Assembly (NCBI GenBank): GCA_963792585.1
Contig: CAWBWI010000003.1
Span: forward strand, 672,001 to 736,000
Source of the DNA: Candidatus Eiseniibacteriota bacterium
GTDB taxonomy: Bacteria > Eisenbacteria > RBG-16-71-46 > CAIMUX01 > VGJL01
DNA length: 64,000 nucleotides
Reading direction: 5' to 3'
In this document: in pieces, positions 1-64,000 of the stretch
How positions within the stretch are numbered: the first letter of the stretch is position 1
Layout: every line of letters begins with the position of its first letter
Translations under genes and position numbers: made by a program
The notes under the pieces: generated by a model
The model's database searches: none
What the model was told of the DNA's origin: nothing
What the model saw: the letters and a program-made list of their open reading frames with translations, nothing else

Positions 1-271
1 CGCGAGAGACCGAGTAGGTCTTCTTCTTGTTTACCTCCTCGAAGCTGAAGAGGTATTCCTCGACCGGTTTGGCGAGTTGCTGTTCCACTTCCGCCGAAGT
101 CGCGCCCGGCATCACGCCGACCACCAACCCCTGTCGAATCGTGAACTCCGGGAACTCCTGGCGCGGCATCGTGAAGAAGGAGACGACGCCATAGATCACA
201 AGCGCGCCGACCAGCGTGACGACGATCCGCCAATGGACCATTGTCTTCTCGATAACGCTGTGTTTGCCCAC
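1..271 (-). CDS. Efflux RND transporter permease subunit (AcrB/AcrD/AcrF family), 5' part, runs off the window
   Basis: My translation from GTG at 271: VGKHSVIEKTMVHWRIVVTLVGALVIYGVVSFFTMPRQEFPEFTIRQGLVVGVMPGATSAEVEQQLAKPVEEYL, i.e. TM1 plus the P..EFP / PGA...EVE..v..P.E signature. Lies directly downstream of the adaptor gene. Confidence 0.9.
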   Translation of the reverse strand, partial: MGKHSVIEKTMVHWRIVVTLVGALVIYGVVSFFTMPRQEFPEFTIRQGLVVGVMPGATSAEVEQQLAKPVEEYLFSFEEVNKKKTYSVSR

Positions 272-275
272 GCCA

Positions 276-1346
276 TCACCTCGCATCGTTGGTCGGAGTC
301 AGGACCCGGACCGTCATTCCGTCAGCGAGCATGGGCGTTCCGGACGTCACGACCCGATCGCCCTCGACCACGCCGCGAGAGAGCGCCGTCATCTCCCCGA
401 GAAATCCCGCAACCTCAACGGTCTGCCGGTGCACTCTTCCATCCGTCGCGACCACATACACGCAGGGCGTCCCCTTCTCGTCCACGCGGACGGCTTCTCG
501 CGGAACCACGATCGCCGACGTCGCGTCTTCCCAGCGGACGTGCAGCTCAGTCACCATTCCCACCCGCAACTCACCGGTGGGATTGGGAACTGCGACCTTG
601 ATCGGATAGGTCCTGGTCAGAGGATCGGCAACCGCGCCGATTTCGCGGACGATGCCGGAGAACTCGCGATGCAGGGCCGCTACCACGACGCGCGCTCCTT
701 GACCCTTGCGGATCCGCGACACCTGCATCTCGGGCACCGGGGCGGTGGCCAGGACGGTGCGGGTTTGTACCAGGACGATGGCTGGAATACCGGGCACGGC
801 GGTTGATCCGGGTTCCACGTTTCGCCGAGCCACGATTCCGTCGGCCGGAGCGCGAAGGTTGGTGTCATCCAGGTTCTTCTGAGCGATCGCGAGCGAGTGG
901 CGCACCTGGTCGAGACCCGTCTCGACCTCGACCCACTTCACATCCGGGAGTGTGTGTTTGCGATGCATCGGCTCCATCCTCCGAGCCGCATCCTCAGCCT
1001 GATCGGCCTGCGCTTGGGCAATCGCCAATGCGTCCCGGTAAGACGCGGCCGACAGACGGGCGAGGACTTGACCGCGAACGACGGCTTCCCCTTCCTGGAC
1101 CAGGACTGCTTCGATGGTTCCAGGCACGGCAAAGCTGAGGGCGGTTGACCGCTCGGCCTCGATGGTTCCACTGAGTCGCAGATCGCGGGCCGAATCGGTC
1201 CGGACGACCGGAGCAACTTTGACCGTTGGCGGTGGTGTGGGCGGGGGAGCGGACCGTTGACATCCGACGAGCGAAAGGGTGGCGAGGATCGCGGCCAGCG
1301 ACATCCACTTGCCACTGCGCAGTTGCTCACGGTTCCGGTGCAGCAC
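276..1346 (-). CDS. Efflux RND transporter periplasmic adaptor (MFP) lipoprotein
   Basis: Lipobox LVGC, lipoyl-like GEAVVRGQVLARL, coiled hairpin, LRAPADG, DPLTRTY..K, GELRVGM, GDRVVTSG. SD GGAGG before the GTG. Confidence 0.92.
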   Translation of the reverse strand: MLHRNREQLRSGKWMSLAAILATLSLVGCQRSAPPPTPPPTVKVAPVVRTDSARDLRLSGTIEAERSTALSFAVPGTIEAVLVQEGEAVVRGQVLARLSAASYRDALAIAQAQADQAEDAARRMEPMHRKHTLPDVKWVEVETGLDQVRHSLAIAQKNLDDTNLRAPADGIVARRNVEPGSTAVPGIPAIVLVQTRTVLATAPVPEMQVSRIRKGQGARVVVAALHREFSGIVREIGAVADPLTRTYPIKVAVPNPTGELRVGMVTELHVRWEDATSAIVVPREAVRVDEKGTPCVYVVATDGRVHRQTVEVAGFLGEMTALSRGVVEGDRVVTSGTPMLADGMTVRVLTPTNDAR

Positions 1347-1420
1347 TTCGAGATCCTCCTTCGCGGGTGTTTTCGCAGACGCGTGTCTGCGGGGGTCGGC
1401 ATGGGAATGCAGCCCAGGAC

Positions 1421-3484
1421 CTAGAGATCCGGAAAGCGGCGCCTCAACGCCGAAGGGAAAGGACCGGCCTCATTCCAAGGATGGAGAAGCCCGTCCGTCG
1501 AGGCCCGTATCCAATCGGGTGGATGTTCCGCCCTCCGTTCGAACCACTTGACGGTCAGGATCGGGGCTGGATAGTCGAACTTCCGCAGATCTTCCAATCC
1601 AAGATCGGGAAGGAATGCGGGCAAGCGCAGGTTCAGACCGGGAAAGTAGGCACGGGCGCCGAACCGGAGATGCTTCGGATCCCGATCCCCGCGCGTCAGG
1701 CTTCGCCAGATCGCGATGGCCCCCAGTCGGTGCGTTCCCCATCGTCGAACGTAGAAACCTTCGAGGTGATCCAGAACCAACACCTCCAGAGTGTCGGGGC
1801 CGTCCAGGAGAGTGTCACAGGTCACGGTCCCTCGAAGCGTTGTCCCGAACATGACTTCGATGGCGTTGTAGTCGGAGGTCAGGTACTCCAGGCCCATGAC
1901 CTGCGAGAGCTTCCCCGAACGCGCTTCAATGGTGTCCACCGTCGACCGTGTCGGAACTCCCCCCAGGAGAGGTCGAGCAGAGTACGTCCGCGGGTACTCG
2001 TACTCCATCTGGAACCGGCCTTCACCGATGGTTGAGCGGCGAAGGAAGCGGATTGGATAGAGCCCGTAGTTCTCGTACTTGTTCTCGAATGGGCGCGCCA
2101 GGGACGCTTCATCGAAAGTGCGGGGTCGTGCATCGGCCACATTGTGGATGAAGTCCATACCAGATCTGACCCGCAACTGGAGGTGGGCGCGGGCCCCGTC
2201 CTTGGCCTGTGCGGATCCGGGAGGGCCGAATGCCCCAGCCAGGTATAGGCTGTCCGTGCGCGCCCAGACCGCTCGATTGGAGGCATCGAAGCTCCCCGCA
2301 ATACTGTCGACGGAGGCTTCGCTCACATAGGATTCCGCGCTCTTTCCGTACTGCGTCCTGGTCCCTGCCGCCGCACTCGTTGCGGAAGTCGGATCCATGG
2401 ACAAGCTGCAAAGGAAAAGCAGGCACGCGCCGATTCCGAGTCGAGAGGGAGATAGACGACCTTGCCGCGCCCAGGTCCGTTCAGGCCGTTCCTCGCCATG
2501 AGCCCAAAGGAGCTTCAGGCCGGCAACGTAGCAAGTGGAGGCAATCAGGAACCCGCCCAGGACATCCGCGGCATAGTGGTAACGAAGGTAGACCGTGGCA
2601 ATTGCCACGCCCATCGTCAGGGGCGCCAGCAACCAGCCGAGCGATCGATCGTATCTCCGGGCAGCCAACGTCCAGATGACCGCGCCCGTCACGTGGGCGG
2701 AGGGGAAACAACCTCCCCGGATCGCGCCCGCGGACTGGATGGTTCGAGTCAGCCACCCTAGGAGGTACCCGGTGTAGTCCGTGTTGTACTGAATGTTCAT
2801 CGCGGGCCACATGCGAGGGCTCAAGGCCGGTAGGAAGAAGAAGACGGAGTAGGCAGCCAGATGTGAGAGCGTCACCAGCGAGACAATGGATCTCAGGTCC
2901 CGGTACCGCCGGCGGAGGAGGAACACGATGCATACGGCCGGCGCAAAGAAATAGTAGCTCAGATAGAAGCCGGCCATGATCTCATCCAGCCACGGAGCAT
3001 AGAGACGCTGGATCCAGACGGTGGGATGGACGTGGAAGAGCATGAAGTCCGCCCGAATCATCAGGGATGTCGCCCAGTACGATCCGTGGATCATGGGGAT
3101 CAAGTGGTCCAGCTCCGTCCAGGCGTAGGCGCAGCAGAACAGTGGGTACAGAGTCCGCCACAACTGAATCCCTGGACTTTGTGGGGAGGTGCGCGCGACC
3201 CGGATCAGGCCGGCGATCGCAAGTACGATGGCCAGATGCGCGGCAGCATCGATGCGCCAGCCCGGCACGTTGCTCCGGAAGCGAACGATGAGGAGACCCA
3301 CGACCGCCATGTACACAAGGCACACCCAGTCCATCACTAACAGGCGGCGAACGGCTTGAGGATGATGAGCCCGGCGGCGGGCCACTCCGTACTCCACGTA
3401 CGAGGAGTGTGAGACTCTGGCGGGAGCTTGCAGATCGGCGGAACTGTCGCATCCCGCGGCGGATTCGTTATGCGTAGGCATCAT
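1421..3484 (-). CDS. PAP2/Aur1-like membrane phosphatase or phosphotransferase fused to an uncharacterised C-terminal soluble domain
   Basis: Several TM helices, GCFPSAHV and YLRYHYAADV PAP2 motifs in the first ~330 aa, then a hydrophobic segment and ~300 aa of unrecognised sequence. Start codon uncertain. Confidence 0.75.
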   Translation of the reverse strand: MMPTHNESAAGCDSSADLQAPARVSHSSYVEYGVARRRAHHPQAVRRLLVMDWVCLVYMAVVGLLIVRFRSNVPGWRIDAAAHLAIVLAIAGLIRVARTSPQSPGIQLWRTLYPLFCCAYAWTELDHLIPMIHGSYWATSLMIRADFMLFHVHPTVWIQRLYAPWLDEIMAGFYLSYYFFAPAVCIVFLLRRRYRDLRSIVSLVTLSHLAAYSVFFFLPALSPRMWPAMNIQYNTDYTGYLLGWLTRTIQSAGAIRGGCFPSAHVTGAVIWTLAARRYDRSLGWLLAPLTMGVAIATVYLRYHYAADVLGGFLIASTCYVAGLKLLWAHGEERPERTWARQGRLSPSRLGIGACLLFLCSLSMDPTSATSAAAGTRTQYGKSAESYVSEASVDSIAGSFDASNRAVWARTDSLYLAGAFGPPGSAQAKDGARAHLQLRVRSGMDFIHNVADARPRTFDEASLARPFENKYENYGLYPIRFLRRSTIGEGRFQMEYEYPRTYSARPLLGGVPTRSTVDTIEARSGKLSQVMGLEYLTSDYNAIEVMFGTTLRGTVTCDTLLDGPDTLEVLVLDHLEGFYVRRWGTHRLGAIAIWRSLTRGDRDPKHLRFGARAYFPGLNLRLPAFLPDLGLEDLRKFDYPAPILTVKWFERRAEHPPDWIRASTDGLLHPWNEAGPFPSALRRRFPDL

Positions 3485-3562
3485 GCCGTCCCGCCCAGTA
3501 GGATGTTTGGACGTCCCATCGCGGCCCGCACGACCACCACTTCAGGAACAGCCGGGGATGGG

Positions 3563-3859
3563 TCATGACGCGGCCTGACCCTCCTCGGGAGCTTGCTCCC
3601 GATGGAATCGGAGCTGTTCAATCACCAACGCGGAAGCGCCCGAGATTCGTGCGGAGCGTCCTTCTCCCTGGGCGAGAAACTCCAGGCAAACCTCGTCGAT
3701 GTATCGCAGGCCCGCCAAGTGCAGCGTCAACTCGATGTCCCGACCCACATACGAATCGATGAGCTGTCTCAGTCCTGGTAGGTACTCCACCGTGAGGCTG
3801 CCTGTGAGCGAGTACTCAATTTTCGTGTCGGAGAACGATCGGAGATCCACTCTGAGCAT
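3563..3859 (-). CDS. STAS-like (anti-sigma factor antagonist type) small protein
   Basis: MLRVD...YSLTGSL...LTLHLAGLRYIDEVCLEFL...ISGASALV matches the STAS pattern. SD AGGAG before ATG 3859. Confidence 0.7.
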   Translation of the reverse strand: MLRVDLRSFSDTKIEYSLTGSLTVEYLPGLRQLIDSYVGRDIELTLHLAGLRYIDEVCLEFLAQGEGRSARISGASALVIEQLRFHREQAPEEGQAAS

Positions 3860-4598
3860 GGCTGTGCTCCTTTCCCAGTCTAGATGAACTCCCTCGCCGA
3901 CGAGCATTTCCGGACCCCGACAACCGCGAGCCCTGACATGCCCAACTCGAAGCGGAGCGCGTTGCCTGTGGTGACGCGTTCCATCCAGGGGGGGCGGCGA
4001 TCCCCTTTGTCGAGAGGTCCTCGGCGTCATCGCCAGGAAAGGCGGCGAACTCACGGAAGTCCGCTTTGACGAGCCATCTCCTGGACAGGCGACAGGTCGT
4101 GCCGGCCCCGGAGTGCACGGCGAAGACCGTCTGGGGGTTCTCGAGCCGCGACCGACGATCCTCGACCGTGTCCGAAAGGAACGTCAGCGCCCGGCCGCCC
4201 GCGGTGACGTACGGCGACCACCGCAATCCCGCCAGCGGGAGCGTGGCGACGATGTTGGCTTGATAGGTGAGGATGTGTGACGTCTTGCGGTCGGCGCTGT
4301 GCGTGGCATCCAGTTCTATCTCGCGATGAACGGGCAGCGACCAGGAGACCTCACCCTCGACCGCACAGATGCGGTTGATGTGGTATGTGCCCGCGATGGC
4401 AATTGGGACGTCCGTGAGATCGTCGGGCAGCGCAGTGTCATTCTCGTTCAAGACGGTCACTCCGCTGGAAACCAAGATATCCAGGCCGGATGCCCCAATC
4501 CCTGGCTCCGATGCCCCCGCCGCACCGGCCGCCCCGACAGACAACGGCCAAAAGGACACGAGAGTGAGGGCGCCCGCGAGGCTGCGTGTGGACTTCAT
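3816..4598 (-). pseudogene. Outer-membrane beta-barrel protein, probably frameshifted near the C-terminus
   Basis: Signal peptide, alternating beta strands, WSPYVTAGG and ADFREF motifs. The likely last strand (PWMERVTTGNALRF) is in another frame after a G7 run at ~3988-3994. Confidence 0.6.
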
Positions 4599-4667
4599 GG
4601 AACCCTCCTTGGATCTTCCGTAGCGCAGGGGATGTGGGTTGCCGGCCATCCTGACGCTTGCCCGATC

Positions 4668-4905
4668 TCACGAGTTGCTTCTGCCGAGTGTGGCCCTCTG
4701 GATTCGAGGGTCCATGCGGTCGGCAAGCCGTTGAAGCGCTTCCAGGTCGATGACGAGGAGCGCCTGGATTTCGACCGGCGTCAACTGATGCCCCTCTGCG
4801 ATGAATTTCTCGTATCGCAACTTCGGGCTGTAGAGTGAATGACCGGCGGAGGCCGGGGTTCGTGGCAAGTCTGCCGATGATCAGCTCGACACTTTGTTGC
4901 GACAT
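4668..4905 (-). pseudogene. Os1348-like (NHLP clan) small protein, one-base frameshift
   Basis: MSQQSVELIIGRLATNPGLRRSF...AIRE in one frame continues as FIAEGHQLTPVEIQALL...LADRMDPRIQR in another. An extra A in GAAATTC at ~4805. SD GGAGG. Confidence 0.7.
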
Positions 4906-4929
4906 TTCCCGCACCTCCTGGCGAGACGT

Positions 4930-4946
4930 ATCCAAGAGGCGTGCCA
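4930..4946 (-). promoter_or_regulatory. Sigma-54-type -24/-12 promoter (imperfect -12)
   Basis: TGGCACGCCTCTTGGAT versus consensus TGGCACG-N4-TTGCW. Sits upstream of the Os1348-like gene and next to a sigma-54 activator gene. Confidence 0.55.
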
Positions 4947-5086
4947 ACCAGGACGTTTGTTCTCGGGAATCAAGGAACTGCCGTGTCCGTCATGGGATGC
5001 GCGCGACGCACCGATCTCGAGCGAGATCGACGTCCGCAGTGAAATCGGTTCGGGTGTTGCGGGAATCTGAACAGGTGCAGGAATTT

Positions 5087-7153
5087 CTACAACGATGCTC
5101 CAGCGGCGCCGGAGTCGGCGTTCGCCGCAAGGCCATGCCTCTGCATGCGCGAGTAGAGCTGGGATCGTGTAATCCCGAGGATGCGGGCGGCCTTCGACCG
5201 GTTGTTGTCCGCCTCTGCGAGGGCCTGGAGGATCATGTCCCGCTCGACCGCCATCAAATTCATGTCCTGGCCGCGGGCGTGGCTGGGAATAGGAGCCACC
5301 TTCGGTGCGACCGGGCGCTGCAGGCCCATGGGAAGGTGCTCGACCGATATGAGTCCGCCGTCGCACAGAATCGTCGCCCGTTCGATCGCGTTTCGAAGCT
5401 CGCGGACGTTGCCGGGGAAGGAATACGCCAACAACGCTCCGAGCGCGTCACGGGAGATTCCCGCCGCCGGCCGCCCGACGGAACGGCCGATCTCTTCCAG
5501 GAACGCCTCGGCCATGGGGTGAATGTCGTCCCGTCGCTCCCGGAGCGGAGGAAGGCGGATCTCGAAGACTCGCAGCCGGTAGTACAGATCTTCGCGAAAT
5601 GTGCCCCTCCGGATCGCGGCATCCAGGTCGCGATTCGTGGCGGCGAGGATCCTGACATCGGCCTTCAGGGTCTTACTTCCCCCCAGTGGCTGGTACTCCT
5701 TCTCTTGGAGCACTCGGAGCAACTTGGCTTGAACGGGCAGACTCATCTCGCCCACCTCGTCCAGGAGCAATGTCCCGCCGGCCGCCTGCTGAATTCGTCC
5801 TGGCCGGGACTGAGTTGCTCCCGTAAAGGCGCCCCGCTCATGACCGAACAACTCAGATTCGAGCAGCGTCTCGGGAAGAGCCGCGCAGTTGATGGCCACG
5901 TATGGACCACCGGAACGCGCAGAGCCGCGGTGAATGAACCGGGCCACCACGTCCTTGCCGGTTCCGGATTCACCGGTCAGGAGCACGGTGGTCTCGATAG
6001 GCGCAACTTTGGCCGCTTGATTCAGGGCGTCCTTCCAGCTCTGGGATTCGCCGAGGATCCGCGGCGAGCCGGACACCGCGTCCAGCTCGGTGCGAAGCGC
6101 CTGAACTCGTTCCTGGAGCACCTCCGCGCGCCGCCGCTCCTCCCCAGCCCTATGTTCCTCTTCGGCCAGGCGCTGATGCGAGAGGGCCAGGCTTACGTGA
6201 TCGGCTACGCGGCGCGCGATCAGGACATCCTCCTCCTTGTACAGATTCTTCACCTTGGAAACGAAGATGAGGGCGGCCAGTCCCCCCGTGTCCATCCGCA
6301 GCGGAATCCGGAGGACGGAGCGGATCCCTAGCTTCCGGGCCAACCGCATCGTCTCGGAGTCATCGGGCGCCATTACGCCCAGATCCGCAATGATCTCATA
6401 GTCGATCTCGGGATTCAGGAGTTGCTCTTCCACCGGCAGCGTAGGTGGGACATCCGGGATCGGTTCCCCGGAAACCGCCTGAACCTTGATCCGCTTCCCA
6501 TCGACCGTAGGGGTGATCAACGCCATCCGATCGTGGGCAAGGACCGGGCTCACGACCTCCGAAACCCGGTCGAAGACCTCACGGATGTTGATGGAGTCCG
6601 CCAAGGTCAAGAGGAGAGAGTCGATTGCATCCATGCGACGGCGCTGCGCGGCATCGAGATCCCATAGCCGCTCGTGTTCCAGTGCCAGGACGACCATGTC
6701 TGCGAAGGACAAGAGGGCGGCCAATTGGTCCTCGGTGAACAGCACATGCGCCCTGCTGGCGACACCCAGGTTCCCCAGCACCTCGGATCCCCGGGTCAGC
6801 GGAACGACCATGCCCGACTGGTATCCCTGGTCCCGGACCCACCGATCCGCTCCGTACGCCGGGTCCAGATAGTCTGTCGGCGTATCTGACTTCACGATCC
6901 GCTCGAGTCCACGACGCAACATGGGCGAGCAGTCGGTCAGGGATCCGGAGTAGACAAGTCTTTCGCCTCGAGAGACGTAGGCGTGAACTTGCACCTCGTC
7001 GTCGCCACAAAGACGGGCGATGATGACGTCATCGCAGGGGATTACCGATCGCGTGACCTCGGCGACGCGGTCGAACACCATGTTCAGCTCAAGAGAGCCG
7101 GAAAGGCTCTGGGCGATTCGACGCAGGGCCCCGATGATGTCTGCGGATTCCAT
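5087..7153 (-). CDS. Sigma-54-dependent enhancer-binding protein (GAF-GAF-AAA+-Fis HTH)
   Basis: GESGTGK Walker A, ESELFGHERGAFTGA, LLLDEV Walker B, FREDLYYRL, PGNVREL, C-terminal SKAARILGI HTH. Confidence 0.95.
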   Translation of the reverse strand: MESADIIGALRRIAQSLSGSLELNMVFDRVAEVTRSVIPCDDVIIARLCGDDEVQVHAYVSRGERLVYSGSLTDCSPMLRRGLERIVKSDTPTDYLDPAYGADRWVRDQGYQSGMVVPLTRGSEVLGNLGVASRAHVLFTEDQLAALLSFADMVVLALEHERLWDLDAAQRRRMDAIDSLLLTLADSINIREVFDRVSEVVSPVLAHDRMALITPTVDGKRIKVQAVSGEPIPDVPPTLPVEEQLLNPEIDYEIIADLGVMAPDDSETMRLARKLGIRSVLRIPLRMDTGGLAALIFVSKVKNLYKEEDVLIARRVADHVSLALSHQRLAEEEHRAGEERRRAEVLQERVQALRTELDAVSGSPRILGESQSWKDALNQAAKVAPIETTVLLTGESGTGKDVVARFIHRGSARSGGPYVAINCAALPETLLESELFGHERGAFTGATQSRPGRIQQAAGGTLLLDEVGEMSLPVQAKLLRVLQEKEYQPLGGSKTLKADVRILAATNRDLDAAIRRGTFREDLYYRLRVFEIRLPPLRERRDDIHPMAEAFLEEIGRSVGRPAAGISRDALGALLAYSFPGNVRELRNAIERATILCDGGLISVEHLPMGLQRPVAPKVAPIPSHARGQDMNLMAVERDMILQALAEADNNRSKAARILGITRSQLYSRMQRHGLAANADSGAAGASL

Positions 7154-7355
7154 TGCCACCCCATCCTGCCGGAGCCCCGTTCGGATGAGCGGGGGCAACC
7201 CCGGTCTGGAGCCAAGAGTACAGGTCTTTAGGAGGCCGACAACACTCATCCCCTTGGAGCCACGCAGCTCCGATAGCGGGGTGCTTCCCGTATGATTCTA
7301 CGCATGACATGATCCCCGGTCTCCAGTCGAGGGGGACTGCGCCTTCGGGCCAGAA

Positions 7356-7610
7356 TGGCCTTGACCCCAATTCAGGTCCACTCGGCGCGCAACTTCTGGA
7401 GCCTGTTTCGGTCCGGTTCGAAGATACCCCCTTACCTGCATTGGGCGGGAGCCTGACTCTTCAACGCATTGTGGGGTCGGTGGTTGTTGTACTCCTCCCT
7501 CCACGCCGCAATGATCTTCTCCGCATCCGCGAGACCGAGGAACCAACGTTGCGACAGGCTCGCTTGTCGAGGCCTCCCATTGAACGACTCGATGTGGGCG
7601 ACGTGGGGAT
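7356..7610 (-). mobile_element. IS3-family remnant (3' end of the transposase gene plus right terminal inverted repeat)
   Basis: HIESFNGR...WFLGLADAEKIIAAWREEYNNHRPHNAL is an IS3 OrfB C-terminus. Terminal sequence TGGCCTTGACCCCAATTCAGGTCCA at 7356-7380 resembles IS3 IRs. Confidence 0.8.
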
Positions 7611-7758
7611 CGATTCCTTCCGTAAGGCACCCGAATCCCATTGAACGATTCGGCACGCTGTGCGTTCGCACGAACGAGCGCGTCATCGCCCTGAGTGTTA
7701 CGTCGATCTTTCAGGTCTGGTTTGTGCGGCCAAGCGGAACTCGGCCGAGAAGGGAGTC

Positions 7759-8730
7759 ATGACCATGAACGCGAGACTCAGAAAGCGCATCAGGGGGATG
7801 GTCGCTCCGGGGTGTACCGTCCTCATGTTACTTGCCCTCATCGACGAAGCGTCGGCCCTCAAGCCAGTCCGCGGATACGCTGCCACCCCAGGGGAGTACG
7901 GGATCATCTATCAAGAAGTGGCGTTCCACTCCCCAGATAGCCTCCGGCTCGTCGGATGGTTCTATCCCGCGCAGGACACAATGGGAATCGCCAATGACCT
8001 GGTGGGTCGCGTGTTCCCTGTGCCGGAGAAGCTCCGGCGAGCACCGCGGCCGTACCCCGACAAGAGCCGCGCAGGCCTCCCCACGATTGTCATCTGTGAT
8101 GGCGATGGCGGAAACATGGCCGACCTCATCTTCTACGCCTACAACTTCTTCACTCGCGGCTATAACGTCTTCACGTTCGACTGGCGTGGTTTCGGCCAGA
8201 GCGCGGACTGGCCCATGGATCCGGATCAGCTCTGCTGCAGCGAGTTTCTGCGCGACTACGACGCCGCGCTGGGCAATGTCGAGGCGCGACCGGAAGTCGA
8301 TCCACAGAGAATCGCTCTCCTGGGATTCTCGACGGGTGCCTACCTTTCCTTTGCCATGCTGGAGACTCATCACGAGATTGCGGCGTTCGCCGGTCGGGCG
8401 CTTCTGACGAACTTCGAAGATATCCTGCCCATCCTCCGTCAACTCGATCCGACTAGGAACTGGCATGCCCCTGCCGACTATCCAACGGCCCTTCTGCCGA
8501 TTCAGGTCGCGACGAACATCCATGTGCCCGTCCTTCTTGTCGTGGGGGAGAAAGATCCGAGAACACCCCCTTGGATGTCGGAGAAGATCCTGGGTCTGAT
8601 CAAGGGACCGAAGGAACTATGGATCGTGTCCGGAGCCGGCCATGGCGGTGCTTCCGCACCGGAGTTCACCAACTACCCGGAGTTCTTCGACCGCGCCGCT
8701 GAGTTCTTTGCCGCGCACATGGGGCATTGA
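7759..8730 (+). CDS. Secreted alpha/beta-fold hydrolase
   Basis: Signal-like N-terminus, FDWRGFGQS, nucleophile elbow GFSTG, GEKD acid, GAGHG histidine. Confidence 0.88.
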   Translation: MTMNARLRKRIRGMVAPGCTVLMLLALIDEASALKPVRGYAATPGEYGIIYQEVAFHSPDSLRLVGWFYPAQDTMGIANDLVGRVFPVPEKLRRAPRPYPDKSRAGLPTIVICDGDGGNMADLIFYAYNFFTRGYNVFTFDWRGFGQSADWPMDPDQLCCSEFLRDYDAALGNVEARPEVDPQRIALLGFSTGAYLSFAMLETHHEIAAFAGRALLTNFEDILPILRQLDPTRNWHAPADYPTALLPIQVATNIHVPVLLVVGEKDPRTPPWMSEKILGLIKGPKELWIVSGAGHGGASAPEFTNYPEFFDRAAEFFAAHMGH

Positions 8731-8804
8731 GGATCACCGCGGGTGGATTGCTTCCCATCACGAGGCTTCCCGGCCCCGACCGAGCGAAAGAGTGTGGTTG
8801 ACCG

Positions 8805-9074
8805 TCAGTATCCGCCTTCGGAGCCGTCTGGCTCCGGGATGTGCAGCCTCACGCGCTGCGTGGTCTTCGCCGCGCAGGCGATCACGAGATGCCGGATCGC
8901 ATCGACGATGCGTCCATGCTTCCCGAGCACCATGCCGATCTCCCCGGGGGCGACTCGGATCGTCAGGTGGACGACTCCGTCCTCAGTGGACTGGACTGCG
9001 ATGTCAACGGCCTCCGGCTGGTCGACGACCATCTGAACCAACCGGGATGCGAATTCCTGAAGCTCTTTGTCCAC
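8805..9074 (-). CDS. khpA: KH-domain RNA-binding protein (KhpA/YlqC family)
   Basis: 89 aa, VDQPEAV...RVAPGEIGMVLGKHGRIVDAIR with a GxxG loop. Confidence 0.85.
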   Translation of the reverse strand: MDKELQEFASRLVQMVVDQPEAVDIAVQSTEDGVVHLTIRVAPGEIGMVLGKHGRIVDAIRHLVIACAAKTTQRVRLHIPEPDGSEGGY

Positions 9075-9455
9075 GATGCTTGGTCTCCCGAAGATTCAGC
9101 GAGTGAAGGGTATTCTGAAGGCGGAGGGTGACCGCAATCACCAGGACCCCCGAAAACTACCCTTGCCGGCTTCGACCGACTCCGTCGAATGTGCCTCCGC
9201 CCGACTGCAGCGGCTGCGCATACCGGCAGCGGTCAGGAGGCCTACGCCCTCTCGACTGGGGTGTGTTGCACTATTAGTCGAAGTCAATCCTCGTTCGGTA
9301 ACGCGTTGCTGTCAATCGTCCGGTGCAACAGCGGCCAGCTCGATAGTCGCATCCGGCTCGTTTACAGCTCACGGCGGGGCGCGCTCCAGCGTACCAGGCC
9401 GCCACCCACGCACAGGTGGCATCCTTCCCTCGATCTTCGCAAGGACTCAGCTGGC

Positions 9456-10958
9456 TCAGTCCCGCGACGCACCCGATGCTGGGGTCTCTGACATGAGCTT
9501 CCGCATCCACTGGAAGACTGCCCACGTTGCATCCAGGTCTTCCTCGTTGTACTTAAGCACTTCGCCAACTAGGCGGTGTGCCTCTTCCCGATCCTCTGCA
9601 CTGACGGCGCGAATGTAGTTCGCGACGGCCCAGTCACCGCTCCCCGGGAGCGTGCGCTCGTACCCAACGTACTTCTCCACGACCTTGAGGCTCCTGCTGG
9701 GGAGCGGAACGCAAATTCCCTTCGAGTAGACGGTCAGGAGGTCGCAAAGACACCGCTCGATCCTTGCGGCGGTCCCATTCGGATCGCCGTACCGCTTCCG
9801 GTAGAGCCGGAGCTTCACGCCTTCGTACGAAGCCCAGTGGAGAATCGGGAGGTCGCCGTGGGCTGCGAAGAGGGACTCGGCCTTCTCCAGGAAGCCGAAC
9901 CAGGTCGCCTGGTCGTCCGTCTCGCCTGGCATCGTGTACGAGGCGGTGTACTCTGACGGCGCATTGCCATAGACCTTCATGCCCCAGAGGAAGATCTCCT
10001 CGGGGCCGTCCAGGAAGGGAGGAATTCCCTCAAGATCAAGGACGAGAAAGGCGCTCCCGGCGGGAAGTTCCGCGTCTCCGAGGAGCCGAGGAATGCCATC
10101 GAGGAAACACTGGGCTTCGACGAGGATCGGCCCAGCCCTCTTGCCGACACGTTGGATCTTGGTCTCACCCCAGGGCCGCTTGAGGTCGTGGAGTTCCTCG
10201 ACGCTCATCCGCGCCACGAGATCGGCGATCGTCGCGATGCCGCGCCCGTGGAGTTGTCGGGCGAGCCCCTGGTCAACATCAGGCAGCAGTGCCACCTCGT
10301 TCCGCTCCTCGGCCTCCTTCCAACACCGGTCGAAATATCCACACCCATGGCACTTGCTCCAGCCGATCGGTTCGTACGCGTCGTGCTGCCGAAGGGCGTC
10401 GAGGATGGCAGCGATGGAGGCCTGAACGCCGGCGTGGCCAACATACTCGACCCCGGAAATTGTACCATCGCCAAGCACGACCTCGAGCGCGGCCGGCGGT
10501 GCACCTGTTACCCGCTCGATGAGAGCGCCATAGAGGTTCATCTGGTCTGCGATCTCCGGGTGGTCCTCAAGCCTGCGGGTGAGCTTCACATCCCGGATAA
10601 TCCAGCCTTTGGGCGAGGGGATGGGGATTAGGAGATCCGGCTCTCCAACGAGTTGGACCTGCTCACCGCCAACGGTCATTCTTGAGCGAAGGAGACCGTG
10701 CGCCAGAATCCGCGTCCCTCCGCGTAGCTCTTCGAGCGTTCGAGCTTCCCGCTGTTCCCGCGGAACATCCTTCAGGTGGACGACATCAGGAAGCGCGTCG
10801 ATGTACCGCGCCTCATGCCGCAAGCCGAGGTCGATGACGATTTCTTCCAGCGGCCCAGGTGCGGCATGCGGAATCCCCCCTTCGATGAGGCGGAGCCGGC
10901 GGTAGCACTGACTTGGGCGTCGGAGTGTGTAGAGGGTGCTCCGAGTAATCTGCGCCAT
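9456..10958 (-). CDS. TM0106-family RecB-like nuclease with C-terminal RNase H-like domain
   Basis: GEPDLL...RDVK nuclease motif, KCHGCGYFDRC Cys cluster, then LDLEG, HWASYE, CDLL, SLKVVE, YNEEDL RNase_H_2-type motifs. Confidence 0.88.
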   Translation of the reverse strand: MAQITRSTLYTLRRPSQCYRRLRLIEGGIPHAAPGPLEEIVIDLGLRHEARYIDALPDVVHLKDVPREQREARTLEELRGGTRILAHGLLRSRMTVGGEQVQLVGEPDLLIPIPSPKGWIIRDVKLTRRLEDHPEIADQMNLYGALIERVTGAPPAALEVVLGDGTISGVEYVGHAGVQASIAAILDALRQHDAYEPIGWSKCHGCGYFDRCWKEAEERNEVALLPDVDQGLARQLHGRGIATIADLVARMSVEELHDLKRPWGETKIQRVGKRAGPILVEAQCFLDGIPRLLGDAELPAGSAFLVLDLEGIPPFLDGPEEIFLWGMKVYGNAPSEYTASYTMPGETDDQATWFGFLEKAESLFAAHGDLPILHWASYEGVKLRLYRKRYGDPNGTAARIERCLCDLLTVYSKGICVPLPSRSLKVVEKYVGYERTLPGSGDWAVANYIRAVSAEDREEAHRLVGEVLKYNEEDLDATWAVFQWMRKLMSETPASGASRD

Positions 10959-11690
10959 GGTCTGGGTCCTCGAGCTCACTTGTCCATGCACCGGGGCGTG
11001 TGTCCTTATGCGAAGCGGTCGGGCGGATCCCGGTGTGTCCACGCCCGTGCGGGACAACAAACCTCTCCGTCTGTCCACCGATTGTGGGACGGAGGTGGAA
11101 CCCGGCCCACCCAAGTCTGCACCGAGCGTCGTCACTCAAGAAAGGGATTTCAGAGGTCGCGGAACAACGGCGTGGAAGGCTTTCCCTGTCCCGAACCCTG
11201 GATGTGCACTAAATATGTGCAATGCGGACCCACACGGCACTATCTTGTGGCCCTACGGAGTCAGATCGCGACCAATCGGCCGTACACGAGAATAAGTGGA
11301 CAACATCCCCATCATTCCAAGACCCCGCTCGACGATCTGTTCAAGCGGGCATATCATGCGTGCGACTTCTCCAGGACGGGTCGCCGTTGGGGCTGCGGCT
11401 ACCTTCAGAGTGCGCGATTACGTCAATGGCAGATCTGGAGCCGCGTTGAAAGCCGCAAATTCATTTGGGTCGCAGCCTGCTGCCATCGTCCTCGCGACTG
11501 CTGGCGCGATCCCGTCTCTGTCCAACCACAGGTCAATCCCGGCAAAGCGCGGAACCTCTGCCTTTAGGGATCGGTCCCACGTGGCAATGGGGCGTGCTCC
11601 CCCCATTGGGTAAATCTATGGCTAATGGAGTTAACCAATCGTGAAACAAGGGTCAGAGTGGTGCTCTCAAGAGAAAGGACATTTCCTGCC

Positions 11691-14600
11691 ATGAAACGAG
11701 CATTGCACTGCATCATCGTGTTGCGAGCGTCTCTCGCGGTTGCCATCTTCGCATTTCTAAGTCCAGGCCATATCCTTGCAGGAAGAAACGCAGGCGGGGC
11801 GATCATCCTCCACACGAACGACAGCGTGGCATACACATATACGGGGCAGTACTGCTCCTTTGACTTCGACAATCCGGGTACGTGCGTTCAAGCTAATACG
11901 CGGACGGATCTTGCTGGAACTGGTGCCGATGCTGTGATTTGGGCGCTTGCGGCGTTTCCATCGGATTCGGATCCCGCAGTCACAAGCGTTGCATTCGGAA
12001 TCAGACTGAGCAACCGTCCGGATTTCACCTACATGGTCGATGACCATCGTTCGTGCGGTGGGCTTGAACTTCCGCTAGATGATTGGCCAAATCCGAACGA
12101 CCTGACGTCGGGGACGTTGATCACCTATGGAAGTCCTCCGATAAGGGAGCGTCTCTTCCCTGTCGTACTGGTTCGCGGTCTACGCGGACTCGGCCGGTAT
12201 GTCATTCAGCACGACGCAGTATCCCGACGGCCTTGCTGTGTTCGTTGATGACAGCTCACCACCTATCACGGATCCCATCGACAGATTCGGGAAAGTCGCA
12301 TGGAACACGGACGATGGGAGCAACAGCTGTCCGGAGGAAAATGAGACCCTGTTGTTTGAACTGTCCGGGACGCCATGCTGGACCTATCATGGCCGTTCGG
12401 TCAGTTCATTCGGCAAATCCGTCTCGACTGCGGGGGATGTTAACGGGGATGGCATTAGCGATGTAATTGTCGGGTCCCCTTCCGATGATACGCAGTTCCA
12501 GGACATGGGATCTGCGAGGGTATTTTTGGGGACGGCTGAATGCCTCGCGAGGAACCCAGTCTGGACCGAGCACGGCATTGCGGAGTGGGAGGAGTTTGGC
12601 GACGCAGTTAGTACTGCAGGCGATGTGAATGGTGACGGCTATTCCGACATCCTGGTCGGAGCGCCAAGCTACAATGGGAATACGGGCCGAGCAGCGCTCT
12701 ATCTCGGGTCGGCCCTGGGGATTGCGTCGACCCCGGTTTGGAATGTCGCAGGGCAATACCACGGAGATCGGTTCGGAGCCAGCGTTGCCACGGCCGGAGA
12801 TTTCAATGGCGACGGCTTCGATGATTGGGTGGTCGGCGCTCCGGGAGGTGACAAAGCTTATCTCTACCTAGGCGGTGCCGAAGGTCTGAGTTCTCTCTCG
12901 GCGAAGATCTGCTCTGACCAAGCGGGAGGCGACTCGTTTGGAACCTCAGTGCGAACGGCTGGTGATGTCAATGGAGACGGACTCGCGGACCTTATAGTCG
13001 GAGCGCCGAACTACTCCGGCGGTTACTCCCATGTGGGACGGGCATATCTGTACCTGGGACGGCACACCGATTTTGGCCAGGGTGCCGACTGGTACGTGAC
13101 CGGCCAACAAGAGGAAGCGTGCCTTGGGTTTTCTGCAAGTACAGCTGGCGATGTCAACGGCGATGGGTATAGCGATGTGATTATTGGCGTTTATGGGTAC
13201 GTTGAAAATGGGGAGGTCCGTGGAAAGGTAGGGATTTACGCAGGGGGGAGCGGAGGCCTCGCAACGGCGCCCGCGGCGACAGTCGTGGGCTCGGAGGCCA
13301 ATAGCCGCTTCGGTTTGGCTGTATCGACGGCAGGAGATGTCAATGGCGACGGGTACGCGGATGTTGTGGTTGGGGCGCTTGGCCACAGCAATGGGCAGAC
13401 GGAGGAAGGCGCCGCCTATGTCTATACGGGATCAGCTGGCTGGATCACCGCGAGTCCTTGGATAATCATCGAGAGCAACAACACCTATGGTTGGCTCGGC
13501 AGGTCCGTGGGCACCGGTGGTGATGTGGACGGGGATGGGTTTGGTGACATCCTTGTGGGGCTCCCAGGGTTCCATGGATCAGAGGACGAAGGGGAGCACT
13601 TCGGAGGGGCAGCTATCTATCGGGGTTCTGCGGGGCCGCCAGCGACGGTCTGCGAATGGTCCTCCGTCGGTGAAGGCGTGGATGCGTACCGGGGTCGTTC
13701 CATTGCCTCCGCCGGCGACGTCAATGGTGACGGCTATGATGACTTCATCGTCGGGGAGGAAGCCTATACGAATGGGCAGACTGACGAGGGTCGCGCACTT
13801 CTCTTCATGGGTTCGAGTTCCGGCTTGGCGGCGGAGCCTACATGGCAGGCCGAAGGGAACGCTACGGAGGCACGGTATGGCTATTCCGTAGCATCAGCGG
13901 GGGACGTCAACGGTGATGGGTATAGTGATGTTATCATCGGTGCATATAGGTACCCCGCTGGAGGACTGAGTCAATCCGGCAAGGCCTATGTCTATCTGGG
14001 TGGGAGTGGAGGACTGGGATCCACTCCATGGACAGCACAAGGTGACATGATCGATGCTTACTTCGGTTACTCGGTGGCAGGGGCTGGAGACCTCAACGGC
14101 GATGGATTCGGTGACGTTGTGATTGGTGCAGCGGCTTATACAAATCCACAAGTCAATGAGGGACGAGTCTATATATACCTGGGTAGTACGCAGGGTCTTG
14201 GAGCGAATCCATCGCTGACTATCGAAATGAACCACTCTGAAGGACGGTTTGGTAGTTGCGTTGCCGGTGCTGGGGACGTCAATGGGGATGGATACAGTGA
14301 CGTCATTGCGGGCACTTGGTACTGGAGTGGCGACGGGTCACTGACAGAAGAAGGGCGAGTGGATGTCTTCCTGGGGATGGCGGGGAGCGTAGGTCTGCAT
14401 GAGACCCCAACGTTCACAAGATATGGTGAATCCGCTCATGCATTTCTAGGACGATCTGTTGCCGGCGCCGGTGACGTTGATGGCGATGGGTTTGGCGATG
14501 TAATCGTTGGTGCATATGGAAAGCGTGCCTACTACGATCGAGAAGGAGAGGTCAGGGTCTACCGGGGAGTCGCAGATGGGATCGAAGACGATCCCGTGTG

Positions 14601-15651
14601 GGACATATTCGAGGGCAGCGAATATGCGTACCTCGGGTACAGCGTGGCCTCGGCTGGGGATGTCAATCTGGACGGTTACAGTGACATTGTCGTAAGCGCG
14701 GCAGGCTTGACGGATGGAGAGGACAATGAAGGCAAGGTGCGAGTATATCTTGGTGGAAGCGCAGGACCTGCGGACACTCCGGCGTGGGGTGTAGAAGGGA
14801 ATGAAGAAGATCTGTATTTTGGCACGTGCGTAGCCAACGCTGGTGACGCCGATGGCGACGGGTTCCCGGACCTTGCTGTCTCCACGGTCGACTACGACGG
14901 TGCCTATCAGAATGAGGGCAAAGTGTTTCTGTACATGGGGAATGGTGGTCAAGGGCCTGACCGAAGGCCGCAGCAGCGGAAGGTCAGGGGTGGGCCACTA
15001 GACGTCCTCGGAGCATCTGACAACCACTCTGCATTCTACCTCTCTGCATTAGGGCGGAGCGCCTATGGCAGGAACCGGGTGCGACTAGAATCCCAGATAG
15101 CACCGACCGGAACCGAATTAGGAACCGTCTCCATCGGTCGGGGAAGTTGGTGGCTCGCTGGGGCGCCCGATGGGCAGGCGGGAAGCAGGGTGGACCTCTC
15201 GACTGCAGCGGCGAGCCTCGGACCATCGACTGCCTATCATTGGAGGTTGCGTGTGGCCAGTGGATCTCCATACTTCCCATGGACGCCTTGGATGGCCGTG
15301 GCCAGGGCGCCTTACACGACGAAGCTGATGCGGACAGGAGCTCTCGTAACCGCGGACGTTACCAGTGGAACGACGGAGCCTGAAAGGGTAATGGCTGAGC
15401 CAAATCCCGCGACTTCCTTCGCACGGATCAGTTTTGTGTCGAAGACGCTGGGCCGTGTTCGGTGTCAGGTATTCGGAACCGACGGGAGACTCATCCGGAC
15501 GCTTGCGGATGGGGTCATGGACCCTGGGGAGCATACGATCATCTGGGATTCTCGCGATGACGCTGGGGCTCTCTCCAGCTCAGGGCTCTTCCTTATTAGA
15601 ATAGTCCATGATGGGGAGACAGAATGCTCCAAGATCACGCTAATCAGGTGA
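11691..15651 (+). CDS. Secreted FG-GAP (integrin-alpha-like) repeat protein with FlgD-Ig C-terminus; one frameshift at ~12165
   Basis: Signal peptide plus an N-terminal domain whose conserved-looking FPVYWFAVY motif is split by an extra G. 14 xGDxxGDG-type repeats (two 7-blade propellers). PNP...WDSRDDAG..SSGLF tail. Confidence 0.88.
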
Positions 15652-15855
15652 TCTCCTATCCGTAAGATTCCATAGTTGGAATTGTCGAGGCGATCCTCGC
15701 TTTGAACGCGCGGATCGCCTCGCTATGATCGAGAGGAGAGGCTATGCAACGACATGTTTGTCACGCCGAGATGGACCTTGCCGGCCGCTTGGTTGCGCCA
15801 GTTGAATCTCACCGTTGGATTGTTGCAGAGCCTACGGCATAGTGGCCGTGCATCA

Positions 15856-17073
15856 ATGATGACAGCAAGGCTTGAGGGTCGGGCGAATCTCCTCAGAGTA
15901 GTAGGCGCAGCTTTGCTTCTTCGAGTCGGGCTCATCTTCTTGTTCAAGGGAGGGGGATTTGATCTAAGGATCTACCATTACTTCGGTGGTCTTATGCTGC
16001 AGGGCGGGAATCCATACCTGGCCCCTGCTGACGGCCTCATTGATCCGCGGTACGCAGACATGAGTCCCTTGAATCTAAGTGTCTTCGCCGGCGTCATGTC
16101 CATCTGGAATAGCCGCCAGGCGCTGAGGTGTTTGCTCGCCGCAGTGGATGCGATCATCCTCTATGGCATAGGAAGGCAGACATGGATACCTACAAGGGCA
16201 ACGAATCGCATCCTCATCTTCTACGCATTTAATCCGCTACTTCTCCTTGCTTGGGTCGTTGCGGCAGAGGACAAGAACATCGTCTTCGCCCTGCTACTCG
16301 CTCTCTTGGGAGCAGTTCTTCAGAAGCGGACGATTCGTGCGTCCGCGATCTGTGGCATCCTGGCCGCCTACAAGTTCATTGGTTTTGTGTTCATCCTGCC
16401 TGTTCTGGCATTCGTCCGTAGGAGGAGCACGAAGCCTTTGCTTCCAGCCATTGTCCTCGTTGGAATACTTGTAGTCGCCCACGCCGCATACTTCCCAGAA
16501 TCTCTGCTGATCTATCAGCACCGCCTGAGCCGTAGTGAGTCGCCGGTGCCCATCCATGCGAGCCCGCTAGCAGTCCTGGCCTGGATCGGTATCTATAGTC
16601 CAAGGGTTGTTCCAGTCATTCTAGGCGCGGTCCTCGGCTTCTTGTATTGGGCTCACCTCAGGAACAAGCTGACGACTGGAGAAACGATTGTCCTGAGTGG
16701 ATTTGCCATAGGAGTCATCAGTCCTGACGCCGGCATCGACCGTTTACTCCTTGTGGCACTCCCGATGCTTGTCTGGGTCGGCCCTCAGCCGAGCAGGACG
16801 AGGTTCATTTGGGTACTGAGCAGCGTATGTAGTATCGCGCTATTCTGGGAGTTGGGTCCGCCGCGCTGGCTGCCTGGAGTGCGCGCGGTCGCGCCGGTCG
16901 CCGATGTTGTATTCGGTCAATATGGTTCGCCACAGCACGTGATATACATGAATCTCCTCCCCTGGAGCCTCCTGGTCCTATTCCTTCACGATCGTCGACA
17001 GTCCGGCCTCGATCGACGAGTGTCCTTCGCAGATCGGTCCGAAGCAGGGGCACTCCATGGCGGCCGTAGGTAG
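15856..17073 (+). CDS. Polytopic membrane glycosyltransferase, GT-C fold (GT87-like)
   Basis: DLRIY...GGNPY...Y..PL first loop, YAFNPLL, AYKF and about 10 TM helices. Start codon uncertain. Confidence 0.7.
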   Translation: MMTARLEGRANLLRVVGAALLLRVGLIFLFKGGGFDLRIYHYFGGLMLQGGNPYLAPADGLIDPRYADMSPLNLSVFAGVMSIWNSRQALRCLLAAVDAIILYGIGRQTWIPTRATNRILIFYAFNPLLLLAWVVAAEDKNIVFALLLALLGAVLQKRTIRASAICGILAAYKFIGFVFILPVLAFVRRRSTKPLLPAIVLVGILVVAHAAYFPESLLIYQHRLSRSESPVPIHASPLAVLAWIGIYSPRVVPVILGAVLGFLYWAHLRNKLTTGETIVLSGFAIGVISPDAGIDRLLLVALPMLVWVGPQPSRTRFIWVLSSVCSIALFWELGPPRWLPGVRAVAPVADVVFGQYGSPQHVIYMNLLPWSLLVLFLHDRRQSGLDRRVSFADRSEAGALHGGRR

Positions 17074-17128
17074 AACTCGAAGGAGCGTCCGAAGGACGGG
17101 ATGTTGAGCAGAGCCTTCGCATGCCGCG

Positions 17129-17158
17129 CTACACGCGACTACACGCGACTACACGCGA
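17129..17158. repeat. Three tandem copies of a 10-bp unit (CTACACGCGA)
   Basis: Read directly from the sequence. Ends 6 bp before a -35 box. Confidence 0.95.
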
Positions 17159-17164
17159 CGGATG

Positions 17165-17193
17165 TTGACAGCCCCTCGTTACCGACGTACGAT
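17165..17193 (+). promoter_or_regulatory. Sigma-70-type promoter
   Basis: TTGACA-17 bp-TACGAT, pointing toward the recombinase. Confidence 0.7.
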
Positions 17194-17208
17194 TGAAGTT
17201 GCTCAACC

Positions 17209-17410
17209 CTGCGCCCTTTGGCGATTCCGTGCAGTCCCGCTCCGCTGGTCTCGAAGGCCGCCTCGAACACCGTGGAACGCGGGCTTTCCGACACTTCCGT
17301 GACGCGTAGTCCTGACCCCGCGACTTGAGTCCTGTCCCTCCTCGGCACACGCAACTCCCTTATTCCTAAGCCATTACCAAACCACCGCACCCTTTCGCCA
17401 AAGGGCGCGG
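17209..17410. repeat. Pair of inverted 26-bp recombination-site-like sequences (17209-17234 and 17385-17410); candidate invertible segment
   Basis: CTGCGCCCTT-TGGCGA-TTCCGTGCAG and CCGCACCCTT-TCGCCA-AAGGGCGCGG: a perfect 14-bp inverted core, 20/26 identity overall. Confidence 0.75.
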
Positions 17411-17435
17411 CTCCGTTGCCCCTCAAACCCTCCCC

Positions 17436-18053
17436 TTGCCCTCATTTAACGCTCCGATTCAGCGCTTGCCTCGATATCTCACGCAGGAAGAGACCCGCGC
17501 GTTCTTCCGTGTGATTGACGATCCCCGCGACCGGGCGCTCTTCACGTTCATCTACCTGTACGGCCTTCGCGTCGCCGAGGTCGGTCTGCACCTCGTCGGC
17601 GATGTCGACATCGTCCGAGGACGCATCGTCATCAAGCGGTTGAAGGGCGGCGCGTGGGCCGAACGCCCACTCTTCTCACGCCTCCGTGAGTTGCTTGAGG
17701 CCCACGTCGCAGCCCTTTCGAGGGCGACCCCGGATGCTCCGCTCTTCCCGGGTAACCGCGGGCCGCTCCGGAAGCGGCAGATCCAGTCGTTGTTCACGCG
17801 GTACCGAGATCTGGCGGATCTTCCGCGCAGTGCTACGACGCACTCCCTGCGCCATTCGATCGCCACCCACCTCCTCGACGCCGGGGTGTCCCTGGAGTTC
17901 GTCCAGGACCACCTCGGTCATCAGTCGATTCGCTCGACCTCGATCTACGCGCGGATCACTGACCACCACCGAGCCGCGCTCTTCCTCGAACTCGAACGCT
18001 CGCCCTGGATCGTGCAGTCGGGTGGATCGGACCCGGCAGCCGCACACGAATAG
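17436..18053 (+). CDS. Small tyrosine recombinase (catalytic domain only, FimB/FimE-sized)
   Basis: YGLRVAE (R), LKGG (K), HSLRH, LGH, TSIY (Y). 205 aa. Confidence 0.92.
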   Translation: MPSFNAPIQRLPRYLTQEETRAFFRVIDDPRDRALFTFIYLYGLRVAEVGLHLVGDVDIVRGRIVIKRLKGGAWAERPLFSRLRELLEAHVAALSRATPDAPLFPGNRGPLRKRQIQSLFTRYRDLADLPRSATTHSLRHSIATHLLDAGVSLEFVQDHLGHQSIRSTSIYARITDHHRAALFLELERSPWIVQSGGSDPAAAHE

Positions 18054-18063
18054 GAGGCCGACC

Positions 18064-19923
18064 ATGACCCGAGGACTCTCGTTGTTCATCCTGGCATTCC
18101 TGCTCCTCGTCGGGTGCGGAAGCGACCCGGAGAAGCCGCCTGTCACGCCGCCCCAGCCCGATACGACCGCGCCGGCAGCCGTGACGGATCTCGCCGTCTC
18201 GGCCACGACGGACTCGAGCGCGACGCTCACCTGGACCGCGCCGGGCGACGACAACAGCACGGGAACCGTGACATGGTTCGACGTTCGGTATTCACATATG
18301 CCGATCGCGCCCGACCGATGGGGCGCGGCTCAGTCGGGCCACGCGCGACCGGGGCACCCGGAGTCGCTGCCGGCCGGAGCCAGGATGAGCTTCACCGTCA
18401 CCGGCATCCCGCCGGGGATGACGTACTACTTTGCGCTCAAGGCTGCGGACGAGGAGCAGAACTGGTCGGATCAGTCGAACGTCGCAACGGCCGCGGTGGG
18501 ACCCGACGCGATTCCACCAACCGGCGTCGGGGATCTGCATGCCGTGGCGACGACGGATTCATCCGCGACCATCGCGTGGACCGCCACGGGCGACGATTGG
18601 GACATCGGAACAGCCTCCGGCTACGATCTCCGCATCGCCGGAACGCGCGAAGAACTCTTCGACAACCGGTGGGACGCCGCATCGCAGGTCGAGGGTGAGC
18701 CTCTGCCGCAGCCGACCGGATCAGCCGAGGCCATGACGATCTCCGGACTCGAACCGGGAACTACGTACTTCGCGAGGATTCGGGCCGAGGACGAGCAAGG
18801 CAACGGGACCCGGAGCAACATCGCCGAGATCCGGACCACCGACTCTGAAGCCGAGGCCGCAGACGCCCACTGGCTCGACGTCTTCGGCGGCACCGGTCCG
18901 GACGATTCGGTCACCGCGCTGTATCCGCACGATGGCGCCCTCATGGTGGGCGGCGGCTTCCGCTTCGTCGCCGGGGTCGAGGCCCGGGGGATCGCCCGCT
19001 GGGACGGAGCGACCTGGCAGGCAATGGGCGAATTCCGGCGGCATGGCAGCGTCCGAAGCCAGGGCCCGGCCGCCTTCGCCGAGTTCAATGGCGCGCTCGT
19101 GGCCGGCGGTCCGTTCGAGTGGATTGTAAACTCGGACCAGAGCGTCTCGTATGCAATGCACATCGCCGAGTGGCGGAACGGATCCTGGTCCGAATTGGGC
19201 TCGGGCTGGGGCACGGACGACTACGGCGTCACCTGCTCCGCATTCCAGCCGTACAATGGCTCGCTCGTGGTCGGCGGCACGGTCATCGTCATCGGAACCA
19301 CGTACGACTATGTCGACGCCTGGGACGGGACCCGCTGGCACTTGGGCGGCGGTGTGAGTGGTCCGGTGAACGCGCTGACGCTGTTCCGTGGCGACCTCAT
19401 CGTCGCCGGCGCCTTCCTCCGCACCTCAACAGTCGTCGTCCGGTCCATCGTCAGATACGACGGCTCGGGCCCGCAGGGTTGGTATCCGCTCGGCGCCGGA
19501 ATCGGACAGGGCGCCGGACAAGCCGTGCAGGCACTCGCGGTCTTCCAAGATGAGCTCTACGCGGCGGGAAGTTTCAGAACCGCCGGCAATCACGGCGTGG
19601 GCGGCATCGCGAAGTGGAACGGGATCGAGTGGAGCCGTCCAGGCGCTTACGAGGACGAGTGGGACCACCAGTATCCGAACATCTCGGCTCTCGCCGTTTA
19701 CAACGGTCGCCTCATCGTCGGCGGCAACTACAGCAACCGATTCCGTAGTTGCATCGCAACCTGGGACGGCACGACTTGGGGCAAGCTGGGCACGGGCATC
19801 GGCGCGGGGTCAGGGGATGTCGTCACGGCGCTCACCGTCCACGATGGAAAGCTCTATGTTGGCGGGACGTTCACACGAGCTGGAGACAAGACGGTCCAAA
19901 ACGTCGCGTGCTGGTCCGAATAG
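18064..19923 (+). CDS. Lipoprotein with two FN3 domains and a C-terminal beta-propeller
   Basis: Lipobox LVGC, two LTWTAPGDD...YYFA-type FN3 units, repeated L.VGG.F...IA.WDG..W blades. SD GGAGG. Confidence 0.85.
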   Translation: MTRGLSLFILAFLLLVGCGSDPEKPPVTPPQPDTTAPAAVTDLAVSATTDSSATLTWTAPGDDNSTGTVTWFDVRYSHMPIAPDRWGAAQSGHARPGHPESLPAGARMSFTVTGIPPGMTYYFALKAADEEQNWSDQSNVATAAVGPDAIPPTGVGDLHAVATTDSSATIAWTATGDDWDIGTASGYDLRIAGTREELFDNRWDAASQVEGEPLPQPTGSAEAMTISGLEPGTTYFARIRAEDEQGNGTRSNIAEIRTTDSEAEAADAHWLDVFGGTGPDDSVTALYPHDGALMVGGGFRFVAGVEARGIARWDGATWQAMGEFRRHGSVRSQGPAAFAEFNGALVAGGPFEWIVNSDQSVSYAMHIAEWRNGSWSELGSGWGTDDYGVTCSAFQPYNGSLVVGGTVIVIGTTYDYVDAWDGTRWHLGGGVSGPVNALTLFRGDLIVAGAFLRTSTVVVRSIVRYDGSGPQGWYPLGAGIGQGAGQAVQALAVFQDELYAAGSFRTAGNHGVGGIAKWNGIEWSRPGAYEDEWDHQYPNISALAVYNGRLIVGGNYSNRFRSCIATWDGTTWGKLGTGIGAGSGDVVTALTVHDGKLYVGGTFTRAGDKTVQNVACWSE

Positions 19924-20384
19924 TGCGGTGGCAGATCGACGATGCTGCCCATCTGACGGTGATCGGCATCGGGGGGGGCATCTTACGCGGCCCGGTCCGG
20001 TAAGCAGGGCACGGACCTAACCGGCTACGTGGTCATCTGTCACTACTCCGGGGACTCAGGACTCTTAGATATCACCCCGCACTGTGTCCCAGGGACGAAT
20101 CGGCTCCACGTCACGCTCGAGAACACCGGATGCTGCGACGCCTCGATCCATGTTGTCGTCCAGAGGTTCAACGAGGTCTTCGTTGATCAAGACTTCACGG
20201 GGAACGGGCACGACGACGGGATTCTCTTCGATATCATCCCAACGTTCGAGGCGGTCGTGGAGTAGCCAAGAGCGCCCACACACCCACCGTAGAGTTGCCG
20301 AGGGGTTCTGCTGGCAGGCCACGCCTGGAGGCCGGCGGGCACGAGCCTGTTGGATTCCGCCGTCGCGAGATTGCTTGGCCACGA

Positions 20385-20912
20385 TCAGCCAGGAAACTCC
20401 TGGGTGACCCGGTCCATCAACCCACGGAATCCGGCACCGACCTTGTTCGGGTCGGCCTCCCCTGTGAACGCTGCCATTTCGTGTACGAGCGCAGCCGTCA
20501 TCTCCTCTACCGGCCAGGTCTTCCTGTCCATCTCCAGGTCCAATCGATCCGTAGTCGTGTGGGCGACCTGCTTGTTGGCCTGGTTGTACCAAGGTTGGAA
20601 ATTCTCGGGTCGGTCCCGGGGTTTGATCCCGTAGTGCATGGAAGCGACATCGGTGTCCTTGATCTTCTCCCCGAGTGGGGGATAGAGAAACCAGATCAGT
20701 GCCCGGGCGTGGATTGCGAAGGACTCCACCGTGGCGTTTCGCAAGGAGCCGCTGGCTACCGCACGGAACACCATGTGAGGCGATTGGCTCGTCGCCACGC
20801 CGCATTTGAGGATTTCGTGGGCCCCGAGGAGTTGAGTGAGCTCATACGCCAATGCTTGGTCGCTGTAGTTTCGGAAGTCTTCATCCGTCCAGAGCGTCCT
20901 ATCAGATCCCAC
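20385..20912 (-). CDS. Hypothetical protein, possibly HEPN-like
   Basis: Helical 175-aa ORF with SD, containing ESFAIHAR and ANKQVAH motifs. Confidence 0.55.
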   Translation of the reverse strand: MGSDRTLWTDEDFRNYSDQALAYELTQLLGAHEILKCGVATSQSPHMVFRAVASGSLRNATVESFAIHARALIWFLYPPLGEKIKDTDVASMHYGIKPRDRPENFQPWYNQANKQVAHTTTDRLDLEMDRKTWPVEEMTAALVHEMAAFTGEADPNKVGAGFRGLMDRVTQEFPG

Positions 20913-20921
20913 GCAGGCCTC

Positions 20922-21992
20922 TCATTCGAAGCGGACGAAGTCCGCGATCCTAACGAGCGTTTCTCTTATCTGTTGGACCGAGACCTGAATACTCCCATTC
21001 AGACTTGGCCAGTCGATGAGCGAAAGGTGGAGCCGAAGCGCAGGAAGGCGCAGGACCATCGGCCAGGTTGCGGCCGGCAGCCGCACGCCCGGATTCGGAT
21101 GCTCGAAGACGACCGTGTAGCGGGGAAACGATAGCACGACTGCGGCCCACGCCGTCGTTTGGGCAAACATCCCTGGGAATTTCATGCTGCGAACATCCTG
21201 ACGGAGTCCGGGTCCAATGGCGTGGTGTTCGAAGATTGGCGTGTCGGGCAATCCATAGAAGGCGTGCCACAGACCGATCGAGCAGAACCCATCGTCGCTG
21301 ATCATCACGGGCAGTACCGACTCGGGGAAGAACCCGGTACAGTCCTCATCTTGCAGATCGATCCACAGGACATTTGCCCGGTTCGTCTGGGCCTGGTGCG
21401 CCCTCGGTTTGATACTCGCGAACTTGCTGGCCACATTCTCCCCGAGGGTTTCAGGGTCCTTGGGCCTGCCCGCTGGGTGCACGACGTGTTCACGCACGAC
21501 TGTGCCGCAATTCGACCAGCTCCGGCCCTGTCCTCCATGGAGAAAGCCCGCGAGGCGCTTCGACTCCTCCGCGTTCATCTGCTTCGTGTGCACCTCGACG
21601 AAGATAGTGCTGCCGCCGAACCCAATCTGGAAGTCGGGCGCCGGCGCAGTCCCCTCCGGCAACGGCAGGCAGCTGGCACCAGCCTCGATGAGCGCCCCTG
21701 CGGCGCGGATCTCGCCGAGGGCAGAGGCGGAACGTTCGAAGTTGCTTCCGGCCGCATCTGTGATTCGCCGGTGGAGCCATGTGGCAAACCTCGTGTCGGT
21801 AGCGGATGGAATCAGGCGGATCGCCCGATCAGTATTGAAGAGCACGGCTGCCGCGGGGCCTTCAAGATCGCTTGCGGCGTCAAGTAGGAGGCGCAGGGGA
21901 TGACTCTTGTGCGTGCGTCCCGTTGCGAGCACGGATTCCATCTGAGTATCCGTGATCTCAACGGCGAGATGTCCGCATCTGCAGGTGAGCAT
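20922..21992 (-). CDS. Hypothetical protein with a PD-(D/E)xK-like nuclease motif
   Basis: GEIRAAGAL...APDFQI...IFVEVHTK. SD GGAGG before ATG 21992. Confidence 0.6.
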   Translation of the reverse strand: MLTCRCGHLAVEITDTQMESVLATGRTHKSHPLRLLLDAASDLEGPAAAVLFNTDRAIRLIPSATDTRFATWLHRRITDAAGSNFERSASALGEIRAAGALIEAGASCLPLPEGTAPAPDFQIGFGGSTIFVEVHTKQMNAEESKRLAGFLHGGQGRSWSNCGTVVREHVVHPAGRPKDPETLGENVASKFASIKPRAHQAQTNRANVLWIDLQDEDCTGFFPESVLPVMISDDGFCSIGLWHAFYGLPDTPIFEHHAIGPGLRQDVRSMKFPGMFAQTTAWAAVVLSFPRYTVVFEHPNPGVRLPAATWPMVLRLPALRLHLSLIDWPSLNGSIQVSVQQIRETLVRIADFVRFE

Positions 21993-22313
21993 TGCCTCCC
22001 GTGTCTCCCGCGTAGCCTCGGATGTGCCTGCCAAGCCAACCTCCGTTCTTGGAGGGAGGGTACCAGCTCTCCGACCGTCCGGCGATATCTCCGCTCTACA
22101 GCGTCGAGGTGCGGGTGGAGTAATCTCGCCTTCGATGGTGGTCCCCAGTGCGAGAAAGACCGGCTGTGGTCTTGACATGGCGATTCGTCCGGGGCTTCGG
22201 GTGGTTCGCGCTGGAGCAGTTACAACGAGGCAGAAATGGACAGGGCCGGAGCTTTGAGGGCGCGGGGTGTCTTCCGATTCGGAAGGCAGGCGCTAAGCGA
22301 CGTCAGTGAGAAG

Positions 22314-23333
22314 CTAGTTCTCCTTGGCGGTGGGAGGCCACTCCTCAGGCGGTATCCATGTAATCGCATACCTCAGGCCAACTAATGGAAAGGGAACCTG
22401 AAGAACGGCGTGCCACAAGCCATCAGGTCCACGACCGTCCGTCAGATAGCCGTGGGAGAGAATTCGTTGCTTCTCTCTTGCGTGCGGAAGTTTCGCATCC
22501 CCACACCAAACATCGAAATCTATCTTCCGGGGGACGAAATGTTCCGGGAATAACACCTCGAGTCGAACTGAGTCCATTGGATATTGACTCGCGACGGAAG
22601 TGTACTCTTCCGCCTCCTTGAGAGCGGCCAGACTCATCGCGTAAGTACCATTGGGCAATGTCACTTCGAATGGTTCGATACTGGCCTTCGTTCCCTGGTC
22701 TATCTTTGGTTCGAAGAAGAGCTGGTAGATCCCGACGCGTCCGAGAATCAGACGGAGGCGCTCGACCGTCACGCTTCTACCTGGAGAATGGAGGGTCTTT
22801 GGGACGATGATCTTGTCGCCAGCGTTCGGATCATCATTTGTGTAGAGGGAAATCCTGTGTTCCAGGCGCTGGACGGCCTGGTTGACTGCGGCGACTGTCA
22901 TCGACTGACGCATGGTGGCTCCGCCACCGTCGGTCATGAGGATTGACTTATGAAGTTGGTCCTTGGTTACTCCGATTGCCTCACGGGCGACAAGATATGC
23001 GAGTTCTGGGTCGGCCGAGTGCGAGATGAGCATGGACCTAATGCTGACCGCGGTAATCCCTGAGAGTTTTTGATAGCAGCGCGTTTGCCGGACATGCATG
23101 ATCCAGAGGAGAATGATGCTGAAGCCGAGCAGCAGCGACGGAGCGGCCACAGCCAAGGGTAAGAGCTTCCCTTCGAGAACGGCGACGAGAACTCCGCCGA
23201 CAAGACCCACAATTGAAGCGATCCCACCGAGGAGACTAATTCGGCGAAAGCCACCAGAACTGAGGAGCGGCCGATCGATCTCGAAGTAACGTAGAGTGTG
23301 CTCAGCTAATGGATGATCTCTCTCATCCGGCAT
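22314..23333 (-). CDS. Hypothetical protein: two N-terminal TM helices plus a beta-rich domain
   Basis: Two hydrophobic helices, then a beta-sandwich-like domain ending PLVGLRYAITW. SD GGAGG. Confidence 0.65.
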   Translation of the reverse strand: MPDERDHPLAEHTLRYFEIDRPLLSSGGFRRISLLGGIASIVGLVGGVLVAVLEGKLLPLAVAAPSLLLGFSIILLWIMHVRQTRCYQKLSGITAVSIRSMLISHSADPELAYLVAREAIGVTKDQLHKSILMTDGGGATMRQSMTVAAVNQAVQRLEHRISLYTNDDPNAGDKIIVPKTLHSPGRSVTVERLRLILGRVGIYQLFFEPKIDQGTKASIEPFEVTLPNGTYAMSLAALKEAEEYTSVASQYPMDSVRLEVLFPEHFVPRKIDFDVWCGDAKLPHAREKQRILSHGYLTDGRGPDGLWHAVLQVPFPLVGLRYAITWIPPEEWPPTAKEN

Positions 23334-24606
23334 GCTGCCTCCAGGGAATCCAGCGCAATGCAAATCGCCCGGCACCGAGAAGGTGCCGGGCGGTTGCTAC
23401 TGCGTTTCGTCGCTGTCTTGAACAAATGTCATGAGTTGGTCCTCCGACTTACTTACCAGCATTTCTGGCTTTCGACCCCGGAGTGGCACCGGCCCTTACC
23501 AAGTCGGTACCCCCTTCAGCCAGAAGGTAATCTTATGCCGTTCCCCCGTCGTTCGTCAACATGGTTTTCTTACCCGAGTTCGCTAAACGGGTTCCGATCG
23601 ACGCCCGATAAGAACAGACGGGCCGAAACCCGTCAAGAGGAAACCACCCCCGCCATCGCGCCGAATCGACCATCCGTGACCGACTGCCACGCCGAGGAAC
23701 CACCAGCATCGTAACCCCGCTCGGACCTCAGGGCCTTATACCATCAAGAGTTACGCCATCGAGGACATTGCCATTCTGCCCGATCCGAGGGGCCATCTCG
23801 TGTTCCCCAGGATAGCCGTCTACCCATTCAAAGACACCTGACAATCGGCATTACCGAGCGGGAACTTTAGGAGAGTCTCTTCTCCAGTCGGAGTCCGGTT
23901 GTTCGTGAGCAAGGCTGTGAGCCACCCAGCGGGGGTAGTTATTGAACCGAAACTGGGAGGCATCAGCCTGCGCGGGAGACGAGTCGCCGAGCTGGACATC
24001 AGGTGTGACGACGCATGCTGTCCGTGTGCCGCGTGTTTGTTCCACTCCGACCTCACTTCACCGGGGGAGACGTAGCCACGCCATTTCTCTTTGCCGACCA
24101 CGCCTCTTTCGGCCTCGCATTGGGCATGCAAGCTTCGTGAAGGCTGGTGGAGCACGCATCTGGTCAAGAGGCCCAGGACGGTTGCACCTGTTCTCCTGCG
24201 CCGAGACCCCTGAGACCCATGAGGTGGACGCTCTGAAGTGGGTCCCTGAAGGTCTTGGCCCCTTGGTCTGATTCGTCTAGTGGCGGGGTTGCAGGCAGAA
24301 GCCACTTGTCCGACCGCCTGGTCTTGCAATGAAACAGACCTGGCCGAACCTGTTGGAGGTGCCAGGGCCGCAGTGGGCGGGTTTCTTCCAGAAGCAGCGG
24401 GCAGGGCGTCCATTCTGGAACGAGCTGCTATCTGACTCTGCAGGGCGGATAGGCCGCATGCCGAATCGGCGGTGATCACTCGAGAAATGACGGTGGTAAT
24501 GCAACGACTCCCAAGAAGTCAGAACGTGCAGGCCCGGCTGGTGCCGATCCGAGGGGCCCTTCTGCTCAGTGATTGCCGGGGCCTTTCCACCTGCTAAACT
24601 TCGCAC

Positions 24607-26643
24607 ATGCGGTTTTCCACCCGTGGCATCCCGCCCCTAGTTCTCCTGCTCACGGGAGTTGCTGTTGCCTTTCCCTTGTCCACGAAGGGCATCCTCCTCT
24701 ACCTAGACAACCCGGTTCATCTAGCGGAGGTTTGGGGGCTCGCGCGCGAAGGGGGCCAAGGTTGGTCGACGCAGGCCTTCTGTGGTTTTCCCCTTGGGTT
24801 GCTTCACTCCCCCCTTTGGTATGGTCTTCTAGCCGGGCTCATGCGCATGGGACTGCATCCAGAAGCACCATACGCGGCGATCCTTTGGTTCGCCTTCGTC
24901 GCCCCGGCGCTTTCACTCCTCCACGTCGTGCGGCGGTTCATCCGTCCACTGCCGGCGCTTCTACTCTCGTACCTTATCTTGGTTCAGCAGCCCAGCATCG
25001 TGGGGCACGAGTCGGCCTGGGGCGGAATGTGGACGTGGTACATCGGTATGGCCTGTTTGATTCTTCTGGCCGACCAACTGTCCCAGCCGCGCCGTGATCT
25101 CCGCGCGTTTGTCCACCTGGCCGCCATCATCGCCCTCATCGGTCTGACGCATGTGTTTGCGCTCTTAGTTGCCGTGCTCCTCCTTGCGGTCCACTTCTTC
25201 ATACACCTAGCCTCCCGTCCGATTCCGATCCGGAGGATACTGCTTGAATTGGGGGCCAGCCTACTCGCCGCACTGGCCTCCGCCGCATACTGGGTCCCGC
25301 TCCTTCTTTCCCGCGATGCCCTCGTACTCGATCAGCTTCACTTGCCAGCCGCAAAGCTCATCCTCCGTTTGCTTCTTCCGACTGATCTCATGCTCCTCTA
25401 CCTCAACCGGCCCGCGGTACGAAGCGAGCTCTTCATGACCGACGCGATCCCCATGGTGGTCATCCTTGGGGCGGGGCTCATCGGTGGGGCACTGCTCATC
25501 CGTGGAAGGCGGGAGAGACTACCTGTTCTTGGGTTCCTACTTGCTGCCCTCGTTCTGCTATTGACTCTCTTCCATCCGGGGCGCCTGATGGGATTGTTCA
25601 GCTGGCGACTTCTATACGCCGTTCGTGTCGGGCTTGCGCTCGCATCCATCCCACTCCTCGTTTGGATCGATCGATCGCGACTAATCTCCGCGCTCTCAAT
25701 CAATCGCCCGATTCTCGTGTTTCTCGGATCCGTAGGCATCCTTCTTGGGTTCTGGTGGGGGCACCCCCTCCGTCTCGCGCTGCCGGATCCCGATGGCAAT
25801 GAGGTTCAGGAAGTCGACTCGCTTTGGGAGTGGCTGCGCGCAAATCGTGACCCGGCCTGGGGTCGCCTGTACGTCCAGGACACGTTCATGACCCCACCAC
25901 TGGGTGAGTTGGCGCAATCGCACATCCTTGCTCGAACGCAAGAGCAGACCGAGTTGTACCAGCTCGGCGCATGGTATGGCGTCGTGCCGTTTTCGACGTC
26001 TCGCTGGACTCGAGGCGAGTTCGGCGCCTTCTTTGATATCTCAGAACGCGCAATGGAAAGCCAGGATGGACGAAACATCCTCCTTGAGCGCGCTTCCTTG
26101 GCCAACGTGGGTGTAGCAGTTGTCTCTTCGCCGACCTTGGCGGATCGGCTTGGCCCCGCGTTCATTCGGATCCACCGGGTCGGCCGATACACAGTCTACC
26201 GGATTGTTGGGATGTCAAATCGCTGGGTCGAGCCGATTACGCCGGGCCTCGACGCCACTGTGGTTTCCTATCGACCTGGCTGGATCGATGTGAAGGTCAG
26301 AGCGACTCAGGCGAATAGTCGCCTCGGCATCTGCGAATCCTGGCATCCCTTCTGGAAGCTCCACGGAAATCCTGAGATCCGGATTGCCAGAAGCGGCCAG
26401 GGCCTCCTTCGGCTGGATGGCATCCCCCTCGGCACCTCGTCGATCCAGATGGAGTGGCTGCAACCCAAATACCCGCTCGTTTGCTCCCTGATTGGATGGC
26501 TTGGCATCGCGGGCTCCTTCGTCGCTATCACTTGGAAGAGGCGTCGAAGGCCTCCGGCTCTGTCCGGGTACTGGGCCAAGCCCGCGGCGGGCGCCGCCAC
26601 CGAATCGGACCCAACTGAGATGGAATCGCAGGGCCGTCTCTGA
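24607..26643 (+). CDS. Polytopic membrane protein, YfhO / PTPS-related (GT-C-like) family
   Basis: DNPVH...WSTQAFCGFPL...PL first loop, more than 10 TM helices, C-terminal ESWHPFWK YfhO-like motif and a last TM helix. Confidence 0.7.
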   Translation: MRFSTRGIPPLVLLLTGVAVAFPLSTKGILLYLDNPVHLAEVWGLAREGGQGWSTQAFCGFPLGLLHSPLWYGLLAGLMRMGLHPEAPYAAILWFAFVAPALSLLHVVRRFIRPLPALLLSYLILVQQPSIVGHESAWGGMWTWYIGMACLILLADQLSQPRRDLRAFVHLAAIIALIGLTHVFALLVAVLLLAVHFFIHLASRPIPIRRILLELGASLLAALASAAYWVPLLLSRDALVLDQLHLPAAKLILRLLLPTDLMLLYLNRPAVRSELFMTDAIPMVVILGAGLIGGALLIRGRRERLPVLGFLLAALVLLLTLFHPGRLMGLFSWRLLYAVRVGLALASIPLLVWIDRSRLISALSINRPILVFLGSVGILLGFWWGHPLRLALPDPDGNEVQEVDSLWEWLRANRDPAWGRLYVQDTFMTPPLGELAQSHILARTQEQTELYQLGAWYGVVPFSTSRWTRGEFGAFFDISERAMESQDGRNILLERASLANVGVAVVSSPTLADRLGPAFIRIHRVGRYTVYRIVGMSNRWVEPITPGLDATVVSYRPGWIDVKVRATQANSRLGICESWHPFWKLHGNPEIRIARSGQGLLRLDGIPLGTSSIQMEWLQPKYPLVCSLIGWLGIAGSFVAITWKRRRRPPALSGYWAKPAAGAATESDPTEMESQGRL

Positions 26644-26799
26644 CCTATCGAAGGTCGCGGACGCATCGAACACTCGGTTTGCTACATCGCCAATGTGTGA
26701 AGGGACATCACCGATTCGGAACGGGCTGCGTAACCAAGGGGGCGAGCGCGGGCGAAAAGGTTGCCTGCTCCCAGTCACCCGCGCTTGGTCTTCAGGAGT

Positions 26800-27162
26800 C
26801 TACGGGCAGGTAATCGGGCCGATCTCAATGGAGTCGCTGGACTGCTCGCCGTTGCACGTGCAGAACATGGTTACGCGGTAGTAGTAGCCACTTCCGCAGC
26901 CGGCGAAAGGACCGCAATCGACGTAGGGTGAAGATCCGTACGGCGACCCGATGAGAAGCCAGGTGCCGCCGGGGCCGCACTTGCGCTCAATGTTGAACCA
27001 CAGCAGACTGCACCCGTCGAGATTCGAAGTCCAGGACACGTTCACGCAGTTTCCATTGCAGGCCAGCTGCCCATTGGAGATGTCGCAGGCGCCGGCAAGC
27101 GAGCCGAAGGCGCTGAGGAGAAGCGCAACTGCAATCATCCCGAAGAACGTTCTGATTCGCAT
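26800..27162 (-). CDS. Secreted Cys-rich FN3-like mini-protein 1 (ends GPITCP)
   Basis: Signal peptide, 10 Cys in the mature part, W..FNIERKC...W...Y.D...YYRV pattern. SD AGGA. Confidence 0.85.
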   Translation of the reverse strand: MRIRTFFGMIAVALLLSAFGSLAGACDISNGQLACNGNCVNVSWTSNLDGCSLLWFNIERKCGPGGTWLLIGSPYGSSPYVDCGPFAGCGSGYYYRVTMFCTCNGEQSSDSIEIGPITCP

Positions 27163-28229
27163 GGTAAGTCTCTTCCTTTCCAGATAGTAGGTTTGACCGA
27201 TGACTTGTCACCAGGATTCCGAGTAACCCATGCGGAGGGCCGCGGCAGGGCCGGGCACCAAGCTGATCAAGGTCCTTTCCTGTCCGGTCACGTGACCTCT
27301 CGACGGACCAGCCGGCCACCGCGGATTGGCAGGAGCTACTGCGCGTCCGACCGGTTTCAGGTGTGGCCCGGAATCCGGCCCCGTACCGACTTCCCAGCAT
27401 GAATCCCGGAGAGCACGAATAAGGTGCAGTTGCTACCTCGGGTGCTGCAAAAGCAGACACTTGCGGATCACCAAGGGCCGGTGCGCGTGGAACCGCAACT
27501 ACCTCATCCATGCCAGAGGGGGCAGAGCTTGGCGTGACGGAGGTTACGAATAAGAACTCCTCGCGGGCCGGCACCACAATCCCGTCCTTTCAGTATTCAT
27601 GGCCGCGGAAAGCTCCGGTACTTGCCATCACATGTGCGACCATGGCCGCAGAACGCATTCGCGCACCCCAGGACGCTCGTGCATGAAGCATGCCGCTGGG
27701 GAGTGGGGCTGCGATCCGTCTCGCAACGTGGCCCGGTTCGTGCGATTCAATCTGCAAACGACCCGATCGTGGGGCAAGTCCTCGTTCGTCATGTCGCCCT
27801 TTGTTGCTTGTCATTGAAAACCCATGTTGACATTCCGAGGTGTCCAAGTCTTCCGCGGCCCCGATTGCGTCATCGTAACCATCAGCGGCAATGGTGGCGC
27901 TCTCCTTCCATGTGATCATCCAAGACCCATGATCGGAGCACTGGGGACGCGCACCGTAATTGTGCAAACGATCGTGCTACCGCACAAATGCGAGGCCATT
28001 TCAGCCACCGAACGAATTCACATAATGTGTAGGCAATCGATCGGGAAACCGATCGTTAGCAATTCCAGAGCGTGGATGACAGTGCCGGCCATGCCATAAA
28101 GTATCCTGCGGCTTGAGCCAGATTCCAGATGAGCTTGGAACGTAGACTTAATGCCACGAATACGCTTGATGTGCGACGAACAGCCGGATTATAGACGCGA
28201 ATGTGACGAGTCGGTCGTGAGCTGGGCCC

Positions 28230-28245
28230 TGGCACAGTCCGTGCT
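28230..28245 (+). promoter_or_regulatory. Sigma-54-type -24/-12 promoter
   Basis: TGGCACAGTCCGTGCT (GG-N10-GC), 130 bp upstream of mini-protein 2. Confidence 0.55.
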
Positions 28246-28374
28246 CGGTTCTCGAACGGGTCACGTGAAGCGTGTCCCGCTCGCGAGCCGGACGGTGTGG
28301 TGCGTCTTCCAAGGACGCGCACTCCAGGAAGGACCGCCCAGGCCGCGAGGGTCTCCGAAACGGAGGAATCCGAC

Positions 28375-28734
28375 ATGCGTGCTGGCATCTTCCTTCTCAC
28401 GCTCCTTCTTCTCGGATCCTGTTTCCTTGTGTCGGCCCGCGCCGATGACGGCTGCGGCCACGTCTATGACGGCCGCTACTCCTGTAGTGACGCGGCGATC
28501 AACATCAGCTGGTCTGCCGTCATCGAGCAGGGCTGTACGCCCACCTTCACGATCCAGCGGAAATGCGGCACTTCGGGGACGTACACGACGATTGAGACCG
28601 ATTGGGATGGACTGAGCTACACGGACAAGCCGAACACGGGCTGCCTCTTCGGCTGGTACTACAAGATCACGATCCACTGCTCGGACTGCCCGGGCGGGGA
28701 TTCCATCGTCATTGGTCCCATAACCTGTCCGTAG
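28375..28734 (+). CDS. Secreted Cys-rich FN3-like mini-protein 2 (ends GPITCP)
   Basis: SD GGAGG, signal peptide ending ARA, 8 mature Cys, paralogous to 26800-27162. Confidence 0.87.
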   Translation: MRAGIFLLTLLLLGSCFLVSARADDGCGHVYDGRYSCSDAAINISWSAVIEQGCTPTFTIQRKCGTSGTYTTIETDWDGLSYTDKPNTGCLFGWYYKITIHCSDCPGGDSIVIGPITCP

Positions 28735-28931
28735 TTGGAACGGCATGAGGCGGAGGCGAGCGAAGCCGCCTGGTCGGGGGCGCTGCAGGCCGGGGAATGG
28801 TGCCACACCCTTGCTGTCGTGTGTACCCGCGTCCGGGTGTCCACGGAGTTCCGGTTCGACCCCGGTCGGACCGTCGCTCATGGCATCCCGCCGCCGAGCG
28901 AAGGCTGCCTGTCTCCTTCAAGTGCCACGCG

Positions 28932-29111
28932 ACTCGGGCCGCGCATCCACTTGGGCCGCTCGAAGGAAGGGAGGAACGATTCTTCGTCTCCGGCCGAACC
29001 GAGACGGTCGGATTCTCGACCCCCTTCGCGGAGGAGGTTCCAAGCTTCTGGCATCGGGGAGACGCAGCTTCCCGATGCGCCGAGCGCCTGGGTGGATGGC
29101 GGTCCGTGAGT
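28932..29111 (+). ncRNA. Putative structured RNA or leader element (long closing stem with G-U pairs, internal hairpins)
   Basis: 28932-28962 pairs with 29081-29111 using several G-U wobbles. Internal hairpins include CGTCTC/GAGACG and GCATCGGG/CCCGATGC. Confidence 0.4.
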
Positions 29112-29151
29112 GTGCGAATGGTCGAAGGTCAAATTGCCAAGGAGGATTCCC

Positions 29152-29520
29152 ATGAAGCGGTTCACTCTGGGTGTTGTGGTTGCTTCCATTCTGTTGGCCG
29201 GCGGCGCACTTGTGGGGTCCGCCCAGGCCATGGAGTGCAAGCTGGTGCCGATCGAACCGGCGATCACCTGCGACGGATCTTGTCATGTCGTCGTCTGGTC
29301 CTACACGTGCAACTGCGGCACGCCGACGTTTAACATCGAACGCAGCTGCTGCGGGGATCGGTGGGCGACCATCGCGACGAACGTCACCGGCTCGAGCTAC
29401 AACGACTGTTCGTCGAACTGTGGAACAACGCGGTACCGGATCACCATGAATTGCCCCCCTACCTGCACGTGTACCGGTTCCCTCACCTACACGACAGCCG
29501 ACTGTAAGACGTGCCCATAA
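29152..29520 (+). CDS. Secreted Cys-rich FN3-like mini-protein 3 (ends CKTCP)
   Basis: SD AGGAGG, signal peptide ending AQA, 14 mature Cys, TPTFNIERSC...WATI...YND...YRIT. Confidence 0.87.
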   Translation: MKRFTLGVVVASILLAGGALVGSAQAMECKLVPIEPAITCDGSCHVVVWSYTCNCGTPTFNIERSCCGDRWATIATNVTGSSYNDCSSNCGTTRYRITMNCPPTCTCTGSLTYTTADCKTCP

Positions 29521-29679
29521 CAAGCTGAACGAGCGCTCAAGGCGAAATCCCTGAGTGCGATCGTAAGGGGATGCGAACGGCCGGGGAGTCCGGCGATCCT
29601 GACTCTCCGGCTACACCGAGGCGGTCCGGGCGCTCCGTCCAGAACGGGCCGGTTCCCGGACCTGAAAGGAGAGTCCATC

Positions 29680-30048
29680 GTGATACGCAAGTTGGTCGCG
29701 AGTCTTGTCGTTGCGGGCCTCTTCGCAATTCTCCCGAACATCGTTCTCGGGGAGACCTGCACGTTCAACGGAACGCTCCACGGTTCCTGTTACACGCACC
29801 AGGGACAGACCTGCTTCATCTTTCACTTCGTTATCCAGGCATCGGAGGATTGCGAACCATGGACGGTCGATGCCTACCGCGTTCCGGTCACAGGCTCGCA
29901 CTGGACGCTCGTGGGGCAGGATATCCACAATGATTGGTTTGACTGCCCTAACTGGTCCGAGGGTCCGTTCGACTACAAACTCGTCCTGACCTGCAAGGGC
30001 TGTGGGAAGACGGAAGCGGCGTATCTGCAGGGAATTGACTGCCCGTAG
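29680..30048 (+). CDS. Secreted Cys-rich FN3-like mini-protein 4 (ends GIDCP)
   Basis: SD AAGGAG before the GTG, signal peptide, 8 mature Cys, YR...WTLVG...FDC...DYKL. Confidence 0.85.
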   Translation: MIRKLVASLVVAGLFAILPNIVLGETCTFNGTLHGSCYTHQGQTCFIFHFVIQASEDCEPWTVDAYRVPVTGSHWTLVGQDIHNDWFDCPNWSEGPFDYKLVLTCKGCGKTEAAYLQGIDCP

Positions 30049-30106
30049 AGAGCGCCGATTCCTGAGCGTCACGGCCGACGGGCAGTCGGCCGTGGGGAGG
30101 AATGCA

Positions 30107-30526
30107 ATGAGTCCGTTACGGAAGAAACCAAGCGTAGCGATTGACACTGTTCCATTGCCGGAACATACGGCGAGGGGAACGCTTGCCAAGGTTCGAAACA
30201 CGTATGTACTCAAGGTCAAGCGCCGCGTCATCAAGTTTGCGGCGAGCTCGATCCTGCCGGCACAGGAGCTGGACAGACTCGCGGGGAAAGAGGTTCTTGT
30301 CGCCTTCTCCGCGTCGCAGCCGAGCAACGTCGTCGCAATCACGAAATGGCCCCGACCGGCACACGTGAAGTGCTATTGGATCCTATGCTACGTGCCGGTT
30401 CCGGAACTCATGCGCAGGATTCAGGATCAGGTGAGGACCGATCTTCTGAATCAGATGGTGAAGGCGGGGGTGATTGCACCCGAGCTTGGGAAAGAGATCA
30501 AGATTGGGCTCCAAAGTCGCATGTAG
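30107..30526 (+). CDS. Hypothetical protein overlapping the radical SAM gene (contains CYWILCY)
   Basis: SD GGAGG, 139 aa, basic, overlaps the start of the rSAM gene. Confidence 0.75.
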   Translation: MSPLRKKPSVAIDTVPLPEHTARGTLAKVRNTYVLKVKRRVIKFAASSILPAQELDRLAGKEVLVAFSASQPSNVVAITKWPRPAHVKCYWILCYVPVPELMRRIQDQVRTDLLNQMVKAGVIAPELGKEIKIGLQSRM

Positions 30527-31607
30527 ACTCAAACGAGTCGTCTTCGAAGTGACCGAGCGCTGCAACAACGCTTGTGTCCACTGCTACAATTCCTGGAGGG
30601 AGGGAGCGTCTCGCGGAGGGTCCGGCGCCTGCCTATCGAGAACCCGATTCCGCGACCTGCTCTCAGGGATCCTGCGCGACGCCCCTCTCTCGCAGATCGC
30701 GTTCTCCGGAGGAGAGCCCCTGCTCTGTCCGGAGCTTCCCGAAATGGTGTGCGACGCGACCGATGCCGGACTCAGTAGCGTCGTGATCACGAACGCAGCA
30801 CTCCTGGACACTTCCATCGCGAAACGGTTTCCGGAAGGCACGATTTTCGAATTCACGCTCTTCAGCTCCCGTGCCAGCGTACACGATGCGATGGCCGGCC
30901 GGCGGGTGTTCGAGCGTGTTCTCGAGGCGGCGGCCCGCCTGCTTCGAAATGGTCATCGGCTCGCCGTCGTCTGCGTCGTGACACGGAGGAACCTCCGGGA
31001 TGTCGGCGGCGCGATCGATCTGGCAATCGCGATCGGGGCCGACGCGGTGCTCCTGAACCGGGTGAACCTGACCAAGCGGACGCTGGCGGCAGCCGAGGAC
31101 TTGGTGCCCGCGGCCTCCGAACTTCGGGAGGCATTCGACGCCGCGGAGGATCGTGCGAAGCGGTACGGCGTCGCGGTGTCTGTTTCGGTCCCCATGCCCC
31201 CCTGCGTGCTCGATCCGGGGCTGTACGAACACTTGCAGTTCGGCTTCTGCCCTCGCGGCGGTCCCGAGTCCTACTACACGATATCGTGGGATGGCCACCT
31301 CCGGCCGTGCAACCACTCGTCTCGAATCTTGGGCGATCTCGCTCACGAGGGGTTTGGGGAGCTTGTCCAGGGCTCTCGAGCGAAGGAGTTTTGGTGGATT
31401 GCCGTTCCACATGAATGTCGGGGGTGCGTTCACCCCCTCAAGCAGATGTGCCTGGGCGGTTGTCCGGCCGCGGCCATGGAGTGTACGGGTAGATCAGGGC
31501 AATTGGATCCCTTTGTAGGCCTCGCGATGCGGCATCGGAAATCGCGATTGCCCCTTGGCCACGGCTCCCACGAGAGATTCGAAGGCCGGCTTGAAGGCCC
31601 ATTCTAG
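30504..31607 (+). CDS. Radical SAM / SPASM domain enzyme (PqqE-like)
   Basis: CNNACVHC, FSGGEPLL, ITN, SPASM cysteines FCPRG...GHLRPCN...CRGC...CLGGC. TTG start inferred. Confidence 0.92.
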   Translation: MGSKVACRLKRVVFEVTERCNNACVHCYNSWREGASRGGSGACLSRTRFRDLLSGILRDAPLSQIAFSGGEPLLCPELPEMVCDATDAGLSSVVITNAALLDTSIAKRFPEGTIFEFTLFSSRASVHDAMAGRRVFERVLEAAARLLRNGHRLAVVCVVTRRNLRDVGGAIDLAIAIGADAVLLNRVNLTKRTLAAAEDLVPAASELREAFDAAEDRAKRYGVAVSVSVPMPPCVLDPGLYEHLQFGFCPRGGPESYYTISWDGHLRPCNHSSRILGDLAHEGFGELVQGSRAKEFWWIAVPHECRGCVHPLKQMCLGGCPAAAMECTGRSGQLDPFVGLAMRHRKSRLPLGHGSHERFEGRLEGPF

Positions 31608-32225
31608 CCCTGCCATCGATGGTACTCCATGGCCTACGGACTAGGGGGGGCCGATCACCGCGATCACCCCTCGAGACGGTCGCGACTGCACAATAATGAT
31701 CGTTGTCGCACCAAAATGGTGCGTGTACGTCATCCTCCATCAACCCACGGCTCTTGGTAACTTGTTCGCCCTGGGATTGACACGAGTCCAGGAGGGCGAT
31801 ATCGTAGCGCGCACTGAATGAGATACGTCGCCCTGGTGCGGGGCTCACCGGGGATGCGACGCGCAGATGGATGTGCTCTTCTGAATGTAAGGACCCCCAA
31901 TGCGCGGTGTGATCGCAACCGGTGACGGCGAGGCCTGGACTGCCCGTAAGCACGCTATGACTGAGCATCCGGTAGCTCGGCCCGGATTGTCCCAAACCAC
32001 CCAGCGAGCTCATCTCCTGCCTCTGCCTCGATGCTACTGGGTCCATCCCGCCCCTCTTCATATTTCATGGTTCGCGTCGGAGGCGTTCACGACAGCCCTG
32101 CACCATATCGGATCGGGTAGGTTCCTAATGCGACGAGCGGTGGAAATGGGATCCACCCTCCCCATAGACGACGGTCAGGATTCTCTTTCGGGAGCGTTGA
32201 CCCACATACCCCCATGGAGGAAGTC

Positions 32226-33032
32226 ATGGCAACCGAACTTGAACAAGTACTGAAGAAGGCCAAGTACACGGCCCTGCCGCTGCCCCGCGCAAAGGCGGGC
32301 CCGACGACGATCTACGCCTTTCACGACGGACAGCTCTACATCGTGAGAAACGCTCAGACCTGCCTACCTCTACCCGTTACACCGGATCCGTCGGTGGATG
32401 TTGTGCAGTTCAGCCGGGAATACAAGTTCACACTTGGTGGAGTTGTGGGGTTCCTGGCTAAGCTCTTTGGCACGGGAAATGCCAAGGGCGAGCTTGAAGT
32501 CCACGCAATCAAGTCGGCAGCAATTCAGCTGGGCGGACTCTCCCATGAGACGATCGAGACCGGGGCCCTGCTGGACTATCTGCTCGCACAGAAACCATCA
32601 CCGTGTCTGCGGGATCTGCTCCGCCCCGAGAACTTGACGATCGTCGCCGCGCTGCAAGCCAAGACCTTCACGTTCACCTTCAAGACGGCGAAGGGGACGA
32701 CCGTGAAGTTCTCCGCTGAGGAGGCGAAAGGCCTGTTCCGAGGCGATGCGAGCGTCGCCATCGAAGTTTCGGAGTCGGGCCAAATCGTTGTGAACGCCCC
32801 CTGCTATGTCGGGGTCATCAGCTGGGATGGGAAGACGATGAAGAGGGAACTCGAGAGGGCCCGACGGGCGGTCACGCACCAGGCGGTCCTACCCTACCGT
32901 CCCAGCAGCCTTGTCGGACCCGCACTAACCTCGGACGAGATTCACGTGCGGAGATTGAAGGGGCTCGAACCTCTGCCTCTCCGAAGACCGCGCGCCTCAG
33001 AGGCGGGGCGGAAAACCAGAGGCAAGAAGTGA
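32226..33032 (+). CDS. Bacterial gasdermin-like pore-forming protein
   Basis: Order and spacing of motifs match bacterial gasdermins as I recall them: L..YTALPLPRAKAGP..I, GVVGFLAKLFG, AIKSAAIQLGGLSHETIETGALLDYL, IVAALQAKTFTFTFK..G. 268 aa, adjacent to a protease gene. Confidence 0.78.
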   Translation: MATELEQVLKKAKYTALPLPRAKAGPTTIYAFHDGQLYIVRNAQTCLPLPVTPDPSVDVVQFSREYKFTLGGVVGFLAKLFGTGNAKGELEVHAIKSAAIQLGGLSHETIETGALLDYLLAQKPSPCLRDLLRPENLTIVAALQAKTFTFTFKTAKGTTVKFSAEEAKGLFRGDASVAIEVSESGQIVVNAPCYVGVISWDGKTMKRELERARRAVTHQAVLPYRPSSLVGPALTSDEIHVRRLKGLEPLPLRRPRASEAGRKTRGKK

Positions 33033-33049
33033 CGCCAGAAGGGGGAAAC

Positions 33050-34741
33050 ATGGACCAGAGGAGACCATCGTTGCGCTCGCCTACGCGGAAACTCACCGTT
33101 CTCGCGCAGGACCCGGCGGTGGTCGTTGATGGCAGTGTCCCTGTCGCCGACATTGAGATTCCGGAGGAGCCGCTCTCGCCCGGCCCGCGCGGGTACCGCG
33201 TCTACGTCATCGATTACGACGCGAGCCACGACACCCTCTACGCGCCGGCGCGGATTCCGGTCCTCGGGCGTCCCATCGACGAACTTCTCAGGGACCCGGC
33301 GTTCCACGCCCAGCACGTCTACGGAGTGGTTACGCGCACGCTCGCCTGCTTCGAAGAAGCGTTGGGCCGGAAGGTAGCCTGGAGCTTCGACGGGCATCAG
33401 CTCATGGTTGCCCCGCACGCCTTTGAAGACCCGAATGCCTTCTACTCGAAGCGAGATCGCGCCCTGTACTTCGGCTACTTTACGGGACCAAAGAAGGAGC
33501 GGGTCTTCACGTGCCTCAGCTACGATGTCGTGGCGCACGAGACGACGCACGCAATCCTCGATGGATTGCGAGGACGCTACACCTTTCCATCATCTCCCGA
33601 CCAAGCGGCCTTCCATGAGGGATTCGCGGATGCCGTGGCCCTTCTCTCGGTATTCTCGCTTCCGGATGTTGTTGAGCGCTTCCTGATCGCCAAGGGACGG
33701 AATACGTCGTGGGTACACCTAGAGGCGCTCTCTGTGGAGCGGTTGAAGGAGAGCGCACTATTTGGGCTCGGGGAGTCCCTGGATCCGGGAGGCAGGGCAC
33801 TTCGGCGATCGGTGAAGATACCGGAGGATCCAAAGCTCAAGGACCAATCGGAATTCCTGGAGCCGCATCGCCGGGGCGAACTGTTCGTCGCGTCGCTCCT
33901 GGGGACCTTCCTGCGCATCTGGCGGCGACGGATCGAAGGTCTGAGCGCGGATCCAAACCCCCGTCTCTACGTGACGAAGGTCGCAGAAGAAGGTCAGGCG
34001 GCGGCTGAGCATCTCTTGAGAATGGTGATCCGGGCCGTCGACTACGCCCCCGCGACGGATCTCCTTTTCGGCGATTTTCTAAGTGCGCTGCTCACTTCGG
34101 ATCGCGAGATCCAACCCGATGATTCCCGTTACCATTACCGCGATGCACTGCGGGAGGGTTTCGCCGCGTACGGCTTCCTGCCGGCCTCGAAAGCCGGCGA
34201 CCCCAGTGACGGCCGCGGGTACTGGGAAGCGCCCAACGTCGATCTCGACTACGCCCACCTGCACTTCGAGGCGCTTCGGCAAGACCGGGACGAGGTGTTT
34301 CGGTTCCTGTGGCAGAACCGGACGGGACTGGGGCTTTCCGAGGAGGGCTACACGCGTGTGCATTCCTTACAACCATGTGCGCGACGCGCTTCCGACGGTG
34401 CGCCCTTGCGGGAAACGGTGGCCGAGTACCATCAGATTCTCGATCTGACAGCCGGCGAACTGGTCCGTTTCGGTCTGCAGGCTCCCAAGGGGATGCCAGA
34501 GCGTCAGTCCATCACCCTTTACGGGGGCGGGGCCCTGATCTTCAACGAGTTCGGCGCCCTTAAGTACCACGTCCGGAATCGGGTGCTCGGGGCTTCCCGG
34601 CAGAACAAACGTCTCCGGTATCTGTGGGAATCCGGGTACTTCCAAGCAGAGGCGAGTGACCAGCGGTTCGCCGACATGCATCGTCGCCGCTTCGGCGTCG
34701 GGCTGCTCGGCGGGGGGGTGTCTCATGCCGCCTTCTTCTAA
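33050..34741 (+). CDS. M4/thermolysin-like zinc metalloprotease, no signal peptide
   Basis: PNAFY...LYFG, DVVAHETTH (HExxH), HEGFAD third zinc ligand, EPH catalytic His. No hydrophobic leader. Confidence 0.9.
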   Translation: MDQRRPSLRSPTRKLTVLAQDPAVVVDGSVPVADIEIPEEPLSPGPRGYRVYVIDYDASHDTLYAPARIPVLGRPIDELLRDPAFHAQHVYGVVTRTLACFEEALGRKVAWSFDGHQLMVAPHAFEDPNAFYSKRDRALYFGYFTGPKKERVFTCLSYDVVAHETTHAILDGLRGRYTFPSSPDQAAFHEGFADAVALLSVFSLPDVVERFLIAKGRNTSWVHLEALSVERLKESALFGLGESLDPGGRALRRSVKIPEDPKLKDQSEFLEPHRRGELFVASLLGTFLRIWRRRIEGLSADPNPRLYVTKVAEEGQAAAEHLLRMVIRAVDYAPATDLLFGDFLSALLTSDREIQPDDSRYHYRDALREGFAAYGFLPASKAGDPSDGRGYWEAPNVDLDYAHLHFEALRQDRDEVFRFLWQNRTGLGLSEEGYTRVHSLQPCARRASDGAPLRETVAEYHQILDLTAGELVRFGLQAPKGMPERQSITLYGGGALIFNEFGALKYHVRNRVLGASRQNKRLRYLWESGYFQAEASDQRFADMHRRRFGVGLLGGGVSHAAFF

Positions 34742-36008
34742 ACCCAACACTGTATCGGTTCGTACGTACCAGGTCGGCTTCGGGGACTGCTTTCTTCTGG
34801 GGTTCCAGTACACCAGAGCGACCCGCTACGTACTCATCGACTTCGGCACGACCGGAACTCCGGATGGGCGGGACAAAGCGCGTTTGACAGCGATCGCGAA
34901 GGACATCCGACAGCGCACGGGGAGCAAGCTACATGCGGTCGTCGCGACACACCGCCATCGCGACCACATCGCAGGCTTCGACCCCTCGGGCAAGGACGCT
35001 CCAGGGGGCATCATCGCCTCGTGTCAACCTGATGTCGTGCTGCAGCCGTGGACGGAGGACCCCGAGGCACCGAAGAACGCCACCGGACCGACGCGGTTGC
35101 GAGTAGCGTGCTTCCGACAGGTCACCCAGTCCATGCAGGCCTTCTCGGAAGCGGTTGTCGCGGAATCGGGGCACCTGGCCGTGTCGGCAGGTCTGGCCGC
35201 GGAACTCGGCTTCCTCGGGCAAGAGAATCTCCCCAATGTCAAGGCGGTCAAGCAGCTTCAGGCAATGAGCACTAAGCCCGTCTACGCCTATGCAGGTTCG
35301 TCCTCGGGGCTAACGGGGGTCCTGCCGGGGGTGAAAGTCCACGTGCTCGGGCCTCCGACTTTGGCGCAAACCGATGCCGTCAAGAAGCAGCGAACGAAGG
35401 ACGCGGATGAGTTCTGGCAACTCCAAGCTGCGGCCTGGGGGCTTCAAGCAGCCGCCAGTGGTGCAGGGAGGAGTACGGAGTCGCTGTTTGACGCGGAACA
35501 CGTCTCTGCCCGTCGTCCGCCCGAAACTCGCTGGTTCCTCCGCCATGCCTCGCGGACGCGCGGGGAGGAACTCCTGGGGCTTGTGCGCACTCTGGACAAA
35601 GTCCTCAACAACACGAGCCTGATCCTCCTCTTCGAAGTCGGTGCCCTCCGACTCCTCTTCCCGGGCGATGCGCAGATCGAGAACTGGTCCTACGCCTTAG
35701 GCCAGGCGAAGGTCCGCCAGCTACTGAAGTCTGTGAACCTTTACAAGGTAGGCCATCATGGAAGCCGGAATGCGACGCCGAAGAGTCTCTGGGCACTATT
35801 CGACGCACGGTCGGCGACCGATTCGGCAGAGAGGCTCCGTACGCTCCTCTCAACGATGGCCGAAAAGCACGGATCCGTGGAGAGCCACACCGAGGTGCCA
35901 CGAGAGACCCTCGTGAAGGCTCTTCGGCAATCGAGTGAGTTCTTCTCCACGCAGTCACTACGAGGCAAGGGTCTGTGCCAAAGCCATGAGACCATACTTC
36001 CGGTCTAG
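34725..36008 (+). CDS. Metallo-beta-lactamase-fold hydrolase (ComEC/Rec2-like, putative nuclease)
   Basis: VGFGDCFLL, LIDFG, THRHRDH, NNTS, LFPGDA, KVGHHGS. Overlaps the protease gene by 17 nt. Confidence 0.9.
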   Translation: MPPSSKPNTVSVRTYQVGFGDCFLLGFQYTRATRYVLIDFGTTGTPDGRDKARLTAIAKDIRQRTGSKLHAVVATHRHRDHIAGFDPSGKDAPGGIIASCQPDVVLQPWTEDPEAPKNATGPTRLRVACFRQVTQSMQAFSEAVVAESGHLAVSAGLAAELGFLGQENLPNVKAVKQLQAMSTKPVYAYAGSSSGLTGVLPGVKVHVLGPPTLAQTDAVKKQRTKDADEFWQLQAAAWGLQAAASGAGRSTESLFDAEHVSARRPPETRWFLRHASRTRGEELLGLVRTLDKVLNNTSLILLFEVGALRLLFPGDAQIENWSYALGQAKVRQLLKSVNLYKVGHHGSRNATPKSLWALFDARSATDSAERLRTLLSTMAEKHGSVESHTEVPRETLVKALRQSSEFFSTQSLRGKGLCQSHETILPV

Positions 36009-36116
36009 GGTCGGACCGAGGTGGGAAAAGGGCTGGCTAGAACGGCGATTCGTGCCGCGGCGTTTGGAAGAGGGCGACTGCTCGAATCGGCGATGAACTG
36101 ATCGGGAGGGAAATCT

Positions 36117-36527
36117 ATGCCGCTATCCCGCGAAGACTGCCTATCGATTCTGCGTCACCTCCAGCTCACGCTGCGTGATGCTGATCCCGCTGCGTTCGAG
36201 GTCATAGCGGCCAGTCTCGAGCCGATGGAGGACCCACGTCGACTCCTGCTTGCGTATCTGGGGAGGACGCGTCAGGTGCTCGCGGAACGATCCGGAGGCA
36301 ATGAAGGCAGAATCCTGAACCTCGTGAATCACTATGTGCGGACGGAAGAGGGCGGTCCAATCACAGGCGTCCGCCTGGCGTTGACGGGGTTGGAACGAGA
36401 GCAATACGGCCGGGAGTTCGTGGACCTTGCGTCTCTGCCGGATCACCGAGAGTTCGTCGCGGGCCTGGAACGCCTCCAGGCTGACATCCAACGTGAGAGT
36501 CGGGGATCTGGGGAGATGGAACGATGA
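36117..36527 (+). CDS. Hypothetical helical protein
   Basis: SD GGAGG, 136 aa, ATGA overlap with the next gene. Confidence 0.7.
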   Translation: MPLSREDCLSILRHLQLTLRDADPAAFEVIAASLEPMEDPRRLLLAYLGRTRQVLAERSGGNEGRILNLVNHYVRTEEGGPITGVRLALTGLEREQYGREFVDLASLPDHREFVAGLERLQADIQRESRGSGEMER

Positions 36528-37201
36528 CTGCGGCAGAGGTCCGACGCAGGATCACGGACTTGTTCCAAACGTACCTTTCGACATCAAGATCCGTTGCGAG
36601 TTCCTTACTGCCGGCGTCGGTGACCGCCGGCAAGCTTTACGAAGCCTACGTTCTAGCCCTAGTCTCCCGGGAACTCGTCGCAAACGAGGGTGTCACTCTT
36701 AGACTTGTTCGCAGCAATGCGCTGACGCTCAAATCTGCTCCAGGCCCGATCAATCGTCAGTTTCCCTGCATTGAGATTCTCCGAGCGGGGTCGTGTATCG
36801 CAGAAATGTGGACCGATGTGGAGTTCGTTTCCTTGAGCTACAGCATAACGGCGGGCGGTTCGAGGCCAGCGGAGCGAGGAGAGTTTCATGAACTTGACAT
36901 CGCGGTTGTCGACCCCGGTCTGACCGGCCGACCTGCTCATAGCAGTGTTTGGCTGGCGGTGGAGTGCAAGAACACCGGGTACCACAAGGCGCTCCTGAAG
37001 GAGATTCTTGGTGTCCGTCGGGAGCTTAGCCTCCTGCAAGATCCTCAGGCGACGCACTTTCTCCGTTGGCCGCGGTCTACCGTGCCAGCCAACCCACCCT
37101 CGTGTCTCGTCGTGTACGCGAGCGACCCCAGGGTCATTGAGTATGCACGGCCGGGCGAGGTCTTCGGGATCGACTTCTACCATGAAGAATTGGCCCTGTG
37201 A
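36524..37201 (+). CDS. PD-(D/E)xK restriction-endonuclease-fold protein
   Basis: GKLYEAYV...ELDIAVVD...AVECKN motif order. Confidence 0.75.
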   Translation: MTAAEVRRRITDLFQTYLSTSRSVASSLLPASVTAGKLYEAYVLALVSRELVANEGVTLRLVRSNALTLKSAPGPINRQFPCIEILRAGSCIAEMWTDVEFVSLSYSITAGGSRPAERGEFHELDIAVVDPGLTGRPAHSSVWLAVECKNTGYHKALLKEILGVRRELSLLQDPQATHFLRWPRSTVPANPPSCLVVYASDPRVIEYARPGEVFGIDFYHEELAL

Positions 37202-37360
37202 CGGCGGGTCCATGAGGTGGGTTGGCTTGAATGGTATCGGGTGTGGGTCCTCGTGGTCACCACCGGTCTTTGCCCCATGAGAACCGGCCCGAGGCGGACC
37301 CGGGCCGGTCTCGCACAGGATGCTCGCGAACGCTGGATCCGCGAACGAGCCCGTTCGGGC

Positions 37361-37816
37361 TCAGTGGTAGAGGCAGAGAATGACGTTGTTCGTCTCGTCG
37401 TACCACCCATCCTGGCAGATGGACATGCTGGAAACGCCCAGGTCCCAATACCCCGGAATCCGGCCGCGACCCGGAATCCAGTAGTACGTGTGGTGGGTGT
37501 CGGGATTCATGTTGACCGGGGTGATGGTGACCCGCGCCTGATCCCCACTGGTGAGATCGTCGAACGTGAACTCGACGTATCCGGCGCTGTCCGTCGACCC
37601 GCTCGCCGAATCCACATTTCCGACGCCCGGACGGTAGATGACAACATCGACGGCAGCCCCTGAGAGCCAGTTCGTACTGGAGCAAGGGCGAACCTTGAGC
37701 TTGAGAAGCCCGGTTTCGCCCGCGGAGCAGGTCGAGAAAGTCGCGGTATTGAGGAGGAGAAGGGTGAGGAGGCCCGTCATGAGGAAACTGGCGAATCGGA
37801 ACGATCGTGACTGCAT
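37361..37816 (-). CDS. Small secreted beta-sandwich (carboxypeptidase-regulatory-like) protein
   Basis: SD GGAGG, signal peptide, LSGAAVDV...GSTDSAGYVEF motif. Confidence 0.7.
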   Translation of the reverse strand: MQSRSFRFASFLMTGLLTLLLLNTATFSTCSAGETGLLKLKVRPCSSTNWLSGAAVDVVIYRPGVGNVDSASGSTDSAGYVEFTFDDLTSGDQARVTITPVNMNPDTHHTYYWIPGRGRIPGYWDLGVSSMSICQDGWYDETNNVILCLYH

Positions 37817-38010
37817 GAAACCCTCCCAGGTTGGCCTGTCGCGCGGCGGTGCTGCGCGACGGCATGCGCTCAGTGAGCCGCTCCGGCCGGGCCGTTCGCT
37901 TCGTTCACAGAAACGGCGGAGGGCTCGGTTCTCGTATGTATCTGCCACCGCGCACCCGAAGGCCGGCGACGGCCGCGCTTCAGGGGCTCGGACTCGTATT
38001 CTCGCGATGA

Positions 38011-41000
38011 TCACGTGGCATCCATGAGAATCCGCGCCTGGAGCGCGAGACCATCCGTGAGCAGACCCGTGCTGCCGATCCCGCGCGCGAGCGCGATCGC
38101 CTGGGTGAGCGACTCAGACGCGCGCTCTCGCTCCCCGACACGCCAGGCTCCTCTCGATAGCCCAAGTAGGGCGCGGCCGCGGTAATAGCCGTGGCCCGGC
38201 GTGACGAGGACTGCCAGTTCCTCGGTGAAGGACTGAACCGCGAGACGGCCCAGATCATCTGCAGTTCGGTCGGTGTCGGCCTGAAGCGCGGCGAGGCCTA
38301 CGTGATGAAGGTACCGGGCGGCTGCGAGGCGCTCCGCTAGTCTGCGGCCAACTTCGACCTGCCTGAGGAGGGAGTCGAGGCCCTCACGGTGCCGTCCCTC
38401 CGCCTGCGCCAGGAGGGCGGACGCGCGAGCCTCCGTCGTGAGAGAGTCGGGATCTGGACCGTGGACGCGTCCGCGGTATTCGTCGGCATGCTCCCGGGCG
38501 AAATCCCAGGCCTCGAGGTCGATGAGGATATCCATTCCGAATCTCAGGCATTGAGCTTGGAGCGAGTGCGGGGCCGAGCTCATGGCGTCCATCCAGGCCG
38601 CGTAGCACTCGCGGATCGCGGCGGACCCGGCGCCGCGGTTCAGGTGGCAGTACGCGAGGAGCAGCCGAAGTGGAATCGCCCGCATGGGCGCAAGCCGCAC
38701 GATGGACAGAGAGAGCAGGGCCTGCGCCTCCTGGAAGGCTGGCTCGATCCGGTCGAGGTCTGCCCAGGCGCAGGCGCGTCGAATCCGCAGGCCGACCCGC
38801 CTCGCCTGCGACATCCGGTGCCCAATCGTGCGAAGGAAGGAGTCGGTGCATTCTTCCGCGAGGCGGAAGGGGCCACCGTTCCCGTAGACGAGCGCGAGGT
38901 TGTGCCGCAGCTGAGCCCCGAGTTCCACGTCCCGGGCAGAATCCGCTGCGGTCCGGAGGAACTGGATTGCTTGGTCCGGAGACGACCCGAACTGGAGGAT
39001 CGCCAACAATTGAAGACTGAGCGCCTCGTAGTAACTCCCTGAACCCCGCAGACCCTCCACGGCTCGCTCGGCGTGCACCACGGCCCCCGCTGTGTCCCCG
39101 GCCGCCATGAGGTGCCGCGCTTCGAAGAAGTCGAGGATCCCGGTGGGAATCTCGGCGCCGGCGGTGAGCTCCCGGTGGTAACCGCGATACTCCCCTGACG
39201 CAGGCTGATCGGCGACTCGATCGATGAGGAGGAGGAGCGCCTCGGCCGAGGCCTCGGGATCCCCTCCCGAGGCGACCTGCTCGAGGAGCACGACCGCCCG
39301 CGGCGGATCCAGCGCGAGCAGACCGGCGCCGAGGATGAGCCGTGCGCGATCTCCACTCGTTGCGGCGTTGAGCCGATCAGCTAGCTCGTCCGCCGCATCA
39401 GCGATCGTGTCCGGATCGCCGCTTCGGCCCGTCGCATGCCCGACGAGCTCGAGGATGTCGCGCCACCCCCGCCGGTCGAAGGCGGCCATGAGGCCGGCAG
39501 CGAGAACCTGTGCTTCCCGTGACGGGTCTCCCACGCTTCGGGCCACCTCGCAGGCCTGCTTGACCAATTCGACGTCGTCCAGGTCCGGGGCGGCCCGCTC
39601 GTTCAACCACCGGTCGATCGAGGGCGCGAGAGGGTCGTCCACGATCGACAGCTCTCGCCGCAAGCGTCTCGTGACGAAACGGAGTCGGTCGGGGGCGACC
39701 CGCAAGAGGTAGCCCTGGTCGATGAGCGCGGGCAATCCAGATTCGCCGCCGAAGCGCGCGAGCAACTCCTCAGCCAGCTCTGCCGGGAATGCGTACCCCG
39801 CCCGCGCGCACCGCTGAAGCGGAATCAGAAGTTCTCCGGGAACCGCGGGAGTCGGATGGAGCGTTGTGGCGAGGACCGCGCGCATGGCGCGTGCCCCTGC
39901 GCCACTCTGTCTGAGCCTCCAGGCTGAACCCTCCTCCGAACCCATGGAGCGCACGTACGCATCGAAGCCTCGTGCTGCGTCCCCAAGGTCACCCTCCGTG
40001 TCGTCGAGTAGCGGGCGCACGAGCGCCTCGCCTCCGGCGTCCAAGGACCCGAGTGCAGTGACCACGAGTTCGCGATAGCTCTCCTCCGAGAGCGGCGAAA
40101 GATAGACGGAGGTCGTCCGCGCTCCATTGCGAAGGCTCATCACACGCTCACGGATCGTCTGCGGGAGCCAGGAAACCGACGGGGACGGGTCGGGCACGCC
40201 ACACAGGATTGTGATGGACGAAGCATCGTGCTTCCCGAGAAACCTGGTCGCAAGCTCCAACCCCGAGCTCGGCAGGTTGCCAAGATCCACGACACGCGCG
40301 GGCGGGCCGCCGGCCGCGACGTGGGCGATCAGGGCTTCGAGGAGGAAGCGCGTCAGCCCGGTGCCTGGACGCGCCTGGATGAGGATGGTGATCGGATCGG
40401 CGGTCGCGGTGCTCTGGACGACGGTCGCGAGGTCTGAGCTCCGGCCACGCATTGGACCGGCGGGAAAGCGCGGAAACCGAGCGGTCGAGGGCGCCAGGTT
40501 GAACGCGCGGGCGATCGCATCGCGGGCCGCAACTGCACTTGGATAGCGGTCCGCGGGGATCGGCGCGATAAGCTTCTCGAGAATGGTCCGCCAAGCGGAA
40601 TCCGACTCGAGAGCGGGGAAGCACGCGCGGAGGACGCGGCCGAGAGAGAAGAGATCCGCACGGCCGTCGGCGAACCATCCGCGCTGAACCTCCGGGGCAA
40701 TGTACCGCGCCGTACCCCCGCGCTCAGCGACGGGTGAGTCGGCGAATCGGTCGAAAGCGAAGCCGAAGTCCAAGAGGTGAACAAGACCGACGGTCCCGTC
40801 AGTGGGAACAAAAATGTTGTCGGGCCTGATGTCGCTGTGGATCCATCCGATGCGGTGAACCTGCGCGAGCGCCTGGCAGATCTCGTTCGCAACCCGCGGG
40901 ACTTCGAGCGGAACAGCGTGGCGGACGCAATCCGCGAGCGTTCCCCCCTCCAGGCGCTCGAGAACGAGCGTGAGGCTCTCGCGGCCGTGCCAGATGAGGT

Positions 41001-41196
41001 CGATGAGCCGGGGCGCAACACCCGGCGGCAACCGGAGAAGACAAGTTGCTTCCTGGAGCGCTGCGCGGACGGGCGCCTGCTTCAGAACGACCGGTCGAGC
41101 GCACCACTCGTCATGGGCAAAGTCGACCGTCCGGCCTCTGAATCGCGAGAGCTGCCGTTCGCGTCTGTATCGGGGATCCCTCATCGGCCCCATCAT
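38011..41196 (-). CDS. Hanks-type Ser/Thr protein kinase fused to a degenerate NTPase and TPR-like repeats
   Basis: VVLK, HSDIRPDN, DFG, YIAPE, DLFSLG. Degenerate P-loop ARPGTGLT. Long helical repeat C-terminus. Confidence 0.85.
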   Translation of the reverse strand: MMGPMRDPRYRRERQLSRFRGRTVDFAHDEWCARPVVLKQAPVRAALQEATCLLRLPPGVAPRLIDLIWHGRESLTLVLERLEGGTLADCVRHAVPLEVPRVANEICQALAQVHRIGWIHSDIRPDNIFVPTDGTVGLVHLLDFGFAFDRFADSPVAERGGTARYIAPEVQRGWFADGRADLFSLGRVLRACFPALESDSAWRTILEKLIAPIPADRYPSAVAARDAIARAFNLAPSTARFPRFPAGPMRGRSSDLATVVQSTATADPITILIQARPGTGLTRFLLEALIAHVAAGGPPARVVDLGNLPSSGLELATRFLGKHDASSITILCGVPDPSPSVSWLPQTIRERVMSLRNGARTTSVYLSPLSEESYRELVVTALGSLDAGGEALVRPLLDDTEGDLGDAARGFDAYVRSMGSEEGSAWRLRQSGAGARAMRAVLATTLHPTPAVPGELLIPLQRCARAGYAFPAELAEELLARFGGESGLPALIDQGYLLRVAPDRLRFVTRRLRRELSIVDDPLAPSIDRWLNERAAPDLDDVELVKQACEVARSVGDPSREAQVLAAGLMAAFDRRGWRDILELVGHATGRSGDPDTIADAADELADRLNAATSGDRARLILGAGLLALDPPRAVVLLEQVASGGDPEASAEALLLLIDRVADQPASGEYRGYHRELTAGAEIPTGILDFFEARHLMAAGDTAGAVVHAERAVEGLRGSGSYYEALSLQLLAILQFGSSPDQAIQFLRTAADSARDVELGAQLRHNLALVYGNGGPFRLAEECTDSFLRTIGHRMSQARRVGLRIRRACAWADLDRIEPAFQEAQALLSLSIVRLAPMRAIPLRLLLAYCHLNRGAGSAAIRECYAAWMDAMSSAPHSLQAQCLRFGMDILIDLEAWDFAREHADEYRGRVHGPDPDSLTTEARASALLAQAEGRHREGLDSLLRQVEVGRRLAERLAAARYLHHVGLAALQADTDRTADDLGRLAVQSFTEELAVLVTPGHGYYRGRALLGLSRGAWRVGERERASESLTQAIALARGIGSTGLLTDGLALQARILMDAT

Positions 41197-41461
41197 CCCC
41201 GGCTACCGGGGACCCGCACACCGCTTTCCCATTCCCCTGACAGCGGGTCCCATCCCATACCCTGTGCCTCTAGGGGGAATCGCCGCCCCCGCACGCATCG
41301 TACAGTCGACCAAAGCGTTGGAACGAGTCAGCCAGCGCCGTGAGCTTCATCCGGGCGTTCATTTTGGTGCAGATCAGTCCTTGATAGCAACATGGAAATT
41401 TCGGCATACTGGTGCTCCTGAAACCCTGGGCGCCGTTGGCCGGCGCCAGCGAGGAGGAACC

Positions 41462-43120
41462 ATGAAGACGCGCGACCGCGAGGGCAGCGAGACGGGCGCG
41501 GCCCGTCGCGCCAAGCTCGATCAGACAGCCGGAGAGCTGGCCATCCTCGCGGCCGACCGCGCGAGCGCGGGTGACGTTTCCGCCAGGCAGGCTACGACGG
41601 TCGTGGAAGAGGCGGCGACCTGGGCCGGGAGGCAGGAATTCCTGGCCTTCCAGGGGTTGGTGACGGCCGTGACGGCCCACCTCGATCTGCACGGGCTTCT
41701 GAAGTCAATCCTCGACGAAGCGGTTCGGGCGGCCAGCGCCGAACGCGGCCTGCTTTTCCTCGGCCGTCAGGATTCCGGCGGCATGGTTCCCGTCCTCGCG
41801 GTCAACCTGCGCGGTCAGGGGCTCGAAACAGCGGAGCGGGTCAGCCGGACGATCCTTGCGGGTGCCCAAGCCGGCCAACTCATCCTCACCCAGGATGCAC
41901 TCGCGGATCCGCGATTCATGGATGAGCCGAGCATTCAAGCGAACCGGATGCGGTCGATCCTCTGCACGCCGCTCGTCTCACCGACCGGCCAGGTCGGTGC
42001 ACTCTACCTCGACTCGAAGGCGGCCGGCGGCTTTCCCAGCGGCACGCCGGACGTGGTCCAGGCTTTCTCCCGCGTGGCGGGGACCGCCCTGGAGCGCGCC
42101 CAGGTCCACGGGGAGCTCCTCCGAGAGAATGCGCGGCTACGGGCGGGGGCTGGATCGCCGGACCCGCTAGACCGGTTGGTCGGAACGTCAGAGCGGATCG
42201 AGTCGGCGCGCAGGCAGGCCCGCATCGCGGCACTCATGGCCGCTCCCGTCCTGATCGTCGGCGAGCCGGGGACCGGCAAGCGGCTCCTCGCGGGCATCCT
42301 GCACGACCTGTCGAAGCGGTCCCACGCCACCTTCATCGGCTGCGACTGCGCCACGATCCCCGGGCAGTTGCTGAGCGGCGCGGTGCTCGGCCGGATGGGG
42401 ACCGCGGTCAAGAACTCAGGGAGCGAGGAGCGTGGCTGGATCGCCGAAGCGGACCGGGGGACACTCTACTTGGCCGGCGCGGAGGCGATCGGCCAGGACC
42501 TGGGGCTCGCCCTCGCCCGCGTCGCGGAACGAGGCGCGTACCGCCCGGTCGGAGGCCGGAAGGAACGGCCCGCTGATGTACGGCTCCTGCTCGGAATCCG
42601 GCCCATTCCGGTAGGCGCGGGGGGCTCGCTCCCCCTTCCGGCGTCGCTCACCTCGATCCTGCCGGAATTCCACCTCGTCCTTCCCGCGCTGCGGGAGCGG
42701 CCAGAGGACATCCCGGCCCTCGTGGGCCACTGGACGCGCGTCGTCATGGACGGCACCGCGGAATCGGGCAAGATCACCTTCACCCTGCAGGCGCTTGCGA
42801 CCCTGCAGGAGCAGTCTTGGCCCGGGAACGTGCGCGAGCTCCGCCAGGTTCTCCACCGGGCGCTGCTCACCCGGCGCTCGGACGTCATCGACCACGATCA
42901 CGTCCGTCGCGTGCTCGCGGCCGGATCCAAGGCAGAAGATTCGACCTATGGTCCGTGGTCCGGGAGTATTCGGACCCTACAGGAGTGGGAGGACGAGGCG
43001 ATTCGGCAGGCGCTCTGGCAAACACATGACAATAAGGCGGAAGCGGCCAGGCTCCTCGGGATTCACCGCAACACACTCATCCGGAAGCTCAGCGGCACCG
43101 ATCGCACGGAAGCCCAGTAG
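41462..43120 (+). CDS. Atypical sigma-54 activator-like regulator (GAF-AAA+-Fis HTH) with degenerate motifs
   Basis: GAF domain, GEPGTGK, WPGNVREL and NKAEAARLLGI are present, but GAFTGA is replaced by GRMGTA and Walker B reads TLYLAGAE. Confidence 0.85.
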   Translation: MKTRDREGSETGAARRAKLDQTAGELAILAADRASAGDVSARQATTVVEEAATWAGRQEFLAFQGLVTAVTAHLDLHGLLKSILDEAVRAASAERGLLFLGRQDSGGMVPVLAVNLRGQGLETAERVSRTILAGAQAGQLILTQDALADPRFMDEPSIQANRMRSILCTPLVSPTGQVGALYLDSKAAGGFPSGTPDVVQAFSRVAGTALERAQVHGELLRENARLRAGAGSPDPLDRLVGTSERIESARRQARIAALMAAPVLIVGEPGTGKRLLAGILHDLSKRSHATFIGCDCATIPGQLLSGAVLGRMGTAVKNSGSEERGWIAEADRGTLYLAGAEAIGQDLGLALARVAERGAYRPVGGRKERPADVRLLLGIRPIPVGAGGSLPLPASLTSILPEFHLVLPALRERPEDIPALVGHWTRVVMDGTAESGKITFTLQALATLQEQSWPGNVRELRQVLHRALLTRRSDVIDHDHVRRVLAAGSKAEDSTYGPWSGSIRTLQEWEDEAIRQALWQTHDNKAEAARLLGIHRNTLIRKLSGTDRTEAQ

Positions 43121-43213
43121 CATGTTGGATCCTCGTGCAACACCGGATTTGGCATTGCTCATCGTGTTGACGATAGAAACCGAGGTGGCGACACGCCATG
43201 AGGAGTAGTTCCC

Positions 43214-43981
43214 TTGATCGAAGAACCCACGGATTCGTTTTCCCCTCCTAATAGCCATGGGGCGCAGGATTCGGAGAGAGGACACTTGTGGCGCTGCTCC
43301 TGTGGGCGGACGCATGAGGATTCGTTCGATGCGTGCTGGTCTTGTGGACGTGAGAGGGGTGCGGCCCGTGAAGCCGTCGCCGTCCTAGCTGATCCGCCAT
43401 CGGAGGTCGGTGAACCGACCCATCGTGCCGAGAGCGTCGCACGTCCCGCCAGCCGACCACGTTCCGGCCGGACGGTCACGATTAAGGACGAAGCGATCCT
43501 CGACCAGTGGTCGGTCATCGTCGACAGCGCAGCCTCGCACGTGGACGAGGTGCTGAACGGCATCCAAGACCGGCTCGGTGACGCGGACATTCCCGGAAAC
43601 TGCACCTGGGACGTCGATGAAGTGAAGAGCTCGGGGTGGTTCTCCAAGGTTCGCCGGGAATTCCTCATCGTGCGGCTCGCGCAGTTCAGCGACTACCGGA
43701 TCTACATCGCCGCGCGAGAGTACGGCATCCACCTCGACGTGTGCTGGTTCCTCGCCGTGGAGCCTGGATTCTTCAAGCAGGCAGTCTCGGACAGCCTCAC
43801 CAACGGCGACTGGCAGGCGCTTTCGCGTCCGAAGAACATCCTCGTCGAGCAGGATCTCCGCGCGTGGGTGACTGTCGTCCATCATGCCGTGAAGGACTCG
43901 GTCGAGAGCCTCATGGAAGAACTCGGTCAGGACAAGGGTCTGCTCAAGCGTGAGAGCAAAGGTTTCTTGTCGGTGTGGTAG
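43214..43981 (+). CDS. Hypothetical protein with an N-terminal zinc ribbon
   Basis: WRCSCG...FDACWSCG followed by a globular alpha/beta domain. SD GAGGAG before the TTG. Confidence 0.7.
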   Translation: MIEEPTDSFSPPNSHGAQDSERGHLWRCSCGRTHEDSFDACWSCGRERGAAREAVAVLADPPSEVGEPTHRAESVARPASRPRSGRTVTIKDEAILDQWSVIVDSAASHVDEVLNGIQDRLGDADIPGNCTWDVDEVKSSGWFSKVRREFLIVRLAQFSDYRIYIAAREYGIHLDVCWFLAVEPGFFKQAVSDSLTNGDWQALSRPKNILVEQDLRAWVTVVHHAVKDSVESLMEELGQDKGLLKRESKGFLSVW

Positions 43982-44011
43982 TTGAGGCCGCACAACCTGG
44001 GGGGCGCTCCG

Positions 44012-45106
44012 ATGTTCATGAGCTGGCTAGCAAGAGCGCTTGCGGTGGTGGCCATCTGCCTCGGAGCCACATCCTCGCGGGCCGAAGTCAGGAGTTTCGA
44101 AACCCGCTTCCACGACGGCACCCTCTACGTCGATGTAACCGCACCACACGAGGTCGGTGCCGGCAGCCCGTTCAATCTCAACTGCTACATCGCGAACGAT
44201 ACCGACTACTGGATGGTGCTGACCGTGACATGGGTGGGCGTCCCAGACCTTGAGTCACTCTCCCCCTGGGTTGTCCGGCTCCGGGCCGGAGAGAGCGACG
44301 CGAACGGCTCCTGGGCAGGACCGGAGGTCCAGGTCAACACGCCTGGTGCGTACTCTCTGACGTGCCGCGTCGCGATCCAGTTCGAGGACAAAGAAACGGG
44401 CGAGCTCAGGAATCGTGGCGGGTACACCTACGATTTCGGGTCTCTTCGAGTCTCGGGAGGCGCACCTGGAAGTTCGCCTGACTCACCACAGTGGCTCCCC
44501 CGGGAGCGGGAGGTCCGCGTCGACGGCCAAACGGTCGTCTTCAGCTCCAATGCCGTGCAGGACGAATCCGGGGGCTTCGTCTTCTGGTCTGGATTCCTCG
44601 TGAAGGCAGTAGAAGAGGTGCTGCCGTTCTACCTCGGCTTCGATTCCAGAACGGGCAACGCATATGTTGCCATTGCCCACCAGTACGCCCGCTTTGACAT
44701 CTTCTCCGTCAGCCTGACGGCGCGGGCGGATCTCGCGGCACAGTGGGCCGGACTCGTCGTTGGCGTCGAGGCCCGCGCGCTCGGGGTACCACTTCGCGTC
44801 GAAGTGCCGGCGACGGAGATCCTCTCGACGTTTGGGGGCCTGGCCAACGTGACGCTGTGTGAAGGGACCCAGGTCCTCTCGAACGTCATCGGGGGGACTA
44901 TTCACGCCGCCGGTGATCTCAGCGAAGCGGCGTGCGAGTACCTACAGCGGGTCACTTCCGATGCCGCGCTCGTCGTGGGACAGGGTTGTGAGGGCGCCGT
45001 CGGCGGGTTCTGTGCCGCGGGCGGTCAAGCCGTGCAGGGAGCGCTGGATGGGTGCGCTCGCGCTTTGAACGACGCCTCAGCGGCGCTCTTTGGTAGGTGG
45101 TGGTGA
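44012..45106 (+). CDS. Secreted hypothetical protein
   Basis: Signal peptide ending SRA, Ig-like N-terminal half, Gly/Ala/Cys-rich helical C-terminus. Confidence 0.65.
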   Translation: MFMSWLARALAVVAICLGATSSRAEVRSFETRFHDGTLYVDVTAPHEVGAGSPFNLNCYIANDTDYWMVLTVTWVGVPDLESLSPWVVRLRAGESDANGSWAGPEVQVNTPGAYSLTCRVAIQFEDKETGELRNRGGYTYDFGSLRVSGGAPGSSPDSPQWLPREREVRVDGQTVVFSSNAVQDESGGFVFWSGFLVKAVEEVLPFYLGFDSRTGNAYVAIAHQYARFDIFSVSLTARADLAAQWAGLVVGVEARALGVPLRVEVPATEILSTFGGLANVTLCEGTQVLSNVIGGTIHAAGDLSEAACEYLQRVTSDAALVVGQGCEGAVGGFCAAGGQAVQGALDGCARALNDASAALFGRWW

Positions 45107-45163
45107 AGCCGGCTATCGGTTTCGACCGGGAGCGTTAGGTCATGATCCGTAACCACGACGCTC

Positions 45164-45457
45164 ATGCGACGACTCTTCGGGGTGATGCTCTGCCTGTTCC
45201 TTCTGCCGGTCCTCGGGACCGCGCGGGTTCTTTGGTCCGTTCTCCGTGCCGCGGTATGGCGTCCACGGAGCCTCTTGATGTTCGGCGGTCTGGTCCTGGC
45301 CGTGCGTTCGACCGACACGACAACGCTCTTCGCTCCAAACGGGGTCGGGCCCCTCGGGCACATGATTCCGTACGGCGTGGGCTTGATCGGGTTCGTCGTT
45401 CTCTGGTTCGGGCTTCGATCGCGCGAGTTTCGAGTGCTCTGGCGGCGGCTGTCTTAG
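45164..45457 (+). CDS. Small membrane protein
   Basis: 97 aa with 2-3 hydrophobic segments, co-directional with neighbours. Weak support. Confidence 0.4.
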   Translation: MRRLFGVMLCLFLLPVLGTARVLWSVLRAAVWRPRSLLMFGGLVLAVRSTDTTTLFAPNGVGPLGHMIPYGVGLIGFVVLWFGLRSREFRVLWRRLS

Positions 45458-45613
45458 CGGGTGACTGGATCGGAGAGACGCACGGACCGTGGATGCGGGC
45501 GACGGAGACCAGGCGGCATCGTCTTTGGAGCGCCGTCCCTGACACCTTGGAGGCGATCAGGGTTTGGCGCCTCCCGGCCGAGTTTTCTGTGCGGCAGTCT
45601 TAGGTAACCAAGC

Positions 45614-47845
45614 ATGGAAGGTCTCGTCGTCCTCGGACTTGTCGCGCTCGGCATCGGGGCCTGGATCGTGCGAGGAATCTCCCGGTCGGGTCAGGAGGCC
45701 GAGGCACGGTCCGCCCGCGAGGACGCCCGCGCCGAGGAACGCCGCGTCAAGCAGTGCGGCGAGGTCGTCCGCTTCTTCGCGAATCACCTTGGGTACCTCG
45801 CCCGCGAGCGCGTCTCCCGTGAGGACCTCGCGACCTGGATCGATGCCGGCGTGACGGCCGATGAACTGGCGGATCGGCTGTGGATCGCCTGCGGCGAGAC
45901 CAAAGGAGTCCTGCTCGGCGAGCATCCGCTCGGTGACACCCGCCTGCCCGTCGTCCTCCCCGATGCACTCCGCTCTCGGCACATGTATGTCATCGGGAAG
46001 TCGGGATCGGGCAAGACGACGCTCCTCCGGAACCTCATCCTCCAGGATCTCGACGCGGGCCGAGGCCTCGCCGTGCTGGCCCCAGAAGCGGAGATGCTCC
46101 GCGATGAACTCCTGCCCTTCATCCCCGAGCATCGCTGGAACGACTTGATCTACGTCGATCCCGCTGACACCGAGCGGCCAATCCCGTTCAATCCGCTTCA
46201 CATGGAAGCAGGCGAAGACCTCGACCTCAAGGCGGACGAGACCTTCACCATCTTCCAGCGCGTGTACCAGGACGAAGGCGGAGGCGGAGCCCCGCGCATG
46301 GAGCAGATCCTCCGCCAGGGCCTGTACTTGCTCATGCAGATTCCGGGAACGACGCTCCTCGACTTCGAGCGCTTGCTCGATCGCCAGGACGATTCGTTCC
46401 GTCGGTGGGCCGTCGCACAGGTGAACGATCCCGAGATCGAACGCTTCTGGCTCCACACCTACTCCGCGTACCCCAAGGACGCCCACCTCCCGCTCGTGAG
46501 CCGGTTGGGTCGCTTCCTCCGTCCCAGGGTGGTCCGAAGCCTCCTCTGCGCACCCGGGTGCTTGAACGTCCGGCAGGCGATGGACGAGGGCAAGGTCCTC
46601 CTCTTCAACCTGTCAGACGGGTTGCTGGGAGCAACGAACGCGGAACTCTTGGGCCAGCTTGTCGTGGCCAAGCTCCAGATGGCGGCCATGAGTCGAGCCA
46701 ATGCGCCGAAAGAAGCGCGCCGCCCCTTCTCCGTCTACCTGGATGAGTTCCAGACCTTCTGCGGCGTGGCCGCAACGTCGTACGAGCGCATCCTGTCGAG
46801 GGCCCGGAAGTACAATCTGAGCTTGATCCTCGCCCACCAGCAGACCGGCCAAATCCCCGAACAGCTCATGCGCGAAATCCTGGGGAACGTGGCCACGGTC
46901 GTCTGCTTTTCCGTGAGTGCCTCCGATGCGAAGCGCTTGGGCCGCGAGTTGGTCGGCGAGGTCGACGGCGAAGCGATCGCCCTCGACCCCAAGGAGCTGC
47001 TGTCGCTCCGGGTCGGAGAAGCCTGGTGCCGAATCTCCCGCAACGTGTTTTTCCTGCGCACCCGGAACGCTCCCGAGGATGGATCGGCCCGGGTCCGGGA
47101 GGAGGCCGTCCGTCGGTCGCGCCTTCGGCATGGCGTCGAGCACACGGAGCCGATTGCGATTCTCGCGCCGGTCGCAGCTCGGCACACGGAAACGCAACCC
47201 GAGTCGATCGCCACAACAAACAATGCCCCATTGCCCGCCCATGCCAGCGCCATCCCGGAGATCGTCACGAAGGTCGGTCGGTCATTGCGGAAAGTCTCCC
47301 GTCCTGTTACAGCCGAGGAGATTCCGTCGTCGCCGGGCCGTGGTGGCGGACAGCACAAGTACCTCCAGGAACTCATCAAGCGCTGGGCCCAGTCGAGAGA
47401 GTGGCGAGCCACGATCGAGGAGTCCATCCTCGACGGGCTCGGCAGCGTGGACGTCGCGTTGCGGAAGGGCGATCAGGCCGTCGCCTGCGAGATCTCCGTC
47501 ACGACCACGCCAGATCACGAAGTCGGGAACATCCAGAAGTGCCTCGCGGCCGGATTCGGCCGCGTCGTGTTCGTATCGTCGGAGAAGAAGACGCTGAAGA
47601 GCGTGCGGCAGCAGGCGGTCACTGAACTCTCGGAAACAGAGTTGGAGCGCGTGCAGTTCGGCACTCCCGACGAGGCGTTCGAGATCCTTGAACAGATCGA
47701 GGCGGAATCGGCGACCTCCTCTGGAACGGTTCGGGGATATGCCGTGAAGGTGAAGTACAGGGCTGTGGATCAGGGGGAAAAGAGCGCGAAGCGGGAGGCG
47801 GTGACGAGCGTAATCGCGAAGGCAATGAAGCGCCTGAGAAAGTAG
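45614..47845 (+). CDS. VirD4/TraD-like coupling ATPase (FtsK-HerA superfamily) with a C-terminal PD-(D/E)xK-like domain
   Basis: N-terminal TM, HMYVIGKSGSGKT, FNPL, YLDEFQ, RARKYNLSLILAHQ. C-terminal HKYLQ...EE...VDVAL...ACEI. Confidence 0.85.
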   Translation: MEGLVVLGLVALGIGAWIVRGISRSGQEAEARSAREDARAEERRVKQCGEVVRFFANHLGYLARERVSREDLATWIDAGVTADELADRLWIACGETKGVLLGEHPLGDTRLPVVLPDALRSRHMYVIGKSGSGKTTLLRNLILQDLDAGRGLAVLAPEAEMLRDELLPFIPEHRWNDLIYVDPADTERPIPFNPLHMEAGEDLDLKADETFTIFQRVYQDEGGGGAPRMEQILRQGLYLLMQIPGTTLLDFERLLDRQDDSFRRWAVAQVNDPEIERFWLHTYSAYPKDAHLPLVSRLGRFLRPRVVRSLLCAPGCLNVRQAMDEGKVLLFNLSDGLLGATNAELLGQLVVAKLQMAAMSRANAPKEARRPFSVYLDEFQTFCGVAATSYERILSRARKYNLSLILAHQQTGQIPEQLMREILGNVATVVCFSVSASDAKRLGRELVGEVDGEAIALDPKELLSLRVGEAWCRISRNVFFLRTRNAPEDGSARVREEAVRRSRLRHGVEHTEPIAILAPVAARHTETQPESIATTNNAPLPAHASAIPEIVTKVGRSLRKVSRPVTAEEIPSSPGRGGGQHKYLQELIKRWAQSREWRATIEESILDGLGSVDVALRKGDQAVACEISVTTTPDHEVGNIQKCLAAGFGRVVFVSSEKKTLKSVRQQAVTELSETELERVQFGTPDEAFEILEQIEAESATSSGTVRGYAVKVKYRAVDQGEKSAKREAVTSVIAKAMKRLRK

Positions 47846-47872
47846 GGATTGACCGAGGAATGGGGGGGCCGC

Positions 47873-48799
47873 ATGGGAGCGTGGAATCGAATCTGGATCG
47901 TGGTGAGTATTCTGCTCTTGGCATTCGGATTCATTGAGGCATACCGCATCACGCCCTGCGGTAATCCATGGCCAGATGTCCGGTGGCCGGACTTGGTGAT
48001 GTTCATGGGGTTGATGTCGTTGAGCATTGTCGGAGTTTCCCTATCGACCACGAAGGCGCTACCGCTCCACGAAGAAGAAGATGGCCGATACGAGAAGCTT
48101 GGGCTAGATGCCGCGTCCCCCAATCACGATCCGATCATCGCCCGCCGGCACAAGATTTACGGGAAGCTCGGAGGAGTCCGCGCGCTTCTCGCGCGTGATC
48201 TGGCATCAGTGTCATTTGACATCGCACCCCACCATGACGTCGCGTCGGTTCATGAATACCGAGGGTTTCTCCACTGGCACCGCGACCTGACCGAGAAATT
48301 GCTGAGTATCTTCCTCGTGGTGGTATTTTCCGTGTTCCTGGCGCGGGCCTTCGGGTTCCTGGCTGACTTCATGAGCGGTAACTCGCTCCGGTTGGCACTC
48401 ATCCACGAGGACGTGGATCTCGCGATCAAGATTGTCGGCCTCGCCCTGGTCATCGACGGAGTGATCCTGGTTGGTGGCATGACGGACGCTCCCGGCATTC
48501 GGCGAACACTGGATGCGGTAATCGTCGTGCTCGCAGGAGTTGCGGTACTAGCGGCCCATGCCGCGGCACGGGCGCTGGATCTTGATCCTAAGAATGGCTG
48601 GTTCGCTCTCGCACTCGCGGGCGGCTTGACGTTCGGATTGTGTCTGCTCTTCGGTGTTCGGTGGGTCGTGCAGCATCGGAGTCTGCGCGGATTGAGAGGC
48701 GACCCGGTCCCGCCGGCCACTGCCCAAGCGCAGCGGCTTGGCCCTGACCACAATGTTGCAGTTCCGGCGGCCGGCGAACCGCCATCCGAAGACAGGTGA
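47873..48799 (+). CDS. Polytopic membrane hypothetical protein
   Basis: About 6 hydrophobic helices, no recognised motif. Confidence 0.6.
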   Translation: MGAWNRIWIVVSILLLAFGFIEAYRITPCGNPWPDVRWPDLVMFMGLMSLSIVGVSLSTTKALPLHEEEDGRYEKLGLDAASPNHDPIIARRHKIYGKLGGVRALLARDLASVSFDIAPHHDVASVHEYRGFLHWHRDLTEKLLSIFLVVVFSVFLARAFGFLADFMSGNSLRLALIHEDVDLAIKIVGLALVIDGVILVGGMTDAPGIRRTLDAVIVVLAGVAVLAAHAAARALDLDPKNGWFALALAGGLTFGLCLLFGVRWVVQHRSLRGLRGDPVPPATAQAQRLGPDHNVAVPAAGEPPSEDR

Positions 48800-48801
48800 C
48801 A

Positions 48802-48950
48802 ATGGCGAAACGAAATGATGGAAGGGTCGCCGCGGAGCAGAAGTCCGTCGGCATCTGGATCCGCGTCTCCACCGAGGACCAGGCCCGGGGGGAGAGCCCT
48901 GAGCACCACGAGAAGCGCACCCGGATGTACGCCGAGGCGAGTGGTTGGCG
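48802..48950 (+). pseudogene. Truncated 5' fragment of a large serine recombinase
   Basis: [35 protein letters not shown]. 48847-48950 matches 50374-50477 with 12 mismatches in 104 nt. Confidence 0.9.
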
Positions 48951-49097
48951 ATGGATTGTGGCTGAGAGCGAGGAAACACACCACCGCGCACGAGTGGCCC
49001 CAGACCGATATCGACGAAGCAACGAGTTTGTCGCGTCTCCTGATGCATCGCCGCCAAATGAACGGCCTTCCGGACCTCGAGCTGGAGGGCACCTGAG

Positions 49098-50135
49098 GTG
49101 AGCACGCAGATCCAGATTGAGCTTCGACGCAAAGTCCGGACGATGTTGCATTTCGTCGCCGAACATCGGGCAGGCATTGCAGACACGGCAACGATTCTTG
49201 GGCTGCCGATTGCGATCGTGCTCCTGCTTCTCTCGTTGTCTCAGCAGCGGAGCGACTCGGAATACGGAGCATGGCAAGCGATCATGCTCGCGCACGGCAA
49301 ACCCGGCAACCTCGGGCGCGTGAAAGCGCTGGAGCAGCTGTCCAGAAATGGTGTCGATTTGTCGGGGGTGTCGGTTACCGGGGAAACGATCGCGGGATCA
49401 GGAGCGCACCTTCCGGGTTTGCACTTACGGTACGGGACGAACATGGAACGATGTCAACTATACCAGGCCGTGCTCGTTAATGCTCAACTCTCAGGAGTTG
49501 ATTTTTCGTACGGGAACCTCTGGGCAGCGAGTTTGCGAAGGGCCGATCTGTCGCACACCAAGTTCAGGAACGCGATTCTGGATCATGCTTACCTCGTTGG
49601 CACTATCCTCCGCGACGCAGACCTAACCGAGGCGAACCTCAGCCACGCGATCCTGGGGGCCGATTGTCGGAGGTCATCCCTGATCAACACGAACCTCCGG
49701 GGAGCGTACTTGGGAGCCGCGGATCTTCAAGATGCCGATCTTCTTGGTGCCGTTGCGGACAGCGCCTTCTTCATTTCGATTCGATGGGATGAGAGAGAGT
49801 ATCTTGCCTCAGTCGACTCAGGTCCTCGACCCCTTAGTCGTAAGCAGCTGCTTTCCCTGCGAACCTGGCGCGGGGCTTGTCTACCGGTCGGGATGAAGGA
49901 CTTGGAGATACCCATCGATGCGCCGGACTCGATTATGGAGCACATGGGCAGGATCTGGCCAGAAGGGGCGGACCTCACAAACTACGATCTTCGAGAGTGC
50001 TCGTTCAGCGCACGCCAGTTGAAACGGGCCAAGGATTGGCGCGGCACTGCACTTCCTGCCTACCTCAAACAGTATGAGGTTCCGCCGGAGGCCTCCACCG
50101 GTGAATTGGAGGACATGCGGGCGACAATTCCATGA
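49098..50135 (+). CDS. Pentapeptide-repeat membrane protein
   Basis: One TM helix, AWQAI...GR..ALEQL, then A(D/N)Lxx repeats. Confidence 0.85.
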   Translation: MSTQIQIELRRKVRTMLHFVAEHRAGIADTATILGLPIAIVLLLLSLSQQRSDSEYGAWQAIMLAHGKPGNLGRVKALEQLSRNGVDLSGVSVTGETIAGSGAHLPGLHLRYGTNMERCQLYQAVLVNAQLSGVDFSYGNLWAASLRRADLSHTKFRNAILDHAYLVGTILRDADLTEANLSHAILGADCRRSSLINTNLRGAYLGAADLQDADLLGAVADSAFFISIRWDEREYLASVDSGPRPLSRKQLLSLRTWRGACLPVGMKDLEIPIDAPDSIMEHMGRIWPEGADLTNYDLRECSFSARQLKRAKDWRGTALPAYLKQYEVPPEASTGELEDMRATIP

Positions 50136-50331
50136 CACACCAAGCGAAACAACCGGTTCACACGGTGTCATTCGAGTTCGAGCAACCGATTGCAGTTCAA
50201 CGTCTTTGGCGGATAGGCGACGACAGGGGTGCGGCGTTTCGCGCTCCTACTGCCCAGATCTGGATCTTCGTACGGAGTAGCAGAATCCCGGCTATCCTGT
50301 AATCTTCGTCGCCACTAGAGAGGATGAACGC

Positions 50332-51858
50332 ATGACGTCGAGCAACGATCACGTCGGTCCCACCGCCAAGCAGGTCGGCATATGGATCCGCGTCTCGACC
50401 GAGGACCAGGCCAGGGGCGAGAGCCCCGAGCACCACGAAAAGCGCGCTCGGATGTACGCCGAGGCCAAAGGATGGCGGGTCCGTGAGGTCTACCACTTGG
50501 AAGCGGTCTCCGGGAAGACCGTCATGGGCAATCCTGAGACCGAACGCATGCTGGAACACATCCGGCTCGGACACATTTCCGGCCTCATCTTCTCCAAGCT
50601 CGCTCGCCTGGCCCGGAATACCCGGGAGCTCCTCGAGTTCGCGGACATCTTCCGCGATCAAGACGCCGACCTTGTCTCCCTCTCGGAGGCGATCGACACC
50701 TCGACTCCGGCCGGCCGTCTCTTCTTCACCGTCGTCGCGGCGATGGCCCAGTGGGAGCGGGAAGAGATCGCGGAGCGGGTCGCGGCTTCCGTCCCGATCC
50801 GCGCCAAGCTTGGCAAACCCCTCGGGGGAGCCGCCCCCTTCGGGTACCGCTGGGAGAACCGGGAACTCGTCCTCGATCATACGGAGGCCCCGGTCCGCCG
50901 GCTCATGTACGAGCTTTTCCTGGAGCACAAGCGGAAGAAGGCTGTAGCCCGCCTCCTCAACGAGAAGGGCTACCGAACTCGGAGTGGTTCGAAGTTCACA
51001 GACACGACGGTCGACCGTCTCCTACGCGACCCACTGGCGAAGGGTGTACGCCGGGCCAACTACACGAGGTCCTTGGGTGCCAAGCGGAACTGGATCCTGA
51101 AACCCCAGGAAGAGTGGGTCATCTCCCAAGTCGAACCGATCGTCTCCGATGAGATCTGGGCCCAAACGAACGCGCTCCTCGATGGCCGCCGGCAGAACGG
51201 GAAGCGCCCCGCGAAGCGGCCGGTCCACCTGTTCTCCGGTCTCGTGACCTGTGGGTGCGGGTCAAAGATGTACGTCCTCACGAAGACGACGAAGTACGGC
51301 TGCCAGAAGTGCCACACAAAGATCCCGATCGAGGACCTCGAGGCCGTGTTCGCCGAACAGCTCAAGAGCTTCGTCTTTTCCCCCGAGGAGGTCGCCGCCC
51401 ACGTCGGCCGGGCTGACGAAGACCTCAAGACCAAGGAGGAGACCCTCCGGACCCTCGAGACCGAGCGAGACCGCGTCGCCCGGGAGATGGACCGTGTCTA
51501 CAATGCCTACGTCGCCGACGAGATCTCGGTCCAGGGATTCGGTCGCACCTACCGCCCGCTCGAAGAGCGCCTCAAGCAGATCGAGGACGAGATCCCCCAG
51601 CTCCAGGGCGAGCTCGACTTCCTCAAGATCCAGTTCCTCTCCCGGGACGAGATCCTCACCGAAGCCCGGGACCTGTACTCCCGCTGGCCCTCCCTCGCAC
51701 CCGAAGAGCGCCGTCAGATCGTCGACACCATCGTCGAACGGATCGTCATCGGCCCAGGCGACGTCGAATTCCATCTGAGCTACCTCCCTTCCTCCGCTCC
51801 TGAACTCATCACAAATTCGCAACGCAACGTCACGGATTCATGGCGCCCACGAGCATGA
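50332..51858 (+). CDS. Large serine recombinase / integrase (resolvase + recombinase + zinc ribbon + coiled coil)
   Basis: YIRVS-type motif WIRVSTEDQ with catalytic Ser, LARLARN, PFGY, CGCG...CQKC zinc ribbon. Confidence 0.95.
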
Positions 51859-52951
51859 ACCGCGCGGGGAACGTGGCGACGCCGTTAATCCGCACAATCG
51901 TCACGCGGCCATCCTCGAGCGGCTGCCGCATGAGATCCAGGATCGACGGCGGAAACTGCGCCATCTCGTCGAGGAAGAGGACGCCGTTGTGGGCGAGGCT
52001 CACCTCGCCCGGGGTTGGGCCGTGCCCGCCGCCGATCATTCCGACGGGACTGATCGACTGATGCGGGGCTCGGTACGGTCGGGCCTCGATGAGGCCGCAC
52101 CCTTCCTTGATCTTCCCCGCGGCGCTGAAGATGAGCGTCGTCTCGAGGCTTTCCTGCGGGGACATCGGCGGCAGAATCCCGATGACACGCTCGGCGAGGA
52201 GCGTCTTGCCCGACCCCGGGGAACCAATCAAGAGGATGTTGTGTCCGCCGGCGACGGCGATCTCCAGTGCGCGGCGGGCGATCGCCTGGCCGCGGACTTC
52301 GGAAAGATCCGCTCCGGCGGCAACTGCACCTTCCTTGGGCCGCGGGTCGGGATGGTCGGGCGGATGTCCACAGATGGTGTCCACGGCCTCCCGCAGCGTG
52401 GAGACCGGCGCCACATCGACACCCTCGACTGTCCGCGCCTCGACGGCGTTCTCCAGCGGGACCATCAGTCGGCGCGGCCTGCCGGGGAGCGAGCGAACCC
52501 CCAACGCCATCGCCAGGATTCCGCGCGTCGTGTGCACCGTCCCGTCCATGCGCAACTCGCCGGCAATCACCCAGTCGGCGAGTTTCTCCGCGGGGAAGGT
52601 GCCGTTCGCCGCGAGGACGCCGAGGGCGATCGGCAGATCGAACCGCGCCCCTTCCTTCGGCAACTCCGCGGGAGCGAGGTTTATCGTGATCCTTCGATTG
52701 GGGAACGCCAGATTCGACTCTTTGATCGCTCCTTCCACCCGTTCCTGGCTCTCGCGGGCCGATTTGTCGGGCGACCCGACCATCGAGACGCGTGGATATC
52801 CGTTGCGGACCGAAACCTCCACGCAGACGGGCCTCGCCTCGATCCCGATGATGGCGAAGGAGGTGACCTGGGCCAACCTGCCGGGATCGGCGACCGGCGC
52901 GATGGGAGCGATCTCGGCGATCGGGGCTTCGTCCTTCGGGACGTCGTCCAT
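51830..52951 (-). pseudogene. comM: comM (YifB-family Mg-chelatase-like AAA+ ATPase), 5' part, interrupted
   Basis: [53 protein letters not shown]. Ends abruptly at GAMNP-stop, where CPCG would normally follow. Confidence 0.93.
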
Positions 52952-53142
52952 CGGGCCTCCATGACTGCGACCCCCGGCAGCAGGCAAGAAACCGGCCAGA
53001 CAGTCGGTCGCGCGATCGGGAGATCGAATCTCCGGCAGCGCCCGCGCCGCCGGAGCCGCTATACTCGCCCCCCGAATGCCCGAAACGAGCGGGCGTCCAA
53101 CGACCCGTGGCCTACGAGCTTCGATCGAGAAGGAGATCCGCC

Positions 53143-55329
53143 GTGCTTCATCTCCGCCTCCGCACTTCGGCTGTCGCATTCGCCGCCGCTCTCACGACCG
53201 CCGCCATCCTCGCCGGCGCCGCCATCGCCGACGAGGGAATGTGGCCTCCATATGATCTGGCCAAGCTTCCGCTCGACAACCTTCGCGCGCGCGGTCTTCA
53301 GCTCACGCCGGAGCAGATCTACAACCCGGGCGCGGGCGGACTGACCGATGCGGTCATCCAGGTGGGGGCGACGGCGACCTTCGTTTCGCCGGCGGGACTC
53401 ATCGTCACCAACCACCACGTCGCCTATGGCGCGATCCAGGAGCAGAGCACCGAGGAGCACAATTATCTTCGCGACGGCTTCTACGCACCGACCAAGGCGA
53501 AGGAGATCGAGGCGCTGGGGTACACGGTCAACGTGACGACCAGAGTCCAGGACGTGACCCAGGAGGTCCTCGACGGATTGAGCGACGCGATCACGGGACT
53601 CGATCGCTTCAACGCGATCGATCGCGCCATCAAACTGATCGTCGCATCGACGGAGAAAGGGACCGATCTGCGCTGCAAGGTCGTCCCGATGTTCGGCGGC
53701 ACGCAGTACGTCAAGTACACCTTCTTCGAGATCCGCGACGTCCGGATCGTCTACGTCCCGCCCGAGGCGATCGGCAACTACGGCGGCGAGATCGACAACT
53801 GGATGTGGCCGCGCCACACGGGCGATTTCGCCTTCATGCGCGCCTACGTAGGCCCAGACGGCCGGCCGGCGGATTACGCGAAGGAGAATGTCCCTTACCG
53901 CCCGAAAACCTATCTGCCCTTCTCCACGAAGGGAATCGAAGACGGCGATCTCGCCATCACGATCGGCTTTCCGGGCCGCACCTCGCGTTACATCTCCTCC
54001 TTCGACCTCGAAAACCAGATCGCATTCACGTTTCCGACCATGATCCGCAACTCCGAGGAGCAGGTCCGCATCATCGAGGAGATCGGGAGGACCGATCCCG
54101 CGATCGAGCTTCGGATGGCGAGCGATCTGAAGGGCGTCTACAACCGTCTGAAGAAGAATCGCGGAATCATCGAGGGCTTCCGGCGGACCCATGCGATGGA
54201 TCGAAGGCGCGAGGATGAAAAGGCCCTGGCCGCATTCCTGGCGAAGGATCCGACCCTGCAGCGGAAGTACGGAGACGTTCTCCCGGAGCTCTCTCGCCTC
54301 TACGCGGGCCAGAAGGCGAACCAACTTCGGGACAGTCGTCTGAGCCGCCTTGGACGCAATAGCGACTTCTACCAGCTTTCCTCCGAGATCTACCGCTGGG
54401 CGAAGGAGCGTGAGAAGCCGGATCCGGAACGCGACCGCGGTTTCCAGGAACGGGATCGGGCTCATGCCCGCCGAGGACAGAAGACGGTGCAGATCAACCT
54501 CGTGCCGGTCGTGGATCGCGCGCTCTTCGAGGCGGCGTTGAAAGGGGTGCTGGACCTTCCCGCCGGCCAGAAGGTTGACGCATTGGAGAGGCTCTTCGCG
54601 GGCAAGACCGGCGCCGACCGGGATGCCGCCATCGACGCCTACCTGGACGATCTCTATGCGGGGACCAAGATCGGGAATGCCGCCGATCGTCTCGCGATGT
54701 TCGACATGAGCAGGATGGAGATCGAGACGCTGGGCGATCCGTTCATCCTCCTGTCCGCCTCACTCTACCCGGAACTCGAGACGTTGCGGCAACGGGAGAA
54801 GGAATTCGAAGGGGCGGAGAATCTCCTCGCACCGAAGCTGGTGCAGGCCTATGCCGAGTATCGCCACGGCAGCATCTATCCCGACGCGAACGGGACGATG
54901 CGGATCAGCTTCGGTGAGGTCCGCGGCTTCCACCCGCGCGATGCGGTCGACTATCACTTCCACACCCTTCTCGGTGGAGTCATGGAGAAGGAGGCGGGGG
55001 AGTACCCCTTCGCCGTTCCGGCGGCTCTAGCGGCCGCGTATGCGAAACACGATTTCGACGGCTACGCGCAGCCGGGCGACAACGACATCCCGGTGAACTT
55101 CCTGACGACGAATGACATCACCAACGGCAACTCGGGTAGCCCGGTCATCAACGGCGGGGGAGAGATCATCGGTCTGGCCTTCGACGGCAATTACGAAGCG
55201 GTCGCCTCCGACTACATGTTCGACACGGAACTGAATCGAACGATCGCCGTCGACTCGCGCTACATCCTGTATCTGATCGACAAGGTCTATCACCTCGAGG
55301 CGTTGATGAGGGAACTCACGATTCGCTGA
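53143..55329 (+). CDS. S46-family dipeptidyl peptidase (DPP7-like)
   Basis: Signal peptide, [40 protein letters not shown] has Gly rather than Arg at the S1 position. Confidence 0.95.
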
Positions 55330-55456
55330 GGATCCGATGGTCTTCGGGAGAGGTTCTTCTGGAAAGGATCTTCCGGAAGCGGAGTCCGGGTGGGACGAGG
55401 AGAGCGTGGTCGCGGGCGATCCGTTCGGATCGCCCGCCCCAGTGCGCGGGAGTGCG

Positions 55457-55894
55457 CTAGTCGGTCTTGGCGCCGCTCCCCTTCGCCGCGTCCGGATCGC
55501 CGGTCGAACGGCAGAGGTCCATGCGCGCGTGGGCGTCGCACCACGTGGTCCAGGTGTCGTCGATCCTGTACGCGTCGACGTCGAGCGTCTGGCCCTTCGG
55601 GTCGTAGAGGCCGCAGACCTCGATCTTCGTCTTCTCCCGTCCGCCACCATGGATCAGGGTCGCGGCGCGCGCGTTGGCATCGAACGAGATCATCTGACCG
55701 TCGTCGAGCTTCAGGACGTGCTTGTGCCCCTTCGCTTCGCAATTCTCCGGCGTGTCGGCCTGCTTCATCTCGAGGCACGTCGGACAGAGCCAGGTGCCCT
55801 TGAAGCTCCGAAACTCCCGGCCCGGCGACGCGAGCGCTATGGCGCTCACGAGCAGCAGGGCGGGCAGGACCATCAGGAATTTCCCGTATTTCAC
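55457..55894 (-). CDS. Small secreted protein with CxxC and His/Cys motifs (possible metal binding)
   Basis: SD GGAGG before the GTG, signal peptide, LCPTC...C...GHKH...WCDAH...C. Confidence 0.65.
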   Translation of the reverse strand: MKYGKFLMVLPALLLVSAIALASPGREFRSFKGTWLCPTCLEMKQADTPENCEAKGHKHVLKLDDGQMISFDANARAATLIHGGGREKTKIEVCGLYDPKGQTLDVDAYRIDDTWTTWCDAHARMDLCRSTGDPDAAKGSGAKTD

Positions 55895-56172
55895 GAAAAC
55901 CTCCGTTCGTTCGATATCATGAATCGATGTCACAATGAGACTTGCGAGCATACACCAGGTAGGGATGCGCGGGGCCTTGGATTACGGCGACGGACCGCAG
56001 GGGTGGCCGAGATCGCATCCTGGCCGCTGCCGTCGTCCCGTCCAACCCCCCGAACTGCCTGCCGCCCATGCACCTACGCTGCAACGCAGCCGGGAATGCT
56101 GTAATCTCCGCTCCGCGGCGAGCCGACAATTAATGAATGGTCTCGCGAAAGGCCCCGAACCACGAAGGAACG

Positions 56173-57396
56173 ATGAGGATTCTCTATATCTATCAGTACT
56201 TCAAGACGCGTGAGGGATACGGGAGCACCCGTTCCTATGAATTCGTGCGCCGGCTGCGCGATGCCGGACACGACGTGCTCGTCGTCACCTCCACCGCCCG
56301 CATCCCGGGCCTGACGGGACGGAAGCGCGGTGGGGTGATCGAGGGGGAAATCGAGGGAATCCCGATCCACGCGGTTCCCTCGGCGTACACCAATCGGATG
56401 GGATTCGCTCGGCGTCTCATCGAGTTCCTCCGCTTCGCATGGATATCGAGCATCACCGTCCTGCGCGAGCCACGACCCGATCTGATCCTCGCTAGCAGCA
56501 CGCCGTTGACGGTGGCGCTGCCGGCGCTCGCGGGCCGGCTCTTCCGCGGCATTCCGCTCGTCTTCGAGGTCCGCGACCTCTGGCCCGAAGTGCCGGAGGG
56601 AATGGGAATCATCCGCAACCGCGTGCTGATCGCCGCCGCGAAGGGCCTCGCAAGGCTCACCTATCGCAAGAGCGCGCGGATTATCGCCCTCTCGCCCGGA
56701 ATGCGCGAGGGAATCCTGCGCTACCGCGTTCCGCGGGAGCGCGTCGTGGTCATCCCCAACGGGTCGGACCTCGACCTGTTCCATCCCGGGATGGATGGAA
56801 GCGACCTGCGCCGCCAACATGGGATCGCTGAGGATCGATTCCTCGTCGTCCACACGGGCGCGATGGGAATCGTCAACGGTCTCGACTTCCTGATCCCGGT
56901 CTGCGAGGAGCTGGCCCGTACCTTCCCGCGGGCGATCGTCTACCTGGTGGGAGAGGGGGGACAGCGCTCCCGGCTCGAAGCGCTCGCCCGCGAGAGGGAT
57001 CTCCGCAACCTGAAGTGCGAGGGGCCGGTTTCGAAGGGGGATCTCCCCGCCTGGCTCGCCGCCGCCGATCTCGGTCTCATGCTGATCAAACGCATCCCGA
57101 TCCTCGAGATGAACTCGGCCAACAAGTTCTTCGACTATGCCGCGGCGGGGCTGCCCTGCCTGATGAATTACGGCGGGTGGAAGGCCGACCTTCTCACGCG
57201 CTACGACGCCGGGCTTGCGGTCGAAACCGACGATGCGGTCGTCTTCGCGGGAGCGATCGCGGGGATGGCCGCCGATCCGGATCGCCTGCGTATCATGGGA
57301 GTCAACACCCGCAGAATGGCCGAGGCGGAGTTCGACCGGGACAAGCACTTCAGGATGCTCGAGCAGACTCTGGAGGGAGCTTTGGGAGGCCGATGA
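56173..57396 (+). CDS. Glycosyltransferase family 4 (WbuB-like)
   Basis: MRILYIYQYF, FEVRDLWPE, IPNG.D, ANKFFDYAAAG. Confidence 0.93.
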   Translation: MRILYIYQYFKTREGYGSTRSYEFVRRLRDAGHDVLVVTSTARIPGLTGRKRGGVIEGEIEGIPIHAVPSAYTNRMGFARRLIEFLRFAWISSITVLREPRPDLILASSTPLTVALPALAGRLFRGIPLVFEVRDLWPEVPEGMGIIRNRVLIAAAKGLARLTYRKSARIIALSPGMREGILRYRVPRERVVVIPNGSDLDLFHPGMDGSDLRRQHGIAEDRFLVVHTGAMGIVNGLDFLIPVCEELARTFPRAIVYLVGEGGQRSRLEALARERDLRNLKCEGPVSKGDLPAWLAAADLGLMLIKRIPILEMNSANKFFDYAAAGLPCLMNYGGWKADLLTRYDAGLAVETDDAVVFAGAIAGMAADPDRLRIMGVNTRRMAEAEFDRDKHFRMLEQTLEGALGGR

Positions 57397-58823
57397 ACCA
57401 GCTGGCGATCTACGAGCGGCTGCCGATCTTCGTGCAGAGCGCCATCGTCGCGCACTACGGGCGAAAACTGCACCGGATGCGATTCGGCGGCGCCCATGAC
57501 GAGCAGCGCGCGCAGATTCTCGCGTGCGAGAAGATGGACCGGGAGGCGATGCGGCTCTACCAGGTCGATCGGCTGCGGGCGATGCTGCTCGAGGCCGCGG
57601 CCGGAATCCCGTACTACCGCGCCAAGGCGGAGACCCTCCGCGAGCTCGCCTCGACGATGCAGGATCCGTCCGACATCGCGCGGCTACCGCTGCTCGAGAA
57701 GGCGACGATCAACGCCGATCCGACCGCGTTCCACTCGACGGATCCGCGCGACAAGCCGATCGTCGGCTCGACGAGCGGGACGACGGGCCGGCCCTTACGC
57801 ACGATGAAGGTCCCTGCGTCGTACCAGCGCAACTGGGCCTTCTACGAGCGGAGCAAGGAGATCCACGGCGTCGTGCTGGGGATGCGTCGCGCGACATTCG
57901 GAACCCGCATGGTCGTGCCTAACCGGCAGCGCAAACCGCCCTTCTGGCGGCGGGAGCCGAGCGAGAACAATCTCTACTTCTCCCTCTTCCATCTGGCGGA
58001 GCAATTCCTTCCCGCCTACGTGGAACGGCTCCGCGCGTGGAATCCGGAGGAGATCGTCTGTTTCCCGTCGGGACTCTGCGTTCTGGCCGAGCACATGGTT
58101 CGCCGGGGTGTCACGGTCGAGGGGGCGAAGGCCGTCTTCTGCATGTCGGAGACACTTTTCGACTGGCAGCGGGAGCTATTCGCGAAGGCGTTCCGCGCGC
58201 GCGTCGTGAACCTCTACGGCCTCGCGGAGAACGTGGCCTGGATCTACGAGTGTCCCTCGGGACGGATGCACGTGCGGCCGGACTACGGTTACGTCGAGTT
58301 CCTGCCCGTGCCGGGCGCGACGTGGGAAGAAGAGCCCGCGGGTGAGGTGCGCGAGATCGTCGCGACGGGATTCCTCAACCTTGCGATGCCGCTCCTGCGC
58401 TACCGGACCGGCGATCAAGCGGTCGTGACCCCGCAGGATGCGACCCCATGCGCATGCGGATCCTGGCTCCCGACCGTGACGCGGGTCATCGGACGGTTGG
58501 ACGACAATCTCATCACGCCCGACGGCCGCGTGCAGACACGCCTGGACGGAATCTTCAAGATGATCCTCGGCGTGCGGGAGTCGCAACTCGAACAGGTCGC
58601 CCCCGATCGGCTGATCGTGCGCGTCGTGCCGCTGGGCGCGTTTGGTCCCGAGGCGGAAGCCGAGGTGCGGCTACGGATCGCAAGGATCTTCGGCGCACAG
58701 ATGCAGGTCGAGATCCGCATCGTGGATGCGCTTCCCAGGACCAAAGGAGGGAAGGTCCGCTACCAGGTCAACAGCATCCCGCGCGGGGAGTCGCGGACGG
58801 CGCCGGTCGCGAGCGAACGCTGA
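57393..58823 (+). CDS. Phenylacetate-CoA ligase-like / CapK-family protein
   Basis: LPLLEK, TSGTTGRP, YGLAE, MPLLRYRTGD, GRLDD, RTKGGK. ATGA overlap with the upstream gene. Confidence 0.9.
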   Translation: MNQLAIYERLPIFVQSAIVAHYGRKLHRMRFGGAHDEQRAQILACEKMDREAMRLYQVDRLRAMLLEAAAGIPYYRAKAETLRELASTMQDPSDIARLPLLEKATINADPTAFHSTDPRDKPIVGSTSGTTGRPLRTMKVPASYQRNWAFYERSKEIHGVVLGMRRATFGTRMVVPNRQRKPPFWRREPSENNLYFSLFHLAEQFLPAYVERLRAWNPEEIVCFPSGLCVLAEHMVRRGVTVEGAKAVFCMSETLFDWQRELFAKAFRARVVNLYGLAENVAWIYECPSGRMHVRPDYGYVEFLPVPGATWEEEPAGEVREIVATGFLNLAMPLLRYRTGDQAVVTPQDATPCACGSWLPTVTRVIGRLDDNLITPDGRVQTRLDGIFKMILGVRESQLEQVAPDRLIVRVVPLGAFGPEAEAEVRLRIARIFGAQMQVEIRIVDALPRTKGGKVRYQVNSIPRGESRTAPVASER

Positions 58824-59902
58824 TGCGGGTTCTCCAGATCATCTCGCAGACCTTCATCGGGGGCGCCGAGAGCTTCGCCTATTCCATCTGCGCGGAACTC
58901 GCGCGGCGGGATCATCAGGTGCTGCTCCTGGCCAACCGGCTCAACGGGCCCCTCTTCGAGAAGCCGCGTCCGCCGGGAATGGAGGTGCGGGTCCTCGACC
59001 GCCACTCCCGGCTCGACCCGAAGATCGTCCCCTTCATCGCGGGGGCGATCCGCGAGTTCCGCCCGGACGTCTTCCACTCGCACAATTTCGAGACGAACAC
59101 CTGGGCGCGGACGATCGCCTGCTTCTTTCCCAACCTTCCCGTCGTCTGTCACGAGCACAGCGGGAAGAAGGCGGGACAGTCGTTCGATCGAATCTGGATG
59201 GATCGACTTCTCTATCCGCGGGCGTCGGCGGCGATCGTCTGCACGCCGCAGCTCGAGCAGTTGATGCACGAGCGCTATCATGTGCCGAGGAAGCGCCTGC
59301 ACTATCTCCAGAACGGAATCGAGGTCGATCTCTACACGCCCGATGGGACCGTCGAGCGGGATCCCATGGGGGTCGTCTGCGTGGCGGCCCTGACACCGGT
59401 CAAGAACCACGCCGGCCTGCTGAGGGCTTGGCACACGGTGGTGACGGGCCACCCGCGCGCCCGCCTGACCCTCGTGGGTGAAGGGGAGCTGAAGGCGGAA
59501 ATCGTCGAGCAGGTGCGCACGCTCGGGCTCGGCGAAAACGTGATCCTCACGGGAATGCAGAGGGATGTGAGACCCTATCTCTGGGGCGCCGGGACATTCG
59601 TCCTCTTCTCTCATACGGAGGGGGGGCCGATTTCCCTGCTCGAGGCGATGGCGGCGGAGTTAGCCTGCGTTGCCCCGGCCGTGGGCGAGATCCCCTCGAT
59701 GCTGGGCGACGGCGCGGCCGGTCGACTCGTTCCCCTCGAGGACGAGGCGGCGCTCGCGAGCACGCTGATGGACCTGCTGGAAAACCCCGGGGAGCGCGCG
59801 TCGATCGCGCGGCGGGGTCGGGAGGATGTCGTTGCGAAGTATTCCGTCGGCCGGTGTGTCGACGTCATCGAGAGGATCTACTCCGAGGTGATCAAACGAT
59901 GA
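58823..59902 (+). CDS. Glycosyltransferase family 4
   Basis: GGAE, NGI, KNH, EGGPISLLEAMA. Confidence 0.93.
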   Translation: MRVLQIISQTFIGGAESFAYSICAELARRDHQVLLLANRLNGPLFEKPRPPGMEVRVLDRHSRLDPKIVPFIAGAIREFRPDVFHSHNFETNTWARTIACFFPNLPVVCHEHSGKKAGQSFDRIWMDRLLYPRASAAIVCTPQLEQLMHERYHVPRKRLHYLQNGIEVDLYTPDGTVERDPMGVVCVAALTPVKNHAGLLRAWHTVVTGHPRARLTLVGEGELKAEIVEQVRTLGLGENVILTGMQRDVRPYLWGAGTFVLFSHTEGGPISLLEAMAAELACVAPAVGEIPSMLGDGAAGRLVPLEDEAALASTLMDLLENPGERASIARRGREDVVAKYSVGRCVDVIERIYSEVIKR

Positions 59903-60975
59903 AGATCGTCGCTGTAGGCGATATCGGACTTCACGGCAGCGCGGCGGAACTCACGCGGAGCGCTCCGGATCGCCTGCTCCATGGCACCCGCTCGCTCCTC
60001 CGGGCGGGCGATATCGTCTTCGGCAACCTGGAGATGCCGTTTGCGCCCGCGGGGTCCGCGTCGCCGGGGAAGCCCGATGTCGAGGACGCCGCTAGGCTCC
60101 TGAGAGAGTGGGGTTTCACCCACGTCTCCCTCGCCAACAATCATGCGATGGACGAAGGCGCGGAGGGGCTCATCGCCACGATGGAGGCTCTCCGATCGCA
60201 CGGCATCGTTCCCTTCGGCGCAGGCGCGGGAGAGGCGGAGGCGGAGCGGGCCGTGCTCATCGACGGCGATCCGCCGCTCGCGCTGATCGCCTATTCGATG
60301 CCCTGCAAGTCGAGCGCGATCGGTGCGCGAACGGGCTGCTCGCGTTTCGACGTCGACAAGGCCACCCGCGCGGTCCGAGACCTGCGCGATCGCGGCCGCA
60401 CGGTCATCGCGGTGCTGCACCTCGGGCGGATGTATCTCCGCAGGCCGAGTCCGGCGCACCGGCGGGCGGCCACCGCCGTCCTCGACGCCGGCGCGAGTCT
60501 CGTCGTCTGCCACCACGCGCACGTCCCGGCGGGGATGCTGGAGAAAGACGGTCGATTCGCCGCGATGGGGCTCGGGGATTTCGTTTTCGACGCATATACC
60601 GGGGAGATCCGCACGATCGTCGGGCGGCGCAGCCGTCGATTCGGGGTTCTGATCCGTGCGGAAATCGACGCCGGGGGCGCGATTCGTGCAGATCGCGAGG
60701 TCTTGGCGCTGCCGGACGTCGGCGGGCCCGAGAGGGCGCAAACCCCCGCCCCCGTCCTCCGCCGGTGGAAGGCCTGGGACAAGGAGTTGCGACTTCCGGA
60801 CGGTCTCTATGCCGCCTTGTACTACACTTTCGAGTTTCCTCGACTCCTCGTCTACGTTGGGCATGCAGCTTTTATCTACGCCTGCCGAGGTAATTGGAGG
60901 AACGTGTACGACTACACCCTGGGTCTGCTCGTCAAGCGACTGACTCGGGGAAAGCGCGCCCGGCGCACGGCATGA
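59899..60975 (+). CDS. CapA-family metallophosphatase-fold protein
   Basis: AVGDI, GNLE, SLANNH, LH.G, HHAH, GLGDF. Confidence 0.9.
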   Translation: MKIVAVGDIGLHGSAAELTRSAPDRLLHGTRSLLRAGDIVFGNLEMPFAPAGSASPGKPDVEDAARLLREWGFTHVSLANNHAMDEGAEGLIATMEALRSHGIVPFGAGAGEAEAERAVLIDGDPPLALIAYSMPCKSSAIGARTGCSRFDVDKATRAVRDLRDRGRTVIAVLHLGRMYLRRPSPAHRRAATAVLDAGASLVVCHHAHVPAGMLEKDGRFAAMGLGDFVFDAYTGEIRTIVGRRSRRFGVLIRAEIDAGGAIRADREVLALPDVGGPERAQTPAPVLRRWKAWDKELRLPDGLYAALYYTFEFPRLLVYVGHAAFIYACRGNWRNVYDYTLGLLVKRLTRGKRARRTA

Positions 60976-60997
60976 CATCCCGAAGGAAAGGACCATC

Positions 60998-63145
60998 ATG
61001 AGGATCCGCTTTGCGCTCGCCCTTCTGTTGCTGGTCGCGCTGGGTGCGGCGGTTCAACCATCCGCCGCCTACACCGTGCGCCCGACGCACCCGCGGCTGT
61101 TTCTGACCTCCGAGCAGCTCCCCGGCCTGCGGCAGCGTTGCGCGACGACCCATGCCGCGATCTTCGCCCCGCTGAAGAACCTCGCGGATCAGCGAATGCA
61201 GGAAGGGAGGAAGGACGCCCGCTATCTCACCGTCTTCACCTTCACCTGGCTCATGACGGAGCAGACGGTCTATCACGACTACGCGATCACGGCCGCGTTG
61301 GACTGCGCGGCCCACGGCGAGGAGACGGTGGGCGAGGGAAGCGCGCTCGGGCGCCTCTCGAGCCTCGCCCTCGCGTACGACTGGCTTTACAACGATATGA
61401 CCCCCACGCAGCGGATGACGATCGCAAACGCGCTCGTTCCCGGCGTACGCGACGACAAGCCGGTCTATGGCGAGCGCTATGCCTGGCTTCCGATCGACGA
61501 TTACTATTTCTATGCCCTCGCGATCTACGGCGATGGATATGCCGACGCGGACGCCGCCGCGGGATTCGACATCTCCTACCGTAGTTTCACCGAACGCTTC
61601 GTGCCCTCGCTCGACGAGGTCGGGACCTACGGTTCCGTGGACGGATACGGCGGCGTTCGGACGACCTTCATGTGGACCGTCGCCGAAATCTACCGCAGCG
61701 CCCTCGGCGAGGACTGGCCGAACCGCTCGGAGTTCATCAGGAACTCCGGCCAGTTCTGGATGAGTCGTCTGCGTGGGGACCTTCGCCTCACGCGCAATCC
61801 GGGCAAGTGGAACATGTCGGACACATCGAAGGCGCTCCTCTTCTCGTACTTCGCGACGGTGTTCAACAATCCGTACTGGCAGTCGCTCGCCAACACCTTC
61901 GTGGCCCGCACCGACACCTGGGACGCGCTCGACGCATGGCCGCTGATCGTCTGGTACAACCCTTCGCTACCCGCCGACGCCGTTCCCGACACCCTTTCCT
62001 ACCACTGCACCGGTTCGGGAATGACCTACATGCGCAACAACTGGGATTTCTCCCCCGGATCGACGACGGTGCATGCCGGCTTCTACAACGGGCCCGATCT
62101 CGTCCAGTCGTACACGCAGAACCACTTCGTCATCGCGCGCGGACAGGACAACCTGCTCATCGACAGCGGGGCCTATCACAGTGATCTGGACGACCACTAC
62201 TGGCCGTACTACGTTCGGGCGATCGCCCACAACGCCGTGCTCATCGACGATCCGACCGAGAGCTTGGGCAATTACATGAACTACCGGGAGCTCGTGCGCA
62301 CGGTTCCCGATGAGGGCGAGCAGATTCGAAGCGACATGGACGAGGGTCGGATCCGCTGGCCGCTGTCGGGAGGTTGCTACGGTTTCCGTGGGGAGATCAC
62401 CAACTTCCGCGACGCGGGCGACTATGTGTACGTGCGCGGCGACGCGACGTCGGCCTACCGCACGAAGACCTCACGGGTGGTGCGCGAGTTGGTCTACGTT
62501 CGGCCCGACATCTTCGTCGTGCGCGATCTCATCACCCGCAATCAGGCCGCATTCAAGACGAAGGCGGTCTTCCACATGATCGATCGGCCGGAGGCGGCGG
62601 GACCCTTCACGGTCGTCCGCGGCGATCTCGGGACCGGCGGGATCTTCCAATCCGCGGACACGCGCGAAGCGATGATCCGGCGCGGGGACAGTCAATGCGA
62701 GATCATCTTCGTGACGCCGCCCGCCGGGACAGGGGTCTTCCGCATCGTCGGCGGAGGAAACGCGTCCGGTCAGCCCTGGAAGCAAACCTGGGATTCGGGC
62801 GAGCCCCTGACCTACAGCGCATCGAGCTCCTACGAGTTCTGGGTGGACGATCGGAACTGGCCTCCCTGCGGGCAGTACTGCGGCCAGTCGAACATCGACG
62901 GACGCAACACGGACGAGGTGTCGAACGAGGCGGGGGACTGGCGCGTCGAGATCGAGGCCCCGAACACCGGGACCGAGGTCACCTTCCTGACGGTCATGCG
63001 CGTTGGAGCCCGCGGGGGCGCACCGATCGACGTCCGTCATCTCGAGACCGACACAGGCGATGCCGTGGCGATCGCGCGCGCTCCCGGGGACACGGTCGTG
63101 GTGGGATTCCGCAAGGGGACGGGACTGCCGGAAGTCCGCTACTGA
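60998..63145 (+). CDS. Secreted heparinase II/III-like polysaccharide lyase
   Basis: Signal peptide, HPRLF, ALAYDWLY, QNHFVI...LLIDSGAY, AHNAVLI, GDWRVEI. Confidence 0.8.
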   Translation: MRIRFALALLLLVALGAAVQPSAAYTVRPTHPRLFLTSEQLPGLRQRCATTHAAIFAPLKNLADQRMQEGRKDARYLTVFTFTWLMTEQTVYHDYAITAALDCAAHGEETVGEGSALGRLSSLALAYDWLYNDMTPTQRMTIANALVPGVRDDKPVYGERYAWLPIDDYYFYALAIYGDGYADADAAAGFDISYRSFTERFVPSLDEVGTYGSVDGYGGVRTTFMWTVAEIYRSALGEDWPNRSEFIRNSGQFWMSRLRGDLRLTRNPGKWNMSDTSKALLFSYFATVFNNPYWQSLANTFVARTDTWDALDAWPLIVWYNPSLPADAVPDTLSYHCTGSGMTYMRNNWDFSPGSTTVHAGFYNGPDLVQSYTQNHFVIARGQDNLLIDSGAYHSDLDDHYWPYYVRAIAHNAVLIDDPTESLGNYMNYRELVRTVPDEGEQIRSDMDEGRIRWPLSGGCYGFRGEITNFRDAGDYVYVRGDATSAYRTKTSRVVRELVYVRPDIFVVRDLITRNQAAFKTKAVFHMIDRPEAAGPFTVVRGDLGTGGIFQSADTREAMIRRGDSQCEIIFVTPPAGTGVFRIVGGGNASGQPWKQTWDSGEPLTYSASSSYEFWVDDRNWPPCGQYCGQSNIDGRNTDEVSNEAGDWRVEIEAPNTGTEVTFLTVMRVGARGGAPIDVRHLETDTGDAVAIARAPGDTVVVGFRKGTGLPEVRY

Positions 63146-63205
63146 TCCCCTCTGCCGCCTGCGTTATCTCTTCCCCGCGGGCGACGATCGCCCGCGGGGA
63201 TTCCG

Positions 63206-64000
63206 TTACCGGTCGCCGGAGCGGCCGTGCGGCAAGCTCCGCGGAATCGACCGGTACAGCTCCAGGATGTCGGCCCGTCCGATCGCGGCGAGGGCCGACC
63301 CGGCAAGGCAAAGCGCGCCGCCGACGATGCCCGCCACGATGACCCACAACAGCGATCCTCCATAGAGGGCGCGCGTGAAGTAGAGGAGAACCAATGCCGG
63401 CGTTCCGCCGGCGATGGCCCGGCCCATCAACAGGAACAGCTTCCCCATCGGCGGCAGGGCGCTGATCCGCCGCCCGGCGATGGGGCGGAGCAGCAGGTTC
63501 TTCGCCAGGAGCGCGATCGTGTTGCCGAGGGCGAAACCGAGGATGCCGAGGTGGAACGTCACGGCAAGCAGGAGGCTCACCCCCACGTTCCCCAGGGCGA
63601 CGACCAGATCGCCCGCCGACACCCACCCGATGTGGCCGCGCCCGGCGAGAACCGTCCAGACCGGCGCGAGACCGATCTCCAGAACCAGGGGCGCAAGAGA
63701 AGCGATCATGATGGGAAACGCCTGGAGGTATTCGGGCCCGACCCAGTTCGTGAGGAACAGATCGCCCAGCACGCAGGGAACCAGACAGACCGGCACGGCC
63801 AGCGTCGAGGTGATGGCGACGACCCTGCAGGTCGCGGCGCGCGTGCGCTCCTCGGGCGCCTCGGCCTCGAGCCGGGTGAAGAGCGGCGTGAGCGGCTCGA
63901 TCACCGAGAGCATGAAACCGCGGATCAGCGGCAGCCACCGCGCGCCGAGCGAATAGAGCGTCACCGCCGCCGTTCCGTAGATGCGTCCGATCAACAGGTT
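63206..64000 (-). CDS. Wzx/MATE-type polysaccharide flippase, 3' part (5' end off the window)
   Basis: LLIGRIYGTAAVTLYS...FLTNWVGPEY...GILGFALG pattern with multiple TM helices. Confidence 0.82.
   Translation of the reverse strand, partial: NLLIGRIYGTAAVTLYSLGARWLPLIRGFMLSVIEPLTPLFTRLEAEAPEERTRAATCRVVAITSTLAVPVCLVPCVLGDLFLTNWVGPEYLQAFPIMIASLAPLVLEIGLAPVWTVLAGRGHIGWVSAGDLVVALGNVGVSLLLAVTFHLGILGFALGNTIALLAKNLLLRPIAGRRISALPPMGKLFLLMGRAIAGGTPALVLLYFTRALYGGSLLWVIVAGIVGGALCLAGSALAAIGRADILELYRSIPRSLPHGRSGDR

Follow-up and report, generated by a model that had tools for sequence, protein, structure and literature searches.

Features of the locus

The DNA analysed here (the window) is a 64,000-nucleotide stretch of one contig from a Candidatus Eiseniibacteriota bacterium. 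It contains a compact cassette of a promoter, a pair of inverted sites, a short tyrosine recombinase gene and a predicted lipoprotein gene (Table 1). The sites had been placed by the initial annotation at 17209-17234 and 17385-17410, and the pair proved real: in inverted orientation the two agree at 20 of the 26 positions, their spacers TGGCGA and TCGCCA lie 170 bp apart, and the right site is followed after 25 bp by the TTG at 17436. The 10-bp arms originally assigned to them were refined to 11 bp, giving 28-bp sites with an 11-6-11 layout. Inverted pairs are common (98 in 4 kb) and a single repeat is unremarkable by itself. When the whole 5.4-Mb genome was searched with a site profile, only four sites were found, two for each copy of the recombinase (the window gene and a paralogue).

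Table 1. Positions, in window coordinates, of the cassette features
Feature	Position	Strand	Remarks
Fixed sigma-70-type promoter, TTGACA-17-TACGAT	17165..17193	+	Outside the invertible segment; putative function
Predicted transcription start	~17200	+	Just 5' of the left site
Left recombination site	17208..17235	+	11-bp arm, spacer TGGCGA (17219-17224), 11-bp arm
Invertible leader segment, 170 bp	17225..17394		Deposited C-rich (predicted OFF); C-G skew +0.30
Hidden GTG	17346..17348	-	In the recombinase frame once inverted; +55 residues, 260 aa in total; putative start codon
Hidden Shine-Dalgarno-like AAGGGAG	17355..17361	-	Points at the recombinase only once inverted; anti-SD duplex -7.9 kcal/mol
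Right recombination site	17384..17411	+	Spacer TCGCCA (17395-17400); fixed codon phase to the recombinase; would be translated in the ON state
Linker before the downstream start	17412..17435	+	Pyrimidine-rich, without stop, without SD
Tyrosine recombinase, catalytic domain only	17436..18053	+	205 aa from an SD-less TTG; PF00589
Cargo SD	18053-18057		Cargo's own; abuts the recombinase stop
Cargo, predicted lipoprotein	18064..19923	+	619 aa; lipobox LVGC, two FN3, weak beta-propeller signal

The paralogous cassette of the same genome (L017, G000 C2:110204-111020) encodes an enzyme 80% identical to that of the window and also has the spacer TGGCGA, with a different cargo, a lipoprotein with FN3 and BNR/sortilin repeats. 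The common spacer would allow cross-flipping between the two copies, and large rearrangements too if synapsis were not local.

Several other features of the window were recorded. A 10-bp unit is repeated three times in tandem directly 5' of the promoter (17131-17160). A 559-aa protein with PD-(D/E)XK nuclease and RNase H-like domains is encoded on the minus strand at 9456-11135. At 11625-15651, a 207-aa ORF with a signal peptide runs, in a different frame, into the beginning of the gene for a 1150-aa FG-GAP repeat protein; the two may be a single gene broken by a frameshift or by an error of sequencing. The stretch 26800-30048 encodes four small proteins that look secreted, each of 120-145 aa with 8-15 cysteines; three are paralogues (31-38% identity), and the set matched no Pfam family and no other genome copies at E 1e-3.

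The recombinase

The window recombinase scored 99.1 bits against PF00589 (Pfam cut-off 27.1), and its catalytic residues (R45, K70, H136, R139, H162 and Y171) were invariant in an alignment with 11 homologues. The structure model comprised a catalytic domain only, without a core-binding domain; a Foldseek search matched it to 4a8e (E 2e-9), and Xer catalytic domains were closest by both sequence and fold. By its catalytic residues and its integrase catalytic fold, the protein is a member of the tyrosine recombinase superfamily.

FimB and FimE are about 200 aa long, and the initial annotation had likened the enzyme to them; the likeness in size was borne out (205 aa), that in family was not, since both tyrosine-type invertase models of NCBIfam, PRK09870 and PRK09871, which we take to be FimB and FimE, were missed (53.8 vs 221 and 51.6 vs 222 bits). 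The integron integrase model (84.8 vs 265 bits) and all the NCBIfam Xer cut-offs were missed as well (XerC 104.1 vs 335, XerD 84.3 vs 330, XerA 107.4 vs 220 bits). The dif site has an 11-6-11 layout, and the cassette resembles XerC/XerD/XerA with dif in this respect and in its nearest catalytic domains; unlike those systems, it has no core-binding domain, falls below the Xer cut-offs, and has closely spaced inverted pairs with homomeric-looking palindromic arms. A search for a dif site of the host with a short motif returned nothing convincing. In the part of PMC8138268 that was available, tyrosine recombinases are classed as proteins with a core-binding and a catalytic domain, and the group described here is not shown there.

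Conservation of the sites

The initial annotation had suggested that the same sites be sought upstream of homologous recombinases. Loci were drawn from genomes (16), metagenomes (the best 80 of 256), the phylum (14 of 206 genomes) and the paralogue. Duplicates and L013, L014 and L134 (<55% identity) were left out before counting, as were L016 and 18 viral loci, which lay under the tblastn threshold. A scored site pair was present in 76 of the 95 non-duplicate homologous loci (window and paralogue included); 14 loci were cut by a contig end and five (L068, L097, L006, L008 and L086) had no scored pair despite enough DNA. Degenerate pairs with matching spacers were seen in L068 and L097, and a right site alone, with the left site absent and an intact-looking recombinase, in L006 and L008. 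Named records of the cassette family were mostly from Ca. Eisenbacteria. A protein search gave 1258 matches at E <= 1e-30 among 8000 scored, more distant integrases included.

The site profile had been trained on arms from 13 loci and did not include the spacer, so the spacers provide an independent test. The two spacers were reverse-complementary in 76 of 76 site pairs, although 16 different spacers occur and the chance of agreement between loci is 0.24. On a protein tree from which six broken or truncated loci were omitted, the spacer changed 25 times. Strand exchange by tyrosine recombinases needs spacer identity, and binding does not.

The interiors between the sites were largely unrelated (45 clusters), and their lengths fell into groups at 126-130, 138-139, 146-151, 157-161 and 168-171 bp. 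This stepping has a period of 10.5-11 bp (Rayleigh R 0.77 over 45 independent interiors, against a null 99.9% quantile of 0.45), as would be expected if the two sites had to be aligned on the helix through a short loop. Neither the genome of the window (G000) nor 345 kb of loci yielded a further site of at least 18 bits. Judged by these regularities of sequence, the paired sites are taken to be real recombination sites.

Some genomes carry two cassettes, which may share a spacer (L063 and L089, on one contig about 17 kb apart) or differ in it (L128 and L131). A single site of high score, with TGGGAA as a new spacer, was found at 442-469 of L143 (G008:C100). A promoter lies just to its left, transposase-like DNA is next to it and a complete cassette follows after about 2 kb, so that it resembles what is left of a second cassette. 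In L134 (G076), a short recombinase with 44% identity is preceded by a promoter and a palindrome, with no matching site pair, and is possibly another regulatory design.

Both orientations in relatives

The segment of the window has a C-G skew of +0.30, against a genome background of 0.00 +/- 0.11. The top strand of the interior had more C than G in 72 of the 76 loci, the window among them; L053 was near neutral, and L057, L060 and L023 were strongly reversed. The 73 C-rich or near-neutral loci were treated as OFF. The interior of L057 aligned to those of L076, L035 and L056 only when reversed (score 105 vs 27), and that of L023 aligned to L040 in the same manner (75 vs 31); for L060 no clear reversed partner turned up (37 vs 23). 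The inner arms of L057 were swapped exactly at the spacers, while the outer flank remained collinear with L056 and L047. L057 and L023 are each sister to C-rich loci on the protein tree. To judge from these assemblies, both orientations occur among close relatives.

For the window itself, a search of read sets found the locus in one set, X1, at a share of 0.34, and no RNA set was among the matches listed. Three runs, for which contigs at a depth of about 4 were used, too low to be meaningful, gave no flipped joint at the locus or its paralogue. The left site of the window was bridged by one contig, in the deposited orientation. The invertible phase-variation switch that had first been proposed is strongly supported by the co-varying spacers, the reversed interiors in relatives and a promoter outside the segment, and the window cassette is very likely an inversion switch.

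Translation start of the recombinase

Inversion of the window segment in silico removed an in-frame stop at 17367 and placed AAGGGAG 6 bases 5' of an in-frame GTG; the 16S 3' end of this genome has the canonical anti-SD. The same arrangement was sought in the family as an SD of -7 kcal/mol or better with a start codon and an open frame (an SD-start), with L088 omitted (75 loci). The G-rich orientation is natural in three loci and was computed by inversion for the remainder. In this orientation an SD-start was present in the recombinase frame in 62/75 loci, against 7 and 3 in the other frames, 0 in the C-rich orientation and 8.7 +/- 2.5 (maximum 15) in dinucleotide shuffles. With one representative per interior cluster the counts were 33/45, against 6 and 3 in the other frames and 0 in the C-rich orientation. 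Thirteen of the 75 loci missed the -7 threshold. Among the loci without a scored pair, L068 gained no in-frame start on flipping and L097 was out of phase; L006 and L008, whose interiors are C-rich and without an SD-start, are possibly locked OFF.

The right spacer keeps a single codon phase to the recombinase in 73/76 loci while segment length is spread evenly over the three classes modulo 3 (28/26/22), which limits the translational constraint to the right site. The downstream (annotated) start had an SD in 0/68 loci. L137, from a Planctomycetia-labelled MAG (54% identity), has the same plan in a natural G-rich state; L138 and L140, which are 51% identical and lack the sites, have an ordinary strong SD before an ATG; and the database protein P0087 has an N-terminal extension with the ON-junction residues of the window's spacer clade.

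The recombinase frame was open across the whole flipped segment in 35/76 loci, against 5/76; the other flipped frames were open in 22 and 23 of 73, so this was weaker than it first seemed and the SD-start test took its place. Accessibility predictions gave the ON SD no advantage over the sequence around it (0.34 vs 0.35, 33/65 loci; co-transcriptionally 0.43 vs 0.40, 41/65), and that of the window was predicted to be paired. The idea that the extension supplies a conserved peptide or adds a core-binding domain was rejected because lengths and sequences vary. From the SD-start counts and the phase of the right site, it is likely that the switch moves the translation start of the recombinase.

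A different use of the two orientations would be to make two isoforms, a short enzyme from the SD-less start when C-rich and an N-terminally extended enzyme when G-rich, which would differ in stability or direction so that one gene did the jobs of both FimB and FimE. With L015, L088 and L093 omitted from the start-codon and accessibility tests, the downstream start codon was ATG in 27, GTG in 19 and TTG in 17 of 73 loci, with none in 10 (two of those ten being missed ATGs); the 27 ATGs favour this reading, as ATG accounts for only 50 of 13448 codons in these genes. In 59/65 loci the downstream start was also predicted to be paired when the segment is G-rich and more open when it is C-rich, a difference that is partly due to base composition. 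Ahead of the right spacer the extension varies between 5 and 41 codons, without conserved sequence, and 8-10 of the 73 loci have no downstream start, which makes the existence of two working isoforms unlikely. If the C-rich orientation is OFF, expression in that state may still not be very low, because the SD-less start is conserved (63/73) and predicted to be more open when C-rich.

The leader RNA

The initial annotation had guessed that a leader or a terminator was flipped. The leader was the better guess, and can be narrowed to the SD and start of the recombinase; no intrinsic terminator was seen in the deposited (C-rich) sequence. Rho is present in the window's genome. C-rich interiors had weaker folding in 73/76 loci and more YC dimers in 75/76, so that an untranslated C-rich leader looks, by composition, like a Rho loading site.

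The cassette might accordingly be viewed as mainly a Rho-terminator leader switch like C. difficile flgB, in which the C-rich strand is a rut site, the in-frame start merely keeps ribosomes on the leader and the feedback on the recombinase is a side effect. The excess of C over G runs across the whole interior in 72/76 loci, and there is a precedent in the available part of PMC12360218. Any frame would shield the RNA, yet the SD-start lies in the recombinase frame and the phase of the right site is kept; as the principal function, Rho termination is improbable. The two readings are not exclusive, and Rho termination is compatible with a self-resetting switch acting through the recombinase start.

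A candidate IHF site had been spotted by eye in the segment. The IHF consensus was not clearly enriched (19 loci vs 16.6 +/- 3.2 at two mismatches, 5 vs 1.2 at one), and the candidate gained no support.

Cargo and mobility

The first downstream gene was lipobox-like by a loose pattern in 49/63 loci. Domains in the cargo, sampled in 32 of the 63, were FN3, Big_9, ASH/HYDIN Ig, PD40, PEGA, BNR and beta-helix, and nine cargo proteins had no family. The cargo start overlapped the recombinase stop in 24/63 loci. In 39/63 the two genes do not overlap, and an SD of its own precedes the cargo gene in most loci, so translational coupling alone cannot explain control of the cargo.

The enzyme is patchily distributed in the phylum (14/206 genomes), and a strict site pattern was found in 8/206 genomes, all within the 14 enzyme carriers, which is an association only. 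The upstream flanks were unrelated (42 clusters in 44 loci). The patchy distribution and unrelated flanks imply that the cassette moves or is copied and that its cargo is exchanged.

The same two observations, together with the overlap of the promoter with the left site, could be taken to mean that the sites are operators, attachment sites or the ends of a mobile element rather than substrates of inversion. Co-variation of the spacers would be needed for strand exchange and not for binding, and reversed interiors occur naturally. Signs of excision or integration were also sought: neither the genome nor 345 kb of loci contained a third site, and a tRNA was nearby in only 1/43 long loci. A phage origin was rejected because the viral matches were distant (24-42% identical). 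Sites that serve some purpose other than inversion are therefore very improbable.

The promoter

The near-consensus promoter that had been noted outside the left site held up. Taken alone it is weak evidence (one found vs 0.4 expected in shuffles); in 52/72 loci a like promoter lay beyond the left site and at most 55 nt from it, against 0/320 control windows. A fimS-type invertible promoter inside the segment, the textbook layout for enzymes of this size, is scarcely credible, as inside matches were found in only 2 (C-rich) and 1 (G-rich) of 72 loci in a scan for sigma-70-type promoters.

Proposed mechanism

The cassette is probably a self-resetting inversion switch, of which the G-rich orientation would make recombinase and lipoprotein and the C-rich orientation little of either. 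On sequence grounds this appears to be the best explanation for the site pair, the co-varying spacers, the two orientations, the outside promoter and an in-frame SD-start in the G-rich orientation only. As one orientation only has a predicted ribosome binding site and start, a flip likely turns on the lipoprotein together with the enzyme that flips the segment back.

The fixed promoter would transcribe the invertible leader, and the adjacent enzyme would recombine the sites through a short loop, the length of which would have to keep helical phase. In the G-rich orientation, ribosomes would load inside the segment, read across the right site and make the recombinase. The recombinase would then invert the segment; landing in the C-rich orientation would end strong synthesis, and that state would persist. 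Rare OFF-to-ON flips might depend on enzyme made at a basal level from the conserved SD-less start, or on a paralogue. The cargo would follow through translational coupling, Rho polarity on the untranslated C-rich leader, or both; in OFF, Rho acting on that leader could keep the cargo silent. Enzyme bound at the left site, which the promoter adjoins, may in addition lower transcription, although this is speculation.

Since the ON state would raise the recombinase that flips the segment, ON would be short-lived and most cells would be OFF. The mechanism predicts an OFF majority, and 73/76 assemblies are in the OFF state; site asymmetry or selection against the cargo could be another cause of this bias. 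More likely than not, the cassette is a natural pulse generator. In this reading it looks mobile, keeps the recombinase's own start on the inverted DNA and, by negative feedback, turns on a swappable lipoprotein for a short time in a small share of the cells; its natural spacers number at least 16, and a rule of helical phase would confine recombination to nearby sites. Synthetic circuits are so far the main source of such designs.

Comparison with known switches

In E. coli fimS, the promoter is flipped, the two enzymes are encoded outside the segment and upstream of it, and feedback acts at the 3' end of the fimE mRNA. The present cassette is like fimS with FimB/FimE in that a short segment would be inverted by an adjacent small tyrosine recombinase with a surface output, and in that ON would raise the recombinase. 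Unlike fimS, it has one enzyme, encoded downstream, a fixed promoter, and a segment that holds the enzyme's own SD and start. The portions available of the respective sources give a length of 314 bp for fimS (PMC9993118), more recombinase in its ON state (PMC9881135) and Rho termination in its OFF state (PMC12360218).

The cassette also resembles C. difficile cwpV and flgB, which are switched by RecV and which, in the available parts of PMC2784873 and PMC12360218, likewise combine an upstream promoter, a transcribed leader that flips, a tyrosine recombinase and a surface output. The cwpV segment contains neither promoter nor ORF and has an intrinsic terminator (PMC2784873, as far as the available text goes). 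As recV is unlinked, cwpV has no feedback in cis; in the present cassette the recombinase gene is linked, and on inversion the segment would supply its opening codons. The cassette belongs neither to the fimS class nor to the cwpV/flgB class.

Two inversions have been proposed to alter a recombinase itself. At the BREX pglX inversion locus of Lacticaseibacillus rhamnosus, a change in the recombinase's own level by transcriptional fusion to the operon is proposed in the available part of PMC9881135, and for the intragenic inverton of Bacteroides BT0375, the accessible text of 10.1101/2023.03.11.532203 (PMC10028968) proposes a change in recombinase sequence through 57 bp of internal recoding. 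In neither of those does the enzyme's translation start move, as it would here. In synthetic single-invertase memory modules and in Salmonella hin, expression of the recombinase depends on the DNA that is flipped, and the segment encloses the entire gene, against the translation start alone in the present cassette.

A literature search of main texts, mostly those outside subscription journals, found no paper on this recombinase family or on a natural segment carrying the SD and start of its recombinase. The available parts of PMC11868660 and PMC2845655 held nothing specific to such cassettes, and that of PMC11892184 gave no match. The inverton tables of PhaVa or of Milman et al. may list related loci.

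Implications

If this mechanism is correct, the recombinase's own translation initiation joins the promoter, the terminator and the coding swap as an output of inversion. The cassette would be a natural minimal switch that limits its own ON time, and would make the question of switching bias testable in one 0.9-kb unit. Compact recombinases of about 200 aa, with 28-bp sites and many natural spacers, are candidate tools. Gene callers would be assigning wrong starts to the enzymes, and inverton scans that rely on reads from isolates would overlook the cassettes. For the organisms themselves, the finding would mean that a mainly environmental phylum, uncultured and hardly surveyed for such switches, varies its surface lipoproteins by programmed phase variation.

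Follow-up and report, generated by a model that had tools for sequence, protein, structure and literature searches.

A small unit of three genes in the 64,000-nucleotide stretch of DNA analysed here (the window) encodes a divergent gasdermin, a thermolysin-like zinc protease and an MBL-fold hydrolase. The reading to which we give slightly better than an even chance is that of a death module gated by the zinc protease, the MBL pro-nuclease being its fixed substrate and the gasdermin tail also being clipped. If this is true, thermolysin-type zinc proteases are a further class of enzyme licensing gasdermins and MBL pro-nucleases, a single protease gates both a pore and a nuclease, and a large unannotated family of proteases, counted at 4087 or more clusters (90% identity), acquires a function.

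The tight, co-directional linkage described in the original prediction is confirmed by the open reading frames (ORFs), with a 17-nt gap between genes 1 and 2 and a 17-nt overlap between genes 2 and 3. The features of the locus are as follows:

32226..33032, + strand: gene 1, divergent bacterial gasdermin, 268 aa (ORF with fold and profile matches)
32877..33032, + strand: C-terminal tail of the gasdermin, aa 218-268, predicted autoinhibitory peptide (model secondary structure, structural alignment)
33050..34741, + strand: gene 2, M4/M36-like zinc metalloprotease, 563 aa (fold, profile and motif)
34226..34678, + strand: extra C-terminal beta-sheet domain of the protease, approximately aa 393-543 (weak fold likeness)
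34725..36008, + strand: gene 3, MBL-fold hydrolase with a ComEC-like core, 427 aa (partial model matches, ComEC likeness)
36117..37201, + strand: two more ORFs of 136 and 225 aa, outside the conserved triad (ORF calls)

The gasdermin and its C-terminal tail

The assignment of gene 1 as a divergent gasdermin is upheld by several comparisons that agree with one another: the PADLOC bGSDM model (E 6e-15), the fold search against bacterial gasdermin structures that had been asked for beforehand (Foldseek matches to 7n51/7n50/7n52, E 2e-10 to 8e-9), structural alignment (Z 14.9, rmsd 3.7 and 216 aligned residues with 7n51; Z 13.5–14.9 for three bGSDMs and 7.2 for the next entry) and a profile search that matched 7n51 at E 3e-5. 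The gasdermin pore-forming fold is present in the predicted structure. Identity to the solved bGSDMs is 11–14%, the score against NCBIfam prok_gasdermin is 48.5 bits (below the curated cut-off of 100) and, judged by sequence, the clade is divergent and lies outside that model; gene 1 was not recognised by the local Pfam copy, and a single-sequence search of PDB sequences returned nothing relevant.

A palmitoylated N-terminal Cys is a trait of most, not all, bacterial gasdermins. The clade differs in that none of its 49 members has a Cys within the first 10 residues (residue 1 of gene 1 is paired with chain residue 4 of 7n51 in the structural alignment) and in that C46 and C127 are invariant (48/48 in the alignment). 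Among the closest relatives of the clade 81 of 94 are signal-like and apparently exported, and both Cys are retained in 79 of these 81, which suggests a disulfide. This kinship bears on the origin of gasdermins and of their lipid anchor. Nesting of the clade within the exported group was suggested by FastTree; a more careful tree gave no firm order and warned of long branches, so no evolutionary direction is claimed.

In the model the tail consists of a loop (218-235), a helix (236-245) and a basic end. Structural alignment reaches residue 238-249 of the model and pairs it with the tails of 7n51/7n50/7n52; the tail is thereby placed in the model where the cleavable peptide of bGSDMs lies, and autoinhibition is predicted. 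Thermolysin-type enzymes prefer cutting before Leu/Phe/Val. The candidate cleavage loop contains AVLPY, and one of its columns is L/F/V in all 18 protease-linked rows, a conserved hydrophobic residue that may also just pack on the core.

The zinc protease and the MBL hydrolase

The HETTH, HEGFAD and EPH motifs noted for gene 2 are all present, with H163, E164, H167, E190, D194, N129, R252 and H273 invariant across 43 homologues and HExxH..HE retained in 38/38 proteases. The catalytic domain (approximately aa 10-385) has the fold of M36 7qp3 (Z 17.9) and elastase 1ezm (Z 17.1), and hhalign of the family with true M4 proteins gives a probability of 96% (E 2.5e-9); the thermolysin-like assignment therefore holds, though the score against Pfam Peptidase_M4 (PF01447) is 20.6 bits, below the cut-off of 22.4. 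By its fold, HExxH and downstream Glu the protein is a gluzincin (M4/M36), sharing the catalytic fold and HExxH..E zinc site of thermolysin (M4) and fungalysin (M36) at 10–16% identity. It is not a classical secreted Peptidase M4 as defined by Pfam cut-off, signal peptide and N-terminal propeptide: the match to mature M4/M36 enzymes begins at residue 10-13 and the N-terminus is not hydrophobic, so the enzyme lacks a signal peptide, as had been claimed, and an N-terminal propeptide (FTP/PepSY in thermolysin and fungalysin).

A further difference from those enzymes is the extra C-terminal beta domain. Its fold weakly resembles the M36 propeptide chain 4k90_B (Z 5.6, rmsd 5.0 over 98 aligned residues) as well as cystatin folds, and it has no match in Pfam or Atlas. 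The idea that it is a relocated propeptide gained no support from profiles: hhalign with 28 true propeptides yielded a probability of 0.6%, not above that of the controls. That idea and a possible inhibitory or sensing role are offered as leads only. A check for prior cataloguing found no PADLOC model matching any of 43 family members, and no relatives occur in the viral contigs searched. TPR-S and S8 fusions occur among the relatives of the protease. S8-M4 fusions, 4 of the 11 long protease forms, lie beside the gene 3 MBL family and, compared by published description alone, could be the S8 'clade 3' of Evans et al.

Gene 3 has the complete MBL motifs reported for it (H76, H78, D80, H81, D315, H344 and H345, invariant in 18 homologues). 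It partially matches the LmuA, Avs1a (54.5 bits, cut-off 420), 6A-MBL (34.2 bits, cut-off 220) and ComEC models, and among solved sequences ComEC 9ic4 is the nearest (E 5e-10). The span from the first His to the catalytic Asp is 239 aa, compared with 102 in 9ic4 and 215 in a zymogen MBL from the literature, so that the protein comprises a ComEC-like core and about 137 inserted residues and, by analogy, is probably a self-blocked pro-nuclease. In Avs, Hachiman, Lamassu, DRT and Canu, MBL nucleases activated by proteases (Evans et al., 10.1101/2025.11.14.688446; PMC12799240; 10.1101/2025.09.03.673762) likewise have an intact metal site on a ComEC-like core and large inserts, and are encoded beside a protease with which they co-diverge; their DNase activity is unmasked by cleavage at two sites. 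In the described clades the partner is trypsin-like, caspase-like or S8 and usually sensor-fused, and the MBL gene is typically upstream (same sources), whereas in the window the partner is an M4-like and, in its family, mostly stand-alone zinc enzyme, the MBL gene follows that of the protease and its product carries the motif HxHxDH.

Linkage, co-divergence and genomic setting

Of 30 metagenome loci of the gasdermin clade, 18 have the protease as the next gene (15/23 after dereplication at 90%), and it lies within three genes in 16/23 dereplicated loci. Since the protease family is carried by only 19/301 sampled genomes, this linkage exceeds chance, and the neighbourhood survey that had been proposed finds the triad conserved across these loci. 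Protease and MBL genes are adjacent in all 15 gasdermin loci where both are visible, in 15/27 genome loci (none of the 27 with a gasdermin beside the protease family) and in the 3/3 plasmid loci inspected out of 53 plasmid records. The two proteins co-diverge (Mantel rho 0.87, n=12; 0.80, n=26; p=0.0005); no one-to-one co-evolution was found between gasdermin and protease (rho 0.11, p=0.12, n=14), nor any co-divergence between gasdermin and MBL (rho -0.02, n=12). Gasdermin-linked proteases are scattered over 5 or more positions in the protease tree (single clade rejected, p-AU 4e-61), and in L003, whose gasdermin is the closest metagenome relative of that of the window (66%), the following protease is only about 30% identical to the window protease. 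The protease-MBL pair is a widespread, co-diverging core, mostly without gasdermin, and the gasdermin is a rare, exchangeable add-on; the emphasis of the original view, in which the MBL protein is a second effector or a regulator, is thus reversed.

In the neighbourhoods of related loci, Septu-like PtuAB genes stand immediately upstream in L004 and L022, and the same ATPase families recur in L006 and L016; CBASS and WYL lie beside a plasmid copy. C14 and CHAT proteases replace the zinc enzyme in 1 of 23 groups (L026/L027) and an astacin gene separates the MBL gene from that of the gasdermin in L011/L012. Lipases and proteases (patatin, PLD, astacin, S8/kumamolisin) are numerous among the neighbours, and DUF2235 and DNase II also occur. 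No C14/CHAT match was found within the window; the host genome has 8 CHAT-like ORFs outside it. A conserved sensor gene was not found in the triad.

The claim that the operon lies inside a mobile island stands in part: its GC (0.62, against 0.65 for the genome) is at the 10th percentile and its tetranucleotide distance at the 79th, a large serine recombinase is encoded 14 kb away, and none of the 205 other genomes of the host phylum that were searched matched the gasdermin; against it, no tRNA was seen in the window. The gasdermin also had no match in 401 genomes of a second phylum or on plasmids.

A candidate death module and its alternatives

The module would be of the abortive-infection type, with an anti-phage role, and its core would be the cytoplasmic protease and its fixed MBL partner, whose inserted loops would block the active site until cut. 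The same protease would clip the gasdermin loop at about aa 218-235, ahead of Leu/Phe/Val, with cuts predicted before V223/L224 or Y226, and release of the tail would allow the gasdermin core to form membrane pores. The protease is probably restrained by its C-terminal domain and would be switched on when infection or stress is signalled, or through a sensor or protease acting upstream. On this model MBL proteins would be specific for their partner protease, and gasdermins promiscuous. This explanation is favoured because protease and MBL co-diverge and adjoin in gasdermin, genome and plasmid loci, the MBL insert size matches published zymogens, the gasdermin recurs near proteases of distinct lineages, the window has no caspase or CHAT match and the defence context includes Septu-like, CBASS and WYL genes and TPR-S and S8 fusions. 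It is weakened by a gasdermin that co-diverges with neither partner, unlike the Runella caspase, which is specific for its own gasdermin; by the C14/CHAT enzymes of L026/L027, the CHAT-like ORFs of the host and the lack of a conserved sensor; and by the alternative packing of the loop residue. In addition, neighbours can co-diverge merely by moving together, and the many lipase and protease neighbours fit other roles too.

A broader reading, possible and held only tentatively, makes the cytoplasmic thermolysin-like family the fourth class of proteases in bacterial immunity, kept inactive by a propeptide-like domain at the C-terminus and licensing several death effectors at once: the MBL nuclease, the gasdermin and perhaps patatin/PLD lipases. 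The gasdermin would then derive from an exported, lipoprotein-like, disulfide-bearing lineage, so that a second, redox lock may exist, and the lipoprotein cysteine may be the counterpart of the one that is palmitoylated in canonical bGSDMs.

It is unlikely, in our estimate, that the protease serves the MBL protein only and that the gasdermin is a co-regulated passenger, its activation depending on a host CHAT, astacin or S8 enzyme or proceeding without cleavage, for instance through the C46-C127 pair. Such an arrangement would fit the absent gasdermin-protease co-divergence, the caspase/CHAT and astacin neighbours, the host CHAT-like ORFs and the invariance of the Cys pair, and Trichoplax provides the precedent of a disulfide-controlled, cleavage-independent gasdermin; however, it would be difficult to account for a gasdermin that lies time and again beside proteases of several subfamilies if the two had no functional connection, and the tail sits where the cleavable peptide lies. 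We consider quite improbable a module for antagonism or developmental death, with hydrolases and a pore-former acting extracellularly after lysis or non-classical export. The exported look of the nearest gasdermin relatives, the secreted nature of the nearest solved proteases and the patatin, PLD, DUF2235 and DNase II neighbours point that way, but none of the three window proteins has a signal-like N-terminus, the protease has no N-terminal propeptide, Septu, CBASS and WYL genes are neighbours and the MBL protein resembles defence MBLs. Very improbable is a stable toxin-antitoxin-like or housekeeping protease-MBL pair without regulated cleavage, the gasdermin hitch-hiking on islands by homologous exchange: the pair is common and often stands alone amid ordinary genes, tightly overlapped or abutting, but its proteases keep their catalytic residues and its MBL inserts are zymogen-sized.

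The favoured module resembles the gasdermin-protease systems described from bacteria (Johnson et al., 10.1101/2021.06.07.447441; Wein et al., PMC10312443) in its gasdermin fold, short tail predicted to lie in the autoinhibitory position and adjoining protease gene, and differs from them in that the partner is an M4/M36-like zinc protease rather than a C14, CHAT, subtilase or trypsin-like enzyme, no CARD or NLR gene is present in the triad and an MBL is co-encoded. Of the 50 gasdermins of Johnson et al., 7 have no recognised protease. No description of the gasdermin-zinc protease-MBL triad was found in the literature searched, a scope that excludes the supplements of the key papers. The proposal of a candidate new system thus survives for the combination of genes; it has already been established that proteases of other classes activate MBL nucleases or gasdermins, so the triad is not new in kind.

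Elsewhere in the window, a promoter-like site at 31777 is a single match not above chance, and an S46 peptidase gene lies 17 kb from the operon. The two ORFs downstream of the triad have no match in Pfam, PADLOC or NCBIfam, nor by tblastn in the other loci collected by that stage; by eye, the 225 aa ORF carries a PD-(D/E)xK-like motif.

Gene products of the triad

The triad is real and conserved, and comprises the following genes:

32226-33032, + strand, gene 1, gasdermin (268 aa)
33050-34741, + strand, gene 2, M4/M36-like zinc protease (563 aa)
34725-36008, + strand, gene 3, MBL-fold hydrolase (427 aa)

Re-reading of the window sequence upheld the three ORFs, spacing and motifs of the original prediction, and each gene occurs in one copy in the host genome. 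The gasdermin identity proposed for gene 1 is supported by a PADLOC bGSDM match (E 6e-15) and by the fold of its AlphaFold model (48 homologues as input, pLDDT 80), which matches three solved inactive bGSDMs (Z 14.9, 14.1, and 13.5; next-best entry 7.2) in an alignment reaching into bGSDM tail regions; the NCBIfam prok_gasdermin match falls under that model's cut-off. Following helix 202-217, the model has a loop (218-235), then a further helix (236-245), then a basic terminus. All 48 aligned sequences retain C46 and C127, and none of 49 members of the clade (gene 1 and its close homologues) carries a Cys within the first ten residues. Most of the clade has a Lys/Arg-rich C-terminus (32973-33032 in the window).

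Gene 2 scores marginally under the Pfam M4 cut-off; its model (pLDDT 86) matches M36 and M4 enzymes across residues 10-388 (Z 16-18), in agreement with hhalign against true M4 proteins. The invariant residues (N129, H163, E164, H167, E190, D194, R252, and H273) follow the order of the thermolysin catalytic set, going by numbering equivalences. An extra C-terminal domain has a weak fold likeness to the M36 propeptide, and profile comparison did not confirm this relationship. The family has at least 4087 members among 8000 candidates scored and occurs in 19 of the 301 genomes sampled from one phylum, 4 of 40 relatives and 53 plasmid records, including one plasmid copy annotated as "peptidase M4" adjoining an "MBL fold metallo-hydrolase". 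No PADLOC match and no meaningful NCBIfam match was obtained for 43 members. Some members are fusions: all 8 long forms that were scanned carry an S8 subtilase, and one member carries TPR-S.

Gene 3 has a full metal site, and its best models, all partial matches, are defence MBLs and ComEC. By our own count the segment from first His to catalytic Asp is ~137 residues longer than in ComEC, compared with ~113 for a published zymogen MBL. Some partner MBLs bear a basic N-terminal extension.

Neighborhoods and genomic setting

Synteny was surveyed from the gasdermin side in 30 metagenome loci of the clade (23 groups after dereplication at 90%). In 18 loci (two truncated by contig ends) the protease gene comes directly after the gasdermin, and in 20 it lies at most three genes away; an MBL follows it in 15/15 loci where visible. 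After dereplication the protease is next in 15/23 groups and within three genes in one; seven show another arrangement.

Arrangements in the seven other groups
MBL-patatin upstream, contig then ends: 1
Patatin upstream, short contigs: 2
C14 and CHAT proteases: 1
Short contig without protease: 1
Frameshifted gasdermin without protease: 1
Cut at contig end: 1

In the C14/CHAT group (L026/L027) the gasdermin, of the same clade, is flanked by a metallophosphoesterase as well as by these proteases.

When the survey starts from the protease instead, 27 genome loci show an adjoining MBL in 15 (short forms 11/16, long forms 4/11; several loci without MBL had flanks of just 1.5 kb) and a gasdermin of the clade in none. 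Protease and MBL distances co-vary (rho 0.87 and 0.80), whereas gasdermin distances co-vary neither with those of the protease (rho 0.11, p 0.12) nor with those of the MBL (rho -0.02); partial proteases were omitted, and kinship among rows makes the p values overstate significance. On a tree of 36 proteases the 14 gasdermin-adjacent ones require at least five changes, and a single clade was rejected in a test run after inspection of a quick tree. On these correlations and changes, protease and MBL move as one unit, and the gasdermin repeatedly returns to, or swaps among, different members of the protease family.

Defence neighbors are Septu-like PtuAB, CBASS, WYL and SIR2-STAND; the hydrolases nearby comprise patatin, PLD and astacin, together with DUF2278 and a second short MBL. 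A fusion of a SIR2-like domain to a PtuA-type ABC ATPase, with PtuB, lies immediately upstream of the triad in L004, L006 and L022 (partly in L007 and L016) and is a candidate sensor arm. The conserved second MBL (~275 aa) is upstream of the gasdermin in L009, L014, L015, L018, L020 and L021, preceded in all but L009 by a ~195-aa protein without assignment; L014, L015 and L020 each hold two protease-family members.

The proposed mobile island was sustained in part. In its favor are a GC content of 0.62 in the operon versus 0.65 (10th percentile), within a wide low-GC stretch, a large serine recombinase (50332-51855) and the absence of the gasdermin clade from 205 other genomes of the host phylum searched; against it, the 64-kb window contains no tRNA. 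An ATPase at 45614 weakly matches a coupling protein. A 104-bp copy (48847-48950, 88% identical) of the recombinase gene 5' end is a possible integration scar. At 26800-31607, a radical SAM/SPASM gene has beside it several small ORFs that are rich in Cys and begin with signal-like N-termini; a Pfam scan of four gave no match. The window (38014-43120) and another locus (L083:1-8486) share an orthologous kinase-TPR gene (42% identity) with a GAF-sigma54 activator, 2-4 kb from a protease-MBL pair both here and in genome G027, which gave a single match for the kinase-TPR query, even though the proteases of these pairs fall into different subfamilies.

Predicted mechanism and known systems

The reading we somewhat favor is that the protease would cut the MBL inserts, releasing a DNase, and, where a gasdermin is present, would clip its loop and so allow pores, killing the infected cell; every cleavage step, like the trigger and an anti-phage role, is inferred here. 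One gasdermin loop column holds L/F/V in 18/18 rows linked to the protease, whereas the one row linked to a caspase has G. These residues suit the preference of thermolysin-type enzymes, but their conservation may be a packing effect. Activation of the gasdermin by means other than the gene 2 protease is unlikely but deserves weight, given eight CHAT-like ORFs elsewhere in the host genome. Extracellular or developmental action of the module is distinctly improbable, and a module without regulated cleavage more improbable still.

The triad shares its working logic, here predicted from genes, with known protease-gated gasdermin and MBL systems and departs from them in the partner protease. It is apparently undescribed so far: searches of mainly open-access literature turned up no gasdermin or defence MBL described as partnered by an M4-like protease. 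U49/Lit, a partner named in the original prediction, is itself a zinc protease, and therefore pairing with a metalloprotease may in itself have a precedent. In the Johnson preprint, 43 of 50 bGSDMs lie beside proteases, mainly C14/CHAT, and its main text lacks the terms "metallo" and "U49" (10.1101/2021.06.07.447441). The accessible text of Evans describes three MBL clades (trypsin, caspase, and S8) and does not mention metalloproteases; S8-M4 fusions may be hidden inside clade 3 (10.1101/2025.11.14.688446). Other related papers are PMC12799240, 10.1101/2025.09.03.673762, PMC10312443, PMC10153256, PMC13434031 and PMC13475620.

Distant gasdermin relatives

A gasdermin profile searched against 1.84 billion representatives gave 130 matches, 17 of them at E<=1e-30. 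By a crude hydrophobicity rule 81 of 94 full-length distant matches look exported, and 79 of these 81 retain both Cys; the pair is missing from three matches labeled canonical-like by appearance. In a tree the clade and the exported proteins stand apart from these three (100/100), with the branching order open and subject to a long-branch warning. A literature search on such apparently exported proteins (P0199-P0301, distant relatives from this search) found no paper. They form a large group with signal-like N-termini and the Cys pair in nearly all. A loose lipobox pattern fits 53/94 full-length relatives, and in many of P0199-P0301 the lipobox-like Cys, most often 15-16 residues ahead of a conserved Tyr, lies near the position of the palmitoylated Cys of canonical bGSDMs.
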